Assembly: GCA_022426155.1 (NCBI GenBank)
Contig: JAKMEE010000047.1
Span: 5,968 to 69,967, forward strand
DNA from: Poseidonia sp.
Lineage (GTDB): Archaea > Thermoplasmatota > Poseidoniia > Poseidoniales > Poseidoniaceae
Direction of reading: 5' to 3'
Length of the DNA stretch: 64,000 bases
The notes beneath the pieces were generated by a model that made no database searches, was not told the DNA's origin, and saw nothing but the letters and a program-made list of their open reading frames with translations. Position 1 is the first letter of the stretch; each line of letters opens with the position of its first letter. Positions 1 through 64,000 of this stretch are shown in pieces. A program made the translations under genes and the position numbers.

Positions 1-1182
1 TTCGTTGAATGCATCAGTCATGATGGACATGTATCCATTCCATGTTCCATCTGTTTCGGTTCCAATGTAGCCGAAGGCGACCCGCCCAGGGTCTCCAGCG
101 ATAATGACTGGGAAGCCAGTGCCTTGGAGGTGTGCAGGAGCGATCATGACTGCTGGGGACCAAGTATTAGCTTCGTCTAATGAATATGAAAAGTACGGCA
201 TGTCATCAGCTCCCATCCACATAGCGTACACGTTGCTTTCACTGTCGGCATCGACTTGAGCTTCTTCTGCATTCCATGTTTCAGCGGTTCCTGAAACCTC
301 TGTGGGTAGGACATGCTCTGTCCAGGTTAAGGCCCCATCATCGGTTTTGTACATTGAATAGCCCGTGCCATCGCACCCGCGTTGGCCCCGATAGAAATGT
401 CCATTTTCAGCTCCAACCATATGTGCAGAAAGTCCACCGCTTTGACAGTCAATGGGGGCTCCAGGCAATTCAGGCCCCCACGTCAAACCACCATCTTGGC
501 TGGCAGCACACAAGGGAGATGGCCAATTTCCATTGATACAGAACACCCACAATGTGTCATGGAATAATGCAGGGTAGGGGGAAGAAGAGAGCGTTTGGTG
601 ATCTTGCACAGAGTATCCAGTCGCGACCGAGGGACCGGCCCATGAATCACCTTCATTGTCAGACCACTCAACTGTCATGCCAAGCAATGCGTGCATGTCG
701 AATTTCATGATTCGGTCCGTCCACGGATCGACGTAAATGTAGGGGTCATTGGAATTAACGACTGGAAATATTGGGTCGTAGATGTTTTGACAAGAGAAAT
801 CAGATAATGCGACCATTTCCACCATTCCGGAACATTGAACCACTGCGGTTGAGCCAGAGGGTCCGTTTCCATAACTGGCGAAATAGAGATTGTTGGTGCT
901 GGTGATGCCCATCGTTGGTTCAAAGGTGCTAAACCCAGTGCCGTAGTAGGTTCCTTGAGTGAAAAAGGGTACATTCAGGCCCCCTAATGCCGAGGTGTTG
1001 TTCTGGGCGTCGAGCCCTCCAGGGTAGTGATACCACGTTCGCCCATCCAATGAAACATCAAAATCAAACCACCCTTCATCATTATCTGCGGATTGATTCC
1101 CTTCGTCTGGTCCGAAGCAACCAGCAAGCGGAGCACACAGCATCAACATCGAGAGGAGCAAAGCCGATGGTTGAATTCGCAT
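1..1182 (-). CDS. Secreted BNR/Asp-box repeat (sialidase-like beta-propeller) lipoprotein; 3' end lies outside the window
   Basis: The minus-strand frame is open from position 1 to the ATG at 1180-1182. I checked every + triplet for TTA/CTA/TCA and found none; an in-frame stop lies upstream at 1186-1188. It is absent from the supplied ORF track because no stop falls inside the window. The N-terminus MRIQPSALLLSMLMLCAPLAGC looks like a signal peptide with a lipobox-like Cys. Four Asp-box-like motifs are present: SDNEGDSW, SQDGGLTW, TDDGALTW, SLDEANTW. Confidence 0.7.
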   Translation of the reverse strand, partial: MRIQPSALLLSMLMLCAPLAGCFGPDEGNQSADNDEGWFDFDVSLDGRTWYHYPGGLDAQNNTSALGGLNVPFFTQGTYYGTGFSTFEPTMGITSTNNLYFASYGNGPSGSTAVVQCSGMVEMVALSDFSCQNIYDPIFPVVNSNDPYIYVDPWTDRIMKFDMHALLGMTVEWSDNEGDSWAGPSVATGYSVQDHQTLSSSPYPALFHDTLWVFCINGNWPSPLCAASQDGGLTWGPELPGAPIDCQSGGLSAHMVGAENGHFYRGQRGCDGTGYSMYKTDDGALTWTEHVLPTEVSGTAETWNAEEAQVDADSESNVYAMWMGADDMPYFSYSLDEANTWSPAVMIAPAHLQGTGFPVIIAGDPGRVAFGYIGTETDGTWNGYMSIMTDAFNE

Positions 1183-1191
1183 TCTTTAGCC

Positions 1192-1962
1192 TCAATACCG
1201 AACCTGTTTTCGGGTAATCGTTCTCCAAATTCGCTGGAGTGGGTCATAATATCGATCAACAACACGCTCCTTCAACTGAATGATGGCATCGTCGGTGATT
1301 TGAATTCCAGCAGGACATACTTCAGTACAGCAGCGAGTGATGTTACAGTATTCAACCCCGAACTCCTTTTTGATTTCTGGAATACGGTCTTCAGTATCAA
1401 GGGGGTGCATTTCGTATTGAGCTAGACGGACCAAATTGCGTGGTCCTGCAAAATCGTCAAACAATGCATGGTCTCGCAGAACGTGGCAGGTGTTGACGCA
1501 GAGGAAACATTCGATGCACTCTCTGAATTGTTGCACTCGATCAGCTTCCATTTGATTGAATTCCCAGTTCTTTTCCTCTGGACCGTTGATTGGCTTGATA
1601 CGTTGTGCAACTTCATAGTTCCAACTTACATCAGTCACCAGGTCTTTGACATGAGGGAAGGCCTTCATGGGTCGGATTTCAATGGGTTGACCAGGGGGGG
1701 TTTCAGCAACAACATCGCTCATACGTGTCATGCACATCAGGCGTGGTCGCCCGTTAATTTCTGCAGAACAGGACCCACACTTGCCGGCTTTGCAGTTCCA
1801 GCGCACTGAAAGGTCGGGTTCTTGTTCATATTGGATTCTGTGGACGCAATCAAGCACGACCATTCCTTCATCAAGTTCGATTTCATATTGCTCAAGCTCA
1901 GATTCTTCGCCTTCACCACGGAGGATGTTGAACGATTGTTTGGTTCCTTTGAGTGACATCAC
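1192..1962 (-). CDS. sdhB: Succinate dehydrogenase/fumarate reductase iron-sulfur subunit
   Basis: 256 aa. 2Fe-2S motif CKAGKCGSCSAEINGRPRLMC. Cluster motifs CIECFLCVNTC and CTEVCPAGI. 4-nt overlap with sdhA. Confidence 0.93.
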   Translation of the reverse strand: MMSLKGTKQSFNILRGEGEESELEQYEIELDEGMVVLDCVHRIQYEQEPDLSVRWNCKAGKCGSCSAEINGRPRLMCMTRMSDVVAETPPGQPIEIRPMKAFPHVKDLVTDVSWNYEVAQRIKPINGPEEKNWEFNQMEADRVQQFRECIECFLCVNTCHVLRDHALFDDFAGPRNLVRLAQYEMHPLDTEDRIPEIKKEFGVEYCNITRCCTEVCPAGIQITDDAIIQLKERVVDRYYDPLQRIWRTITRKQVRY

Positions 1963-3812
1963 TTTTCACCTCCCGCTTCAGCGGCGCGTTCCGCAATCAT
2001 GGATTTCACTTCCTTGATGGCGTCTTGGAGGTCGTCTCGCATGGGTTCAACCTCTTCTTGTCGAATCTTCATCTCACCGTCTTCCATCCAGATGATGTTG
2101 AGTGTTTTTCCCCAGTAATCATCGTCCGGAGTAGGGAAGTCATCTCGGGTGTGGCCCCCTCGGCTTTCCTCTCGAGTAATAGCAGCCAAGGTAGCAGCAT
2201 GCGATACATCTGCCATGTTGATTAAATCAAGGGCTTGATGCCAACCAGAATTATATTTTCGAGATGTTCCGGGGTAGGAGTTCAATGCACGCTCTTTGAA
2301 CGCAATGATCTCACTAAGGGCTTCGTTCAGTTCCTCCTTGGTTCGGATAATTCCGACCTTGGCTTGCATCATATCCCTCATGGCATCGTAAATTCCACCA
2401 GGGTTTTCTCCACCCTCTTTCATGAGTGGGGCCAGCATATCATCAATGGCTGAGGCAACTTGTGATTCATCAATAGCAGGTTGAGCCAGATCCTTGGCGC
2501 GTTTTGCTGCGAATTCACCAGCCCGCTTTCCAAAGACGATGAGGTCTGAGAGAGAGTTGCCGCCCAGTCGGTTGGCTCCGTGAAGTCCAGAGGCAACTTC
2601 ACCACAAGCAAACAAACCAGGGATGGTCGTTTCTTGTGATTCAGCATCTACACGTACGCCACCCATGACGTAATGTGCGGTTGGGCCGACTTCCATCGGC
2701 TCTTTCGAGATGTCAACGCCAGCAAGTTCCTTGAATTGGTGGTGCATCGAAGGTAATTTCTTCAAAATGGCTTCTTCCCCACGGTGGGAAATGTCGAGGA
2801 AGGCACCGCCGTGCGGTGAACCCCGACCCGCCTTAACTTCAGAGTTAATGGCCTTGGCCACAACGTCTCTTGTCAACAATTCAGGGGGTCGACGTACCGT
2901 TGCAAGTTTGCCACTAACGACTTCTTCGACCCATTGGTCGCTTTCCTCAATGGTGTCGGCGTGGTCGCCAGCGAACATTTCAGGCACATAATCGAACATG
3001 AAGCGAGCCCCCTCAGAGTTGGTCAAGCGACCGCCTTCTCCCCGAACACCTTCGGTGACCAAGATTCCTCGAACCGATGGAGGCCAGACCATGCCAGTGG
3101 GATGGAATTGAACGAATTCCATATCCCGCAATTCAGCACCAGCCCACAAAGCGAGGGCATGACCGTCACCTGTGTATTCCCAAGAGCCTGAGCAAACCGA
3201 CCAGCATCGAGTGATACCGCCGGTTGCAAGGATCACTGATTTTGCTGAAAAGGCGTGGAAATCACCGTCAACTCTCGTGTAGGCAACACATCCGGTGACT
3301 CGGTCTCCTTCCTTGAGTAAACTCCGAACGGTGTATTCCATGAAGATGTCAATGCCCTCGTGAATTCCTCTTTCTTGGAGTGTACGAATAAGTTCGAGAC
3401 CTGTTGCATCGCCGACGTGGGCGAGGCGGGGGAAGGTGTGTCCCCCGAAATTTCGCTGATTGATGAGGTTCTTTGGGGTTCGGTCAAATACAGCCCCCCA
3501 TTGTTCGAGTTCTCGTACACGATCCGGTGCTTCTTTGGCATGGAATTCAGCCATTTGCCAGTTAGCAAGCCATTTACTGCCCTTCATGGTGTCGTGGAAG
3601 TGAACCTTCCAACCATCCCGTGGGTCTGCATTTTGCAAGGCGGCAGCACAGCCACCTTCTGCCATCACGGTGTGGGCTTTGCCCAGCAAAGATTTGGTGA
3701 TGATGGCAGTTTTCGCTCCGCTGCGAGCGGCTTCAATAGCTGCGCGGAGGCCAGCGCCGCCAGCTCCGATCACAATCACATCGTATTCGTGGTTTGTTAC
3801 ATGTTCACTCAT
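1959..3812 (-). CDS. sdhA: Succinate dehydrogenase/fumarate reductase flavoprotein subunit
   Basis: 617 aa. FAD-binding N-terminus DVIVIGAGGAGLRAAIEA. Covalent-FAD His context GKAHTVMAEGG. Also FVQFHPTG and C-terminal EESRGGHTRDDFP. Confidence 0.95.
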   Translation of the reverse strand: MSEHVTNHEYDVIVIGAGGAGLRAAIEAARSGAKTAIITKSLLGKAHTVMAEGGCAAALQNADPRDGWKVHFHDTMKGSKWLANWQMAEFHAKEAPDRVRELEQWGAVFDRTPKNLINQRNFGGHTFPRLAHVGDATGLELIRTLQERGIHEGIDIFMEYTVRSLLKEGDRVTGCVAYTRVDGDFHAFSAKSVILATGGITRCWSVCSGSWEYTGDGHALALWAGAELRDMEFVQFHPTGMVWPPSVRGILVTEGVRGEGGRLTNSEGARFMFDYVPEMFAGDHADTIEESDQWVEEVVSGKLATVRRPPELLTRDVVAKAINSEVKAGRGSPHGGAFLDISHRGEEAILKKLPSMHHQFKELAGVDISKEPMEVGPTAHYVMGGVRVDAESQETTIPGLFACGEVASGLHGANRLGGNSLSDLIVFGKRAGEFAAKRAKDLAQPAIDESQVASAIDDMLAPLMKEGGENPGGIYDAMRDMMQAKVGIIRTKEELNEALSEIIAFKERALNSYPGTSRKYNSGWHQALDLINMADVSHAATLAAITREESRGGHTRDDFPTPDDDYWGKTLNIIWMEDGEMKIRQEEVEPMRDDLQDAIKEVKSMIAERAAEAGGEK

Positions 3813-3821
3813 TTCATCACC

Positions 3822-4637
3822 TCACACAATAAACAGTGCCACATCGTTAATGTGACCTTCACAAACTGCGAGCACCCAAAGGTCGCCCAGGAAGACAAAG
3901 ATGAGTGAGGTCCAAAACCAGAACCCGTGAGATCGATTTAGCACACTGATTTTCCCAAAGAGCGAACCTCTGATTTTACTAATTCCCGTTGTCCATCGGT
4001 CTAGCATCCCGCCTGCGAGGTGCCGTAGAGCGTGGCAAGAAGTAACATACATGGTGAGGAGGAAGGCTTCAATGGCCATGACCAATGTTCCAATAGAAAG
4101 TCCGATTCCTCCGTCAAATGTCATGGCATGTGTGACATCCCACCACTTGATGAGAAGAATAGCCATTGCAGCATACAAGAAATAACGGTGAAGGTTGTTG
4201 AAGATGAATAATCGCTTTTCACCCTTGTAGCCGATGGCTTTGTTGATGTCAGGTTCATCGACCCAGCATCCAGCGGGGCTGGCAAAGAAGGTGCGGTAAT
4301 AGACACGACGCATGTAGTAACAAGTGCCACGGAACCCGAAGGGGATCCACAGAACAAGGATGGCAGCATTCACCCATGTGGGATGGTTCCAAGACGAGAG
4401 TCCGAACAAATCCCATTCGAGCACGTTTGGAGAAAAGATTGGCGACATCACGGTATGGTGGCTATCAATGCTGTATGAGATGGTGCCTTCTGTCGTGTAG
4501 ATGAACAAGCGCCAAAAGGTGTAGATCATCGCTGCAGTGAGGCCAATTCCCATGGTCAGGGGTTGACTCCACCAGTTGTCGATTCTGTTCGTACGGCCCA
4601 AGCCGTTGATAACCGGGAGTTTGATACCTTCACCCAT
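3822..4637 (-). CDS. Putative membrane anchor/cytochrome b-like subunit of the succinate:quinone oxidoreductase (single large subunit)
   Basis: Polytopic membrane protein directly upstream of sdhA (9-nt gap), giving an sdhC-A-B order. It has several TM helices carrying His residues (SHHTV, LHRY, VTHAM, CHALRH). I prefer the ATG at 4637 because GGTGA lies about 5 nt upstream. The track ORF extends to a TTG at 4751 and would overlap the ALDH gene by 19 nt. Confidence 0.5.
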   Translation of the reverse strand: MGEGIKLPVINGLGRTNRIDNWWSQPLTMGIGLTAAMIYTFWRLFIYTTEGTISYSIDSHHTVMSPIFSPNVLEWDLFGLSSWNHPTWVNAAILVLWIPFGFRGTCYYMRRVYYRTFFASPAGCWVDEPDINKAIGYKGEKRLFIFNNLHRYFLYAAMAILLIKWWDVTHAMTFDGGIGLSIGTLVMAIEAFLLTMYVTSCHALRHLAGGMLDRWTTGISKIRGSLFGKISVLNRSHGFWFWTSLIFVFLGDLWVLAVCEGHINDVALFIV

Positions 4638-4732
4638 GCTTTCACCGCGTGCCCCCTGTGGGACATAATGTTCCAGTTCGGCAGGGTCTTTGAGGTTCAC
4701 CTTTTCGCCATTGGCTGAAACATCGGTAGTTT

Positions 4733-6373
4733 TCAGGCCAATTCGGTCCAATCAACGTCGGCTTCAACCATCTCGATTTCATCAACATCCATCTGGGCCA
4801 ACTGGAGTTTTCCAGAGAGCTCGTCGTTGACCGCGTGCCAGTATGAATAGGCTTCGAGTACCCATATTCCTGATTCACGAGTGCCGTTGCCTGAGCCCTT
4901 GACTCCGCCGAATGGAAGGTGTGCTTCAGCACCGGTTGTGGAGTTATTGATTCCGGTCATTCCAGCCTTAATTCCCGATTTGTAGCGATAGGCTTCGAGT
5001 CGGTCATTGGTATAAATGGCTGAAGACAATCCGTAGGGGCTTGCATTGGCAAGATGCAATGCGTGGTCGAAATCTTTCGCTTTGACGATGGTAACGGCCG
5101 GGCCAAAGATTTCGTCATGGAAACATTGCATGTCTTCGGTAACATCAACAAAGACGTGAGGCCACATGTAAACCCCGTCTTCGGCATTGCTCAGGAAATT
5201 CGAGGGATGGCTGCCTTCAGTAATGCGGCCTTCACCGAAAATTTGTCGAGCACCAGATGCTAGGCACATCTCAACGCCTTTGAGGAAATCGTTGGCATAT
5301 TTTTCTGACAGCATTGGCCCGTAGAGGACGTTGTCGTGCACGAGAGAATCTCCGATACGAGTCGATTCAACCTTGGCCATGAATTTCTCCATAAATTCGT
5401 CGTAGATGGATTCGTGAATGATGAGGTTGCCGAGACTTGTACAACGTTGTCCTGCAGTTCCGAAGGCACCCCAATACGCACCTTCAACAGCGTTGTCAAG
5501 GTTGGAAGATGGCATGACTACCAGTGGGTTTTTCCCTCCAAGTTCCAAGGAGCAAGAGACAAGGTTTCTTCCACATACTTCACCGATCATCTTACCCACT
5601 TCCGTGGAACCAGTGAACGAGATTTTGTTGACCAAGCCTTCGTCGACAGCGTCTACAAGATATTGGCCAGCGCCACTACCCTTGCCGTGGACGAGATTGA
5701 TAACGCCATCAGGAAGTCCAGCCTCGTGCATGATGCGAGCGAGGGCAAAGGAGAGGAGAGGGGCATCTTGCGGGCTCTTCCATACACAGGTGTTGCCACA
5801 CATGATGGCAGGAATCATCTTCCAAAATGGAACAGCAGCAGGGAAATTGCATGCATTGATGATTCCACAAACACCCAACGGTCTTCGATAGGTGAACAAT
5901 TCTTTGTCAGGGAGTTCAGAGTTTACTGTTTGACCGTAGAGTCGGCGCCCTTCTGATTGGAAGAACAGACATGTGTCAATGGCTTCTTGAACCGACCCAG
6001 CGGCTTCTTTGAGTGTCTTACCAATTTCACGGGTTTCAAGAGCGACAATGGCATCTTTGTGTTCCATCAACAAGCGGCCCATATTGCCGATGATTTGTCC
6101 TCGTGTTGGCGCGGGTGTAGCGGCCCATCCGGGGAAGGCTGCATGAGCGGCATCCAAAGCAGCACGGACGTCTCCACGAGTGGAGAGGGGGAATTCGCCG
6201 AGCGTGTCGTTGAGAATGGCCGGATTGATCGAAGCAAAGCTAGCACCGTCACTCGCTAGGGATAATTGCCCGTTGATGATGTTGTATCCCTTCACTTTGG
6301 GCTTCCCATTCGGGTTATCTGCAGGCATATATTCGAGGCCGGTTTCAAGGACGTGAACCATGTTGTCGGCCAC
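4733..6373 (-). CDS. NAD(P)-dependent aldehyde dehydrogenase family protein
   Basis: 546 aa. ALDH motifs FTGSTEVG and ELGGKNP, plus the catalytic Cys context GQRCTS. GTG start; an ATG lies 4 codons downstream. The substrate cannot be assigned. Confidence 0.9.
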   Translation of the reverse strand: MADNMVHVLETGLEYMPADNPNGKPKVKGYNIINGQLSLASDGASFASINPAILNDTLGEFPLSTRGDVRAALDAAHAAFPGWAATPAPTRGQIIGNMGRLLMEHKDAIVALETREIGKTLKEAAGSVQEAIDTCLFFQSEGRRLYGQTVNSELPDKELFTYRRPLGVCGIINACNFPAAVPFWKMIPAIMCGNTCVWKSPQDAPLLSFALARIMHEAGLPDGVINLVHGKGSGAGQYLVDAVDEGLVNKISFTGSTEVGKMIGEVCGRNLVSCSLELGGKNPLVVMPSSNLDNAVEGAYWGAFGTAGQRCTSLGNLIIHESIYDEFMEKFMAKVESTRIGDSLVHDNVLYGPMLSEKYANDFLKGVEMCLASGARQIFGEGRITEGSHPSNFLSNAEDGVYMWPHVFVDVTEDMQCFHDEIFGPAVTIVKAKDFDHALHLANASPYGLSSAIYTNDRLEAYRYKSGIKAGMTGINNSTTGAEAHLPFGGVKGSGNGTRESGIWVLEAYSYWHAVNDELSGKLQLAQMDVDEIEMVEADVDWTELA

Positions 6374-6556
6374 TATTGACCGACTCTTGAATGTGATGGG
6401 CGATGAGCTTGGGGGGAGGGGATGAATCAGAGGCCTTCAAAATCCGTTGGTTTAAGACAGTCCTCTGTGCAAGTCTGCCTGCAACCGACCTGAGGCGTGC
6501 TGTGGAGTCTTCATATACCGTCAAAGGTTAACGAGAGTTGGAGAGGAGATGATACC

Positions 6557-8785
6557 ATGACAGACAAAGAAAATTCAATTTCACTTCGAGTTTCAAAAGC
6601 CATTCCCTCCGACGTTGGTCACGGCCGTGCACGCATTTCAGCGGACATTGGTCTTGACCTCAAACCGGGCGATATCGTTGAAATCAGCGGCGAAGACCGC
6701 TCAACAGCGGCCATCTATTGGCGTAGTAGGCCAGAAGATGCGAAAATGGATATTATTCGCGTTGACGGTATCATCCGTAAAAACGCAGGCGTGAGTCTGG
6801 GGGATCGTGTTACGGTCACAAAGGTAGATGCCAAAGAATGTACGAAACTAACCATTTCTCCTGTTATGGCGAGCAAGCAGAAAGTAAAATTCGGACCTGG
6901 AATTGAAGGGTTTGCCCGACGAGGTCTCGCCAAGCGCCCTGTTGTTGCTGGTGACCGAATTTTTATTCCAGGTATGACGCTTTTTGCTGAAGCCCTGCCC
7001 TTTGCAGTGGTCCAAACCACCCCGAAAGGCATCGTCAAAGTGACCACCGAAACCGAGATTGTCATCAAAGATGAAGCGGTTGCAGAGGAAGATGTCGGTC
7101 AATCCGAGGGAATTACCTACGAAGACGTTGGAGGTATCGGACAACAATTGTTGAAAGTTCGTGAAATGATTGAGCTACCCCTCAAACATCCAGAATTGTT
7201 CCGAAGGCTGGGCATTGACCCACCAAAAGGTGTGTTACTTCACGGCCCTCCAGGTACAGGAAAAACCATGATTGCAAAGGCAGTTGCCACCGAGGTCAAC
7301 GCTCACTTCAAAAGCATCAATGGGCCAGAAATCATCTCAAAGTATTACGGTGAATCAGAAAAACAATTGCGTGAAATTTTTGATGAAGCCGCAGATAATG
7401 CACCTGCCATCATCTTCATTGACGAAATCGACTCAATCTGTCCAAAGCGTGAAGATGTGACCGGTGAAGTTGAACGACGAGTTGTTGCACAAATGCTGAC
7501 ACTGATGGACGGCATGCAAGGTCGTGATAACGTTGTGGTGATTGGAGCAACCAATCGAAGGGACGCCCTTGACCCTGCGCTCCGTCGCCCGGGTCGGTTC
7601 GACCGAGAAATCGAAATTGGAGTTCCAGACCGTGAAGGGCGTAGTGAAATCATGGATGTTCACACTCGCCAGATGCCCATCGCTGAAGACTTTGACATCG
7701 CATGGGTGCTCGACAATACCTACGGTTTCGTTGGAGCCGACCTTGCAGCGCTCGTTCGTGAATCAGCCATGAAGGCACTGCGACGATATTTACCAGAAAT
7801 TGACCTTGAAGAAGAGACCATTCCTCCAGAAGTTCTTGAGAAAATGGAAGTCTGCATGAACGATTTCAAGGAAGCTATTCGTGACATCGAACCCTCTGCA
7901 CTTCGAGAAATCTATGTTGAAGTGCCTGAAGTTTCATGGAAGGAAGTTGGCGGTCTGACCGAAGTCAAGGATCGTTTGAAGGAATCGGTGGAATGGCCAT
8001 TGACAAAACCTGAACTCTTCGAACACTTTGGAATTAAGCCACCTCGAGGAATCGTTCTCTTCGGTGCCCCTGGTACTGGAAAAACATTGTTGGCAAAGGC
8101 CATTGCGAATGAAGCTCAAGCGAATTTCATCAGCATCAAAGGTCCTGAGTTGATTTCGAAATGGGTTGGTGAATCCGAGCGTGCCATTCGTGAAATTTTC
8201 AAGAAGGCAAAACAATCCGCTCCATCCATCATTTTCCTCGATGAATTTGAATCGATAGCAACCATGCGTAGCGGAGGTTCATCCTCAGAAGGCAGCGATG
8301 TTGGAAACCGGGTTGTTAACCAATTGCTGGCGAGCATGGACGGTGTTGAATCCCTTGACGGCGTCATCATTGTTGCCGCAACCAACCGCCCAGAGATGAT
8401 AGACCCAGCATTGCTACGCAGCGGTCGCTTTGAGCGTGTTCTCCACGTCCCTCCCCCCGACACAGGCGCCCGTGAAGTGATTTTCAACATTCACTCAAGT
8501 GGTATGCCATTGAGTAAATTCTCCTTCAAGGACATCCTTTCAGGGATGGATGGGTTTACCGGAGCTGACATAGAAGCCGTGTGTCGAGAGGCAGCCCTCA
8601 TCTGTATGCGTGCAGGCAAGAAGCGTGTGACGAAATCACACTTTGAAGAAGCTATTTCCCGTGTTAGGCCAACGGTTACACCCGATATGTTGGAGTATTA
8701 CCAGAAGATGGAAACCCGTCTCACATCTGGTTTGACCAACATCAAGCGTAACCGTGACTTCAGTCGCGGCATGGAAACCATGTGA
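6557..8785 (+). CDS. cdc48: Cdc48/VCP-type AAA+ ATPase (two AAA domains)
   Basis: Walker A motifs GPPGTGKT and GAPGTGKT. Walker B motifs IIFIDEID and IIFLDEFE. The N-terminal domain is Cdc48-like ([23 protein letters not shown]). I chose the ATG at 6557, preceded by GGAGAGGAG. The track ORF starts 20 codons earlier. Confidence 0.93.
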
Positions 8786-8852
8786 TGACCTTGTACATCA
8801 CCGACGCATTGATGGAGTCAACACTCGGTCCGTTCCTTGTTCACGGGGTATC

Positions 8853-9095
8853 ATGATGGCAATCTTCGGTCGCGAAATCATTGGACTTGAGGTTCTGGAT
8901 CGTGCTGGTGTCTTGCTTGGTAATCTCGTTGACCTTCAAGTTGACCTCAAGACCGGCGGACTGAACGAATTGCTGGTGGAAGTTGAAGCTACAGTTCCCG
9001 CCAGCGGCTTGCCGTTTGAGAGTGAGGGGAGCCTCGTCAAAATACCATCAACTGCCGTCGCCCGAATTGGGGCTAAAATCCACCTGAATCAGTAG
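8853..9095 (+). CDS. Small PRC-barrel domain protein
   Basis: 80 aa from MMAIFGREIIGLEVLDRAGVLLGNLVDLQVDLKTGGLNELLV...IPSTAVARIGAKIHL. This is the typical single-domain archaeal PRC-barrel pattern (G..V.d..G..lG.v.dl.vd..tG.i..l.v). The upstream 33 codons of the track ORF overlap the cdc48 3' end and were trimmed. Confidence 0.7.
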   Translation: MMAIFGREIIGLEVLDRAGVLLGNLVDLQVDLKTGGLNELLVEVEATVPASGLPFESEGSLVKIPSTAVARIGAKIHLNQ

Positions 9096-9182
9096 ATTTT
9101 GAGGATTTCCATGATAGAGCGGCATGAGCATTTTCACCACTTGATTGGACAACCTTCTAAAGTTAGGGGAGAGCGTGGATAA

Positions 9183-10823
9183 GTGCGAACATTCTTCGCG
9201 GCGATGCAAATGCTCGGACTTCCAGCCAACTTGAACGTCAGAAGAACCGCCCTTCAGGCGTCATTCTGGTTGGTGATGCTCATCCTTTTGATGACCGTAC
9301 TGGTGAATTTCATCAATCTGAGTACGACCAATCAACTCTCGGCATACGACGATGATTGGAACGATATGTCAGCCTTCAGGGAAGACATCAAAGAAATGGG
9401 TATTCAAACCAATTCTCTTGTGAGCAGTCCCCTGTTATTGGCCGATATTGAAGATCCTCGAAACACCACTTACATTCTTGCAGGTGTTGAGCGGGACACC
9501 CTGACCTTGCCTCAATTTGATGATGATGGTTTCATCACCATAGCATCTGGTAACGGTTTTTCTCCTTCTGAAATCACCGCAATCGTTGAATTTGTTGAAG
9601 CAGGTGGAACAGCATTGGTCTTGGAGGATTATGGCTACGCAAGTACCATTGCAGAAGCCTTCGGCATCCGTTATACCGGTGAACAAGTGTATGACACGAC
9701 CTATGTCGCTGAATTAGATTACAATTACATTTGGATGTGCATACAATCCAACCCTTGCGGTATGAATGGGACAGATGTGGACCCTAATACACTCAGTTCA
9801 CATGATCGATGGGGGGCCATTGGTGAACCAGGGGCTCACCCCTGTGCGAGTTTGAACGGCGAAGAGATGACATTTGAAGAGGCAGGTCTTTGCTCTCAAC
9901 ATTGGATTGGGGGTACCATCGAATACAATGCCACCTACCAAATGTTGGTCAACAATATCACAGGTCTCGAAGTGATTCCTGGTGTGCGTGGCCCACTAAC
10001 TGAAGTTGCCATTCGCTCCCTGACCAGTAACGAAGCCACCGTTGATGCAAACGGTGACGGCGAGATTTGGGTCGGAAATGAGATCACACCAGAAACCCCA
10101 GATCGATGGGGCCAATTCAACATGAGTATCGAGGTGTGCGCTCGTGCAAGTTGCGATCCAAGCGACGGTGGACGTATTCTGTTCATATCTGATGGCTCAG
10201 CTCTCATCAATGCGATGTACGACTATGAAGGGTTCAATGATGGGGAATATGGGCCAACAGATACGCTCATGCCTCAAAACGATAATCGTAAATGGGCTAT
10301 GGATTTCATCGCTGAGGCCCTGATGAGCGAAATCGTTGGCGAAGAAGGTCAGCCCGCATCCAATGCAATGGTGATTTTTGATGAATCTCGTCATCCCCAA
10401 AGTGCCCTGGCAGGAGACGCTTACAACACCGTATACTTCCTCTTGGTGTATTTCACTGGAGAAGGTTTGGCCATGTTATTGCTCTTCCTGATTCTTTTCA
10501 TTACCTTTGAAGCGGTCCTTATCAAAAAGCGAGACCCAGAACCATGGCGTCACGTTTTCAGTATCATTTACTACGGATTTGGCGATGCCAATCGTTATGC
10601 ATATTATTCCAAAGTTGAGAAAATCCGTCAAGTATTCCTCTCCAAGGTTCGCAATCAAAACGGATTGAACCGTGATGAGTTCCAAAACATGCAGGCCAAT
10701 GAGTTGGTGTCGATGATCAACGACCCCGTTCTTGCTAAATTTGCTGTTGATGCCAATAACCGGTACACACTAGAGCAAACGGTTGCATTGGTCAAACGAA
10801 TCAAGGCGTGGGGACGTCAGTGA
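9183..10823 (+). CDS. DUF4350-like membrane protein (N- and C-terminal TM helices with a large extracytoplasmic domain)
   Basis: 546 aa with a GTG start. N-terminal TM FWLVMLILLMTVLVNFI, then SAYDDDWNDMSAFREDIKEMG...IVEFVEAGGTALVLEDYG, which resembles DUF4350. C-terminal TM LAMLLLFLILFITFEAVLI. It sits directly upstream of a DUF58 gene, as in known DUF4350-DUF58 clusters. Confidence 0.6.
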   Translation: MRTFFAAMQMLGLPANLNVRRTALQASFWLVMLILLMTVLVNFINLSTTNQLSAYDDDWNDMSAFREDIKEMGIQTNSLVSSPLLLADIEDPRNTTYILAGVERDTLTLPQFDDDGFITIASGNGFSPSEITAIVEFVEAGGTALVLEDYGYASTIAEAFGIRYTGEQVYDTTYVAELDYNYIWMCIQSNPCGMNGTDVDPNTLSSHDRWGAIGEPGAHPCASLNGEEMTFEEAGLCSQHWIGGTIEYNATYQMLVNNITGLEVIPGVRGPLTEVAIRSLTSNEATVDANGDGEIWVGNEITPETPDRWGQFNMSIEVCARASCDPSDGGRILFISDGSALINAMYDYEGFNDGEYGPTDTLMPQNDNRKWAMDFIAEALMSEIVGEEGQPASNAMVIFDESRHPQSALAGDAYNTVYFLLVYFTGEGLAMLLLFLILFITFEAVLIKKRDPEPWRHVFSIIYYGFGDANRYAYYSKVEKIRQVFLSKVRNQNGLNRDEFQNMQANELVSMINDPVLAKFAVDANNRYTLEQTVALVKRIKAWGRQ

Positions 10824-10832
10824 GGTGAGATC

Positions 10833-12086
10833 ATGTGGACACGTAAAGCAGCCTTCACCTTCACAGGCGGTATTGCCTTGGTACTGATTGGAATGATGAT
10901 TTCCAATCAACAGATGATGATTCTCGGCTTATCCCTCGTTGCTTTTATCGTTGTTAATTCATGGATTTCAGGCCATGGAGATGTCGAAGTGCAACGAACT
11001 CTCTCTGCTGACAATCTCTACAAGGGTGACGATTTGTACGTTGAGTTGCTAGTGACTAACCGCAGTAATCGTAAGACTCAAATGCTGGACATTTACGATA
11101 ACATCCCTCATGAAATGAAATTACGAAGTGGTCTCAATCAAATGCAACTAAACCTCAAACCTGGTGAAAGTGCCCGAATTCGATACGTCCTGCGATGCCC
11201 TCTGCGTGGTCATTATTCCATTGGGCCTGTCTCGCTACGAGCTCGTAATACCTTCAATCTAGGAGTGGAAGACATGTATGTGGACCACCACAGCGACATC
11301 GTGATATTCCCTCAAATCAAGGATATCGAAGAGGCCTTCTTACGAAGCCGAACCCCCAAGATGTACACCGGAGCGACGACGCTACGAACCCCAGGGCAGG
11401 GGTCAGAGTTCTATTCGTTGCGAGAGTATGTCCCAGGAGATCCGTTCAAGAACATCAATTGGAAGGCTTTCGCTCGTACGGGTGAATTGATGGTCAACGA
11501 AAAGTGCCGTGATGCGGTAACTGATTTGTATCTCATATTAGACAGCAGAGATTTAGCAAGAATAGGTACAGTTCTCAAAAACCCTCTCGAGATGGGGACA
11601 GTTTCTGCAGCAAGTCTTGCAGCGTTCTTCCTGAAGCGACGTGATTCGGTAGCGTTGGCAGTTTATGATGAGAAATTAGCTTATTTGCCACCCGATACTG
11701 GTGACAAGCAGTATTTCAAAATCCTCAGTGCACTCGCAGGAGTGACGCCGAAAGGTAACATGCCTCTCCAAGCAGTGACCAATTCCTTGAGCGGACGTTT
11801 TAGTCGAGGTAGCCCCGTTTTCATCATCTCATCGTGCGAAGGTGACGGAACAGTCCCAGCCGCAGTTCGGGACCTAGTGGGCCGAGGTCACGAAGTCACG
11901 GTGCTGTCTCCATCCAGCGTTGACTTTGAACGCTTAGTGAGCCGAATTCCTCGTATGTCCTACGAAGTTCTCAAAATCGAACGTCAAAATCGTTTGACTA
12001 CCCTAGCAGGTTCTGGGGCACAGGTTATTGATTGGATGCCAGACATGGATTTGTCTCAGGCTTTGATGCAGGTGAGGGGGTACTAA
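10833..12086 (+). CDS. DUF58 domain protein (vWA-like)
   Basis: 417 aa. Signature GQGSEFYSLREYVPGDPFKNINWKAFARTGELMVNE. Two N-terminal TM helices. GAGGTGA SD-like motif 6 nt upstream of the ATG. Confidence 0.8.
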   Translation: MWTRKAAFTFTGGIALVLIGMMISNQQMMILGLSLVAFIVVNSWISGHGDVEVQRTLSADNLYKGDDLYVELLVTNRSNRKTQMLDIYDNIPHEMKLRSGLNQMQLNLKPGESARIRYVLRCPLRGHYSIGPVSLRARNTFNLGVEDMYVDHHSDIVIFPQIKDIEEAFLRSRTPKMYTGATTLRTPGQGSEFYSLREYVPGDPFKNINWKAFARTGELMVNEKCRDAVTDLYLILDSRDLARIGTVLKNPLEMGTVSAASLAAFFLKRRDSVALAVYDEKLAYLPPDTGDKQYFKILSALAGVTPKGNMPLQAVTNSLSGRFSRGSPVFIISSCEGDGTVPAAVRDLVGRGHEVTVLSPSSVDFERLVSRIPRMSYEVLKIERQNRLTTLAGSGAQVIDWMPDMDLSQALMQVRGY

Positions 12087-12087
12087 G

Positions 12088-13308
12088 ATGGCAGGTGAAG
12101 TAGGACTCCAATCTGATGTTCTCCTCGAAGGAACGGCTCGTCCACGAACCCTCCACCTCAAGAATCTTCGGCGTCAATGGCAAATTCTCGCACTGCAAAT
12201 TCTCGCCACAGTGGCATTGATTGGTATGTACATGGAAGTCGTTGCCACCTATGTTGTTGGATCGATTGATCATACAATTTTGTTTGACACCATTGAATTG
12301 TTGATTGGTGACCAACTTCCACTCGGCGACTGGTTGACTGGCGAAGGGAGGAATGGATTAGGTCGTTTCTTTATCCCACTCATCCTCGGTCTTTCCTTGG
12401 GTGGATTGATGTCCTTCATCGCATTCCAAACACCTCAATTCCAGCAACGATTGAAATTAGGCTTCATCATCACCATGATCACCTTGCTCATTGGGCGTTT
12501 GGTTCTTTCATGGCTTGCAGGCATGCTATTCTCATTCGACTTGCGAATGCCAAATGAATCAGAATTGGACACGTTGCAATGGCCATTATTGATGATTATG
12601 TCTCTGATGATCATGTTCATCTATTTACTACCCGTCATTATGGGGACACGAGGTATTTGGGGCCTCTCACGTCGTTCCATTGCTTGGGCCATTGGCTTCA
12701 CACTCCTCTTTTTGGGGATTCATGCTATCTTGACATTCCCGCTCATTAAGGCGCAATTAGGGGCTTATGGCGGCACACTGGCAACGCTTGAAAGTCAATC
12801 GTCGAATCCGACTATCGGATTATTTGGATTGAAACTGGTGACTCAAGAACAATTCAATTTGATTTCCATTGCCGTGTTGATCATGGTCTTCCAAGAAGCC
12901 AGTTACGGCGTGATCCGCAATCTCGAATACGCTTTCCGCCTCCCTGAGTCGTGCAAGCGAGACCCAGAATATGTCCGCCAAATGGACAATGTTCTGAACA
13001 CTCACCTTCGCCACACATTCCTTTTCTTGGGATTGACAGGCATTGCTACCATGGTGGCATTAGGGTTCCACAAAGTCCTGCTCACCGTAGTCTCAGACAC
13101 AACTGGAAATCAATGGGCAGGTCAAGTTTCTGAGTCCATTGAACTCACCCTCACCTATGGACTTGTCATCTCGGCCTTACTCTTCTTGAGCATCATGGCC
13201 GTTCTTCGGTTCTTTGTACCTTGGCAACGTGTGATTGGTTTCATCCAATCTCGTTCCACGCCCTCTGAACAACCTGCAGTCAAGAATCAAGATTTCACAC
13301 AATTGTGA
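12088..13308 (+). CDS. Polytopic membrane protein, function unknown (third gene of the DUF4350/DUF58 cluster)
   Basis: 406 aa with many hydrophobic helices. It starts 1 nt after the DUF58 stop, with AGGTGA upstream. Confidence 0.65.
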   Translation: MAGEVGLQSDVLLEGTARPRTLHLKNLRRQWQILALQILATVALIGMYMEVVATYVVGSIDHTILFDTIELLIGDQLPLGDWLTGEGRNGLGRFFIPLILGLSLGGLMSFIAFQTPQFQQRLKLGFIITMITLLIGRLVLSWLAGMLFSFDLRMPNESELDTLQWPLLMIMSLMIMFIYLLPVIMGTRGIWGLSRRSIAWAIGFTLLFLGIHAILTFPLIKAQLGAYGGTLATLESQSSNPTIGLFGLKLVTQEQFNLISIAVLIMVFQEASYGVIRNLEYAFRLPESCKRDPEYVRQMDNVLNTHLRHTFLFLGLTGIATMVALGFHKVLLTVVSDTTGNQWAGQVSESIELTLTYGLVISALLFLSIMAVLRFFVPWQRVIGFIQSRSTPSEQPAVKNQDFTQL

Positions 13309-13312
13309 TTTC

Positions 13313-13546
13313 TTAGAGTGCTTGTATCAATCGGCCAATGGATTCGCAACAAGCTAACAAGAAGATTGGGAATATAACCCATCCCAGAATGAGCCCCAGC
13401 ATTCCTCCTGAAAATTCGGAAATTACCGGCCCAATGTAGAAGGTTAAGACTGGTATGCACAGAAGTAAGAATCGTTCGATCCAGAGAGGGTATGTGTCCC
13501 CTTTCTCTTCAATGCGATCCAACAATGTGGTTGTCGCCTCTTCCAT
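13313..13546 (-). CDS. 77-aa two-TM membrane protein, last gene of the Roadblock operon
   Basis: TM helices FLLLCIPVLTFYIGPVI and GMLGLILGWVIFPIFLLACC. A GAGGTG motif lies 6 nt upstream of the ATG and overlaps the TGA of the upstream giant gene. Confidence 0.6.
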   Translation of the reverse strand: MEEATTTLLDRIEEKGDTYPLWIERFLLLCIPVLTFYIGPVISEFSGGMLGLILGWVIFPIFLLACCESIGRLIQAL

Positions 13547-13555
13547 TTAAACACC

Positions 13556-16500
13556 TCAAAATTCAACGTTTGATAGTCTAGATTCGAGTTCAGCAAGGGC
13601 GGAATCAGGTTCTGCGCTGGTTGGACTAGGGTGGAGGTCCCGGTGACTCCATGCGGCGTCCAAACGTGCTAATTCGGCTTCTAATTCAGCCCTCTCCCCC
13701 TCAACATCCATCGAAACAGCGGTGGTTCTCGCTGATGACGACTTCACTTCGGCCATTACCTCATTGTCGCTAGGTGCAGGTAATTCCGACCATCCCTCGT
13801 CATCAACTGGAACTTTGGTTTCGCTTTGTATGGATTCCAATACTTCCTCTTCGATGAGTGAGGATTCGAGTTCTTGCATCATTTCTTCGCTCACAGGCAA
13901 TCGTTGACCAGCTGGGATTGATGAACGTTCAAAGGGCAACAAGCCATCTCGTTGGAAATCCCATAACATACCACGTGGAACACCATTGGTGAGTCCTGAG
14001 GCATCCAGTTGGGTGATCAATTCCTCCAACACTCTAGCTGTTTCTTCTAACCCAATGGCTTCACCAGCATCTCGTCGGTCCGCTTCGAGGTAAATGTCAT
14101 CCAAAGCAACTTGGATGAGTTTTCTGGTACCTTGCGCCAAACGTGGAAGTGATTCTGGTCGCTGACAATTTGACAACAAGGCCTGAATTTCATGCTCGGG
14201 TGCTCCGAGTCGTTCCACTTGTTCCAAGACGTTTCTGATTCTGCGCAACATAGTGATGGAACGGTCATAGTCTTCTAACAAATGCTCGAGGTCAAGCACC
14301 ACATGATTGACCGTTTCTCCAAGTTGGTGTTCCAAGCGTTGTTGAACCGACCATCGAGCGAGACCTCGCACGGCTCCTGCTGTTTGTGGAACCTGTCGCT
14401 CCAACAGAGTCATCACTTCTGAGGATAAGAGGTGGCGAGGAGTTGCGGCGACATGATCAACGGTTGATTGAATCACTTGGAGGGCACGTTCAACTGCTCG
14501 GTCCAACATGGTGACTGAATAGCCAAGACTTCGGGCATGTTCCAATCGTTCTAGCACCGGTCCAAGGCCTTCGAAGGTGTTGTTGTCATCAAGGAGCGCC
14601 TGGGCGAGAGGCTCTTCAGCCAACCTTGCTCGAAGGCGTTCTGCTTCCTGAATATCCACCAATGCTTCCTCATGCGCTTCAGCAAGCGCTGTGGCCTTCT
14701 CGACAAGGGATGACAATTCAGCCTCTGCGTGGCCTCTTCTTGCCCCCATATCTCCTAATTCTCGGAGAAGTGTTCGACGTTCGTCCATCAGTTCACGCAA
14801 TTCCGCTTGGATGTTCGCCCGACGGGCCTCATCTTCAGAGAGGCGTAGACGGTCTTCTTCCATCCGCTTTCTCGAACTCCGTTCATCGTTCTTGACCGCT
14901 TCAAGTTCCATTTGGTGGACATGAATTTGTTCTTGCAATTGCAGCACATCAGCTTGGGAACGAGCGTGACGTTCTCTGGTTGCGTTAACCTGTTCAGTGA
15001 GGACTCTCAATCGCCGTTCTTCATCATCACTCTGTTGCCGAACGGTACTGAGTCGCTCTCCACCTTCGCTCAAATTCGCTTGAAGTTCTGCTTCTTTGAG
15101 GGCCAGTGTTTCAATCATCTCGTGTAATTTTGCACTGGATTCGGCCTCGCCCAGAGCCTTGGCAAGTTCTGAAGCTCTTTCACTGACTTGATGTTCTAAT
15201 TCGTTTACACGACGGACCAAACGTTCGGCTCTTGATTCAGCATCTTCACTTCGATTGCGAGATTCCGCCAAGTCAACTTGCATTGAATTCAACTTCGCAT
15301 TGGCTTCTTCCATCGCCACTGAATGAATTTGGCGACTTTCATTTGCTTCACGAGCAACGATTTGAGCCGCATTGGATTTCGTTTCCAGTGCTTTGATCTT
15401 TGATTCCAGCCCATGGTTGGTTTGACGAAGCTCTTCGACGGTTTGTTCAGCCGCTTCAAGCCGACGTTGTAGGCCAGCATCAACTGCTGCAACAGCATTT
15501 TCTTGAACAACGGGCAAACCTTTGCTGGTTTCAACTCCGTCAGTTTTCAACACGACCTTGGCTCTGTCCTTGCGGAGAGATTCAATGCCAATCTCAAACC
15601 CAAGCATCTCGGTTAACTGGTTGCTCAGAGAATTTCTTCGTGCATCCGAACGTGTTCTGATGGTTGCCAAGGTTTCGCAGAATTGGCCCAAACCAAAAGA
15701 TTCGATGGTGCCAGATTTTGAAGATACAATCGTTCCTGCATCAAAGCGATTCAATTTGAGGACTCGCTTGGGTTCAGTGAACATTGTCATGGCTTCATCA
15801 AGATTTTTTGCAGAGGGTGCCCAGAGAGCCACGGGTACACCGCGTGAAAGAATGAGTGAAACTGCTTTGGAGGAGGCACCTGCCTGGATATGGCCCGTAA
15901 TATCCTCTTCGATTGAGGCTTTGAGCATGGACATGACTGCGTCAGGGCCACCTCGTCCTTCACGGAGGGTGAATCCATTCGGAAGGCTAGAGCCATGTTC
16001 CCCAACGGCACCTATCTCACCTTCCAATGCAATGGATGCAGAAGAGATAAGACGAGCATGGTTCGCATCAATTTCGGTCCATACTGCCAGGGCGATATCT
16101 CCACTCTGAGCTAAAAGTAGGGAACCGTTGTTGGTGTGCAGTGTCCAGTGACCGCTTCCAGCGAACCCAAGTTCCATGTGGACGTCTTCAATATGGATGT
16201 CCTCCAAAATGCTCTGAATTCGAGTGGCCAGGTGCTCTGCAGGACTAGGGAGTTCACCCGATTGGTCAATGAGCATTCCAGCATCAACCGCAATAGCGCC
16301 ACGAACAGTAGGGTCTTCGCATAATTGGCGCAAAACTTCGGAGAGGTCTCGAGCTAGCAACCGTTCAACGAAATTGGTGACAGATCCCAAACCTTGGCGG
16401 TCGGTTTGATGTTCAAAGGCCTCGGGAATCAGATTTGCAATTTGTCCGAGTCCCTGAAGCGTGTATTGAGTAGCTGTATGGCGAACTTTCTCAGCATTTT

Positions 16501-16744
16501 CTAGCGATTCAAGAGCTTCACGTGCCTCTGCACCGACGAGTAAATCCTTTTTCTGTGTGTATTTACTTCCTTCAACCAACCATCCAACGATTCGGCCCGC
16601 ACGAACAAGTCGATGGCCAGCAGGTGTCTTCCTTCGTCCAAGCCAAGTGGATATCACTCCGTAGGAGAAGGGCTGAAGCCGACCAGCTTCAAGTGTGATG
16701 TCGTCAGTTACGGGGGTTCCATTGGGCAGTTCAAACATGGTCAT
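13556..16744 (-). CDS. 1062-aa multidomain protein: internal Roadblock/LC7-like domain, PATAN/DUF4388-like module, ~290-aa coiled coil, helical repeats and an acidic tail
   Basis: Long uninterrupted ORF. Residues ~140-240: VRGAIAVDAGMLIDQSGELP...GSLLLAQSGDIALAVWTEIDANHARL (Roadblock-like). Residues ~258-335: ITGHIQAGASSKAVSLILSRGVPVALWA (DUF4388-like). Residues ~420-712 are E/R/A/L/Q-rich heptad sequence. It starts 4 nt after the Roadblock gene stop. AGGTGA lies 6 nt before the second ATG (16738), which may be the true start. Confidence 0.85.
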   Translation of the reverse strand: MTMFELPNGTPVTDDITLEAGRLQPFSYGVISTWLGRRKTPAGHRLVRAGRIVGWLVEGSKYTQKKDLLVGAEAREALESLENAEKVRHTATQYTLQGLGQIANLIPEAFEHQTDRQGLGSVTNFVERLLARDLSEVLRQLCEDPTVRGAIAVDAGMLIDQSGELPSPAEHLATRIQSILEDIHIEDVHMELGFAGSGHWTLHTNNGSLLLAQSGDIALAVWTEIDANHARLISSASIALEGEIGAVGEHGSSLPNGFTLREGRGGPDAVMSMLKASIEEDITGHIQAGASSKAVSLILSRGVPVALWAPSAKNLDEAMTMFTEPKRVLKLNRFDAGTIVSSKSGTIESFGLGQFCETLATIRTRSDARRNSLSNQLTEMLGFEIGIESLRKDRAKVVLKTDGVETSKGLPVVQENAVAAVDAGLQRRLEAAEQTVEELRQTNHGLESKIKALETKSNAAQIVAREANESRQIHSVAMEEANAKLNSMQVDLAESRNRSEDAESRAERLVRRVNELEHQVSERASELAKALGEAESSAKLHEMIETLALKEAELQANLSEGGERLSTVRQQSDDEERRLRVLTEQVNATRERHARSQADVLQLQEQIHVHQMELEAVKNDERSSRKRMEEDRLRLSEDEARRANIQAELRELMDERRTLLRELGDMGARRGHAEAELSSLVEKATALAEAHEEALVDIQEAERLRARLAEEPLAQALLDDNNTFEGLGPVLERLEHARSLGYSVTMLDRAVERALQVIQSTVDHVAATPRHLLSSEVMTLLERQVPQTAGAVRGLARWSVQQRLEHQLGETVNHVVLDLEHLLEDYDRSITMLRRIRNVLEQVERLGAPEHEIQALLSNCQRPESLPRLAQGTRKLIQVALDDIYLEADRRDAGEAIGLEETARVLEELITQLDASGLTNGVPRGMLWDFQRDGLLPFERSSIPAGQRLPVSEEMMQELESSLIEEEVLESIQSETKVPVDDEGWSELPAPSDNEVMAEVKSSSARTTAVSMDVEGERAELEAELARLDAAWSHRDLHPSPTSAEPDSALAELESRLSNVEF

Positions 16745-16748
16745 TCAC

Positions 16749-17090
16749 CTACATTTCAGGGGTTGTGGCGAGAGATCGCCGATGGAGATCGATGCTGTGG
16801 CGCCAGCGTGCAAGATTGCCGCCTTCACCGTGTAGCATAAGGATGCGATGAGGGGTGATGATGTCAACCATGGTTCGAGCCTTGCCCTCAAGCCACACTT
16901 CCTCGAGTTCTCCGAACTCAAGATTTTGAACGGCTTCCAATGCCCCAGCTGCGATGTTGACTGTGCGCTCAACCGCAGGTACAGAGCCTTGTTTGTTGAT
17001 GCCTGCAAGCAACCTTCCCCGATCGTCGATCATCAAGGCTTGCTGAACGCCATTTTGGCCCATCAATGATGTGAGGAGGCGTGGAAGCAT
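16749..17090 (-). CDS. Roadblock/LC7 (MglB-like) domain protein
   Basis: 113 aa. GVQQALMIDDRGRLLAGINKQG...ELEEVWLEGKARTMVDIITPHRILMLHGEGGNLARWRHSI fits the Roadblock/LC7 alpha-beta-alpha pattern. A GAGGT motif lies upstream. Confidence 0.8.
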   Translation of the reverse strand: MLPRLLTSLMGQNGVQQALMIDDRGRLLAGINKQGSVPAVERTVNIAAGALEAVQNLEFGELEEVWLEGKARTMVDIITPHRILMLHGEGGNLARWRHSIDLHRRSLATTPEM

Positions 17091-17280
17091 GGTCGCTCAA
17101 CCTCGGTGACACCGCTGTAGCCTTCAAGAAGTTTTGCGCTTAAACGGGCCAGAACGTTGATTTGGGCACCTTCACTGATTTTCCAACTGGAAATTTTGTT
17201 TCAGCCGTTTGCAGACATGGGCGGTGTGTCCTTGTTCAACACGTTTGTCATGTTCAGAGCAACACTCTGTCCGCAGATAT

Positions 17281-17330
17281 TGAATCTTATTATTTCAATT
17301 AAAAATTTAAAAATTCAATTGCTATATTAC
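17281..17330. promoter_or_regulatory. AT-rich divergent promoter region with TATA-like elements
   Basis: tgaatcttattatttcaattaaaaatttaaaaattcaattgctatattac. Direct repeats TTCAATT (17294-17300, 17314-17320) and AAAAATT (17301-17307, 17309-17315). It lies between the minus-strand Roadblock operon and the plus-strand PP-loop gene. Confidence 0.4.
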
Positions 17331-17404
17331 AGGTAGTTGGCCGAGGAGTTTCGTTTCCTTAGAGGTTCCGTTGAGTTCAAACCCTCAAGCCCCGCCCGGT
17401 AACC

Positions 17405-18415
17405 ATGGAAGAGGCGGATTCAGGTTCACCTTTTCTTGTTCCATCATGCGATTCATGTGAAAAAGCGGCTGTGGTTGAACAGGCGTACTCTGGCCGGATC
17501 CTTTGTGGGAAACATTTGGCCAAATCGGTTCGGAAAAAAATCAGCAAAGAACTTCGTCAGCAATTACAACTGAAAAGGGGCGAACACACCACCATCCTTG
17601 TTGCCGTCTCTGGAGGAAAAGATTCAGCAGTCTTGTTGGATTCATTGGTCGATTTGCTTGGAAAGCGACCCGATGTCACCATCGTTGCTGGAACGGTCGA
17701 TGAAGGCATTGAAGGGTACAGGCCCCCCTCCATCGATTGTGCAACCTCACTCAGTGAACGATTGGGAATCCGTCATGAGATCGTCACTTACCCTGAATTA
17801 TCATTTATTGAAATGGATGAAGTTGTGCAGCGGTTACCGATGGCGATTTCCAAAGACAATAACGCTCCTAGAATGGCGTGCTCATATTGTGGCGTCTTCC
17901 GCCGACAAGGCATCAATCATCTCGCTGAACGGGTTGGCGCTGATGTGATTGCTTTGGGCCATAACCTCGATGACATGGCTCAAACTGTTCTTATGAATGT
18001 CTCAAACGGAGACATTGAACGAACATTGAGGCTTGCCCCTCATACCAACACTCCTGTTGATGGCCTCGCCCCCCGTATTGTTCCACTTCGCTGGGTGCCT
18101 GAGCAAGAGATTCACCTGTATGCTCTCCATCGGTCTCTCCCTATTCATCATGAAGAATGCCCCAACGCCCGTGGTGCCCTACGATGGCGTCACCGAGAGA
18201 TTGTGGCTGGGATGGAAGCCGATGTGCCAGGAACTCGTCATGGTTTGGTTCGCATGGCTGACCAAATCAAATCCTTGAGAGATCAGGTTGTTGAATTGGG
18301 TGGGGGAGATACTCGTCCCGATCCACCGCACCCCTGCCCACGCTGTGGCGGCATGACTTCGGGGACCCAATGCAAGGCATGTGATATGCGGGATTTACTC
18401 GGTGTTGATGATTGA
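17405..18415 (+). CDS. tRNA 2-thiolation PP-loop ATPase (TtuA/NcsA/Ncs6 family)
   Basis: 336 aa. PP-loop SGGKDSAVLL. N-terminal Zn finger CDSCEKAA...CGKH. CSYCGVFRR motif. C-terminal Zn ribbon CPRCGGMTSGTQCKAC. Confidence 0.88.
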   Translation: MEEADSGSPFLVPSCDSCEKAAVVEQAYSGRILCGKHLAKSVRKKISKELRQQLQLKRGEHTTILVAVSGGKDSAVLLDSLVDLLGKRPDVTIVAGTVDEGIEGYRPPSIDCATSLSERLGIRHEIVTYPELSFIEMDEVVQRLPMAISKDNNAPRMACSYCGVFRRQGINHLAERVGADVIALGHNLDDMAQTVLMNVSNGDIERTLRLAPHTNTPVDGLAPRIVPLRWVPEQEIHLYALHRSLPIHHEECPNARGALRWRHREIVAGMEADVPGTRHGLVRMADQIKSLRDQVVELGGGDTRPDPPHPCPRCGGMTSGTQCKACDMRDLLGVDD

Positions 18416-18416
18416 A

Positions 18417-18893
18417 TCACAACAAATTTCGAATCAATTCTTCCAAGTCTTGTGGTCGTCCACAATAATGGCAGCGCAAGGCCATGGGTTCTCGGCTTAC
18501 AACTTTCAAACGGTGAGCCAACGGTTCACGCGGATTAGTCGTGATGCAGTTTGAGAATGTGCAACGCACAACATTGGTGACTTCATCACCCAACTCAATC
18601 GTCAATTTTTCAGCTACGCTGTAGGCTCGAATGATGGCTACTTGTGCTTCAGGTGCAACGAGTGCCAATCGGTTCAATTCACTTTGCGTTAATTCTCGGT
18701 CTTCAACTTTGATGATGTCTTTGGTACCCATCTTCTTCGAAGGGACATTCATGACCATTGAAACCGGGACCGATGTGGCTTTGTTGATGTTCAACATTTC
18801 AAGAACTCTCATCGCTTGGCCGTGAGGTATATGGTCAATGACAGTCCCATTTCGGATGGCTGTGACACGCCGCATATTGTGCTCATTGGACAT
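18417..18893 (-). CDS. pyrI: Aspartate carbamoyltransferase regulatory subunit
   Basis: 158 aa. Zn-binding cysteines VRCTFSNCITTN...LRCHYCGR. Immediately downstream of pyrB (1-nt overlap). Confidence 0.92.
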   Translation of the reverse strand: MSNEHNMRRVTAIRNGTVIDHIPHGQAMRVLEMLNINKATSVPVSMVMNVPSKKMGTKDIIKVEDRELTQSELNRLALVAPEAQVAIIRAYSVAEKLTIELGDEVTNVVRCTFSNCITTNPREPLAHRLKVVSREPMALRCHYCGRPQDLEELIRNLL

Positions 18894-19843
18894 CAGGCAT
18901 CACCTCCTTCAGGGCCGATGGAAGCGGGCACTTCTATGTCCAGTAGATTACAAAGTAACGCCATTCGAGCGACAACACCGTTGAAAGCTTGTTCAAAATA
19001 TCGGGCATGACGTGTAGTGTCAACGGATGGATGGATTTCATCCACTCGAGGCAAAGGGTGCATGATAATCATCGACTCTTTGGCACCTTCCAGGTTTTTG
19101 GCGTGTAATTTGTAAGCTCCTGCAACCTTGGTGTATTCATCTTCATCTGCGAATCGTTCTTTTTGAATTCGTGTCATGTAAATGACATCTGCATCATGGA
19201 TGGAGGAGAGTAAATCCTCTGTTTCAACAACCGAGGATCCATGAGAATTCAAATCTTCAACAATTTCGGCGGGCATCTTCAACAAGCGCGGGCTTGCAAA
19301 AATCAACTCACAACCAAATCGAGTCAAAGCATGACTTAGGGAATGTACGGTACGGCCGTAGCGAAGGTCGCCTGCTAGTACCACTTTCAATCCATCCAAC
19401 TTACCGTGGGCCTGACGAATGGTGAACAAATCCAACATGGTTTGAGTGGGATGATGCCCTGCCCCGTCTCCCCCGTTAAGGATGGGGACCGTGGCAGCAT
19501 CTTGGGCATATTGTGCTGCGCCTTGCCGCGGGTGTCGCATGGCGATGATATCGGTGTAACCATCTACCATCTGAATGGTATCATAGAGTGTCTCTCCCTT
19601 CACGACAGAGGAGGTTTTGACATCGCCCAAATTTACAACATCTCCACCGAGGCGCTTCATGGCCGTTTCAAAGGACATACGGGTTCTTGTGCTTGGTTCA
19701 AAGAACAAATTACCGAGGATACGGCCTTGCAATAAGGGCAGGTAAACCTTGCCTTGGGCAACTGGTAAGAGTCTCTCAGCATCATCAAGAATTCTGAGAA
19801 TTTCGTCGTTGGATAAATCGTCCATTGTGATAAGACCGGCCAT
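18893..19843 (-). CDS. pyrB: Aspartate carbamoyltransferase catalytic subunit
   Basis: 316 aa. Motifs FFEPSTRTR, HPTQ and HPLPRVDEI. Confidence 0.95.
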   Translation of the reverse strand: MAGLITMDDLSNDEILRILDDAERLLPVAQGKVYLPLLQGRILGNLFFEPSTRTRMSFETAMKRLGGDVVNLGDVKTSSVVKGETLYDTIQMVDGYTDIIAMRHPRQGAAQYAQDAATVPILNGGDGAGHHPTQTMLDLFTIRQAHGKLDGLKVVLAGDLRYGRTVHSLSHALTRFGCELIFASPRLLKMPAEIVEDLNSHGSSVVETEDLLSSIHDADVIYMTRIQKERFADEDEYTKVAGAYKLHAKNLEGAKESMIIMHPLPRVDEIHPSVDTTRHARYFEQAFNGVVARMALLCNLLDIEVPASIGPEGGDA

Positions 19844-19883
19844 TCAGTTCCCCTCGCTTTATGCCAACGGGTGAAAGACACCC

Positions 19884-21734
19884 ATGAACATTCCCGCAGG
19901 TGATGATGCGCTTCCACTTCAATATGAAGTCGTAATGCGGAGTGATTATGGGGGGTGTCAAGTGTCGCAAGGCATGGTCACTTGGGCGGATGCAGATGCA
20001 GCGGTGGCTACTCAACGCCAATTACGTGTGAAGCGTGTTGAATCCATAACCACGCTCACGGCCCTCCTCATTCTTGCGTGTGCCATTTGGTTGGCTTGGC
20101 CAAGCCTCGATGCTCTCATCTCCGGACGTGGTGTTGCCTTGTCGAGTTTTGGTGCCCCAACCCTTCTTCTGGTTTGGGGAATTATTCTTCAGGATGTGGC
20201 ACTTGATGACCCCTCTGCGCGCAGCAGAATTGGAGCAACCGCTTCGATAGCCTGGCCAGTTCTCGGTGTTCTGGGAGCCTTAAGTCTTGAAACGACCTTG
20301 AATTCGGGAACCATCGGAGGTATTCTCATCTTCTTTGTTGCATGGATATGCCGTCGTGAATCAAGACAATATTTGCGAGGTTCATTTGGAGTCTTGCGCT
20401 TCCGTGCGATGATGACGGGGATCGGTACTGCGTCCTCGTCGGTGTTCTTGTTCAACCAATTTGATGTCATCACTTCGGGTCTAACCGTTCTTGCTCCTAT
20501 CATCGTTCTAGGGGCCTTGGTGGACACTATCCACACTTGGGTGGTTGGTGACGACCAAAAAGCGATGAGAAAAGCATTCAAACGACGATTGGACGAACTC
20601 GAGCAACGTCTTCTGGAACTCAAAGCCCAGGGTGCAGCAGTTGACCAAGCGGCCAGTCTCCTGACAACAGCGCGGGAAGAAGGGCACTTGGACCCAGTGT
20701 ACGGCATGCGCCTTCTCGATGACAGTGAAGAGGACATGAACCGTTCAATTTCACTTGCAGATGATGTTGAAATTATCCGTCAAGATGCTTTGAAGGCGGT
20801 TGAAGATGCCGAAGATGTTGCTCCAACCGCAAAGCGTCCAAGGAGAGCCTACGACATGGGTGAACGAGAAGTTGCTCTCGGCTCATTGAGAGAGGGTGAA
20901 TTACTGTTTCGAGAATCGAAAAAGCGGGCACAAGAAATCAATGAATGGTGGGCTGAGGCGGAACAGGCCATTGCCGAAGGTACTCGTTTACTGGATGGTA
21001 AAAAAGGAGATGGTATCGCACGACTCCATGAACTTCTGGCCGAAGCGCGTGAACTTCTTGCTTCAGAAAAACCGCGGGAGGCCTTCGAATACGCTTCAAC
21101 TGTACCTGCACAATTTGCCGCCGATGGTGATGCACAAGAACGGGCGGACGATGCGATTGAAGAAGCTAAGCGCCAACTCAAACAGACGGACGGCTTAGAT
21201 ACCGATGAAATGGAACAACGTCTCGCCCAAGCCGAAGAAGCGCTTGAGGCTGGACACGCAAGTCAAGCCATCGGTTTGGCAGATGGCATTGTTCGCACGA
21301 TTTCCAAAGAACGGGCAGCGATGGACGATGTACTTCGAGCATTGAAACAACGTAAACAATTAGTCAAGCGCTTCGAGGGGCGCGACGACGCTGATGATTG
21401 GCGTACTGCACTTAGTGAAATTGAGGTGGCTGCGGAAGACCGTAATTGGAGCCACGCTGGGATGTTACTTGAACAGATGACGGCATCGTTGGACCGAGAA
21501 GGAAAAGCAGGGGACGAGGCCTTAGAATTGTACGATTTCGTCATGGAAGAATGGCGTGTCCTACGAAATCAATGTGAGGCAGCCAATATTGACCTCAAAG
21601 ACGAAGATCGACGGGCCTGTGAACAAGCGATTGCTTTGGCAGAGGAAATGCTTGGAGTTAGCCGAATTGAGGATTGTTTGGTCCACCTGAGCGAAGCCGA
21701 TTCAGCCATGGAACGCTTACGACGAAGGATTTGA
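19884..21734 (+). CDS. Membrane protein with ~390-aa acidic cytoplasmic helical-hairpin (TPR-like/coiled-coil) repeat domain, function unknown
   Basis: 616 aa. Four to five TM helices lie between residues ~55 and 215. A D/E/A/R-rich helical region follows, with recurring units such as LLAEARELLASEKPREAFEYA, LAQAEEALEAGHASQAIGLADGIV and IALAEEMLGVSRIEDCLVHL. Confidence 0.75.
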   Translation: MNIPAGDDALPLQYEVVMRSDYGGCQVSQGMVTWADADAAVATQRQLRVKRVESITTLTALLILACAIWLAWPSLDALISGRGVALSSFGAPTLLLVWGIILQDVALDDPSARSRIGATASIAWPVLGVLGALSLETTLNSGTIGGILIFFVAWICRRESRQYLRGSFGVLRFRAMMTGIGTASSSVFLFNQFDVITSGLTVLAPIIVLGALVDTIHTWVVGDDQKAMRKAFKRRLDELEQRLLELKAQGAAVDQAASLLTTAREEGHLDPVYGMRLLDDSEEDMNRSISLADDVEIIRQDALKAVEDAEDVAPTAKRPRRAYDMGEREVALGSLREGELLFRESKKRAQEINEWWAEAEQAIAEGTRLLDGKKGDGIARLHELLAEARELLASEKPREAFEYASTVPAQFAADGDAQERADDAIEEAKRQLKQTDGLDTDEMEQRLAQAEEALEAGHASQAIGLADGIVRTISKERAAMDDVLRALKQRKQLVKRFEGRDDADDWRTALSEIEVAAEDRNWSHAGMLLEQMTASLDREGKAGDEALELYDFVMEEWRVLRNQCEAANIDLKDEDRRACEQAIALAEEMLGVSRIEDCLVHLSEADSAMERLRRRI

Positions 21735-24266
21735 GCCGAGATCCATCAGGCCAGATGCCTCAGCAGAATCCGAGTTGAAACCACCGGGGAGTCCGATGTC
21801 AATTGGCATGCCACCAACGGTGACCAATATGCCAGCAAGATGAGTGTAAAGGCCCATCGGTAGTTCATTTGGAAGCGATTGATGAAATCCTTTCTTATGG
21901 CGCTTCAATGAATCCCACGGTTCATCAATACCCAGAGCAACCCAACCATTTGCTTTCCAAGCGTGTGACTTCAGAGAAACACGCTCCAAAAATGGAGCGG
22001 GGGCCACATTGTGTTTTTCCCATTTCAATTCCCATTCAACATCACCGAACAACCATTCGATGCCTGTCGTTTCAGAACTGGGCATCCGCGTGTGGCCTTG
22101 CAAAGCGAATTGTTGTAGGAGGTTGTTGATATGAGGATTCGGTGAATGTTTTTTGCTCAATTTTTCCAACAAATCCACCGCGGTGATGATTCGTCCAGCA
22201 TCGTGATGAAGCAAACTTTGGGTGATGTAGGCTTGCACCCATGTTTCATCATCATCGGCCTCTAAAGCGTCTTCAAGCAAACTCAGGGCGTATTCTGATT
22301 TCCCGACCAATCGCATTTTAGCAATCTCGGACAAAAAGGCCCTTTTCTCAATCGGCGTCTTTAACTCAATTCGGGGGGTAGAGACTTCTCCTACCGAGTA
22401 TCGCCGAAGCATATCGATGTTCCTCAAAGTGGGTGGGTCAATGGAAAGGATGGATTTAAGTTGTTCATTGAAGGAACGTTTTGGATTCAATAAACTCGCA
22501 ACCCATTTCAGCCTTACAGATTCAACATCATCATCATCCAGTAAGTGCAACCTTGACTTGACCTCTCGGTTATCGCGTTGACATAGACTCGCTGCAAACA
22601 AAATCTTGTGAGCGAGTTTAGTATCTCTTCCTCCTTGAAGCGCAAGGAGATTAATTGCAGCATCTTCAGCTTCGTCCCAACGTCCAAGGCCTGCATGCAA
22701 GATCATGGATGCTGACATTTTGCGAGCCATATCCAGCCCTACAAGTATGTCTTCAGAGGCCTCTGACATCGCCTCGTAACGATTGAGGGCGGTTGCCCAA
22801 TCATCTACAGAAATCAACTCGTTGGTTGTCCGTTGTTTCACGTAAATCATGTCGCTCACGCCGCGTAGTCGTGCTCGGTTTTCACCCATCGCTGCATCAA
22901 ATGAAATATCACCTAAGGCGCCAGCTTTCTTCCAAGAGAGGGACCACACGACAAAGAAGGCGATTTGTCCACCTGATGCGAGCATCCACGTGAGTTCTTC
23001 CAACATGTCCTTTTCCATGTAGGTGCAAACTGTTGTTTCCCACGTTCCACAAGAATCAGCTTGGGGTAAGAAGCTTGAGTCCCAGAACGTGATCATGGCC
23101 AAGGCAAGGAGCAACATGGATTGCCCAGCAAATCCAGTGAAACAGAAATTGAGCACTCTCGCCTGTTGGGTCGGTTCAGCGCGCAACAAACGGCTATCTG
23201 CGAGTCGGATACCTCCCACACCGGCAACATCTTGAACATCGAGAAAGAGAATGCGTGCGACTTCATACACGAAGAGAAACCCTATCACGGCTACGTTGAG
23301 TAACAAAAACAACAGCAACGCTGTTACAATTGGTACGCGAATATCATCTTGTGGGATGAATGAAAACAGTTCAATCAGTCCAAAGCCGAGCAATCCACCT
23401 TCTTCCATGTAGGTGTTTTGAAGCCTGTATTCATCCAACCCCTTGACACGCGCTGAATGTTCAAACATGGTTGGGTCATAAAGCAGAACGATGAGGGAAA
23501 GAAGAGTGTTGAATGCCACGAAGGGCATAGCGACCAAGTTAATGTTGACCACTTGAGCGATGAATTGTTGTCTTGCATTCGGTCGATGGTTGTGAAACGG
23601 GGAAGCTTCGCCTTTTGCGATGGTGCTCGATGATTGCTTGAGTGCATACCATGACGACCCAAGGATTCGACCATAGGCTAAAACTGCGGGACTAAACGCC
23701 ACCAGGCTAGCAATGCTCAATGCGTGAGCTCGATCGTATCCTTGTGCATCCATCACGTAGCCGACCACAGCAGCCAGTGCAAACCATGCGATGGTTAAGG
23801 CGATGAAAGAAGCGTTTCGAATACTGGTGTTGAGCTGCATCGTTGCGCGAGTTGTGCCCAATGGACGTACCACTTGAGCCCCCAATGAAGTCCCCGCTGA
23901 AACCAAGGCGGGTAGCATGATCATGATCAAAGCCAGAGCGATGGTTGGTGAATGAAATCCACCACTGCCGAGGTAGCGGTAATTGAGGAACTCAAAGAGT
24001 AGGATCATGCAGCCGGTCAATCCAGTCAGGTAGGAAACAACTCCAAAACGCATGCCCCTTGAACTCAACAATTCTTTGGCGTCCTCAACTGTGTTTGTCA
24101 CTTGATGAACTTCGTATTGCTTTTTTCCAGTTTGAAAAGCGACTTGGAGGCCACGTAATTGTCGTGGAACAACTCTGTCCCAGAAAAGCCAAGCAGCCAA
24201 ACCCGCTAGAAGCACGGGGAGAACCATAGAGAGAGAGAATCCATCCAAGAGTTCTGGTTGGGTCAT
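21717..24266 (-). CDS. Large polytopic membrane protein with a C-terminal TPR-like soluble domain, function unknown
   Basis: About 849 aa from the ATG at 24266. The track ORF begins at a GTG at 24281 that overlaps the thrS stop by 4 nt. There are more than 10 hydrophobic helices in the N-terminal ~450 aa, followed by helical repeats (ILHAGLGRWDEAEDAAINLLAL, YALSLLEDALEADDDETWVQAYITQSLL). The 3' end overlaps the convergent gene 19884..21734 by 18 nt. Confidence 0.75.
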   Translation of the reverse strand: MTQPELLDGFSLSMVLPVLLAGLAAWLFWDRVVPRQLRGLQVAFQTGKKQYEVHQVTNTVEDAKELLSSRGMRFGVVSYLTGLTGCMILLFEFLNYRYLGSGGFHSPTIALALIMIMLPALVSAGTSLGAQVVRPLGTTRATMQLNTSIRNASFIALTIAWFALAAVVGYVMDAQGYDRAHALSIASLVAFSPAVLAYGRILGSSWYALKQSSSTIAKGEASPFHNHRPNARQQFIAQVVNINLVAMPFVAFNTLLSLIVLLYDPTMFEHSARVKGLDEYRLQNTYMEEGGLLGFGLIELFSFIPQDDIRVPIVTALLLFLLLNVAVIGFLFVYEVARILFLDVQDVAGVGGIRLADSRLLRAEPTQQARVLNFCFTGFAGQSMLLLALAMITFWDSSFLPQADSCGTWETTVCTYMEKDMLEELTWMLASGGQIAFFVVWSLSWKKAGALGDISFDAAMGENRARLRGVSDMIYVKQRTTNELISVDDWATALNRYEAMSEASEDILVGLDMARKMSASMILHAGLGRWDEAEDAAINLLALQGGRDTKLAHKILFAASLCQRDNREVKSRLHLLDDDDVESVRLKWVASLLNPKRSFNEQLKSILSIDPPTLRNIDMLRRYSVGEVSTPRIELKTPIEKRAFLSEIAKMRLVGKSEYALSLLEDALEADDDETWVQAYITQSLLHHDAGRIITAVDLLEKLSKKHSPNPHINNLLQQFALQGHTRMPSSETTGIEWLFGDVEWELKWEKHNVAPAPFLERVSLKSHAWKANGWVALGIDEPWDSLKRHKKGFHQSLPNELPMGLYTHLAGILVTVGGMPIDIGLPGGFNSDSAEASGLMDLGSNPSS

Positions 24267-24277
24267 GCTGATCGTCC

Positions 24278-26299
24278 TCACTCTGTTGCTGGTACCAATG
24301 AGGGTTGGCTGTGTTTTTCACCAATTTCAGTCAGCAAATCTTGCTTAAATTGTTCCAAAGAGATGTCGGCGATTTGGTCTCCGTTACGGGCGCGTAGACT
24401 CACCGTTTCATGTTCCATCTCTCCATCGCCCAAAATTACCATGTAAGCAGGTTGCAATTTACGGTGTGTACGGATTTTTTTGCCCACGGTGTCATCCCCA
24501 TCGTCAACTTCCACACGGACACCTAATTCACGCAGTTCATCTGCGACGCGGGCTGCATACGCTTTGTGCTTCTCTGAGATGGTAATGATGTGACATTGCG
24601 TTGGGGTCAACCAGGTGGGGAACTTACCAGCGAAATGTTCAATGAGGACGCCACAGAACCGTTCCATTGAACCAAACGGGGCGCGATGAATCATGACAGG
24701 ACGATGGAGTTCACCGTCATTGCCCTTGTAAGTCAGGTCAAAGCGCTCCGGCAAATTGTAATCCACTTGGACAGTTCCAAGCTGCCATTCTCTGCCAATG
24801 ACGTCCTTGACCACAAAGTCGATTTTTGGACCGTAAAAGGCAGCTTCGCCTTCTTCTTCAGACCATTCAACTCCAAGAGATTCAGCCGCTGTTCGACAGG
24901 CATGCTCGGCTTGTTCCCAACGAGAAGGGTCTCCAACATATTTTGTGGAATCAGGGTCTCTGAGGCCAACACGGACGCGATAATCAGTCATTCCGAGGAC
25001 ATTGAAGATAATCTGCACCAATTCAATGCACCCAAGCACCTCGGCTTCAATTTGGTTTTCTGTCACGAACAGGTGGGCGTCGTCTTGAGTAAAGCCTCGT
25101 ACACGTGTCATGCCTGAAATTTCACCCGATTGCTCCCATCGATAGACCGTGCCGAATTCAGCTAAACGCAGTGGCAGATTTCGGTATGACCGAGGCTGAC
25201 TTGCATAAATTTTCACATGGTGGGGGCAATTCATTGGCTTGAGCATATAACCATCAATCTCGCCAGTTTTCATGAGATTTGATAACTCGCCGCACGTACA
25301 CCCCTCATCCGCCAATTTTTTCATCAATTCACGTTCAACCAATGGAGGGTACTGGGATTCTTGGTAATAGGGGAAGTGTCCGGATGTTCTGTAAAGATCC
25401 AACTTTCCAATGTGGGGGGTGAAGACATGTTGGTAGCCCTGGCGTCGGAGATGTGAGGAGATGAAATCTTGGAGCTCCTGTCGAATGACGGCGCCCCTTG
25501 GAGTCCAGAGAATGAGCCCCTGGCCAACATCTTCGTCGATGTGGAATAATTGCAAATCCTTCCCGAGCTTACGATGGTCACGTTTCTTTGCTTCTTCCAT
25601 CCGACGCAGCGTTGCTTTGAGCGCATCTTTGGTTGGTTCAACCAAGCCATAGATTCGAACCAATTGCTCGCGTTCCTGGTCGCCTCGCCAATAGGCTGAG
25701 GAAACCGATGTCAATTTGATGAACATGAGGCGAGAGGTATTGGGGACGTGGGGGCCCAAACAGAGGTCATACCATTCACCTTGCTTGTAAATCGTGGAGC
25801 CATCACCATCTTCCAATTTGTCGTCGATGATCTCGATTTTGTATGGATTATGTGCAAAATGGTCTCTGAGTTCTCCCTCTGATAATTCCACCCGTTCAAC
25901 AGTAAAATTTCTTCGAGCAAGCTCTTGCATCTTTTTCTCAATGGCTTTGAGGTCGCCTTCGGCGAGGGGGTCCATCGCAAAATCGTAATAGAAACCACGG
26001 TCAATTGCGGGGCCGATGGTTGGCAAGGCGCCAGGGTAGAGTTCCATCACAGCCTGTGCAAGAAGGTGAGCGGCTGAGTGGCGTAGAATGTGGATGCCCT
26101 CATCTGATTCGCTGAGAATACCCTCGACGGAGCAATTCATGTCCAGAGCAGTGGAAAGGTCACATTGTGCTCCATTGACCTTTGCTGCGAGGCAGCCATG
26201 CTTTTTCCCGATTGCATCAGTGATGACTTCGGCACAAGTGATACCAACGGCGTATTCATTCACCGTTCCATCCGGCAAGGTGACGTGAATCATGCTCAT
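24278..26299 (-). CDS. thrS: Threonyl-tRNA synthetase (full-length, bacterial-like architecture)
   Basis: 673 aa. N-terminal TGS-like MIHVTLPDGTV. Editing-domain motif HSAAHLLAQAV. Class II core and anticodon-binding domain. GGAGGA lies 7 nt upstream of the ATG. Confidence 0.95.
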   Translation of the reverse strand: MSMIHVTLPDGTVNEYAVGITCAEVITDAIGKKHGCLAAKVNGAQCDLSTALDMNCSVEGILSESDEGIHILRHSAAHLLAQAVMELYPGALPTIGPAIDRGFYYDFAMDPLAEGDLKAIEKKMQELARRNFTVERVELSEGELRDHFAHNPYKIEIIDDKLEDGDGSTIYKQGEWYDLCLGPHVPNTSRLMFIKLTSVSSAYWRGDQEREQLVRIYGLVEPTKDALKATLRRMEEAKKRDHRKLGKDLQLFHIDEDVGQGLILWTPRGAVIRQELQDFISSHLRRQGYQHVFTPHIGKLDLYRTSGHFPYYQESQYPPLVERELMKKLADEGCTCGELSNLMKTGEIDGYMLKPMNCPHHVKIYASQPRSYRNLPLRLAEFGTVYRWEQSGEISGMTRVRGFTQDDAHLFVTENQIEAEVLGCIELVQIIFNVLGMTDYRVRVGLRDPDSTKYVGDPSRWEQAEHACRTAAESLGVEWSEEEGEAAFYGPKIDFVVKDVIGREWQLGTVQVDYNLPERFDLTYKGNDGELHRPVMIHRAPFGSMERFCGVLIEHFAGKFPTWLTPTQCHIITISEKHKAYAARVADELRELGVRVEVDDGDDTVGKKIRTHRKLQPAYMVILGDGEMEHETVSLRARNGDQIADISLEQFKQDLLTEIGEKHSQPSLVPATE

Positions 26300-26386
26300 G
26301 ATGTGTCCTCCGACAACCCCTATGGGGTTGCACCCTCGCTATGAATCCCGCGCATGAGGTGGCGGAGATTGCCCGACTCTTCGGCC

Positions 26387-26704
26387 TTACCAGTCCACGT
26401 CAAAATCATCGCCGAGTTGAGACGTTGGACTTTTCAGGATCTCCTGTTGAGCAGGTTGAACCACAGGATCTTGTTCTTCAGGGAGTTTCTTGGGTTGAGT
26501 TGGAGCGACGACGAAGGATTCTCGGTCCTCAACAGCGCTGATGACCTTTCCATATTCGATGGGCGCCGCTGTAGAATGTTGGGTTTCACTTGGCCGTTCA
26601 TCATCGGCTACAATGACGATGTTTTCTTCACCGACTTTCATTTCAGCGAACCCTTTTGACAATACCTCTTCCAGATTGGGCTCATCCTTTTCGCTATACT
26701 TCAT
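26387..26704 (-). CDS. Small acidic, probably disordered protein upstream of thrS
   Basis: 105 aa from MKYSEKDEPNLEEVL to ...SQLGDDFDVDW. The track ORF extends a further 62 codons (Pro/Ser-rich) into the divergent promoter and overlaps the start of the opposite gene, so I trimmed it. There is no recognisable domain. Confidence 0.5.
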   Translation of the reverse strand: MKYSEKDEPNLEEVLSKGFAEMKVGEENIVIVADDERPSETQHSTAAPIEYGKVISAVEDRESFVVAPTQPKKLPEEQDPVVQPAQQEILKSPTSQLGDDFDVDW

Positions 26705-26810
26705 GTCGCGCTCTTGTCTTATCCTCTTGATGAATGCTGGGGTGTTTTGGCTGGGAAATGTGAGATTAGGGGGTGCAGGGCTATTTGAGGGGCAAGAGGT
26801 AGGCCTCATC

Positions 26811-27992
26811 ATGCGCATCGGCGTGGTCGTGAATCCAGACGCCGGACTCGGCGGTCGTTTGGGCTTCAAAGGCAGCGATGGACGCGCCACAGAAGCTCGT
26901 GCTGCTGGTGCAGAAGACAGAGCAGGGCCGCGGATGCATCAGTGCCTGAAGCATTTGGGTCATTTACTCGAATCCTCTCTCAATCGCACCAATGCCAGCT
27001 TAACTCTCGTTTCTTGGACGGGGAGGATGGGTGATTCATGGATTTATGCAGATTCGGTTGAACTCAATTCACAATGCATAGGAGAGACTCCAGCCCTTAC
27101 ATCTCACGAAGACACCGCTCGTTTGGTGGAGGGGCTTGTGGCCATTGGGGTCGACGCCATTCTCTATGCCGGTGGAGATGGAACGACCCGTGACATTGTT
27201 CAGGCACTCGAAGAGCTCGGTGGTGATGCACCAAAAATCCCCTTGATTGGCGTACCCGGTGGTGTCAAGATGCACTCAGGGTGTTTCGCAACCACTCCTA
27301 AAGCCGCAGCAGAAGTGTTGCTGGCCTTCGCTTTGGGCGATCTAAGAACAGCGATCACTGAGGTGATGGACTTGGATGAAGAGGTGTACCAAAAAGGAAT
27401 TTGGAATGTCCGGATGTATGGAGAGGCATGGACACCCTCTTCTCCACGCTTTATGCAAGGTTCCAAGGAACAAGTCGAACGTGCCAGCGAAGAAGATACG
27501 ATTGAGGGCTTAGCATCTCACGTTTCATCGCTTCTCGCTGAGGAATCAGATTTGATGGTGGTTTGGGGGAGCGGCGGTACATTACGTCGCATGGGGGAGC
27601 ATCTCGGTCAATCATTGACTCTACTGGGCATTGATGTCTATCATTCGAATTCGCTTCATACAGACCTCAACGAATCCGATTTGCTTGCCCTCATTGAATC
27701 TCACTGCGACGAGTCGGGCCAACAGCGCCCAATTCTCCTGCTGCTTTCACCGATGGGGGGGCAAGGGTTCCTGATTGGTAGGGGCAATCTTCAACTTTCG
27801 CCCGTTGTACTTCGATGCATCGGATTGAACAACATCCTTGGCGTTGCAACACCGTCCAAGTTGATCGGACTCGAGGTGGTCCGTATTGACACAGGTGATG
27901 ACGCACTGGACGAAGCTTTCCAATCCAAGCGTTTCATAAAAATTCTTCAGGGTTTCAGGACCACTCGTTTAATTCGTGTCGCAGAAATGTGA
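26811..27992 (+). CDS. ATP-NAD kinase/diacylglycerol kinase-fold family protein (COG3199-like)
   Basis: Start chosen at MRIGVVVNPDAGLGG. GGDGT motif YAGGDGTTRD. Also LIGVPGGVKMHSG. The 90-codon upstream extension in the track ORF is hydrophobic/low-complexity and overlaps the divergent gene. Confidence 0.75.
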   Translation: MRIGVVVNPDAGLGGRLGFKGSDGRATEARAAGAEDRAGPRMHQCLKHLGHLLESSLNRTNASLTLVSWTGRMGDSWIYADSVELNSQCIGETPALTSHEDTARLVEGLVAIGVDAILYAGGDGTTRDIVQALEELGGDAPKIPLIGVPGGVKMHSGCFATTPKAAAEVLLAFALGDLRTAITEVMDLDEEVYQKGIWNVRMYGEAWTPSSPRFMQGSKEQVERASEEDTIEGLASHVSSLLAEESDLMVVWGSGGTLRRMGEHLGQSLTLLGIDVYHSNSLHTDLNESDLLALIESHCDESGQQRPILLLLSPMGGQGFLIGRGNLQLSPVVLRCIGLNNILGVATPSKLIGLEVVRIDTGDDALDEAFQSKRFIKILQGFRTTRLIRVAEM

Positions 27993-28086
27993 TTGTGTGA
28001 CCCGATTCTGTGAAATTGAGACATCCATGAATGATTCATGTTGTTATGTTCGCGAACTTCATAGAGGTTTAGCGATTAAGGATGGC

Positions 28087-28788
28087 ATGGAAGAAACCAA
28101 GGTTGTGGTGCTGACAGGAGCAGGTATTTCTGCAGAATCAGGAGTTCGAACCTTTCGCGATGGTGATGGTTTGTGGGAGGAACACCGCATTGAAGATGTG
28201 GCAACACCGCAAGCATGGATGGCTGACCCAGTGCTTGTGTGGCGTTTTTATCAGGCACGCCGGCGGCAATTATTCGATGTGAAACCCAATCCTGCTCATG
28301 AAGCACTGGCCAACTTTGCACAGAAACATTCTCAATTCACATTGATTACACAGAACGTTGACGATTTACATGAACGTGCTGGTAATGATGCCACTATCCA
28401 CATGCACGGTCGTTTGCGAACCCTACGTTGTGAGCAAAGTGAGAGAAGTGAACCGAGGATGGATGAAAGAGACCTTGGTGATGAATTCCTGATGTGCAAA
28501 TGTTGTGCTACACCCCAACGCCTGCGACCTGACATCGTTTGGTTTGGTGAAACGCCTATGCGAATGGATGAAATTTATTCAGCTGTTGAAAATTGTGATC
28601 TATTCATCGTCGTTGGAAGCTCCGGACATGTTTATCCAGCAGCAGGGCTGGTCAATGTTGCAAACACTGCAGGCGCAAAAACGATGTTGGTCAATCTTGA
28701 AGCACCAGCTAATGCCGATTCTTTTGATGAGATTCACCTTGGGAAAGCAGGTGAAATACTCCCCGAGGTCTTAGGTTTGTTACTCTAA
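28087..28788 (+). CDS. cobB: NAD-dependent protein deacylase (Sir2/CobB family sirtuin)
   Basis: Start at MEETKVVVLTGAGISAESGVRTFRD. Motifs TQNVDDLHERAG, HMHG and VVGSSGHVYPAAG. About 233 aa, a typical sirtuin size. Confidence 0.88.
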   Translation: MEETKVVVLTGAGISAESGVRTFRDGDGLWEEHRIEDVATPQAWMADPVLVWRFYQARRRQLFDVKPNPAHEALANFAQKHSQFTLITQNVDDLHERAGNDATIHMHGRLRTLRCEQSERSEPRMDERDLGDEFLMCKCCATPQRLRPDIVWFGETPMRMDEIYSAVENCDLFIVVGSSGHVYPAAGLVNVANTAGAKTMLVNLEAPANADSFDEIHLGKAGEILPEVLGLLL

Positions 28789-28792
28789 AATA

Positions 28793-28828
28793 TTTGGATA
28801 GAAGGAAGTGCTTCCTGATATTTCCAAA
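28793..28828. terminator. Imperfect inverted repeat between convergent cobB and pyrG (possible bidirectional terminator structure)
   Basis: TTTGGA-taga-AGGAAG-tg-CTTCCT-gatatt-TCCAAA. Two 6-bp stems are separated by internal loops. It begins 5 nt after the cobB stop. Confidence 0.3.
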
Positions 28829-28964
28829 CTGAGAATACCAGTGTACTGTGTTGCATTTACGCTGAATCTTTTTTCCAATTTGACCCATGGAGGGTAGAAC
28901 TCGATACAAATCAAGTTGCCACTCCATTTGAGTTGTCGAGCGAGGAAAGAATCCCTTCAACCCT

Positions 28965-30593
28965 TCATTGTTGACCAGCAGCCGCTTGGAGCAACCCGAG
29001 GAAAGGCGGGCTTGGACGGTTTGGCCTTGATTTGAATTCTGGATGGAATTGAACACCGACATAGTATGGATGGTCTTTCAATTCAAAGATTTCACATCGT
29101 TGACCGGATTCATCTTTCCCAACAAATACCAGGCCTGCTGCTTCGATTCGTTCGATTAAATCAGGATTCACTTCGTAGCGGTGACGATGGCGCTCATCCA
29201 CGGCTTCACCAGCCCCATACAAAGATCGTATGTTGCATGATTCAACTTGCCATAGCGTTGGTCTGCTTCCCAAACGCATGGTGCCCCCTAGATGGGTTTT
29301 GGAAATTTCAGGCATGAATACAACAGCTGCATGTTCCGGGCTATCTTCAAATTCTGTCGAATTCGCTCCATTGAGCCCCAGTACGTTACGGCAGAATTCG
29401 ATGGTGGCCACCTGTAAGCCGAGACAAATACCGAGGTAGGGCACGTTTTTCGTTCTCGCATGTTGAGCCGCCAAAATCTTGCCTTCAACGCCCCGATCAC
29501 CAAAACCACCAGGGACGAGGATTCCATCGGCGTTCTTGAGCATGGCCCAGGCAGCTTCATTCTCAGCAGTGTCCCAATCCAATTCCAGATGACTTGCTTC
29601 AATCCAATCGATGATGAGTTTCCTGTCAACGGCCATGGCGGCGTGTTGCAAGCTTTTGATCACCGAGAGATAGGCATCGGAGAGGTCTGTATATTTTCCA
29701 ACCATGGCAATGTTCACTTCTTTGGTGAGTGTATCAAGGTGATGAGCCATGTCCTTCCATTCAGAGAGAAGACTGGTATTGGTACAATCAACGCCAAGGA
29801 TCTCACAGAGGCCCTGTTCTTGGAGCATTAGTGGCACGTGGTAGATATTGGGTACATCGTGAGTTGACATCACTGCTTCGGGTTTGACATGGCAGAAGGC
29901 AGCGAGTTTGTTACGGGTTTCATCGTTGAGCGGAGCGGAAGAACGGCAAACAAGGATGTCCGGGGTAATCCCTAATCCACGTAATTCTTTCACAGTATGT
30001 TGAGTCGGTTTGGTCTTTTGTTCTCCAACTGGCCCCATGACAGGGACCAATGAAACATGGACAAATGTGACGTTTTCTCTTCCAACACGAAATTGGAATT
30101 GTCGCAACGCCTCAATGTATGGGGCTGATTCAATGTCGCCCACAGTCCCGCCCAATTCGATGATACAAGCATCGGGAGTTTCATCACTACCATCTGCGGG
30201 TTTTGCAGCAACATCCTCAATCCAATCTTGTACGGCATCGGTAATATGCGGGATTACTTGAACGGTTTTGCCAAGATAATCACCTCTGCGTTCCGCTTCA
30301 ATGACTTGAGAATAGATTTTCCCTGTTGTGAGGTTGTTGTCCTTTGACAAATTGATGTCCAAGAACCGTTCGTAATTACCGAGGTCGAGGTCAACTTCTC
30401 CACCGTCGTCGAGGACAAAAACCTCCCCGTGTTCGAAGGGGGACATGGTGCCAGCATCGCTGTTCAGATAGGGGTCTATTTTGATGGAAGTGACACGCAG
30501 TCCAGCGCTTTTCAGCAACACTCCGATGCTGCTTGCGGTGACGCCTTTCCCTAAACCAGAAAGTACTCCCCCACTGACAACTACGTACTTCAT
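28965..30593 (-). CDS. pyrG: CTP synthase
   Basis: 542 aa. N-terminus [24 protein letters not shown]. Glutamine amidotransferase motif GICLGLQ and C-terminal HRHRYEVN. Confidence 0.96.
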
Positions 30594-30745
30594 GCACCAT
30601 CAACGGGCTTTTAGGCTGTCGCGCCTCCCTAATCAACATATCCGAACAACATCTCGGTTTCTTGTTTTTGAGTTGGATGTAGCGTGAGAACTGTTTGAGC
30701 GAAGGATGAAAAGGCTTCCATGGAAAACAAGAGCGAGGGGGAGCC

Positions 30746-31798
30746 ATGAATCAAGTGCCATTGACCATGAAAGCGTGGACAAAAACCCTTGATGAGCGAG
30801 GTGGCTTCACCTTGGAAGACCACCCAATTCCAAAGCCTGTCGCAGGCGAAGTTCTGATTCAAACACTGTCCACTTCCGTTTGTGGTACCGACCTTCACAT
30901 TTGGAAATGGGATGATTGGAGTCGTGAGAACGTACCTCTTGGAACCATCACGGGGCATGAAACAAGCGGGAAGGTGGTTGCTTTGGGCGATGGAGTCACA
31001 TCTCATTCCATTGGGGATTTGGTGGCCATTGAATGCCACCTTGCTTGTTGGTCTTGCCCTCGTTGCGATGAAGGGAACGCTCACATTTGCGAGAACGGTT
31101 CCATCTTTGGTGTCCACGGCAACGGGGCCTTCGCTCCATTTTTCGTGGTTCCCGCCGTCAATGCACGGCAGATTCCAGAGGGGTTGGATCCTGGCCATGC
31201 CTCCATTCAAGACCCCCTGGGTAACGCCATTCACACGTTGACAGGCGGTCCAATTGAAGGAGCAACGGTCGCAATTCACGGACTTGGCCCCATCGGTTTA
31301 TTCGCGGTAAATGCTGCCAAAGCAATGGGTGCAAAATATGTCATTGCCATCGATTGGGACAACCAATATCGGATGAATTTGGCCAAAGGTTTGGGAGCAG
31401 ACCTTGTGTTGGGTAAAGACGACGATGTCGTTCAAGCCATTCTTGATGCAACCGAAGGACGAGGAGTCGACAATAGTTGCGAATTTTCAGGTTCGCCAAC
31501 AGCTCTTGCCAACACCGTACATTCGACACGAATGGGAGGCTACGTCAATGTCCTCTCAGTCTATGGAGATTCAATGCCAGCAGTTCCAATGAATGAAGTA
31601 GTGTTTCGATACCTCCATGTCAAAGGCATCAACGGTCGTAAAATGTGGTCCACATGGGACACCATGCACGAGCTCCTCTCAGCAGGGAAGATCGATGTTG
31701 ACCGTGTGTTAACCCACAGAATGCCAATAGAGAACTTCCCCGAAGCAATGGAATTAGCATTGTCCGGAGAGTGCGGGAAAATTGTGCTGGACCACTGA
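30746..31798 (+). CDS. tdh: L-threonine 3-dehydrogenase-like Zn-dependent dehydrogenase
   Basis: 350 aa. CGTDLHIWKWDDWS, GHETSGKVVALG, structural Zn cysteines CWSCPRCDEGNAHIC, and Rossmann motif IHGLGPIG. Confidence 0.85.
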   Translation: MNQVPLTMKAWTKTLDERGGFTLEDHPIPKPVAGEVLIQTLSTSVCGTDLHIWKWDDWSRENVPLGTITGHETSGKVVALGDGVTSHSIGDLVAIECHLACWSCPRCDEGNAHICENGSIFGVHGNGAFAPFFVVPAVNARQIPEGLDPGHASIQDPLGNAIHTLTGGPIEGATVAIHGLGPIGLFAVNAAKAMGAKYVIAIDWDNQYRMNLAKGLGADLVLGKDDDVVQAILDATEGRGVDNSCEFSGSPTALANTVHSTRMGGYVNVLSVYGDSMPAVPMNEVVFRYLHVKGINGRKMWSTWDTMHELLSAGKIDVDRVLTHRMPIENFPEAMELALSGECGKIVLDH

Positions 31799-31800
31799 AC

Positions 31801-33396
31801 TTAATCTTCGTCGAGTACACCCTCTGGGATCGCAGCATCTTGCTTTGCCCAAAGGACATCATCAATCCGTAGTACTGAAAGTGCTGCTTCTGTGGCTCCA
31901 GCCAGCGCCTGCCGGGTGATGCGTAGAGGTTCGAGCACGCCTTGTTCAACCATGTTTGCTGGACGGCGCGCCACCACATCCAAGCCAATACAATGGGCGA
32001 GTTCACCGTCATGATTGCTCTGTTTTGCGACCACCTGCAACAAGGTGTCCAAGGGGTCAAGTCCTGCATTTTCTGCAAGCACTCGTGGAATCACTTCCAA
32101 TGCATCCGCAAACGCCTCCACGGCAAGTTGTTCGCGGCCTGGTATTGTTTCGGCATGCCGCCGTAGGTGACGAGCGAGGGCGATTTGCGTCGCTCCCCCG
32201 CCAGGAAGGAGTAGTGGCTCTTCCAGTAGTTGACAAGCAACTCCCAAGGCATCTGCAAAGCATCGTTCAACTTCGCCCACCACTTCATTTGTTGAGCCTT
32301 GAGCAATGAACGTTGCACCGCCTTCTTCAGTTTCAACAATCCAATGCATGACACCGTTCCATCGTTCGTTTTTACTGGAAATGAATGCACCTAAATCACT
32401 GCTATGCAATCCTCTGATGTTCAAACTCAGGGTTGCGCCAGTTCCACGCGCAAGGAGGTCTAAATCAGAGCGTGCTACACGACGATACGTCTGAATGCCA
32501 GCATCGCTCAAGGCTTGATGCATGTCATCATCAATGCCTTCTTTGCAGGCCAAAAGGGTGATTCCGAGAGATTTGATATGCTTAACTTGTTCAAGCAACA
32601 TGGCATATTCTTTCTCTCGAAAGGACTCAAGAACACCCGTTCCAGTCACATTCAGGGTTACATCACTCATCATTTCTCTTCGCTCAAGGCCACCATCAAT
32701 CAAGGCCACCTTTCCGGCTTTGAGGTGCTTTGGCATGCCATCCGAAACTCGCTTTTTTGCCAAAACGAGGCCAGTTACCAGATGAGATTGTTCCATGCCT
32801 CCACCTGTTTGTGTGAGGATTTTCACTCGTGTTGGATCTGCTACTGGGCCATTGGGGCCCTCCATGAGGACAGCACTCGCCGCTTCCAATGCAAGGCCAG
32901 CTAATCGGTTTTGCATGTTTGCATGAATCTTTCCTGCCAACGAGGTATGGGTTGCGCGATGTTGCAATTCCTTACTTGCATCAAGGGTCAGGTTTTGGAA
33001 ATGCTCCCGGCATGTGGCTTCTGCCAATCTGTACCCACGACCAATCGCTGAAGGGTGGACGCCCTGGAGCACAAGCTCCCAAGCATTTTGAAGAAGTTCT
33101 GCAGCAAAAAGTACCGCACTGGTTGTTCCATCTCGTGCGATTCGGTCTTGAGTGGTTGAAGTGTTGATCAGCATCTTTGCAACCGGATGCTCTACTTTGG
33201 CGGATTCAAGCACGGTCACGCCATCATTGGTCACCATCGTACGACCTTCATCGTCCAACAGCAATTTGTCTTGGCCAAGTGGACCTAGGGTTGTGCGAAC
33301 CGCTCCAGCCAAGGCCATGGCTGCTGTGATGTTGTTGCGAAGGGCTTCCCGGCCCGTCGAGCGAGTGGTCTCTTGGAGAATAGGGACATCGCTCAT
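31801..33396 (-). CDS. ths: Thermosome subunit (group II chaperonin)
   Basis: Motifs TLGPLGQDKLL, VTNDGVTVL and LPGGGATQ. I prefer the ATG at 33396 (MSDVPILQE), with AGGTGG 8 nt upstream. The track ORF starts at a GTG at 33429. Confidence 0.93.
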   Translation of the reverse strand: MSDVPILQETTRSTGREALRNNITAAMALAGAVRTTLGPLGQDKLLLDDEGRTMVTNDGVTVLESAKVEHPVAKMLINTSTTQDRIARDGTTSAVLFAAELLQNAWELVLQGVHPSAIGRGYRLAEATCREHFQNLTLDASKELQHRATHTSLAGKIHANMQNRLAGLALEAASAVLMEGPNGPVADPTRVKILTQTGGGMEQSHLVTGLVLAKKRVSDGMPKHLKAGKVALIDGGLERREMMSDVTLNVTGTGVLESFREKEYAMLLEQVKHIKSLGITLLACKEGIDDDMHQALSDAGIQTYRRVARSDLDLLARGTGATLSLNIRGLHSSDLGAFISSKNERWNGVMHWIVETEEGGATFIAQGSTNEVVGEVERCFADALGVACQLLEEPLLLPGGGATQIALARHLRRHAETIPGREQLAVEAFADALEVIPRVLAENAGLDPLDTLLQVVAKQSNHDGELAHCIGLDVVARRPANMVEQGVLEPLRITRQALAGATEAALSVLRIDDVLWAKQDAAIPEGVLDED

Positions 33397-33456
33397 GCAT
33401 TGGCCACCTGCCTCTTCCCCATAAGCCACACGCCTTGGGAGATGATGCTCTTTGAC

Positions 33457-35340
33457 TCAGTCTTCGTCTTCAACCACTTCAAAATCAGCGTCAACGACAT
33501 CGTCTGCGACATTGATCTCTCCGTCTTCGCCACTTTCTTGTTCAGCCATCTCTGCAGCAGCAGCTTCGTACAACTTGGATGAGACAGCGTGCATGGCTTC
33601 TTCGAGTTCCTTGACCTTTGCCTGAATGGCAGCGTCGTCCATGGCCTCGATGTCCACGGCTTTGCCATCTTCATCTTGAACCATTTTCTCAAGTTCATCC
33701 AACAGAGCATTCACGGGCTCAACATCGCTTTCGTCCAACTTATCTTCTGATTCAGTGAGGGTGCGACGGGTTTGGTATACGACTTGATCGGCCATGTTGC
33801 GGAGCTCGACCTTGCCCTTACGGCGTTGGTCATCTTCTGCAAATTTCTCGGCTTCTGCGATTTTGTCTTGGATTTCATCTTCGGTTAACGAAGTAGCGGA
33901 TTCAATCTTGATGGATTGTTCCTTCCCAGTTCCCATGTCCTTGGCACTCACGTTGACGATTCCGTTGGCATCGATGTCAAAGGTGACCTCGATTTGTGGA
34001 ACGCCGCGTGGAGCCGGTGGAATTCCAACAAGTTGGAATTGGCCGAGGGTGACGTTGTCCTTTGCAAACTCACGCTCTCCTTGAAGCACGTGGATTTCAA
34101 CAGCGGGTTGATTGTCTGAGGCCGTTGAGTAAATTTCAGAACGTCGGGATGGAATGGTGGTATTGCGTTCAATCATTGTGGTCATGACGCCACCAAGTGT
34201 CTCAATACCCAAGGTCAATGGAGTGACGTCGAGCAGAAGGATATCGGATACACCTTCATCACCAGCGATGATACCAGCCTGTAATGCAGCCCCAAGAGCC
34301 ACGGCTTCATCAGGATTGATGCCCTTGTAGGGGGGCTTTCCAGCCTCTTTTTCAACTGCATCTTGAACAGCAGGCACACGTGTTGAGCCTCCAACCAAAA
34401 TGACCTTGTCAACATCGCCCTTCTTGATTGAAGCATCTTTCATGGCTTGTCGGGTTGGAACCATGGTTTTCTCAATGAGTTTGGAGATGAGGTCCTCAAA
34501 TTTGGCTCGTGAAAGCGAGAGATCCATGTGAACAGGTTGTCCATCCACCATGGAAATAAAGGGCAAATTGATTTGCGTTTGTTGTGTCCCACTCAATTCA
34601 ATCTTGGCTTTCTCTGCGGCTTCCTTGAGTCGAGACATGGCTTGCTTGTCCTTGGACAAATCAATACCAGTTTCCTTCTTGAATTCCGCATTCATCCAGT
34701 CGATAATTTTCTCATCAAAATCATCTCCACCGAGTTTGTTGTTTCCTGCTGTTGCTTTGACTTCGATCTGTGGTTGTCCATCGACTTCATAGATTTCAAG
34801 AATAGAAACGTCAAAAGTTCCACCGCCAAGGTCGTAGACGAGAATGGTTTGGTCTTGGGTCTTATCCACGCCATAGGCCAAAGCAGCCGCAGTTGGTTCA
34901 TTGATGATACGCAAGACCTCAAGGCCAGCGATTCGGCCAGCGTCCTTGGTTGCTTTTCGTTGTGCGTCGGTGAAGTAGGCAGGACAAGTGATGACCGCTT
35001 GATTGACTTCATGACCTAGGTAGGCTTCAGCGTCAGCTTTGAGCTTCTGCAGAATGAATGCAGAAACCTCTTGAGGTGTGTATTTGGTTCCGTCAACATC
35101 GGTGGACCATTGAGTCCCCATGTGGCGTTTCACTGAAATCATGGTGCGTTCTGTATTGGTGACAGCTTGTCGCTTGGCAGTTACACCGATGAGGCGTTCA
35201 CCACCGTCTTTGGCAAAAGCCACTACGGAGGGGGTTGTGCGTGCACCTTCTGCATTCGGTATCACAACGGGTTCACCGTTTTCAATCGTCGCAACGCAGC
35301 TGTTGGTCGTTCCTAGGTCTATTCCAATCACTTTACTCAT
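33457..35340 (-). CDS. dnaK: Hsp70 chaperone DnaK
   Basis: 627 aa. Motifs [17 protein letters not shown] and [13 protein letters not shown]. Acidic C-terminus [15 protein letters not shown]. Confidence 0.96.
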
Positions 35341-35360
35341 GTTGTTTCACTTCCTCTGTT

Positions 35361-36059
35361 TCAAAAAATGGGGATTCCACCGTCATCTTCATCGTCATCA
35401 TCATCGTTGTCTCCAACGTCAATACTGACTTCCATATCGGTGGGAATCGAATCGTCACTCTTGTCTTCGAGAGCCTTGCCTTGGGGTGTCAACTTGAGGG
35501 TGATGTCCAAGATGCCGTTATTCAAACTCCACTCCACCACATCATCACAGGGGTGTGGGAGCTCAACAAGAGCCAAGGGGGTTACCTGGGTGGTCCTCAT
35601 GATTTCAATCTGGGAACCTTCCTTGACGAGTTCGATCTCGAGATGCTCAGGCTCAATGTCACCTTTGAGTGTGAAATCAATCGTTACTGACATGTTCCAT
35701 CCATCAAGATATACGTCCTCGCTGGGCAATGTGATGGTATCGTCTTCAGCTGGTTCAAGGGCCGATGGGTCAATTTCAACAGGTGCCGCATCAACTCGCA
35801 TTTCGACGCCCATGTTCTTCAGCATGTCTTCAATTGAAAGCCCAGATCCGAACATTTTCGTGATTTCTGAGAGATCAAAATTGAAGTTCACATCGCCCTT
35901 TGCGAGTTTCTCAGGGTCAAGGCCAGCGGCTTTGAATTGATCTTGGAATTGGCTCATCAATTGGCGTAGTTGTTCACGTTGGAATGGGATGCCCATGTTC
36001 TTGAACATTGTTTCCAATTTGTCCAAGAAATCATCTTCCCACTCGTTGTTATCTGCCAT
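35361..36059 (-). CDS. Small heat-shock protein-like protein (alpha-crystallin-type domain with long N-terminal and acidic C-terminal extensions)
   Basis: Start at MADNNEWEDD. ACD-like core DVYLDGWNMSVTIDFTLKGDIEPEHLEIELVKEGSQIEIM...VVEWSLNNGILDITLKL. C-terminus DDDDDEDDGGIPIF resembles the sHSP IxI motif. 20-nt gap to dnaK. Confidence 0.7.
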   Translation of the reverse strand: MADNNEWEDDFLDKLETMFKNMGIPFQREQLRQLMSQFQDQFKAAGLDPEKLAKGDVNFNFDLSEITKMFGSGLSIEDMLKNMGVEMRVDAAPVEIDPSALEPAEDDTITLPSEDVYLDGWNMSVTIDFTLKGDIEPEHLEIELVKEGSQIEIMRTTQVTPLALVELPHPCDDVVEWSLNNGILDITLKLTPQGKALEDKSDDSIPTDMEVSIDVGDNDDDDDEDDGGIPIF

Positions 36060-36105
36060 ACTGCTCACTACTAAACCATCGGTTATGTAGTGGCCAGTGT
36101 GCAAC

Positions 36106-36117
36106 GGGATATAAACC
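36106..36117 (-). promoter_or_regulatory. TATA-box-like element upstream of the sHSP-like/dnaK/thermosome gene string
   Basis: The minus strand reads GGTTTATATCCC, centred about 53 nt upstream of the ATG at 36059. Confidence 0.4.
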
Positions 36118-36349
36118 TAATCAAATCACTGATTTGAAATCGAAACCATCTCTGATCCGTCAAAACGTCCATGCCGGATTCATTTCCCAGAAAAAGGGGC
36201 GCGTATTTTTATTAAACAACAAAAGAAAGATGACATAACGATCTTCTTCTGAATCATTGGATTTACGAAGGCAGTTGGCCGCCGAATGAGTCAAACAGTC
36301 TTCTCGTTCCAAACCTTCGTCGTTGAATCGACCATGTTGGGATTGAGTG

Positions 36350-37843
36350 TCACTCGCCGTTGATGAATTTGACGAGGGTGCGCACATGAACACCGGTTGC
36401 GCCATGTCCAACGGTCTTGTTGGTCTTGGCTCCCCAGTAGGTTCCAGCGATATCCATGTGAGCCCAAGGAATGTCTTCTGCATCGTCGCCTTCACCACGT
36501 TGGGGAACGAATTGCTTGAGGAAGGCTGCAGCGGTGTTAGCACCACCCCAGCGTCCAGCTCCGAGGTTTCGAGTATCTGCAATCTTTGAATCTGTCATCT
36601 CCTTTTCGAACGCAGGGAGAAGAGGCATAGGCCAAGCGAGTTCTCCAGCGTCCTTGCTCGTTTCATGAATTCGTGTACGGAAGTCTTCGTCGTTGGACCA
36701 CAAACCTGTTGCTTCGTGACCAAGTGCTACGACACATGCCCCAGTTAGGGTTGCAAAATCAATGATGTATTCGGCGTCATAGTCAGTTCCAGCCTTCCAG
36801 AGTCCGTCTGAAAGCACCAAGCGACCTTCTGCATCGGTGTTGAGCACTTCAATGGTTTTTCCAGAAAGGGTAGTGATGACATCACCAGGGCGCTGAGCGT
36901 TAGATGATGGCATGTTTTCTGCCATGCAAGTGATGCCAACGACCTTTCCTTTGTGTCCAGATGCGGCAAGTGCCTCCATGGTTCCAAACACGGTTGCAGA
37001 GCCTCCCATGTCATACTTCATTTCGTCCATGTTAGCGCCGGGTTTGAGGGAAATACCTCCGGTGTCAAAGGTGATTCCCTTTCCTACAAGAACGGGGTGG
37101 CGGCCACTGTGCTGTCCATTGAGGGTGAAAATCACCATGCATGGTTTTCGTGCTGAGCCCATGCCCACAGCCACGAGTCCTCCCATACCCTTTCGGATGG
37201 CTTCTTCGTAGTTGATGATTTCAACATTGACGTGATCATAATCTTCTGCCCATGCTTCAGCCATTTCAGCGAATGCCATGGGGTACATGTCGTTTGGAGG
37301 GGTGTTGCCGAGATCTCGGGAGAGGTGGACGCCACTCACGACGGCTGTTGCATGATCAATGGCCAAGGAGAGTTCGGATGCGGCCGATTCGCCGCAGTTG
37401 ATTCGAGCAGCGAGGGTCGTTTTTTCCTCATCATCTTTTGATTGTTGATAGCGGTCAAATGAGTAATCTCGGAGCATCATGCCCTCAGCGAAGGCTGTCA
37501 TTGCATCAATGTCATCGGTTGTGAACATCACGGTCATTTCATCGCCATGTGATTTCTTGTGGCTTGCGACAATTGTTGCGCCTGCTTCTCGGTAGGTGTT
37601 GTTATTGGCCTTGTCTTCCTTACCCAATCCGACGAGGATTGCTTTGCCACCATCGGTGCCGTAGAGGGACATGGTCGTGTTGGCTTTCGCTTTGAAATCT
37701 CCATCATCCAAGACCCGATTGATTTGGCTCTTCAGGGCGGTGTGTATTCCTTCTGCTGAGTTTGGAGCAGATGTAGTTCCTTCGAATAATGGGAGGACGA
37801 GGGTGCCGTTGATGTTGTTTCCTGAACTGACTGTGACTTTCAT
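36350..37843 (-). CDS. pepA: Leucyl aminopeptidase (M17)
   Basis: 497 aa. M17 signature NTDAEGRLVLSD, plus VGKGITFDTGG. Confidence 0.92.
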   Translation of the reverse strand: MKVTVSSGNNINGTLVLPLFEGTTSAPNSAEGIHTALKSQINRVLDDGDFKAKANTTMSLYGTDGGKAILVGLGKEDKANNNTYREAGATIVASHKKSHGDEMTVMFTTDDIDAMTAFAEGMMLRDYSFDRYQQSKDDEEKTTLAARINCGESAASELSLAIDHATAVVSGVHLSRDLGNTPPNDMYPMAFAEMAEAWAEDYDHVNVEIINYEEAIRKGMGGLVAVGMGSARKPCMVIFTLNGQHSGRHPVLVGKGITFDTGGISLKPGANMDEMKYDMGGSATVFGTMEALAASGHKGKVVGITCMAENMPSSNAQRPGDVITTLSGKTIEVLNTDAEGRLVLSDGLWKAGTDYDAEYIIDFATLTGACVVALGHEATGLWSNDEDFRTRIHETSKDAGELAWPMPLLPAFEKEMTDSKIADTRNLGAGRWGGANTAAAFLKQFVPQRGEGDDAEDIPWAHMDIAGTYWGAKTNKTVGHGATGVHVRTLVKFINGE

Positions 37844-37960
37844 GCTTTCACCGAATCATGCGAATCATGTCCAACACTTGAAACCTCTTCCGCAGTGGTT
37901 TGCTTTTCCAAGGAGATAATTCGGGCTACTGAAGAGGTTATTTGGCATTTTGGAATGAAG

Positions 37961-39334
37961 TCAAAGGTCCTTTTCAATCCCTTTCGATGGTCTTTGTAAC
38001 CTGTCTTGCTTTTGGACAAATGCTGCTGCTGCAACGAAACCGACAATGATACTAACCGAATTGAATACGCCGTAACCTACCAAGAAGGCTCCATCATCTG
38101 TTTGAATTAGCGTATAGGATGAAGAATTGATGGTTTCGTTCACCCACCGACTGGATTCAACAATTCGAACTTGGTAATTCAATGCCCATGACCCTTCAGG
38201 GACAAGTATTGATGAGTCAAAATCGAATGCTGCTGAGGTGGAATTGGTGGCATTGATCGCAATAAAAGGAGAAGTCCATACAACGGTTCCATCGCTATCC
38301 ACATATTGCAAACTTGCATTGTTCGTGGTGGACCTTCCAAAATTGTTGATGTCGACTTCAACGCTGTCGTCCATCACCGTCATGCTTGCGATGTCTAGGC
38401 GTGCTCGCCAGTACCAGACGTTATCAATCAGGTAACGCATTACATCAAGTTCTTCGCCCAAACGGTCCGATAGAGCCTCAACGGTTCCAAGCAACCATTG
38501 CTCGTCATCCGTCTCAAATGTGAATGTGGGGTACCCCATGATTCCATAGCCATAATCCCGACTGGTCCCAGAATTTGGGTAAAGACCTTGGTTGGCGTTG
38601 CGAATGGGAATATCTGAGATGTTGGCATTCACATCGTCACGAATGAAGTGGTAGAGCTCCCAATCGATGGGTTGGTCTGGAATGTATCCCCAAGGGTGCA
38701 GCATGATCCAAACACCCGTATGCATGGTGATGTACAGATCAGCATCCGGGACTTCTGTTTGCATGTAATTGGCATTGGCAGCAGTTTCAGCCTCACTGAA
38801 AGGACCTGAACCTGGTTGGGTCTCATCCTGTTCATTCCAGTGATGGTCATAGTTTCTGTTCAAATCGACTTGGTTGATATTCCAACGTGTGTCAAGATCG
38901 TTTCCATCTGCATTAAGCATGATCAGAACATGGATTTCAGTATTGGTCAACACATCAATGGCTTCTTGTTCGCCAGCAGCCCAACCCTCGATGTAGAATT
39001 TCGCAGTCAAGAAGGCCAATTCAGTTCCGAGGTGCTCATTTCCATGATGGCCTCCGTCGATGTAAACGATTTCCTTCGCCGTCCCATCCGGTTTTGTCTC
39101 GTTGCTCCAATCCGATATCCGAACAACCCAGAGATTCTTCCCAAGCTCCGTTTGACCTGCGATGGCTAGGTCAACGATGTCTGGATGATCATCCGCCCAC
39201 GCATTGACGTCGGTGGTAAGTGTCGCATAGGAATGGTACCAGTGTTCTTGAACGATATCCGGCTGTTGAGCATTCGACAACGGCACTATGGGTCCAGCCA
39301 AAAGAAGGAGGACGCACAAAGCCCAAACGCGCAT
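37961..39334 (-). CDS. Secreted, membrane-anchored M14 zinc carboxypeptidase
   Basis: 457 aa. Signal peptide MRVWALCVLLLLAGPIVPLSNA. Zn motif GGHHGNEHLG. Also NADGNDLDTRWN and DLNRNYDHHW. C-terminal TM SVSIIVGFVAAAAFV. Confidence 0.85.
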   Translation of the reverse strand: MRVWALCVLLLLAGPIVPLSNAQQPDIVQEHWYHSYATLTTDVNAWADDHPDIVDLAIAGQTELGKNLWVVRISDWSNETKPDGTAKEIVYIDGGHHGNEHLGTELAFLTAKFYIEGWAAGEQEAIDVLTNTEIHVLIMLNADGNDLDTRWNINQVDLNRNYDHHWNEQDETQPGSGPFSEAETAANANYMQTEVPDADLYITMHTGVWIMLHPWGYIPDQPIDWELYHFIRDDVNANISDIPIRNANQGLYPNSGTSRDYGYGIMGYPTFTFETDDEQWLLGTVEALSDRLGEELDVMRYLIDNVWYWRARLDIASMTVMDDSVEVDINNFGRSTTNNASLQYVDSDGTVVWTSPFIAINATNSTSAAFDFDSSILVPEGSWALNYQVRIVESSRWVNETINSSSYTLIQTDDGAFLVGYGVFNSVSIIVGFVAAAAFVQKQDRLQRPSKGIEKDL

Positions 39335-39373
39335 GTCAAAGCCTCGCGGCGGTGGGGTAAGAAGTTAACCAAA

Positions 39374-39793
39374 TCACCAATCTGAGGTGAATGCATTCGG
39401 GTTAGCGATTTTTTCGGCTTCACGGGTCCAAATGGAGGAAGCGTCCGTGCTGTATATGTCGGCGAAAGGATCGATTTCTTCTTCGTGAAGATTACGTTGC
39501 ATGTAAGCCTCGACACGCTCGCGAAGGTCCGGTTTGAATTTCCAATAGTGGATGCGCCATTCACGGCCATCCCATAACGTGGTTTCTTCGGATTCAGTGG
39601 TTAACAAATCATAATCTTGGAACATGTAAAACAGGTTGCGGTCAGTGGGTTCAAGGGCATTGTCAATAATGCGGTTGTAAAACCCGAAGAATCCTAGGGC
39701 GTGCTCAGCCATACCTTGTGCAACCTCGGCATCCATCTCCAAGTCGATGTGTTGTTGAATAGCTTTCGTCAATTCTGGTAATGTCATTCCCAT
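39374..39793 (-). CDS. Hypothetical soluble protein (139 aa)
   Basis: Clean ORF with protein-like composition and no motif I can name. It ends ...NPNAFTSDW. It is divergent from the agmatinase gene across a palindromic AATATATATT TATA-like element (~39846-39856). Confidence 0.65.
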   Translation of the reverse strand: MGMTLPELTKAIQQHIDLEMDAEVAQGMAEHALGFFGFYNRIIDNALEPTDRNLFYMFQDYDLLTTESEETTLWDGREWRIHYWKFKPDLRERVEAYMQRNLHEEEIDPFADIYSTDASSIWTREAEKIANPNAFTSDW

Positions 39794-39976
39794 AAGTTCA
39801 CCCCGGCGAGAGGAGGCGTGCGGCGCGCAAACCTCTTCCCGTTGCTAATATATATTGTACCCCGACCCATATTAAATGTTCCATCGTTCTTGATGAAAAG
39901 TGCTCTTCAAGCCTCATTCTTCACTCGTCTTTTACATCGGCAACATCATGAAGGGGTCGTCTCACGCTTTCATTTC

Positions 39977-41002
39977 ATGGAGGAAGAGTTCGTTGAAGGC
40001 AACTTTCTCGGTCTCCCACAACGCGAGGGTGACGTTGACGTCGCTATCGTCCCATTAGCCTACGAATTAACCACCTCCTACGGGACAGGGACTGCTCAAG
40101 GTCCAAGCGCCTGTATCGATGCGAGCGCTCAAGTGGAATTGTACGACTCCGTGCTCGGGCAGGATCTCCCAGCGGGCTTGGTGATTGCCACCGTACCTGA
40201 ATGGGAAGGGACAAGACCGACTCTTCTTGGGCAATTGGATGAACTTGCCGACCATGCATCCGCATGGTACAACGGAGCGTGTTTCCCATTGTTCCTTGGA
40301 GGTGAACACGGCATTTTACCCCCTGTGATTCGTTCTTCCATCTCCCACCCCTTGGTGGATGGAAATTTGGACCGCTTGACAGTAGTGCAAATCGACGCGC
40401 ATGCGGACTTACGAGCTTCGCTGGACGGTGAACCGTTTTCACACGCTTGTGCAGCAGCCAGAACGCTTGATACTGGAATCGGAAAGCTGCTTCAAGTTGG
40501 CATCCGAGCCTATTCCAGAGAAGAAGCGGCTTTGATTTCGAGCGATACTCGAATCACCACTTATTTCGCAAAGGACACTCAACATCCGCATTCGGGGACG
40601 AAGCATTGGGATGCATGGCTGAACACTTTGAGGTCGCTCAAAGGGCCTGTTCACCTCACGCTAGATTTGGATGGCTTGGATGGCGCTTTAGTTCCAGCAA
40701 CAGGAACGCCGGTCCCAGGGGGACTTTCGTTTTGGCAAGTTATTGAAACCATTGAAACTCTGTTCCAGGTGCCTGAAGTGTCAGTGATCGGAGCCGATGT
40801 AAATGAAATTGGATGTCAAGAAGATACCCCGCTCACCCAATTCACCGCTGCCCAATTGGCAACAAAAATTGTGGCATGTCATGCCCTTGCCCGAAAAGAA
40901 CAACGCTGGACACCTACCCCTCACACCTCATCGCATGACGAATCTTCGACGTACTTCCGTGCAATGAAAGAGCCTCAGCATTCGGTCGGAGATCATGCAT
41001 AA
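39977..41002 (+). CDS. speB: Agmatinase/ureohydrolase family protein
   Basis: Mn-binding motifs GGEHGI, QIDAHADLR and LTLDLDGLDGALVPATGTPVPGGLS. Start chosen at MEEEFVEGNF. Alternative upstream starts exist at 39893 and 39818. Confidence 0.88.
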   Translation: MEEEFVEGNFLGLPQREGDVDVAIVPLAYELTTSYGTGTAQGPSACIDASAQVELYDSVLGQDLPAGLVIATVPEWEGTRPTLLGQLDELADHASAWYNGACFPLFLGGEHGILPPVIRSSISHPLVDGNLDRLTVVQIDAHADLRASLDGEPFSHACAAARTLDTGIGKLLQVGIRAYSREEAALISSDTRITTYFAKDTQHPHSGTKHWDAWLNTLRSLKGPVHLTLDLDGLDGALVPATGTPVPGGLSFWQVIETIETLFQVPEVSVIGADVNEIGCQEDTPLTQFTAAQLATKIVACHALARKEQRWTPTPHTSSHDESSTYFRAMKEPQHSVGDHA

Positions 41003-41020
41003 ATTCAAGGTGGACGCAAG

Positions 41021-41416
41021 ATGGATGAATCAGGTGTACACGAAGCTCATGGCGCCCATGTTTTCATGGACTATACTGGCTTTCAAAGCGGTTCATCTCA
41101 TGATGGTACATGGATGCTCCATCATTTACAACAAGCGGTTTCCGCCAGCAATTTGAGAGAAGTCCACGCTCATGTTGAGCCCTTTGACGGAAGCGTTTCA
41201 CCTCCTGGTTTTGCCGCAGTGGTTTTGATCGATGAAAGCCATGTGACGGCACATTGCTATTCTGACCGAGGATGGCTTGCTATCGATTGCTTCACGTGTG
41301 GGGGGACCGATCCAAACACACTCGCTGATGCTCTACATTCTGAACTTTTGGCAGCGATTCCGACATTGAAATTAATGCAACGAACGCATGTGCCTCGTTT
41401 CCTGCACGAGGGGTGA
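41021..41416 (+). CDS. Pyruvoyl-dependent decarboxylase of the SpeH/AdoMetDC class (AdoMet or arginine decarboxylase)
   Basis: 131 aa. Self-processing site context IDESHVTAHCYSDRGWLAIDCFTCGG. N-terminal GAHVFMDYTGF. AAGGTGGA upstream. Confidence 0.8.
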   Translation: MDESGVHEAHGAHVFMDYTGFQSGSSHDGTWMLHHLQQAVSASNLREVHAHVEPFDGSVSPPGFAAVVLIDESHVTAHCYSDRGWLAIDCFTCGGTDPNTLADALHSELLAAIPTLKLMQRTHVPRFLHEG

Positions 41417-41420
41417 TTGG

Positions 41421-42377
41421 ATGGGGATGCGCACATTTATCGACGAACATTACCGCCATTTCAATGCGGGAACAGTTCAACGAACTGCGGAGTCCCTCAC
41501 CGCATTTCTCGAAGGTGAAGGCAAACTATTCTTGACCCTCGCAGGTGCAATGAGTACTGCTGAAATAGGACGCAGTCTCGCTGAAATGATACGTCAAGGA
41601 CATGTTGCTGCGATTTCATGCACAGGGGCCAATTTGGAAGAAGACGTCTTTAATTTGGTTGCAAGGTCACACTACAGAAGCGTGCCAAACCATGAAGATA
41701 TGACCCCTCAAGACGACCAAGATTTGTACCAAGCTCATTTCAACCGGGTGACAGATACTTGCATTCCCGAGGAAGAAGCCATTCGCAGGATCGAAGGTTT
41801 TCTTTTGCATGCCTGGCAGAAAGCCACGAAAAACAACGAAGTCCATGCCCCGCATGAATACCTGTATAATCTCTTGAATTCAGGGGACCTCGAAGTCAAT
41901 TATGATGGCGACCCAGCCCATTCTTGGCTTTTGGCTGCTGCAGAACGAAACCTCCCACTCTTCGTTCCTGGCTGGGAAGATTCAACTCTGGGTAATATCT
42001 TCGCCGCCCGTTCCATTGAATCGTTGGTGGATGCTTCGGTTGTGGAAAGCGGTATTGCGACCATGCAACGCCTCGTCTCCTTCTATCGATGTAATACGGC
42101 TCCATTGGCATTCTTCCAAGTTGGTGGTGGGATTGCTGGGGATTTCCCCATTTGTGTCGTACCGCTCCTCCATCAAGACTTGAAACAGTCTGTTCCTCTT
42201 TGGTCTTGGTTTGCTCAAATCACAGATGCAACGGCATCCTATGGCGGATATTCAGGGGCACCTCCTAACGAAAAGATCAGTTGGGGGAAATTGGCCACCG
42301 ACACCCCAAGGTTCAACATTCAAAGTGATGCAACAGTTATTCTTCCACTCATCTTTGCTTACATCCTCGACATGTGA
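41421..42377 (+). CDS. dys: Deoxyhypusine synthase
   Basis: Start at MGMRTFIDEHY, with GAGGGGTGAT upstream. DHS-like LAGAMSTAEIGRSLAEMIRQGHVAAISCTGANLEEDVFN and C-terminal SWGK. Confidence 0.88.
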   Translation: MGMRTFIDEHYRHFNAGTVQRTAESLTAFLEGEGKLFLTLAGAMSTAEIGRSLAEMIRQGHVAAISCTGANLEEDVFNLVARSHYRSVPNHEDMTPQDDQDLYQAHFNRVTDTCIPEEEAIRRIEGFLLHAWQKATKNNEVHAPHEYLYNLLNSGDLEVNYDGDPAHSWLLAAAERNLPLFVPGWEDSTLGNIFAARSIESLVDASVVESGIATMQRLVSFYRCNTAPLAFFQVGGGIAGDFPICVVPLLHQDLKQSVPLWSWFAQITDATASYGGYSGAPPNEKISWGKLATDTPRFNIQSDATVILPLIFAYILDM

Positions 42378-42427
42378 GTGAGCCTAGGACCACAACTCTT
42401 GAAGAGGAGCGGCATCAACAATCAATC

Positions 42428-45400
42428 ATGAAGCATCGCCGCCGACCAGTTGTTTTGGGTATCTTGCTGATGCTGGTGCTGTCTTCAACACCGATTCAAG
42501 CCAGTTCCCATGATGAAGTGAGTCTCACCATAAGCACACACTGGATGATCGATGGAAATGGTAAACTTTTGAACGCCTACATGCTAACGTTTGCAGACAA
42601 TGGGACCTATGTGTTTGATACAACCATCAACCACGAACGAAATGGGACTTCTCTGGATGTGGCCACATCGGTTGAATGGGGCTTTGATGATGGCCATCGA
42701 ACGGCGCTCTTGGAACTGAACACAACTTTGGTTTGGGCCGATGAGTTGAGTGTGTCCGTCACCGTCACCGATCACAACGGTGAATCCTTACCATCCCCCA
42801 TCACCGTTGAGCGTTCATTCATGGTTGGGACTTGGAATCAACCCATGGCAGATCATGAGGTGATGATGTCAACTTCTTGGAGTCTAGATCAGTCCTATGC
42901 CAACGAAGAAGGAGATCAATTTTTCATGCTGGAATTCGACGGCCAGGGTTGGCAGCAACGCATCGGAGATACCTTGGAATCGTGGGAATTAGGGAACGGT
43001 ACCTTCCGTCAAATCGAAAATGCAGGAGCGACAGAAACCGACCTTTCCTTGACCTTGACAAAACTCTGGAAAAACGAAACCTTGGTTGCAGGGATTCTTA
43101 CCGACCAATTATTTGACGCTCGTGGGCACGGTTTGCTAAATTTGACCACCAATGAAGACGGTCTTATCACCGTGATTCAAGCAAATGTTTCGCAGGCCAT
43201 GCTCAATCGCTCGATGTCTGGAGATCATATCGAAGAACGATTGTCACTTGAGGCAACGGGCATGCTCAATTTGAGTGATCAAGAGGAGGAGAATTCTACC
43301 TTGAACATCGACGGTGAACTCTCTGTCTTTTTCTTGGAATATCATGATGTGGATGGTGTTCGCGTGTTCCAGCACAGTCAATTCGAGGCAATGGCAGACT
43401 TTGTTCTCATTGAAGATGGTACGCGCTTGGATGTATCTTTGGATGGTTTTTCTTCGCTAGAGCGCTGGGAAGATGGGGTACGTGTTGAACAATTGGAAGA
43501 GTTGTATGGCTCAGGAACGTTTGGATTTGAAGATCAAGACGATAACGCATCATTGCAGATTAACGGGTCGATTCTGGATTTGCACACCAAGGTCGTGAAC
43601 GGTAGTACGATGATCGACGACCTCCATGTTGATGGCGTCATGACCGGAGATGTGCAAGGCACTTTTGGTGTGTTGAGAGGTATCGAAATTACAGGCGAGC
43701 AGGCCAATGCCACCGGTGAAATCTTTTTGGTCAATGTCATTCATCAAGACTCTTGGTTCAACATCACAGGCGTCAATGGAGGGAATTTCTTTGATGGTGC
43801 TGGCGTGGGTGCCACACACAATGAGACATGGGAGTATCAAACTGTTAACGCTGATTGGGATAACCGTACGGTCCGTTTGGTCTGGAGGGAAACCACAGCA
43901 GGCGACCAATCTGAAGGCGATGAATTACCAGAACGTAGTCCAATCCAAAGCAACGCCACGGCCCCCGAGGCTGAAGATTCACTCGGCGATTTGACCGTTG
44001 GTCGAGAGACTGGCTTGATGCCGATTCCCATGGAATCAATGGATAGCATGGTGTTGAACGGACAGGAAGGCCTGCAACTCACTGTTGTGGCTGGCGACGT
44101 CTCAATCGAGCCTCGTGATGGTCATAATTTCACCGTCATTGAATGGGTTGGGACTTATGGCGATTCATCGGGAAATGCTATCGGCTCAATCGTAGTTGAA
44201 GGGCCACTCATGGGTTTGGTATCAAGCGTTGAACGGTCATTTTCAATTCCTTATGGAGACTCAGATGAAGTTGCAGAATTCATGGAAACTCAACTTCTTG
44301 AACGTGTGATTTCACCTGATATTGTTACGGCCGATGAAAACTCACCCCCGACAGTGGTTTCTCTCTCAATCAAAGAAGGTATTGTCATTGGAGAAAGCGG
44401 GAGCACAGCCCATTTGATTGCACATGTCGAGGATTCAGAATGGAACGTTGAATCGGTTTTGGTTGATTTGTCACCCCTCGGCGGGGGTATCTTGGCCTTG
44501 AACGATCGAGGCTTGGACGGTGATTCAACCATCGGAGATGACGACTACACAGCTTCATTCTTCGTCCCTGGTCTCGAAGTCGGCTTGATCCAAATCAACC
44601 TCACTGCAAGCGATAGTTTTGGTGCTATCACAACGGCTTCAAGTGATGTTGAGGTGTTGAATTATGCTCCGCGCCTGACACGTGTAGAAATAGCACCTTC
44701 CACCCTCATGAGAGGGCAGTCACTGGTCATTAATGCAGAGGCCTACGACGGGCACGGAGTGGCTTCAATGCAACTCGATTTGCGAGAGTATGGTTCTCTC
44801 TTGTACGACCTTGAACAAAGTGAAGGAACCTGGGCTGGTATGTTTGCCATGCCTGACGGGATGACGCCGGGCATCCAATCATTGCTGTTGATTTCGACTG
44901 ACGACCGTGGAGCAACGTCTCAGCATCGTGTTTGGACCCCAGTAGATGGGGTTGTTGGGCATCCTGTATTTGGGCCACATTATGTCGATACATCCTCAAT
45001 TATTCCAATCGAAGTGACAATTTTGAATGACCGTCCGACTGTGATGGCACCCAATCTCAACATCGAGAAAGATGGAATAAGTCAAGTCTCTTACAGCGTT
45101 CAAGTCAACGATCCAGATGGTCTGGAACGAGTTCAAATTGACATGGGTGTATATTCTGCCATTGGTGAAACCTCATGGGTCATGATGCATGATGATGGTA
45201 TCAATGGTGGCGATCAAGTCGCTGGTGACGGCAATTTTACTGCAATGTTGTCCATTCGTACTGGAACTCCTATTGGCAATCACGAAGTGCAAATACGAGC
45301 GCTTGACATCTTTGGTGAGTTGAACACTTCGAGCGCCGTTGTTACTCTTGCTGTTCCGACGACGGACTCTGGTTCAACCAGCGGATTGAGCAACGCCGTT

Positions 45401-45511
45401 CTCACTGTTCTTGGTGGTGGTGTGCTGCTTGCTGCTGGAATTGTCCTATTTTTCATGGCCAGAGGCCGAGATGGTGAGGATGGAGAGGACGACCGCTTTG
45501 GCATGCAGTGA
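42428..45511 (+). CDS. Large secreted, C-terminally membrane-anchored surface protein with cadherin/Ig-like repeats
   Basis: Signal peptide MKHRRRPVVLGILLMLVLSSTPIQA at 42428. The track ORF begins at a GTG at 42374 that overlaps the dys stop. There are many N-x-S/T sequons. Three C-terminal modules are delimited by ENSPP / LNYAP / LNDRP. C-terminal TM VLTVLGGGVLLAAGIVLFFM, then a charged tail. Confidence 0.8.
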   Translation: MKHRRRPVVLGILLMLVLSSTPIQASSHDEVSLTISTHWMIDGNGKLLNAYMLTFADNGTYVFDTTINHERNGTSLDVATSVEWGFDDGHRTALLELNTTLVWADELSVSVTVTDHNGESLPSPITVERSFMVGTWNQPMADHEVMMSTSWSLDQSYANEEGDQFFMLEFDGQGWQQRIGDTLESWELGNGTFRQIENAGATETDLSLTLTKLWKNETLVAGILTDQLFDARGHGLLNLTTNEDGLITVIQANVSQAMLNRSMSGDHIEERLSLEATGMLNLSDQEEENSTLNIDGELSVFFLEYHDVDGVRVFQHSQFEAMADFVLIEDGTRLDVSLDGFSSLERWEDGVRVEQLEELYGSGTFGFEDQDDNASLQINGSILDLHTKVVNGSTMIDDLHVDGVMTGDVQGTFGVLRGIEITGEQANATGEIFLVNVIHQDSWFNITGVNGGNFFDGAGVGATHNETWEYQTVNADWDNRTVRLVWRETTAGDQSEGDELPERSPIQSNATAPEAEDSLGDLTVGRETGLMPIPMESMDSMVLNGQEGLQLTVVAGDVSIEPRDGHNFTVIEWVGTYGDSSGNAIGSIVVEGPLMGLVSSVERSFSIPYGDSDEVAEFMETQLLERVISPDIVTADENSPPTVVSLSIKEGIVIGESGSTAHLIAHVEDSEWNVESVLVDLSPLGGGILALNDRGLDGDSTIGDDDYTASFFVPGLEVGLIQINLTASDSFGAITTASSDVEVLNYAPRLTRVEIAPSTLMRGQSLVINAEAYDGHGVASMQLDLREYGSLLYDLEQSEGTWAGMFAMPDGMTPGIQSLLLISTDDRGATSQHRVWTPVDGVVGHPVFGPHYVDTSSIIPIEVTILNDRPTVMAPNLNIEKDGISQVSYSVQVNDPDGLERVQIDMGVYSAIGETSWVMMHDDGINGGDQVAGDGNFTAMLSIRTGTPIGNHEVQIRALDIFGELNTSSAVVTLAVPTTDSGSTSGLSNAVLTVLGGGVLLAAGIVLFFMARGRDGEDGEDDRFGMQ

Positions 45512-45616
45512 CCTGCCTTCTGAGCAATGAGCTTCTTTTCCACAACGATGTGGGGCTGATAAACGTCCATCCATTCCTCAGGGAACTCATGAAGCAAAGA
45601 CATAGGCCGACAACCG

Positions 45617-45622
45617 TTTAAA
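45617..45622 (+). promoter_or_regulatory. TATA box for tRNA-Gly
   Basis: TTTAAA centred about 30 nt upstream of the mature tRNA 5' end (45650), which is classic archaeal promoter spacing. Confidence 0.45.
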
Positions 45623-45649
45623 CCCCTGCTTGATGGGCAGAACACACGA

Positions 45650-45721
45650 GCGAGAGTAGTGTAGTGGTTATCACCGGGCGTTGCCAACGCCTGAACCCGG
45701 GTTCGAGTCCCGGCTCTCGCA
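45650..45721 (+). tRNA. tRNA-Gly (anticodon GCC)
   Basis: Hand-folded cloverleaf. Acceptor GCGAGAG/CTCTCGC. D arm GTGT-AGTGGTTA-TCAC. Anticodon stem GGGCG/CGCCT with loop TTGCCAA. T arm CCGGG-TTCGAGT-CCCGG. Discriminator A. No encoded CCA and no intron. Confidence 0.93.
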
Positions 45722-45816
45722 TATCAGCCATTTTTCCGAAATATTTCGTTGAGAGGTGGCGAGTTTGGCACACCAGAATTAAGTGATGCGCGTGACCTGC
45801 TCAGGTTGGGATAGCC

Positions 45817-46140
45817 ATGACTGACCGCCGCACCATCTTCATCGGAAAAAAACCACTTCACGCCTATGTTCGAGCCGTTGTCATGGCAATGGAAGGAGGC
45901 GAACGCTCCATTCAACTGGTGGCTCGGGGCGCAACCATCTCTCGCGCAGTCGATGTTGCTGAAGTCTGTCGCAGGCGAAGTGGACACATCGCCCAAAGTT
46001 TGCCTGAAACCGTGAACATTGAAGACCTCCAATGCAGCTCTGAACAGATCACTAACGATGAGGGAACGGTTCGCACTGTGAGCGTTCTTAAAATTAACAT
46101 CGAAGGAATCGGTGATGTCCCTCAATCGGAAGAAGAATGA
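45817..46140 (+). CDS. albA: DNA/RNA-binding protein Alba
   Basis: 107 aa. IFIGKKPLHAYVRAVVMAMEGGERSIQLVARGATISRAVDVAEV matches the Alba/Sac10b core. Confidence 0.9.
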   Translation: MTDRRTIFIGKKPLHAYVRAVVMAMEGGERSIQLVARGATISRAVDVAEVCRRRSGHIAQSLPETVNIEDLQCSSEQITNDEGTVRTVSVLKINIEGIGDVPQSEEE

Positions 46141-46499
46141 GTTGCTAGAAGCATCAAACGTCGTTGAATTTCTTGCGCTGTGGATTGGTAAACCTCGTAT
46201 TCCTGGCCTACAGGGTCCTCAAGCCCCCAATCCTCATCGATTCGCATGGCAGGACAATTGACCCCGCACCCCATTGAAATCACCATGTCGTAGTCTTCAG
46301 CATTGAAATTGTCCACGCTTTTTGGAGTCATGCCCTCGGTCTGGATGTTTCGTGATTGCAACAATTCAAGTGCATGAGCCGCTACATCATCAGCGGGGTG
46401 GGTCCCTGCAGAATCCGCTTCAAACCCCATGGCCTTGGCTAAACCTTCTGCCATCTGTGACCGACAAGAGTTCCCTACGCAAACAAACAAGAGTTTCAT
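46122..46499 (-). CDS. arsC: Arsenate reductase / low-molecular-weight phosphotyrosine phosphatase family
   Basis: 125 aa. CX5R P-loop FVCVGNSCRSQMAEG. Second Cys pair in SMGCGVNCP. The 3' end overlaps alba by 19 nt (convergent). Confidence 0.85.
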   Translation of the reverse strand: MKLLFVCVGNSCRSQMAEGLAKAMGFEADSAGTHPADDVAAHALELLQSRNIQTEGMTPKSVDNFNAEDYDMVISMGCGVNCPAMRIDEDWGLEDPVGQEYEVYQSTAQEIQRRLMLLATHSSSD

Positions 46500-46575
46500 G
46501 ACGATGTTTCAACCCCCATGCTCTATGAACTCTTTCTATGGTTCTTCTGTGCACCCATTAACATAGGGGGGTTGG

Positions 46576-46956
46576 GTGGAAGTTGACATGAGAAGAGGGC
46601 TGATTGGGGCATTGGGACTCTTTTTCCTTCTCTTCCTTCTTCACATTGTTGCAGCATCTCAGAATTGGGATGTTTTTTTCCGGCTCATCGCGCTCAGCAT
46701 TACGGTGATCACCGTGATGTTTGGACCCTTTTGTGTCCTCGTTGAGCGCTCATCGCCGTTGAATTCTCGACGCTCGCTCAACCGAGTGGCCTCTCTGGTT
46801 GCCTTACCTCTCGTTCTTGGCCTTGCATGGGCCTATGGCGGCATGACATGGGAAACAACCCCTGTTGCTGTCTTGTTGATTTTCAGCATGCTTTCCCACG
46901 GAGCATTGGAGGTCTTACTTTCAACCAACATTCGCCACGCCATGCGCAGTGATTGA
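46576..46956 (+). CDS. Hypothetical membrane protein (about 4 TM)
   Basis: 126 aa, hydrophobic throughout. GTG start; an ATG lies at 46588. Confidence 0.55.
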   Translation: MEVDMRRGLIGALGLFFLLFLLHIVAASQNWDVFFRLIALSITVITVMFGPFCVLVERSSPLNSRRSLNRVASLVALPLVLGLAWAYGGMTWETTPVAVLLIFSMLSHGALEVLLSTNIRHAMRSD

Positions 46957-46995
46957 TGTGGGTGGGTTGAAGTAGCCCGATTCGGTGGAAATCTC

Positions 46996-48009
46996 ATGGC
47001 GGATTCCCCTGTCACCATCCACGAGCCAAACGAGAGCGGCGAAGCACAACCTGCTGGGCCTTCTGTTCAAGAACAAAAGCAGATGGAGCAAGCCTATGCT
47101 CAGATGAAGCGAAAGATGACAATGGAAGAGATTGGGCGCAAAATCAAGCACAAGATCATGGTTCTTTCAGGAAAGGGCGGCGTTGGTAAATCCACGGTTT
47201 CCACTGGCCTCGCACTTTCGTTTGCTCAACAAGGACACAAAGTAGGCATTCTTGATATTGACATTACAGGTCCTAATGTGCCCAAGATGATGGGGTTGGA
47301 CGGACAACGCCTTCACGTTGAAAACAAACGTATTCACCCAGCCCAAGGCCACTTGGGAGTGAAAGTCATTAGCATGGCTTTTCTTCTTGAGGATGAAGAC
47401 ACTCCTGTTGTTTGGCGTGGCCCAATCAAACTCGGGGCCATCCAGCAATTCATTGGTGATGTGGAATGGGGCGAATTGGATTATCTGGTGATTGACTTCC
47501 CTCCAGGGACATCAGATGAGCCTCTTACCGTTGCACAATCTCTCCCCAACATCGATGGCATGGTGATTGTGACCACCCCTCAACAAGTGGCGTTATTGGA
47601 TAGTCGTAAATCCATCACATTTTCAGAATCACTCAAAGTTCCAGTGCTTGGTGTTGTTGAGAACATGAGCGGGTACACCATCCAAGGTTCAACTGCACCC
47701 AACACCGAGGTCGAGATTGCAGCGCCAGGTGGTAAGACCAAGCGTGTGACTTCTACCTCTGATGGGAGTTTTGCAGTGACACTTGACATTTTCAAAGAGG
47801 GTGGAGGCAAAACAACGGCTGAAGAATTTGGGGTTCCTTACCTCGGTGCTCTTCCTTTCGACCCGGGCTTTGTGCGCGGCGGAGATGACGGCGTTCACAG
47901 AATTGTTTCAGAGCCAGAAGGCGCATCAGCCATCGCATTTGCAAAGGTTGTTCGTGCGATTCAAGACCAGTTGACCGATGGATTCGATGGCGGATTGGAA
48001 ATTATTTGA
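46996..48009 (+). CDS. Mrp/NBP35/ApbC-family P-loop ATPase, atypical (cysteine-free, with insertion)
   Basis: 337 aa. Deviant Walker A SGKGGVGKST. Also DYLVIDFPPGTSDE and VVENMSG. The canonical CXXC after ENMS is absent, and the whole protein contains no Cys. It is replaced by a ~40-aa segment, YTIQGSTAPNTEVEIAAPGGKTKRVTSTSDGSFAVTLD. Confidence 0.88.
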   Translation: MADSPVTIHEPNESGEAQPAGPSVQEQKQMEQAYAQMKRKMTMEEIGRKIKHKIMVLSGKGGVGKSTVSTGLALSFAQQGHKVGILDIDITGPNVPKMMGLDGQRLHVENKRIHPAQGHLGVKVISMAFLLEDEDTPVVWRGPIKLGAIQQFIGDVEWGELDYLVIDFPPGTSDEPLTVAQSLPNIDGMVIVTTPQQVALLDSRKSITFSESLKVPVLGVVENMSGYTIQGSTAPNTEVEIAAPGGKTKRVTSTSDGSFAVTLDIFKEGGGKTTAEEFGVPYLGALPFDPGFVRGGDDGVHRIVSEPEGASAIAFAKVVRAIQDQLTDGFDGGLEII

Positions 48010-48018
48010 GGTGAAATT

Positions 48019-48372
48019 GTGTCTCAATCACTTCCAGCTCTCAAGAAATTAGAACGCAAGGATACGAGCATGGAACTCACTTACGAAGACGGAGAACAAT
48101 ACACCGTCGCTTACGACGATTTGCGCCATGCTTGCCCTTGCGCCAAATGTTCACCGCATCGTAACGACGATGACAGCAGTCGAATTTTGCGACGTCAAGT
48201 TGAAGCCCTTCCCGCAGAGAAACCCACGGTTAGGCAAGTTGGGAAATACGCCCTTACCTTTGAATGGCAGCAAGGTTGCTCGAGTGGTATTTTTCGCTAT
48301 GAACGCATTTACGACCTTGCCCACCGCCGTGATCCAGACAGAGGAAAACCTTACGTCCACGGTGCATGGTGA
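48019..48372 (+). CDS. DUF971 domain protein
   Basis: 117 aa. Signature YDDLRHACPCAKCSPH. GTG start with GAGGTGA 6 nt upstream. Mrp adjacency is typical for DUF971. Confidence 0.8.
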   Translation: MSQSLPALKKLERKDTSMELTYEDGEQYTVAYDDLRHACPCAKCSPHRNDDDSSRILRRQVEALPAEKPTVRQVGKYALTFEWQQGCSSGIFRYERIYDLAHRRDPDRGKPYVHGAW

Positions 48373-48454
48373 AACAGATGGGCCTTTGAACGTTGAATTA
48401 AACGACGCTTTCTTGAAGTTAAGCCGACCGCCAATAAGCAGGAGTTGATGTTAG

Positions 48455-50521
48455 GTGCAGAATGTCTACCTGACCTGGATGATAACAGCCCTTGCGCTGG
48501 GAGTCATTCTTCTCCCGTTCTTCAAACCACCATGGGCCAAACTCTCGCTGCCTCCTTTCGTGGATTTTTTCCGTAGGTACTGGATTCACATTCTGATTGT
48601 ATTTTCCATTTACAACGCAAAGGACGGCCTTGATCAGATTGACCGTTTGTTCATGGCCAGTACAGGGTTGGACATGACTCCGTACATTTGGGCTATTGAG
48701 GGGAATTTGGTTTTGTGGGTGCAGCAAACCTTTGAGAATGCCTTTCTGACCGCAGCCCTGACTCACTTTTATGTTTCAGGATTCATGTTCATTTGTTATG
48801 TTTCCATCTTCTATTTCGCCTATTTCGATGATAGATGGCTCGCCGACCGAGTGACCTTGTCCATCGCTTGGGTCTATCTCTTAGCAGTCCCATTCTATCT
48901 CTTTTTCAACGTACGAGTGACCGGCGATACCATTCCCGAAATGGAAACATTAGCCTACACGCTCACACCTGAGATTGCCGATTGGTTCCGTCGAATTGAC
49001 CCCTTTACAAACGGTATGCCATCCTTGCACATTGGGATTCCATTTGCCGTTTGGCTGTGCCTCACTCGTTTTGATGAAGACCGTCGATGGAACCGGTACC
49101 GACATACGCTTCTGTTGTACATCTTGCTCACAGCATTCGCCATCATTTATCTCGGCATTCATTGGTTCCTCGATATCATTGGCGGAATGATTGTTGCAAC
49201 GATGGCGGTTTCATTGGCTGATCGAACTTCCAACAGTTGGTGGAAATTCTTTGATGAGCGAACGATGAACGCTCGCATCGTCACGGTGTTAACCAAACCT
49301 AAGCATTCATTCCAATTCGTGACTGGAAAGATTCGGTTGTTTTTGGTTCGTTATAGCGCTCCTACAAGCCGTGAAACAACTCGAATGGCATTTGCCATAT
49401 TCCTTGTCGTGATTTCTGTCATTACCTACGATTTGACGCACAGTGCCCTGCCAGCAGGAGGCGTGCAAGCTCCAGAAGGGGCCGCAGCAGCAGATGGTTG
49501 GCTGGTCACCCTTGACAATCGAAGCGGAGAGGCTCATCTCTTGGTCCACAACCTTTCAGAAAGTGAGGATGACCCGATGCTCCTCAATCAGTTGAACCTC
49601 AGCATGAATTCTCCCTACGCCATATCTGGTTCTGTTCTTGCCATGGCCAATAACACGCACATGGCGGTCATCGACCTCGAAGCGAATCAACAAGAACTTC
49701 TGTTCGTTGAAACCGATCCAATCGAACATCTCTTGGTAAGTATGATTGGAACAGAACCTGTCGTCGTCTATACTCAAGAGGGTCTTCTTCATGCCATGAA
49801 TCTCGACGGTTCTTCCTTCATCCCAGCCGTTGAAACCTTTGACAACATCACAAAAATCGTCAACTCGGGTTCAGAGATTGCTATAGTACGAGATGACGAC
49901 CCGATGACCGTTCACGTAGTCCAGCTCGGTGTGCGTGGAAGTTTGGAATATCCAATCAACGCCACAGCGGCACCAGGTGAAGATGAATTGCTGATGAGTT
50001 GGGGGATTCCAGTTGATATGGAGAATGCAACGATTGTCGACATGGCCATGAATCGTGAATATCTCGCCGTTACTGTCAATGTAAGTGCAACAGATCGTCT
50101 TGTGGTTTACAATCGCTCCACTTCAATGCAATGGCTGGGAAGCAACGCGAAATACCATGTTTCAGACCCCTCCATCGGCCATGATATACTGGCCTGGGCG
50201 GTGAGGGACCATTACAATCCAATCTCTCCTCAAGAAAAATACCTTGACAGGGAGATTTATTTCACCACACTTGGAACTAATACAACCAGTATTCTCACCG
50301 TCGATGAACTCGATCAATGGGGTCCTCAGGTGCTTGAATCCCATCTCGTTTATTTCCAAATGGAAGACGAAACGGTTTCGGTTGAAATCCATTCTTGGGA
50401 GCCCGAATTGAGGCTGTACTCCAGCATCGTTCTTCAGTTGGGTGTTTTAGCAGCGGTCATTATTGTCTTCATGAATTCATGGCAGAGACAGAAGGAACGT
50501 CAAGCCATTCGCGGTCGTTGA
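48455..50521 (+). CDS. PAP2-superfamily (AUR1/IPC-synthase-like) membrane domain fused to a large extracytoplasmic domain and a C-terminal TM
   Basis: 688 aa with a GTG start. PAP2-type motifs PSLHIGIPF and HWFLDIIGG lie in a ~270-aa polytopic N-terminal part. A further TM follows (AFAIFLVVISVITY), then a ~330-aa soluble region with strand-rich repeats, then a final TM (VLQLGVLAAVIIVFM). Confidence 0.75.
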   Translation: MQNVYLTWMITALALGVILLPFFKPPWAKLSLPPFVDFFRRYWIHILIVFSIYNAKDGLDQIDRLFMASTGLDMTPYIWAIEGNLVLWVQQTFENAFLTAALTHFYVSGFMFICYVSIFYFAYFDDRWLADRVTLSIAWVYLLAVPFYLFFNVRVTGDTIPEMETLAYTLTPEIADWFRRIDPFTNGMPSLHIGIPFAVWLCLTRFDEDRRWNRYRHTLLLYILLTAFAIIYLGIHWFLDIIGGMIVATMAVSLADRTSNSWWKFFDERTMNARIVTVLTKPKHSFQFVTGKIRLFLVRYSAPTSRETTRMAFAIFLVVISVITYDLTHSALPAGGVQAPEGAAAADGWLVTLDNRSGEAHLLVHNLSESEDDPMLLNQLNLSMNSPYAISGSVLAMANNTHMAVIDLEANQQELLFVETDPIEHLLVSMIGTEPVVVYTQEGLLHAMNLDGSSFIPAVETFDNITKIVNSGSEIAIVRDDDPMTVHVVQLGVRGSLEYPINATAAPGEDELLMSWGIPVDMENATIVDMAMNREYLAVTVNVSATDRLVVYNRSTSMQWLGSNAKYHVSDPSIGHDILAWAVRDHYNPISPQEKYLDREIYFTTLGTNTTSILTVDELDQWGPQVLESHLVYFQMEDETVSVEIHSWEPELRLYSSIVLQLGVLAAVIIVFMNSWQRQKERQAIRGR

Positions 50522-50523
50522 TT

Positions 50524-51204
50524 TCAACCGTGGTAGCGTACTCGTGTTCGGATCTCTTCGAGGCGACGAAGTACTTCTTCAGCCGAGGGAACCCTTCCCC
50601 CTCGCAAAGTCGGTGTAGTTCCAAGCTGTTCTTCGGCTGCTCTGTAGCCTTGAACGACACGGTCAATGGCCCCTTCCCATTGAGGATGAGATGCGCCAAG
50701 AATTTCGTCTAACACATGCAAATCTATGCCAAATCGCTCAACCTCATAATCGATGGCTGCTAATCCAAAATCAATGAGATAGACCTTAGGCCCATCAATG
50801 AGCATATTGTTGGTTGACAAATCCCCATGCGTCATGGCTTCTCGATGAAGCAAGCGCACCGTGGCTCCAACGCTATGAAGGATTTGATTGACGTTGGATT
50901 GCGTTGAACTTGAATCGTTCAGTACATCGATCAAAGGAGTTCCAGGGAGGTGTTCTAACACCATTTGGCCTCCTTCCATGTCGAGGTCCCATACGGCTGG
51001 AACTGGAAGGCCCGAACGACGCAAACGAATCAACAATCGCGCCTCACTGGTCATCCTTCGAGTACCCAACCGATGATCCAAGTCTGGATGTCGCCATGAA
51101 CGAGGTCGGCGTTGTTTCCGTACAGCAGGTCGGCCAAACCATGTTCCTGACCAAACATCGGCTTCCGCCCCGAGGTGAAGGCGTTGCTGCTCAATGAAGA
51201 CCAT
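50524..51204 (-). CDS. bud32: Bud32/PRPK-type atypical kinase (KEOPS subunit), stand-alone
   Basis: 226 aa. GAEADVWSGTWFGRPAVRKQR, catalytic HGDLSTNNMLI, DFGLA. Confidence 0.85.
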   Translation of the reverse strand: MVFIEQQRLHLGAEADVWSGTWFGRPAVRKQRRPRSWRHPDLDHRLGTRRMTSEARLLIRLRRSGLPVPAVWDLDMEGGQMVLEHLPGTPLIDVLNDSSSTQSNVNQILHSVGATVRLLHREAMTHGDLSTNNMLIDGPKVYLIDFGLAAIDYEVERFGIDLHVLDEILGASHPQWEGAIDRVVQGYRAAEEQLGTTPTLRGGRVPSAEEVLRRLEEIRTRVRYHG

Positions 51205-51279
51205 GTGACGCTCAGAAGGTTCACATTTTCAAAGTTCACGTTCATCCGCTCCTTCAAAAAGGGTGAACGGTTCGGATAG

Positions 51280-52443
51280 ATGAGGCACATGAGTATCTCC
51301 CTTCCTATGTGTGCGGTGGATTTCACGGATGCAACCCTGTCCGATGAAGAACAGGCAATCGCTCAGCGTATTACTGAATTGAAGACGATCCTTGGAGAGG
51401 ACCTGTTGATTCTTGGCCACCATTATCAACGCGATAGCATCGTCATGCACGCTGATTTTCTCGGCGATTCATTCATGTTGAGTCAAAAAGCCGCAGCCTC
51501 AACTGCCAAACACATCGTATTCTGTGGCGTTCACTTCATGGCTGAATCGGCAGATATCCTCACATCAGATGAACAAAACGTTGTTCTTCCAAACCTCCGT
51601 GCTGGATGTTCAATGGCAGATATGGCAACGCTCAATGAAGTTGAAGCTGCTTGGGATGAAATTTTGCTAGAATCTGGTCTTAAGGACCCCATTAATCGGG
51701 AAAACCCTGAGCAGCCAGCGGCAAAAGACGCATCATATTTGGTGCCAGTGACATACATGAATTCCAGTGCTGATCTCAAGGATTTTGTCGGGCGTCATGG
51801 CGGTGTTGTTTGCACTTCTTCGAACGCTGAAGGTGTTCTCAACTGGGCCTTTGAGCGAGCCGGGCAAAACGGGGCGGTCCTGTTTTTCCCTGACCAACAC
51901 CTCGGTCGAAACACGGGTATGGCCATGGGGATTTCGACTGACCGCATGCCTACATGGACCCCAGGTATCGGGGCAATGGGTGAACTCAAAGGCGCTAGAA
52001 TTGTGCTATGGCACGGGTTTTGTTCGGTTCATAAGCGTTTTACTCCAAGTCAAATACATGAGTTTCGGTCAGAGTACCCCGATGGTCTTGTGGTTGTGCA
52101 CCCCGAATGCCCTCGAGAAACAGTTGAACTCGCTGATGCCAACGGCTCGACGCAATACATTCATCGCTATGTCGAAGGTCTACCAAGCGGGTCAGCAGTA
52201 GCCATTGGAACTGAAATCAACATGGTGGCTCGTCTCGCTCGAGAACACCCTGACAAGCACATTGAATGCTTGGATGATGAAATTTGTCCATGCTCAACCA
52301 TGTACATGATTCATCCAGCCTATTTGATGGACGTTCTGGAACGATTGGTCGATGGCGAAGTACCCAATCAAATATCAGTTCCACCCTCCGTTCAGGAAGG
52401 CTCACTGTTGGCGTTAAATCGGATGCTTGCCATTCTCAAATGA
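51280..52443 (+). CDS. nadA: Quinolinate synthase
   Basis: 387 aa. Motifs ILGHHYQRD, GVHFMAESADIL and VVHPECPRE. Cys residues for the 4Fe-4S cluster are present. Confidence 0.9.
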   Translation: MRHMSISLPMCAVDFTDATLSDEEQAIAQRITELKTILGEDLLILGHHYQRDSIVMHADFLGDSFMLSQKAAASTAKHIVFCGVHFMAESADILTSDEQNVVLPNLRAGCSMADMATLNEVEAAWDEILLESGLKDPINRENPEQPAAKDASYLVPVTYMNSSADLKDFVGRHGGVVCTSSNAEGVLNWAFERAGQNGAVLFFPDQHLGRNTGMAMGISTDRMPTWTPGIGAMGELKGARIVLWHGFCSVHKRFTPSQIHEFRSEYPDGLVVVHPECPRETVELADANGSTQYIHRYVEGLPSGSAVAIGTEINMVARLAREHPDKHIECLDDEICPCSTMYMIHPAYLMDVLERLVDGEVPNQISVPPSVQEGSLLALNRMLAILK

Positions 52444-52816
52444 CCTTGTCCAAGAAAGAAGTCGTTCCTTTCCATCCAATGAACGCGAGGACTGGGCACA
52501 GTATGACAGTCAGCAGCACATAGGTTCCCATGGCGCTCCATTCTTTTTCTTGCCACATGGTGACGGTCTCCATCGAAAAGGTGGACATAGTGGTGAAAGC
52601 TCCAAGCAAACCAGTCCCAAACAACAGAGCCTGTGTCTCCGTCAACGTGTTAGCTGCCAAGGCTGCTACCACGCTGCCAAGCAGCAATGACCCGAGCAAA
52701 TTCGCCGTCAATGTTCCCATCGGCATGGTTTCGGATGGCATGGATTCCGTGACCCAAAATCTGAGCAGAGCGCCCATCGCTCCACCTGCTCCAACGGCGA
52801 CCCAGTGAGAGAACAC
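52436..52816 (-). CDS. crcB: Fluoride ion channel CrcB/FluC
   Basis: 126 aa with a GTG start. GGAMGALLRF and GLLGAFTTMSTFS. The 3' end overlaps nadA by 8 nt (convergent). Confidence 0.9.
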   Translation of the reverse strand: MFSHWVAVGAGGAMGALLRFWVTESMPSETMPMGTLTANLLGSLLLGSVVAALAANTLTETQALLFGTGLLGAFTTMSTFSMETVTMWQEKEWSAMGTYVLLTVILCPVLAFIGWKGTTSFLDKVI

Positions 52817-52919
52817 GACTGTTGCTCATCTGTCCTGAATAAGAAATCACCTGACGAACATCAACGATTGTGGTGGTTTCATCCATCATTGTCAAAGCCT
52901 CGTTCTTCGTGGGAATGTC

Positions 52920-53585
52920 ATGACCACTAAGATTTGGTTCCTTACAGGGAATCATGGAAAGGTTGCAGAAGCCCAACATCACCTTCGTCCCTTGGGGTAC
53001 GAAGTCATCCAGTTGATGCCTGATGGCGTCACCATTACCGAACCTCAAGCCGACACCCTGAGAGAAGTTGCCTTGTCGAAAATTGAGCAAGCCAAACACC
53101 ACCTTCCTTCGGAGGACGATCTCCTTTTGGTGGAAGATGCTGGTTTGTTCGTTGATGCTTTAGATGATTTCCCTGGCGTTTATTCTTCCTTTGTTCTCCG
53201 AACTTTGCAATGCTCAGGAATTCTCCGTTTACTCAACCATCTCATCAGCGAAGACCCTGTCCAATCAGCCAAGGTACGAAGCGCTCGATTCGAGGCTGTT
53301 GCTGCGCTGTGGGATGGTTCAGAGGTCATCTTCGGCCAAGGGGTTTGTCCTGGTTCAATTGCATATCAGGTCACGGAAGGAGAAGGGTTCGGTTTCGACC
53401 CTATTTTCATTCCATCGGATTTGGACGAATTTGGAGAACCATTGGAACCAGGTAACTACGGGGTACTAAGCACTCACGGGGCCACATTCGGTGCGGTTGG
53501 GCAAGAGATCAAAGAGGCCTTCAGTCATCGAACACGCGCCCTAGACGATTTGATTCGCCAACTCAAAGCCAATCAGGGCCAATGA
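52920..53585 (+). CDS. Non-canonical purine NTP pyrophosphatase (HAM1/RdgB/ITPase)
   Basis: 221 aa. Motifs FLTGNHGKVAEA, VEDAGLFVDALDDFPGVYS and GFGFDPIFIP. Confidence 0.9.
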   Translation: MTTKIWFLTGNHGKVAEAQHHLRPLGYEVIQLMPDGVTITEPQADTLREVALSKIEQAKHHLPSEDDLLLVEDAGLFVDALDDFPGVYSSFVLRTLQCSGILRLLNHLISEDPVQSAKVRSARFEAVAALWDGSEVIFGQGVCPGSIAYQVTEGEGFGFDPIFIPSDLDEFGEPLEPGNYGVLSTHGATFGAVGQEIKEAFSHRTRALDDLIRQLKANQGQ

Positions 53586-53624
53586 TATTGGCCTAAATCC
53601 ATCACGGTCATAAAGAAACAATGT

Positions 53625-54569
53625 TTGGGGTGGTTGAGGGACATGGGTTTCGCACGCACCGTTGTAGGGCTGTTGTTCGTCTCAGTGATGGGATTCTATC
53701 TCTCAACGGTTGGTGACTTGACCGATGAAGCCAAGTGGGGTGCTGTGGTCATTATGGCGGTCCTTGCTTTTGCTTGGGTCAGCATGGGACAATCACCACA
53801 AAAAGCCCCAAAACGTCAAGCATTACCTGTCCAACAAGCCGCTGCATCCATGGCGGTAGAATCTGAACCTGATGAGATGGATGAAGACCTTCCCGAACCT
53901 GTGAAGGAAGAATCCCTCGATGGTGCCACCTTACGAGAACGTAAATTAGCAAAGATCGTCGCAGCTGAGGCGCAACAAGCCGCAGCAATGGCAACCCAAG
54001 AGGAAGAAGACAATGATTCCGAAGCGGGAGTTGTTGAGATTGAAGTCGAACTTGAAGACGTCCACGTCGCTGATGAATTCGTGGTAGAAGTGAGCCCTGA
54101 GTCGGTGGAGGACGCCGATATTGAACTCACTGTCAATGACCGCCGCAAGCGACATGATGCTATTCGCGAGCGTATCGAGCGCCGTCGACGCGGTCAACTC
54201 GCAGAAATCCGAGCTTCAACAGCAAAGATGTGGGAGGACCATGCAGCGGGGGAGGATCTTGTTGCTCTCCTTCAAACACCTGGACACGGCCACTCAGTGA
54301 TGGTACAACCCGAGCATCCAGAACCAGGGCATGTTTACGGAGCGACCTTTGTTCGAATTGATGAAGGTCGTATCCTCAAACTCCGATTGCCATTGGATGT
54401 TGGTTTTGAAACAGTTTCAAAGCCTGAACCTGAATTGCCTCAAATCATCGGGATCGACGGCAAAATCCTTCCTCCTTTGTTGGGTGCTGATGGGCTCCCC
54501 TTGCCCCTCCCTCCTCTTCCAGATTCCAGTAATGCGCTCTCTGCCCTTCGGGATGAAATGAACGAGTGA
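53625..54569 (+). CDS. Hypothetical membrane-anchored acidic protein
   Basis: 314 aa. TTG start in the track; an ATG lies at 53643. Two N-terminal TM helices, a long D/E/A-rich linker, and a C-terminal ~90-aa region (GHVYGATFVRIDEGRILKLRLPLDVG) with a Pro/Leu-rich tail. Confidence 0.6.
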   Translation: MGWLRDMGFARTVVGLLFVSVMGFYLSTVGDLTDEAKWGAVVIMAVLAFAWVSMGQSPQKAPKRQALPVQQAAASMAVESEPDEMDEDLPEPVKEESLDGATLRERKLAKIVAAEAQQAAAMATQEEEDNDSEAGVVEIEVELEDVHVADEFVVEVSPESVEDADIELTVNDRRKRHDAIRERIERRRRGQLAEIRASTAKMWEDHAAGEDLVALLQTPGHGHSVMVQPEHPEPGHVYGATFVRIDEGRILKLRLPLDVGFETVSKPEPELPQIIGIDGKILPPLLGADGLPLPLPPLPDSSNALSALRDEMNE

Positions 54570-54782
54570 CGTCAACTTAGCCCTTCAAGGGATTTAGGGT
54601 GTCAAATTTATCGATGGGGTTCCAAATGGCACCCTTAAATACAGTCAATGTCTATTTTTATCGTGCCCCTACAAGGCTAGATCCGTGAATCCTATGCAGT
54701 AACCCGTGTTTGACCTAGATACGACTGACCCACACGCGGAAACGCTCGACGTTTCTGCACAGTCAATTGGGGTGAAATACAC

Positions 54783-55247
54783 ATGGGGAAAAAAAATATA
54801 GGAAGGAAAAAACGCGGAATGAAACGAAATAATCGGGATTATCATTATGATAAAACCGATAAGAAGCACGTGATGAAGGATAGCGTCCGGAGGAAAAAAT
54901 CTGCCGTACACGCTCGTATTAAACGAGAAAGGCAGGACAAAAAAGAAGCTGAACAGAAGGCTTTGGACCCGGAATCTTCTTCGGATGAAGGCGATGCATC
55001 GGTTGATTCGAAACCTGCTGAGAGAGCAGCAAAGCCAAACAACGGACCTTGCTGCAAAGACACGGAACAAGTTGCTGAGAAGAACGAACGCATGTTTGAG
55101 GAATGGAAACATTCCTCTCCTGCAAAGATTGATCAGGGCCATTCGTATGCTTACGAATTGTCATTTTGGTTCGTTTGTAAACATCGAGCACACATGCCTC
55201 ATTTCAAGGCATTTTTGGATCTGAAGAATATCCAATGGTTTCAATAA
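54783..55247 (+). CDS. Hypothetical very basic protein (low confidence)
   Basis: 154 aa. In the first 60 residues I counted 24 Lys/Arg. An acidic Ser-rich patch (DPESSSDEGDAS) follows, and the C-terminus has Cys/His (PCC...VCKHRAHMPH). It is followed immediately by a T7 run. It lies in an A-rich, otherwise non-coding-looking 790-nt spacer. Confidence 0.4.
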   Translation: MGKKNIGRKKRGMKRNNRDYHYDKTDKKHVMKDSVRRKKSAVHARIKRERQDKKEAEQKALDPESSSDEGDASVDSKPAERAAKPNNGPCCKDTEQVAEKNERMFEEWKHSSPAKIDQGHSYAYELSFWFVCKHRAHMPHFKAFLDLKNIQWFQ

Positions 55248-55252
55248 TTTCA

Positions 55253-55259
55253 TTTTTTT
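55253..55259 (+). terminator. Oligo-T tract (archaeal terminator-like) after the basic ORF
   Basis: TAATTTCATTTTTTTC: seven consecutive T starting 6 nt after the stop codon. A 7-bp stem hairpin GGTTGGG-N9-CCCAACC follows at 55294-55316. Confidence 0.3.
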
Positions 55260-55355
55260 CTGAATGAGGAGACGACCGAGCAAAGACTCGGGTGGTTGGG
55301 GCATTGGCGCCCAACCCTTTAGTGCCGACAGGCTCGAGATTCAATTGGGGCCGAA

Positions 55356-55736
55356 ATGGAACGTGACACCTTGCTCTTGGACGGCGATTGTGGCCTATGC
55401 AATCGTTTGGCACAATGGTTACGACCGAGGATGAAAGACCCACAGGCATTGCAATTTTTCGCCATCGAAAGTGACGAGGGTAAGGAACTCATTGCAACCT
55501 TCCCAGAGCATTACCAGGCCGCGGATAGTGTCTATCTTCTAAAGAGCGGACGTCCATACATCCGTTCCGCTGCAGCTATCCGATGTTTGCCCTATCTCAA
55601 ATGGTATTACGCCATGTGGTATCCTTTATGTTGGCTGGTGCCGTTGCCACTGCGAAACCTTGTGTATCGATTCGTTGCCAAAGTGCGCCATCGGATTTTC
55701 AAAGCACCAACAGAGTGCTACCTTCCGATTCGTTGA
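55356..55736 (+). CDS. DCC-family thiol-disulfide oxidoreductase (DUF393)
   Basis: 126 aa. N-terminal LLLDGDCGLCNRLAQWL signature. Confidence 0.8.
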   Translation: MERDTLLLDGDCGLCNRLAQWLRPRMKDPQALQFFAIESDEGKELIATFPEHYQAADSVYLLKSGRPYIRSAAAIRCLPYLKWYYAMWYPLCWLVPLPLRNLVYRFVAKVRHRIFKAPTECYLPIR

Positions 55737-55738
55737 GT

Positions 55739-55999
55739 TCAATGTGTTGTTTTAGATGCATCATCTTTCAACCTCCAATTCTTGCGAGATAAACCTTCGA
55801 GGGCAACTCCCGTGACAATTCCCCACACCCATGGGTCCTCTATGCCCATGCTCATCAATACCGTCATCGCAACGAGGGCTAGAATCCAATGATGGAGCCA
55901 AAGTCCCTTTCCACGTAAGTGGAAGTTTGTTTGTTCAGTGACATATCGCGTGAAAGAATAACTCAAGACCAAAAAAATTGAGTAGAGAGCGAACTCCAT
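55739..55999 (-). CDS. Hypothetical small membrane protein
   Basis: 86 aa with three hydrophobic helices. No recognisable motif. Confidence 0.5.
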   Translation of the reverse strand: MEFALYSIFLVLSYSFTRYVTEQTNFHLRGKGLWLHHWILALVAMTVLMSMGIEDPWVWGIVTGVALEGLSRKNWRLKDDASKTTH

Positions 56000-56171
56000 G
56001 AAAGAGGCTTAGGTGGACATGTATATTTCATGTTGCGCTCCATGCAAAGGCATGACAACGGAATTTCATCCAATCAACAAATTGCAGTAGTTGAATCGCC
56101 GAACTTCAAGGATCAGAGCGGCTCTGGGGAACCAAAACAACAGGAAAGAGAGGGGGAATCCCTGTTAATAC

Positions 56172-57434
56172 ATGAGATTCACTAATATGCTATGCTCAAA
56201 AGCGAGAAGTATGGCGACTTTGGATAAAAGGAAGCCAGTCATCGTGATGAACACGCATGTCTATCCACGACATGTAGGTGACCACGTCGCCCCGTTTATG
56301 CACGAATTTGCAAAAATGTGTTCGTCTTTTGCCCGGGTCGTCGTCCATTGCCCACATGCACCAGGCTTAGCCATGAGTGAGACATTTGAGGGCATAGAAA
56401 TTCGTCGGTTCCGATATGCATCCGAGTCAAAACAAACTTTGGCATATAGGGGGGATATGCACAAGCAGGTGTTTCGCTCACCGTTGAAAGCCCTACTTTT
56501 TCTCAAGTTTCTCTGGAAATGGAGAAAGGCGACAAAACAAATCATTCGGGATGTACAACCTGATGCCATGCACGCTCATTGGTTGATTCCAGGGGGTTTT
56601 ATCACCTCAAAAGCGATGAAAAAAAGCAAGATACCGCTGTTTGTTTCAATGCATGGGACGGATGTCTTTTTGGTTCGAAAGCGCAAAGCTGCGCAACGAA
56701 TTGCAAAGAAAATTTTCCAAAAATCTCAGAAAAATCATTTTGTCTCCATGGCCTTGCAAGAGAGCATTGAGTCATCCTGTCAGAGAAAGAAGAATTCAAA
56801 CGACCTTTTGCTTCCAATGTTTTTTGATTTCGAGCGTTTTGCCAACATTCATCGAGAACCTGATTCCAAGAAAATATTGTTCGTGGGGCGTCTCATGTCT
56901 GTCAAGGGCATTGATGTTCTCATCGAAGCCTTTTCACATCTTCAATCCACAATTGGCGCAGATGGTTGGACATTGGACATCGTCGGAGACGGTCCCATGC
57001 GTGAAGAACTTCTTGAGTTGACCAAGGAGAGGAATGTATCCGGGCAGGTCACGTTCCATGGGACACTTGATCGTGAAGAAGTCGTGAAGATGTATGGGGC
57101 ATCTGAAATTTTTGTGCTTCCATCCAAGACCACTCCATCTGGTGAAAAAGAGGGTCTTGGAGTTGTTCTCCTTGAAGCGATGATGTCCAAAGTAGCCGTT
57201 ATTGGAACCGATTGCGGGGGCATTCCCGAAGTTATCACTCATCAACAAACAGGGTTGCTCATTCAACAAAACGATGTGGAAGCATTGTCCAAAGCGATGC
57301 AACACCTCATCGAAGATGATGGTTTTCGCAAACAACTGATTGAGGACGCTCACGCGGAAATGAGCCAAAAATATTCAAGGGATGCGATCCAACATCAATT
57401 AAAAGAGTGGTATGGGGGAGTTCTGGATGACTAA
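56172..57434 (+). CDS. Glycosyltransferase, GT4 family (GT-B fold)
   Basis: 420 aa. C-terminal EGLGVVLLEAMMSKVAVIGTDCGGIPEVI (E-x7-E-type motif). An alternative ATG lies at 56211. Confidence 0.88.
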   Translation: MRFTNMLCSKARSMATLDKRKPVIVMNTHVYPRHVGDHVAPFMHEFAKMCSSFARVVVHCPHAPGLAMSETFEGIEIRRFRYASESKQTLAYRGDMHKQVFRSPLKALLFLKFLWKWRKATKQIIRDVQPDAMHAHWLIPGGFITSKAMKKSKIPLFVSMHGTDVFLVRKRKAAQRIAKKIFQKSQKNHFVSMALQESIESSCQRKKNSNDLLLPMFFDFERFANIHREPDSKKILFVGRLMSVKGIDVLIEAFSHLQSTIGADGWTLDIVGDGPMREELLELTKERNVSGQVTFHGTLDREEVVKMYGASEIFVLPSKTTPSGEKEGLGVVLLEAMMSKVAVIGTDCGGIPEVITHQQTGLLIQQNDVEALSKAMQHLIEDDGFRKQLIEDAHAEMSQKYSRDAIQHQLKEWYGGVLDD

Positions 57435-58359
57435 CGAAACGAGATCCCAAACACCAAGCAACCTTTCCATACAACTTGTGACAGTTTTGGTCGTAGGTCT
57501 CTCTTTTTGGTTTGTATTGTCCCAACTCGACTCCAGTGAAATCGATATCACTGAGACCTTATCCAATGCCAACTCGTGGCTACTTGCAGCGTTTTTATGC
57601 ATTATTGCTCTGACTACAATTAGCCCTTTATTGTGGAAAGTCCTCATGTATGGGAGCGGGGCAAACATTCCACTCAAAACCTGTTATGGCCTCTGGTGGA
57701 CGACCAATATTGCAAAATATATTCCTGGCAAAGTAAGTCTGGTTTTAGGCCGGGTTTGGGTCTCTCGGCGATGGGGTTCAACCGTGGTACTGGAATCCTT
57801 TATCTGGGAATTTTTGGTCAGTGTTACATCTGCAGCATTTGCAGCGTCGTTCTTGTTGACTCTTGAAGGCTATCCGGTGGCCAGTAAGGCGACCATTGGA
57901 TTAGGATGTCTGCTCAGTCTACTTCCGATTTTGAGCCCAAAACTAACACAACAATTGGTTCGAAAACCGTTGGTGTTCTTCGGAAAGGGTGATTGGAATA
58001 CCGAAATTTCCATGACGAGGAAGACCTATATTCTTGCAATGATTTTGATGACCATCATTTGGATTTTATGGGGCTGTGCCCACAAATTTATTCTGTTGGG
58101 AGTGGGATACGACGCTCCATTCCATTTGCTCATTGGAGCCTTTGCAGTAGCATGGTTTGCAGGTTTCGCTGCTTTCTTCCTTCCAGCTGGGTTTGGGGCA
58201 CGAGAAGGCGTGTTTACCTACACTCTTTCTTTCTTCCTCGGCGCTGGAATCAGTGCCTTATTGGCTCTCCTTTCACGAACCATGAACATCTTAGCCGATG
58301 CACTTCTTTTCTTTGTTGGTCTGTTCATTTACAGAACTGAAGACCACGAGGAAGAATGA
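57427..58359 (+). CDS. Flippase-like membrane protein (LPG-synthase TM / UPF0104-type domain)
   Basis: About 310 aa and polytopic. AKYIPGKVSLVLGRV and FFLPAGFGAREGVF motifs. It overlaps the GT4 stop by 8 nt. An alternative ATG lies at 57412. Confidence 0.75.
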   Translation: MTNETRSQTPSNLSIQLVTVLVVGLSFWFVLSQLDSSEIDITETLSNANSWLLAAFLCIIALTTISPLLWKVLMYGSGANIPLKTCYGLWWTTNIAKYIPGKVSLVLGRVWVSRRWGSTVVLESFIWEFLVSVTSAAFAASFLLTLEGYPVASKATIGLGCLLSLLPILSPKLTQQLVRKPLVFFGKGDWNTEISMTRKTYILAMILMTIIWILWGCAHKFILLGVGYDAPFHLLIGAFAVAWFAGFAAFFLPAGFGAREGVFTYTLSFFLGAGISALLALLSRTMNILADALLFFVGLFIYRTEDHEEE

Positions 58360-59295
58360 TCAAATTTCTTTTCCGAAGAACTGACGATTTCGTTTTTGAG
58401 AGGAATTGTAGGCAATGGTTTCTCCCAAGAGTCCCAAGAAGAAAAATTGAACTCCGAGAATACACAATAACACTCCTAACGATAAGAGAGGTCTGTCACC
58501 AATTCCCTCTCCGAGAATGTATTTCACACCTACCAAGTAGCTGCAGATGAGGACCCCTGTGGCAGTAAGAAATCCTCCAATTTTCCCGAACAAATGGAGT
58601 GGCCTTTCGATAAACGTCATCAAGAAAGAAACCGTCAAGAGATCGAACAACCCTCTGAGCAATCTTTTGCCACCATATTTTGATTTCCCATGCAACCTAG
58701 GGCGGTGTTCAATCGCGATTTCACAAATCCGTGCCCCGTTCATTTTACCCAATACGGGAGTGTATCTGTGCATGTCTCCGTAGAGGTTGAGGCTACGGGC
58801 TAGTTGGGTATCGTAGGCTTTGAATCCACAATTCATGTCGTGTATTTCAATTCCACACATGTAGCGGGTTAGTTTGTTGTAAACCTTCGAAGGCCATCTC
58901 TTGAAAATATTGTCTTGACGCTTAGATCTCCATCCACAAACGATGGTGTAGCCCTCGTCAATTTTTTCTAAAAATCTTGGAATTTCAGCCGGGTCATCTT
59001 GGAGATCTCCGTCCATGGTAATGGATACATTGCCTTGTGCATTGTGGAATCCGGTTGCCAAGGCGATGGCCTTCCCGAAGTTTCGGTTGTGCTGTATCAC
59101 TCGAATGGTGTCATCATTCTCTTTCATTTGATTTAATTTTGCGACGGATGAATCGGTTGAACCATCGTCGATGAACAGAATTTCGTAATTAAGCGACTTT
59201 ATTTCATCGTGAATTTCGTTTACCAATGGTTCTAGATTCTCCTCTTCATTATACACTGGAATGACGACAGAGAGGTCAATCGTTGAATCAGACAT
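58360..59295 (-). CDS. GT2 family polyprenyl/dolichyl-phosphate glycosyltransferase (DPM1/GtrB-like) with C-terminal TM helices
   Basis: Start at MSDSTIDLSVVIPVYNEEENL. DGSTD, and the DxD-type motif MDGDLQDDP. Two C-terminal TM helices. The 47-codon upstream extension in the track ORF was trimmed. Confidence 0.9.
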   Translation of the reverse strand: MSDSTIDLSVVIPVYNEEENLEPLVNEIHDEIKSLNYEILFIDDGSTDSSVAKLNQMKENDDTIRVIQHNRNFGKAIALATGFHNAQGNVSITMDGDLQDDPAEIPRFLEKIDEGYTIVCGWRSKRQDNIFKRWPSKVYNKLTRYMCGIEIHDMNCGFKAYDTQLARSLNLYGDMHRYTPVLGKMNGARICEIAIEHRPRLHGKSKYGGKRLLRGLFDLLTVSFLMTFIERPLHLFGKIGGFLTATGVLICSYLVGVKYILGEGIGDRPLLSLGVLLCILGVQFFFLGLLGETIAYNSSQKRNRQFFGKEI

Positions 59296-59380
59296 GGAGT
59301 TTCCTATCGCAGATTCAATATATGCGTTTTGTAACTTGGTCCGCCCGATTCTATTTATACGAAGGGATTTCGCTTGGGGG

Positions 59381-60730
59381 ATGGAGGAAATGAGGTTGTC
59401 CAATCCAAAAATTCTCCAAGTGATTGATGGTTTCAATCAAAAATTTCTGAGAATGTTTGACAAATTTGAAAAATTCTCGAACAAAAAAGTCTACTTCGGC
59501 TTATTTTTGCTAACATTCATCATGGCGTCCCCCATGCTTCTTGCTTACGAACTTGAAAATGATTCAACAAGGTTTGAACACAAAGACTTGGACATCTTTC
59601 GAGACCGTGCTCAAACCATCATCGATGGAGATCTATTGTACCGTGATACAGAGCATGTGACCCTCTCCCCTCCATTGATCAACTATCTTTTCATTCCCGC
59701 AGTTTTGTTGGGAAATACAGCTTTCATCTGGACACTTTGGTTCTGCGTGTTTGTTTTTACATCCGCTGTGATTCTACATCACATTCTCTTGTCATTTTTT
59801 GACAAGCGCTACGCCATAGCAGGGACGATATTTTACATCGCATCTCCGCTGTCACATTACACGACGGTCATGATGATGCAAGACGATGCGATTATCGTTA
59901 ATTTCTTACTTCTTGCCTTCTTATTCATGATTCGGAAAAGTTGGTACAAAGCCGCTGCAGTCTTTGGATTCGGTGCGATGACAAAATTGTTCCCTGCACT
60001 TTGCGCGCCACTCGCAGCAGTTGGGCCCAAACTATGGAAGAAACGATTTATTGCCATGTCCATCGGTCTTGGGATTGGAATTCTCGTGACCCTCCCTTTC
60101 TTGCTTCATGCCACAGATGAATTCTTACAATTTCTCAATTTTTACTTAACCGGACAACAGCCGAATTCAGATCTTCAGATGTCAGAGACCGTTTCAGATA
60201 TTGACCAGCGCGGCATGTCATTCTGGCGATATTTGGGAGAGAACATCGTCTTCGTACCAAGTTCGATTCTGCACATCATTTTCGTCCTGGCAATCTCCAC
60301 AACATGGGCAGCAGCACTTATGAAAAAAATCGAGATTATTCCCGCGTTTACACTTTGCATACTTTGGATATTCATCTTTTATTCAAAAGTACATTATGGA
60401 TACCACCTCATGATATTTTCATTACTCATTCCATGGGCACTCCCCCATCCTAAGCAAGTAGCAGGCTTGGGTGTTATGAGCTTCTTTCTCATCCTCATCC
60501 ATCGGATGTGGAGGCAAAATTCCATGATTCAAAACAACGTAATCCAATTATTATTTGCGACGATAATGTGGTTGTATTGGGTGCACTGGGCCCGAGTTCT
60601 TCTCAAGGAAAGGAACAATGAATTTTCAGGCCCGATGGAGTGTCATCAGTCAACCATTCTCGTCATTTCATGGTTCACCGTTTTCTGTATTGCTTACTAC
60701 TTGCTAGCAATGGTCCAAATATTACTTTGA
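59381..60730 (+). CDS. GT-C fold integral membrane glycosyltransferase-like protein (DUF2029/GT87-like)
   Basis: More than 10 TM helices. The first loop contains DIFRDRAQTIIDGDLLYRD. The start is uncertain (59381, 59390 or 59453). The track start at 59261 overlaps the divergent GT2 gene. There is no WWDYG motif, so it is not AglB. Confidence 0.7.
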   Translation: MEEMRLSNPKILQVIDGFNQKFLRMFDKFEKFSNKKVYFGLFLLTFIMASPMLLAYELENDSTRFEHKDLDIFRDRAQTIIDGDLLYRDTEHVTLSPPLINYLFIPAVLLGNTAFIWTLWFCVFVFTSAVILHHILLSFFDKRYAIAGTIFYIASPLSHYTTVMMMQDDAIIVNFLLLAFLFMIRKSWYKAAAVFGFGAMTKLFPALCAPLAAVGPKLWKKRFIAMSIGLGIGILVTLPFLLHATDEFLQFLNFYLTGQQPNSDLQMSETVSDIDQRGMSFWRYLGENIVFVPSSILHIIFVLAISTTWAAALMKKIEIIPAFTLCILWIFIFYSKVHYGYHLMIFSLLIPWALPHPKQVAGLGVMSFFLILIHRMWRQNSMIQNNVIQLLFATIMWLYWVHWARVLLKERNNEFSGPMECHQSTILVISWFTVFCIAYYLLAMVQILL

Positions 60731-60799
60731 TGACAAGCAATGAATCTGACGCTCTCATTTTAGGAGACATATCGGTCTACAATGAGGCTCTCCACATGT

Positions 60800-61642
60800 T
60801 CACTTATGCTTCCAAACGGGTGTTTCTCGGTTGATGAAGGCTTGAACACCGATTTCTTTGTCTTGGCTATCAAATAAACCAGCAAAGGCTTCTGCTTCTG
60901 TGGCCACACCTTGGGTCATGCCTTGGTCGAGAGATGACCGAATCACTTCCTTCCCCACCTTGAGGGCATGAGATGATTTTGAGCCGATGATTCGGGCCAT
61001 AGTAAAGACGGTATCATGCAGTTCTTCAGCCGTTACCACATGATTCACCAAACCAATTCGTTGAGCTTCTTCAGCACCTACCATTTCACCAGTCATGGTC
61101 ATCTCGTGTGTTTTCCCATAGCCCACAAGGCGTGCTAGTCGTTGCGTTGCACCGTAGCCTGGGATCAATCCAAGATTGATTTCAGGTGTCCCAAATTTCG
61201 AACGGTCACTGGCAATTCGGATGTCGCATGAGCACGCCACTTCGCATCCTCCACCCAAAGCGAATCCATCCACCATCGCGATGGTTGGTTTACTGAGATT
61301 CCACAATGCCTCGACGGCGTTATCGTGGAATTTTATTCGAATATCATCGCTCTTGGCTCCAGCAAATTCAGTAATGTCAGCACCCGCAACAAAGGCATGA
61401 GGTTTTGCCCGCTTACCTTCTGGTGGTTCATTGGGAGATGCTCCTGTAACCACCATGCAACGTACGTTTTCCGTCGCTTCAACCCATGCGCACACGGCTT
61501 TGATCCCGTCCATGACTTCAGCGTTCAAGGCGTTCATTTTATTGGGGCGGTCAATGATCATGCAAGCAATGAATCCGAGGTCTTGCTCTTCATCTACTGG
61601 GTGGAGTTCAACCTTCAAGACGGGACTTTCGGGGGGGTTCAT
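60800..61642 (-). CDS. Enoyl-CoA hydratase/isomerase (crotonase) family protein
   Basis: 280 aa. Oxyanion-hole/catalytic region FVAGADITEF and GFALGGGCEVACSCDIRIAS. Confidence 0.9.
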   Translation of the reverse strand: MNPPESPVLKVELHPVDEEQDLGFIACMIIDRPNKMNALNAEVMDGIKAVCAWVEATENVRCMVVTGASPNEPPEGKRAKPHAFVAGADITEFAGAKSDDIRIKFHDNAVEALWNLSKPTIAMVDGFALGGGCEVACSCDIRIASDRSKFGTPEINLGLIPGYGATQRLARLVGYGKTHEMTMTGEMVGAEEAQRIGLVNHVVTAEELHDTVFTMARIIGSKSSHALKVGKEVIRSSLDQGMTQGVATEAEAFAGLFDSQDKEIGVQAFINRETPVWKHK

Positions 61643-61736
61643 GACCGTCCCATTGGGTTCCCGTTCATGATTTCATCGCCCCCAACCCAATGGATACGAA
61701 GCAAGGTATGAAATCCCCCAACAGGGCCCTAAGAGC

Positions 61737-62525
61737 ATGGCTGATGACCTTGGGCCGCTAGTCAGCGCAAAAGACATGGCCAAAAAATACGGCGACTTTA
61801 TTGCCCTTCACCCTCTGAATGTTGAGGTTTATCCCGGTGAATTCTTTGGAGTCTTTGGACCAAATGGGGCTGGAAAATCCACGTTCATCAAACTCCTCAC
61901 TGGTCAATTACGCCCGAGCAAAGGACGAATTGAGGTGCTTGGTGTCGATGCTGTTGAAGACCCTCAAATGGTCAAAGCCAACATCGGCATTGTCCCAGAA
62001 TCAGAATCTCCTCCATCGTTCCTAACACCGGTTGAATTTCTTGAATTCGTGGCACGTCTGCGAGGTGTTGATGACATGCAAAAGAGTGTTGAGCATTGGA
62101 TTGACTGGTTTGGTTTGCAGGAAAAGCGTGACACAATGTGTAAGGATCTCTCAAAAGGGCAACGACAAAAAGTGATGCTTGCCAGTGCCTTCATTCACAA
62201 GCCGAAACTCCTGTTCTTGGACGAACCTTTTGCGAACCTCGACCCTATTTATCAACGAAAATGCCGCCAATGGCTGATGCAACATGTGGCCGAAGGAGGT
62301 ACAATTTTCCTTTGTTCTCACGTCCTTGAAATGGCAGAACGAATGTGCAACAGAATGGCGATTATCAATGACGGGAAGGTGCTGGCCGCTGGCACCGTGA
62401 AAGGATTGAAAAAATCCGAGAATGAAACGCTCGAAGATGTTTTTATTCGCCTCGTTGGGCATTCAATTGAGGACGTTGAACGATTGACAGAAGAAGGCGT
62501 ATCCATCGATGATTCGGAGGAATGA
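61737..62525 (+). CDS. ABC transporter ATP-binding protein
   Basis: 262 aa. Walker A GPNGAGKST, signature LSKGQRQKV, Walker B LLFLDEP. Confidence 0.92.
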   Translation: MADDLGPLVSAKDMAKKYGDFIALHPLNVEVYPGEFFGVFGPNGAGKSTFIKLLTGQLRPSKGRIEVLGVDAVEDPQMVKANIGIVPESESPPSFLTPVEFLEFVARLRGVDDMQKSVEHWIDWFGLQEKRDTMCKDLSKGQRQKVMLASAFIHKPKLLFLDEPFANLDPIYQRKCRQWLMQHVAEGGTIFLCSHVLEMAERMCNRMAIINDGKVLAAGTVKGLKKSENETLEDVFIRLVGHSIEDVERLTEEGVSIDDSEE

Positions 62526-64000
62526 ACGTGGGCGAGACCACCATTGAATCCGTCCCTTGGTCCAACGATTCAAACGCGCACGGGCCCATGTTAGGAACTT
62601 CTACTCATGGAGCCATTCTGACTGAACCGCTCCGTGGGTGGCGTGCATTTACGACGACGTTCAGAGTGATGTTTCTTGAAGAGGGGCGTAAAAGTCTGGA
62701 GTTCGCTAAAAAGCGACAAATGGTTCTGTTTCCCCTCCTCCTAACCCTCGTGACGGCCATCTCAACCATCGGCCTCCAATTTTTAGTGGGCGATTCAGCG
62801 GCCCAATCCTCTGATTTGGAGTCAAAGACCTTCTCTTGGCAGCAACTTCGTTTTGGGCTACACATGCCTTTGTTCATGTTTTCATTGGGCATGGGAACTT
62901 TCGCTTTCATTGGCCGGGATGCCATCGTTCGGCGAACTGCTAGCAAAAATTTCTTACTCGCTGCACCAGCACTGCAACCATTGCCCAATTCCATGGCACA
63001 TTTCGTTTATTTCGTCAAGGATTTGATGTTCTATGTGATGCTCATTTTGACACCCATTATCTGTGGTATGGCATTGGGGATTCTGATGGATGGGACCAGT
63101 GGTATTCGAACACCACTGGCCTGGAGTTCGTTACCCTGGACTTGGCTGGCCATGGTGACAACGTTGGGTCAAGGCCTCTCGCTTTCGTTCCTCGCATCCG
63201 CTCTGTGGATGAGAGGCAGGCCGTACACATTGGTTGGGCCTGCCCTTGTCGTTCTGGCCGGAGTATGCATTGGAATTGGATGGTTACCCATCGATGCTAT
63301 GCTTTGGGGGCTCGCTGCACAGTCAAGCCAAAATGGCGGATACATACTGCTCGGCCTTGCCTTTTCGATCTTCCTTGGATTTCTAGCTTCAAAGCTTATT
63401 CTCGATGATTTTGACGTACACGTTGTTCAACAAGGGGACCTCCTTACTCCGATGTACGACAGGTTGAGTTTTCTCGGGCGGGGAGAAATACGTCTCATTG
63501 TTGCGAAAGAATTCGTTGATTTGTTCCGTTCAGGAGCAATCAAGAAAATGACGGTGTCCTATGCCATTCCATTATTGGTCTTGCTGGGAATGGCATGGCT
63601 CGTTGATTTCGCAGAGGCTCCAATCCCGATCAACCTCCTCTCCTATGCCCCGTTCCTCGGTTTTTTTGGATTCAATTTCTATTCCTGGCTGACCATCCTT
63701 GATTCACCTGATTTCATGAACGGTTTACCTCTCAAGGTTCCTGATTTGATTCGGGCGAAAGTGGTGGTGTATTTCTTGGCCACCTCATGGATTTCATTGA
63801 TCTTCATCGTTCTGATGGCGTGGCGGTTGGACGAATGGAATTCCCTCCCAACCAGCATCATCGTCATGTTTGCGAATTCGATTTACATCGTGGCACTGAC
63901 TGCCTTTTTGATGGGCTTACGCCCGAATAAAGCGATTTTTGATGCCTCGGTCATGATTTGGTTTTGGATTGGGACCGTCCTTCCTTTGCTCGGTCTCTTT
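62522..64000 (+). CDS. ABC transporter-associated polytopic membrane (permease-like) protein; 3' end outside the window
   Basis: The ATG at 62522 overlaps the ATPase stop (ATGA). The frame stays open for 493 codons to the window end. It is missing from the ORF track because there is no stop. Multiple hydrophobic helices are present. Confidence 0.65.
   Translation, partial: MNVGETTIESVPWSNDSNAHGPMLGTSTHGAILTEPLRGWRAFTTTFRVMFLEEGRKSLEFAKKRQMVLFPLLLTLVTAISTIGLQFLVGDSAAQSSDLESKTFSWQQLRFGLHMPLFMFSLGMGTFAFIGRDAIVRRTASKNFLLAAPALQPLPNSMAHFVYFVKDLMFYVMLILTPIICGMALGILMDGTSGIRTPLAWSSLPWTWLAMVTTLGQGLSLSFLASALWMRGRPYTLVGPALVVLAGVCIGIGWLPIDAMLWGLAAQSSQNGGYILLGLAFSIFLGFLASKLILDDFDVHVVQQGDLLTPMYDRLSFLGRGEIRLIVAKEFVDLFRSGAIKKMTVSYAIPLLVLLGMAWLVDFAEAPIPINLLSYAPFLGFFGFNFYSWLTILDSPDFMNGLPLKVPDLIRAKVVVYFLATSWISLIFIVLMAWRLDEWNSLPTSIIVMFANSIYIVALTAFLMGLRPNKAIFDASVMIWFWIGTVLPLLGLF

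Follow-up and report, generated by a model that had tools for sequence, protein, structure and literature searches.

A conserved Poseidoniales operon encoding a predicted Roadblock/LC7 protein, a giant coiled-coil protein and a two-TM micro-protein

Introduction

What might an archaeon do with a small Roadblock/LC7-like protein that is encoded beside a giant coiled-coil protein and a tiny membrane protein, with no GTPase gene nearby? The question is raised by three genes in a 64,000-nucleotide stretch of a Poseidonia sp. contig (JAKMEE010000047.1), referred to here as the window. An earlier interpretation made from the DNA alone (the sequence-only reading) had seen in them a membrane-tethered scaffold of a polarity or cytoskeletal type, which we regard as a reasonable inference. 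Here, the genes are taken in turn, and the explanations that compete with a scaffold are weighed along the way.

Layout and distribution of the operon

The ORF list of the window contains three closely packed, co-oriented minus-strand ORFs, exactly where the sequence-only reading had placed its three coupled genes (Table 1). The TAG of gene 1 occupies 16749-16751 and the giant-gene ATG lies at 16744, 4 nt further on, as had been described. The true start of the giant protein is probably the second ATG, at 16738, giving 1060 aa, because orthologues share a consensus N-terminus MFxLP and the spacing in relatives is 8-10 nt. The GAGGTG motif that was said to overlap the giant gene's TGA is likewise present, sharing bases with this stop codon directly ahead of the 77-aa ORF.

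Table 1. Coordinates of the three genes and of the predicted parts of the giant protein within the window
Feature	Position	Strand	Description or basis
Gene 1	16749..17090	(-)	113-aa stand-alone protein, predicted Roadblock/LC7
Gene 2	13556..16744	(-)	Giant multidomain protein, 1062 aa counted from first ATG
Gene 3	13313..13546	(-)	77-aa protein, predicted two-TM hairpin
D1, giant residues 1-125	16370..16744	(-)	β-rich, ββββ-α-β-α (AF2 model)
Embedded domain of predicted Roadblock/LC7 fold, giant residues ~128-246 (core ~134-241)	16007..16363	(-)	AF2 and Foldseek
D3, giant residues ~250-345	15710..15997	(-)	Compact α/β domain, β-α-βββ-α-β (AF2 model)
Coiled-coil rod, giant residues ~420-712	14609..15485	(-)	Composition and periodicity
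C-terminal helical domain, giant residues 713-945	13910..14608	(-)	Alignments and conservation
Acidic tail, giant residues 946-1062	13559..13909	(-)	Variable linker and two conserved motifs

Conserved synteny, on which the earlier proposal depended, proved strict: the Roadblock-giant-small order is kept, with gaps of 0-12 nt, in about 80 species-representative Poseidoniales genomes. Every Marine Group II (Poseidoniales) archaeon that was examined carries the trio, whether MGIIa or MGIIb. When 1.84 billion representative proteins were searched with an HMM of the giant N-terminal region, only 77 matches came back; the full-length ones, divergent members included, were all 1020-1089 aa and aligned from residue 1. 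Named sources were limited to Poseidoniaceae, Thalassarchaeaceae or generic archaeal MAG labels, and neither this exhaustive search nor a word-indexed search with the C-terminal helical domain found the giant family outside Poseidoniales. In the word-indexed search, that domain was seen solely inside the giant family. The statement that no described archaeal system fits also holds, with no match to a characterised family or system in Pfam, NCBIfam, PADLOC, PDB or the literature; the PADLOC anti-phage defence models gave coil-type noise only (E 0.002-0.003).

The locus lies in conserved core-genome context, and the surrounding region (ThrRS, pyrBI, TtuA, aldehyde dehydrogenase) keeps the same gene order throughout Poseidoniales. 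It abuts a convergent operon encoding Cdc48, a PRC-barrel protein, DUF4350, DUF58 and a 406-aa membrane protein, the two stop codons being 4 nt apart (13308 and 13313), and this adjacency is retained in MGIIa, MGIIb and the most divergent lineage. Since PRC-barrel proteins are archaeal division proteins that are often encoded beside Cdc48 genes (10.1101/2023.03.28.534520), the trio might act jointly with its neighbour, for example as an adaptor or substrate of the Cdc48/PRC-barrel module in cell division or the cell cycle. We consider this improbable: the adjacency may simply mirror general synteny, as the whole region is collinear across the order, the operons are on opposite strands, and a domain-level link was looked for and not found.

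The stand-alone and embedded Roadblock modules

The window's 113-aa protein, proposed as a Roadblock/LC7 protein, scores 16.6 bits against Pfam Robl_LC7 (PF03259), under the cutoff of 23. The same family is matched by 22 of its 23 orthologues (best E 2e-7), and the top three PDB matches of the family profile are the Asgard Roadblock proteins 7f8m, 9jue and 7yh1, with MglC (7ct3) also among the matches. Judged by these profiles, which bear out the proposal, it is a divergent but genuine member of Roadblock/LC7. In the orthologue alignment, its C-terminal helix is invariant and strongly basic (ARWRH..D..R..LATT), with a pI of 11.5 for residues 90-113.

A second Roadblock domain had been suspected at about residues 140-240 of the giant protein, and modelling agrees. 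Residues ~134-241 are modelled by AF2 with the topology α-ββ-α-βββ-α, and a Foldseek search of PDB with this model gave a best E of 1.9e-6 at probability 1.0, with TMt 0.66-0.74 over ~115 columns. Its targets include 7yh1, 9jue, 3kye, 7f8m, LAMTOR2 and MglB, and nearly all of the best-scoring matches listed are Roadblock, LC7, MglB or LAMTOR structures. Sub-threshold Pfam Robl_LC7 matches fall at the corresponding position in 4 of 11 divergent orthologues; in one MGII giant orthologue, residues 132-215 align to profile positions 4-89 of 91, also below threshold. This region is thus predicted to fold as a second Roadblock domain, and a direct profile comparison of the stand-alone and embedded modules was weak (P 0.014 over 35 columns).

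Asgard stand-alone Roadblock proteins (Thor-RB 7f8m, MKD1-RB 7yh1 and 9jue) are the best structural or profile matches of both modules, and they too are archaeal, with about 115 aa. However, they are homodimeric, single-domain proteins from genomes rich in small GTPases, and neither fusion to a giant scaffold nor a two-TM partner has been reported for them.

The embedded module is flanked by two further domains. D1 carries a conserved basic motif, GRRKTPxGHRLVR, in the orthologue alignments; no relatives were detected and there was no Pfam match. D3 is followed by connector helices reaching about residue 400, and the AF2 model of residues 245-400 has a pLDDT of 89 and a pTM of 0.84. The D3 model found no match among PDB structures (best E 0.15), which leaves a confidently predicted α/β domain without detectable relatives. 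The string GHIQ[AS]GKS, present in some orthologues, corresponds to a D3 β-hairpin and is not conserved.

Is D3 a PATAN/DUF4388 module?

Residues 258-335 had been likened to a PATAN/DUF4388-type module (PF14332). PATAN genes are frequently located near MglA/MglB homologues (10.1101/2021.06.11.447907), and this neighbourhood of PATAN proteins, including the REC-PATAN-Roadblock-like fusions of Deinococcus, recalls the Roadblock company of the giant. Nevertheless, the assignment found no support in any of the sequence and profile tests. Unlike PATAN proteins, the giant orthologues carry no DUF4388 signal: there was no profile match at E<=5 in 26 orthologues or at E<=1 in 11 divergent ones (37 in total), nor at E<=10 in the isolated D3 and D1 segments, whereas the same model gives real members 37-61 bits. 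An hhalign comparison with verified DUF4388 domains, using a shallow profile of five Pfam-verified Deinococcus sequences, stayed at noise level (D3, P=0.33; D1, P=0.03 over 15 columns; negative controls, 0.09-0.39). We know of no PATAN structure in PDB. In D3, the secondary-structure elements follow an order that would be compatible with DUF4388, which should be treated as a lead only.

The GTPase question

Small GTPases are common binding partners of Roadblock and longin dimers (PMC10933270; PMC4316618), and both modules of the operon are predicted to fold like MglB, LAMTOR and the Asgard Roadblock proteins. One could imagine, then, that the Roadblock pair forms a GAP/GEF platform for a Ras-, MglA- or Rag-like GTPase encoded elsewhere, with the rod and membrane anchor determining where in the cell this platform acts, much as in the MglA/MglB polarity module; the JGI automatic annotation even labels some giant-family members "predicted regulator of Ras-like GTPase activity". 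Several findings make such a complex unlikely. The combined G1, G3 and G4 motif set is absent from the window, whose Walker A proteins are limited to Cdc48, an ATPase of the Mrp/NBP35 type and an ABC ATPase, and a scan of 87 related loci with ±10 kb of flanking sequence (1.56 Mb in total) likewise revealed no G1/G3/G4 GTPase. A cognate small Ras-like GTPase encoded close to the Roadblock gene, at most a few genes away as in MglA-MglB, was thus not found. Moreover, archaeal MglA group 4 is reported almost exclusively in methanogens (PMC4316618).

The sequence-only reading was right about the missing GTPase and overstated how remarkable this is. Wuichet and Søgaard-Andersen classed 328 of 749 prokaryotic MglB homologues (44%) as "orphans" of unknown function (PMC4316618), a figure that also counts against such a complex; with orphan Roadblock/MglB genes so common in prokaryotes, a missing GTPase gene is in itself no surprise. 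Roles independent of GTPases are also known for Roadblock and longin domains (PMC10933270).

A close bacterial comparison is with MglB and MglC of the MglA polarity module in Myxococcus and Thermus (6h5b, 6hjm, 3t12, 1j3w; MglC 7ct3), with which both modules appear to share the Roadblock/LC7 fold. A small stand-alone Roadblock protein is common to the two systems, and a tie to spatial organisation is plausible for the archaeal one as well. They differ in that no MglA-type GTPase is encoded in the archaeal operon or its neighbourhood, one Roadblock domain is embedded in a coiled-coil protein of ~1060 aa, and there is a dedicated two-TM partner; sequence similarity to the MglB/MglC families is below thresholds.

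The rod, the C-terminal domain and the tail

The long heptad coiled coil that had been described at about residues 420-712 is well founded: the region shows a 3.5-residue periodicity and is almost without Pro or Gly, with a heptad signal over ~415-685, a register shift at the conserved G532, a conserved LGDLGARRG at 663-671 near its end and an invariant P at 712. Its length is almost constant across Poseidoniales, the 293 reference residues occupying 299 alignment columns in 82 sequences, and tblastn matched residues 1-295 with length unchanged. Giant orthologues as a whole span 1046-1066 aa in about 60 MGIIa species loci.

Long heptad rods behind a regulatory globular N-terminal module are also found in FrzS, AglZ, crescentin and Scy/FilP, whose role as scaffolds resembles that proposed for the giant. 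The N-terminal domains differ, being REC in the bacterial scaffolds versus D1-Roadblock-D3 in the giant; homology does not extend beyond generic coil, and the giant stands apart by its fixed rod length and its strongly conserved C-terminal domain. It is distinctly unlikely that the giant is itself an intermediate-filament-like protein of the crescentin/FilP/Scy type, polymerising under the membrane to set cell shape while the Roadblock modules regulate assembly. The rod with its conserved breaks, the membrane partner and weak matches between several orthologues and the Pfam family for the crescentin rod (best E 0.001) would suit such a filament, but these matches are generic coil similarity far under thresholds, over two thirds of the giant is globular or non-coil, and its most conserved part is not the rod.

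Coil similarity also accounts for the weak NCBIfam SMC/Rad50 and PADLOC JetC matches over residues ~420-715, the one sign of an SMC/Rad50-like chromosome-organising protein. They span the coiled coil only, with 46 bits against cutoffs of 567-1087, and the giant lacks a Walker A/B ATPase head, hinge and zinc hook: Pfam SMC_N, hinge and Rad50 zinc-hook models found no match, and no Walker A is conserved in the orthologues. This identity is effectively refuted, and we give it next to no weight.

The C-terminal helical domain is the most conserved part of the giant (mean pairwise identity 0.82 vs 0.55-0.63 in other domains), with the motifs EEPLAQALL, LLDRAVERGL, VRGLTRWSVQQRLE, RPEALP, ALDxIYLEADQRD and LWxFQxxGxLPFE. 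It has no relative in PDB or Pfam, a FliS match at E 0.02 being noise. The "helical-hairpin repeats" once placed here did not survive: the region is helical, but sequence repeats were looked for and not found. The acidic tail, in contrast, was correctly recognised; past residue 946, a variable, strongly acidic linker (charge about -14) leads into two conserved acidic amphipathic end motifs, ERAxLEAELARLDA and LxxLExxLS[DN][LIV][DE]-hydrophobic-COOH. The whole giant has a net charge of about -60.

A proposed membrane-attached scaffold

Hydropathy places two hydrophobic helices in the 77-aa protein, in keeping with its original description as a two-TM protein, and the orthologue alignment shows conserved motifs beside both (N-terminal RxE..G..YP[LM]..ER and C-terminal E..GR..Q). 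From its sequence, it is predicted to be a conserved two-TM hairpin. In nearly all loci, MGIIb included, its gene follows the giant gene after 0-12 nt.

Our best explanation is that the trio forms one Poseidoniales-specific complex, a long membrane-attached coiled-coil scaffold or tether with a Roadblock platform, and we judge its chances of being right or wrong to be evenly balanced. Roadblock domains are dimeric platforms (PMC10933270), and because they work as dimers, the stand-alone protein may dock on the giant head (D1-Roadblock-D3) to give a Roadblock-dimer platform. Through the heptad region of ~270 residues, at least two giant chains would come together in a rod with a length of tens of nanometres, and this rod could act as a spacer or ruler, since its fixed length appears to be under selection. 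The main docking surface would consist of the C-terminal helical domain together with the acidic peptides at the C-terminus; these would bind the presumed-cytoplasmic motifs beside the two TM helices and so fix the assembly to the membrane. The platform may then recruit or sense a partner encoded elsewhere, either a nucleotide-dependent switch or another protein, and in this way organise the cell in space (its envelope, division or polarity).

By analogy, such a complex would work like a Ragulator- or MglB/MglC-type platform on a bacterial-style coiled-coil scaffold and be a member of neither. Ragulator (LAMTOR1-5) likewise has Roadblock modules (LAMTOR2/3; 5y39, 1veu, 2zl1) on a membrane-anchored scaffold, and in it differing Roadblock chains pair together. 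Its anchor, however, is the lipidated, extended LAMTOR1 instead of a two-TM hairpin; it is eukaryotic and without a coiled-coil rod, and its Rag GTPases have no counterpart here.

Charge complementarity would suit the proposed complex, the basic Roadblock helix facing a strongly negative giant with acidic end motifs. In a crude co-divergence analysis, the stand-alone Roadblock protein gave a partial r of 0.49 with D1, 0.36 with the tail and -0.17 with the embedded Roadblock domain; given this pattern, a simple Roadblock-Roadblock heterodimer is not favoured, though the test is a weak one. In the most divergent lineage, the giant and small genes are separated by a gene for a type-I membrane protein whose FG-GAP domain is presumably extracellular, and this insertion supports our best explanation by linking the operon to the envelope.

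Operon layout and gene starts

A sequence-only reading of the window had proposed an operon of three minus-strand ORFs, encoding a Roadblock protein, a giant protein, and a two-TM protein, and all three were found where it had placed them (see the table). The Roadblock gene ends in TAG, followed by GTGA and then ATGACCATG, and the giant-gene ATG can indeed be seen in the DNA 4 nt after the Roadblock stop. The true giant protein is probably 1060 aa, because an alternative start at the second ATG (16738) yields MFELP, the N-terminal consensus across all orthologues, and also fits the 8-10 nt spacing found in most relatives. At its 3' end the giant gene reads ...GAATTTTGAGGTGTTTAAATG, and the GAGGTG motif said to overlap its TGA is present just upstream of the 77-aa ORF. 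The operon genes are co-inherited and translationally coupled.

Features of the operon, the giant protein, and other genes in the window (nt positions unless residues are indicated)
Feature	Position	Strand	Description
Roadblock gene	16749-17090	-	113 aa
Giant gene	13556-16744	-	1062 aa
Two-TM gene	13313-13546	-	77 aa
D1	giant residues 28-105		ββββ-α-β-α (AlphaFold2 model)
Embedded Roadblock	giant residues 134-241		α-ββ-α-βββ-α, Roadblock topology (AlphaFold2 model)
D3	giant residues 258-333		β-α-βββ-α-β, then helices to ~394 (AlphaFold2 model)
Cdc48	6497-8785	+	
PRC-barrel protein	~8850-9095	+	~80 aa; Pfam PRC E 3.8e-7
DUF4350	9183-10823	+	
DUF58	10833-12086	+	
Multi-TM protein	12088-13308	+	406 aa; without family
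Membrane-acidic protein	19884-21734	+	616 aa
Large ORF	21717-24281	-	854 aa; no significant Pfam family
Large ORF	42374-45511	+	1045 aa; no significant Pfam family

The two small proteins

Taken alone, the 113-aa protein of the window scores 16.6 bits against Pfam Robl_LC7, under the threshold of 23, but 22 of 23 orthologues match this family (best E 2e-7), and the top PDB matches of the family profile are the Asgard Roadblock structures 7f8m, 9jue, and 7yh1, with MglC also in the list. These matches bear out the Roadblock/LC7 assignment and indicate a divergent yet genuine member. The helix at its C-terminus (ARWRH..D..R..LATT) hardly varies between orthologues and is strongly basic (pI 11.5).

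The 77-aa protein possesses two hydrophobic helices, as had been claimed, and 69 orthologues keep RxE..G..YP[LM]..ER before TM1, a Pro in TM2, and E..GR..Q after TM2. Judged from its sequence, the ORF is a real gene whose product forms a helical hairpin, with both ends predicted on one side of the membrane.

The head of the giant protein

The N-terminal 420 residues of the giant protein were modeled with AlphaFold2 on 25 orthologues (mean pLDDT 76.5), and a Foldseek search of this head against the PDB returned almost exclusively Roadblock, LC7, MglB, and LAMTOR chains, the best being 7yh1 (E 1.9e-6, probability 1.0, TMt 0.74, ~115 columns). The output comes without query coordinates, and the match was placed on residues 134-241 by topology and orthologue Pfam positions, because this is the sole segment with Roadblock topology and the sub-threshold Robl_LC7 matches of divergent orthologues fall there. 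In one of these, a divergent MGII orthologue (P0042), residues 132-215 cover profile positions 4-89 of 91 at E 6e-4. Predicted topology, Foldseek, and the orthologue matches together confirm that the giant protein carries a second Roadblock domain.

The flanking domains D1 and D3 have confidently predicted folds, especially D3, for which a separate model of residues 245-400 (the domain and its following helices) was very confident (pLDDT 89, pTM 0.84). Sequence relatives were found for neither, a sequence search of the N-terminal region against the PDB gave coiled-coil-level noise only, and comparison of D1 with D3, or of the Roadblock domain with either, revealed no internal duplication.

D3 had been likened to a PATAN/DUF4388 module, a call that found support in neither the Pfam model, hhalign, nor the PDB structure search. 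Pfam DUF4388 had no match in 26 close giant orthologues at E<=5, in 11 divergent ones at E<=1, or in the isolated D3 and D1 segments at E<=10. For hhalign, the comparison set consisted of five domains from Deinococcus plasmids, recovered with a DUF4388 consensus as bait and Pfam-verified at 37-61 bits. Aligned with D3, this set gave P=0.33, in the register implied by the earlier comparison and not significant against negative controls of 0.09-0.39; the D1 alignment spanned 15 columns at P=0.03, and both scores count as noise. Searched structurally against the PDB, the D3 model matched nothing (best E 0.15). Because both the DUF4388 and the structure searches were null, D3 is best described as a predicted well-folded domain without detectable relatives, and a remote PATAN relationship may exist.

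A P-loop in D3 was considered and rejected: 12 orthologues have GHIQ[AS]GKS, which fits the Walker A regular expression (window equivalent nt ~15870-15895), and the window protein reads GHIQAGAS at this site. The likeness is probably a coincidence, because the motif lies in a predicted β-hairpin and is unconserved.

The coiled coil and C-terminal region

Residues ~420-712 are E/R/A/L/Q-rich and nearly devoid of Pro and Gly, and the family-averaged hydrophobicity repeats every 3.5 residues between ~415 and ~685, the register shifting at the conserved G532; composition and periodicity thus agree with the heptad coiled coil read from the sequence. LGDLGARRG is conserved at 663-671, P712 is invariant, and the length of the coil is fixed across the family. 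Similarity to SMC, Rad50, JetC, and crescentin is confined to the coiled coil and lies far under cutoffs; an SMC-like protein is effectively excluded, and a filament-forming cytoskeletal protein, to which such a rod might otherwise point, is unlikely.

The most conserved stretch of the protein is residues 713-945 (mean pairwise identity 0.82, compared with 0.63 in the coil and 0.55-0.60 in D1, Roadblock, and D3). With 82% identity in this domain and a coil of fixed length, purifying selection on the operon is clear. A word-indexed profile search found no relatives of the domain beyond the giant family, and the PDB gave none, only FliS-level noise. The helical-hairpin repeats expected here did not materialize: when the thirds of the domain were compared mutually, no internal sequence repeats emerged. 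The acidic tail was read correctly, and comprises a variable, very acidic linker (946-1015, charge about -14) and two conserved acidic amphipathic motifs at the C-terminus, ERAxLEAELARLDA and LxxLExxLS[DN][LIV][DE]-hydrophobic-COOH. In the window protein, the last of these includes ELESRLSNV, which we take to resemble the ESCRT MIM1; membership was rejected because the Arg at its center and the basic residue at its end vary across the family.

Distribution and gene neighborhood

When each GTDB species was scanned through one genome, 204 genomes proved to encode a relative, and 80 loci were kept. Nearly all of these carry Poseidoniales, Poseidoniaceae, Poseidonia, or generic archaeal MAG titles, and they include CM001443, the original MG-II genome. 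The sole bacterial label, "Verrucomicrobiales bacterium" on the MAG contig NZEQ01000033.1, is probably a binning error. The three genes are syntenic in these relatives, the Roadblock-giant-small order being preserved wherever the contig allows, with gaps of 0-12 nt and lengths of 112-113, 1046-1066, and ~75-84 aa, respectively. This runs decisively against the refuting case set out with the original reading, in which the genes would never be syntenic. The operon is single-copy.

Protein cluster names place the family in both Poseidoniaceae (MGIIa) and Thalassarchaeaceae (MGIIb), and a MGIIb locus has the three genes in identical arrangement, neighbors likewise. When 1.84 billion representative proteins were searched exhaustively with an HMM of the N-terminal region, only 77 matched, and the full-length ones are all 1020-1089 aa and aligned from residue 1. 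On the basis of the species scan, the cluster names, the MGIIb locus, and the HMM search, the family is confined to Poseidoniales and is nearly universal there. The most divergent lineage encodes, between the giant and two-TM genes, a type-I membrane protein of 448 aa with FG-GAP repeats (L086:13221-14567, L087:13221-14567), whose gene overlaps the giant gene 3' end by ~50 nt.

A co-directional, tightly spaced row of plus-strand genes (6497-13308), from Cdc48 to the 406-aa protein, converges on the operon, with 4 nt between the stop codons of the 406-aa and 77-aa genes. This arrangement is preserved in MGIIa, MGIIb, and the most divergent lineage, and PRC-barrel-Cdc48 neighborhoods have been linked to archaeal cell division (10.1101/2023.03.28.534520). 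A functional tie between the two operons is nonetheless quite unlikely in our view.

Function without a neighboring GTPase

The Walker A proteins of the window are Cdc48, an Mrp/NBP35-type ATPase, and an ABC ATPase only, so the claim that no small GTPase is encoded in the operon or the 64 kb was correct; likewise, the G1+G3+G4 motif set is absent from every ORF of 87 related loci that together span 1.56 Mb. The missing GTPase is of limited significance, because 328 of 749 MglB homologues were uncoupled to MglA, with none characterised, in a 2014 survey (Wuichet and Søgaard-Andersen, PMC4316618), and GTPase-independent roles are also known for Roadblock and longin domains (PMC10933270). That the operon acts as GAP or GEF on a GTPase from elsewhere in the genome is rather doubtful.

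Among known systems, MglB/MglC, Ragulator, Asgard Roadblock proteins, and bacterial coiled-coil scaffolds come closest. The Roadblock fold is held in common and the platform logic plausibly so, whereas the nearby GTPase that defines the neighborhood of the MglA-MglB module is missing. The architecture is new to description; literature searches found no study or description of the operon, and all public annotations read "hypothetical protein" or carry generic COG labels.

The operon supplies two Roadblock folds, a heptad rod of fixed length, a strongly constrained C-terminal domain, conserved terminal peptides, and a membrane hairpin with conserved flanks. In the likeliest model, the stand-alone Roadblock protein would dock onto the giant head, the rod would oligomerise and serve as a spacer, and the C-terminal domain and acidic peptides would bind the conserved motifs of the micro-protein and so fix the assembly to the membrane, leaving the Roadblock platform to recruit or sense a partner. 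For the docking there are hints only: in a crude mirror-tree comparison, confounded by phylogeny, the Roadblock protein tracks D1 and the tail more than the embedded Roadblock, which may point toward D1/tail, and its basic C-terminal helix could complement the acidic giant protein electrostatically.

We tentatively suggest, as one possibility, a cell-organisation apparatus specific to Poseidoniales and universal there, in which a Roadblock-dimer platform would operate without any small GTPase. The orphan domains D1 and D3 would read this platform, and the signal would pass via the fixed-length coiled-coil ruler to the membrane hairpin and, in some lineages, onward to an FG-GAP surface protein. 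Its task could be to position the envelope, division, or motility machinery. If true, it would be a GTPase-independent use of a Roadblock platform in a wholly new architecture, previously unrecognised in archaea.

Few archaea of the surface ocean are as abundant as those of Marine Group II, which to our knowledge have never been cultured and whose cell biology is almost wholly obscure. Orphan Roadblock genes are unsurprising per se, and the operon is a solid, nearly universal, unexplained piece of that biology. Its three proteins, of which two are small, make a defined target for expression in the laboratory, where work could address membrane or envelope organisation in these cells and the role of orphan Roadblock/MglB proteins without a GTPase encoded nearby.

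Additional observations

In three long-read assemblies (L001-L003, ENA ERZ285480xx "_pilon" contigs), the giant gene, PyrI, ThrRS, and Cdc48 are broken by apparent frameshift errors, and many ~430-aa "homologues" in the protein database therefore arise. The 616-aa protein of the window has several TM segments in its N-terminal part and a long, helical, very acidic C-terminal part, with no Pfam or NCBIfam family; a similar-sized gene without a Pfam match adjoins pyrB at the equivalent position in other Poseidoniales loci.

Two Deinococcus plasmid proteins of 537 and 420 aa (L089:2305-3918, NC_017805.1; L091:2114-3376, NZ_CP097151.1), the gene being without annotation in the PLSDB table, each have a Pfam-verified DUF4388/PATAN domain and a Pro-rich linker. 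Their C-terminal segment, uncalled by Pfam at E<=0.01, is Roadblock/LC7-like by eye (…AAALVDYESGMALGMAG…IEDILITLQSQYHIIY…), and these proteins may represent a natural PATAN-Roadblock fusion.
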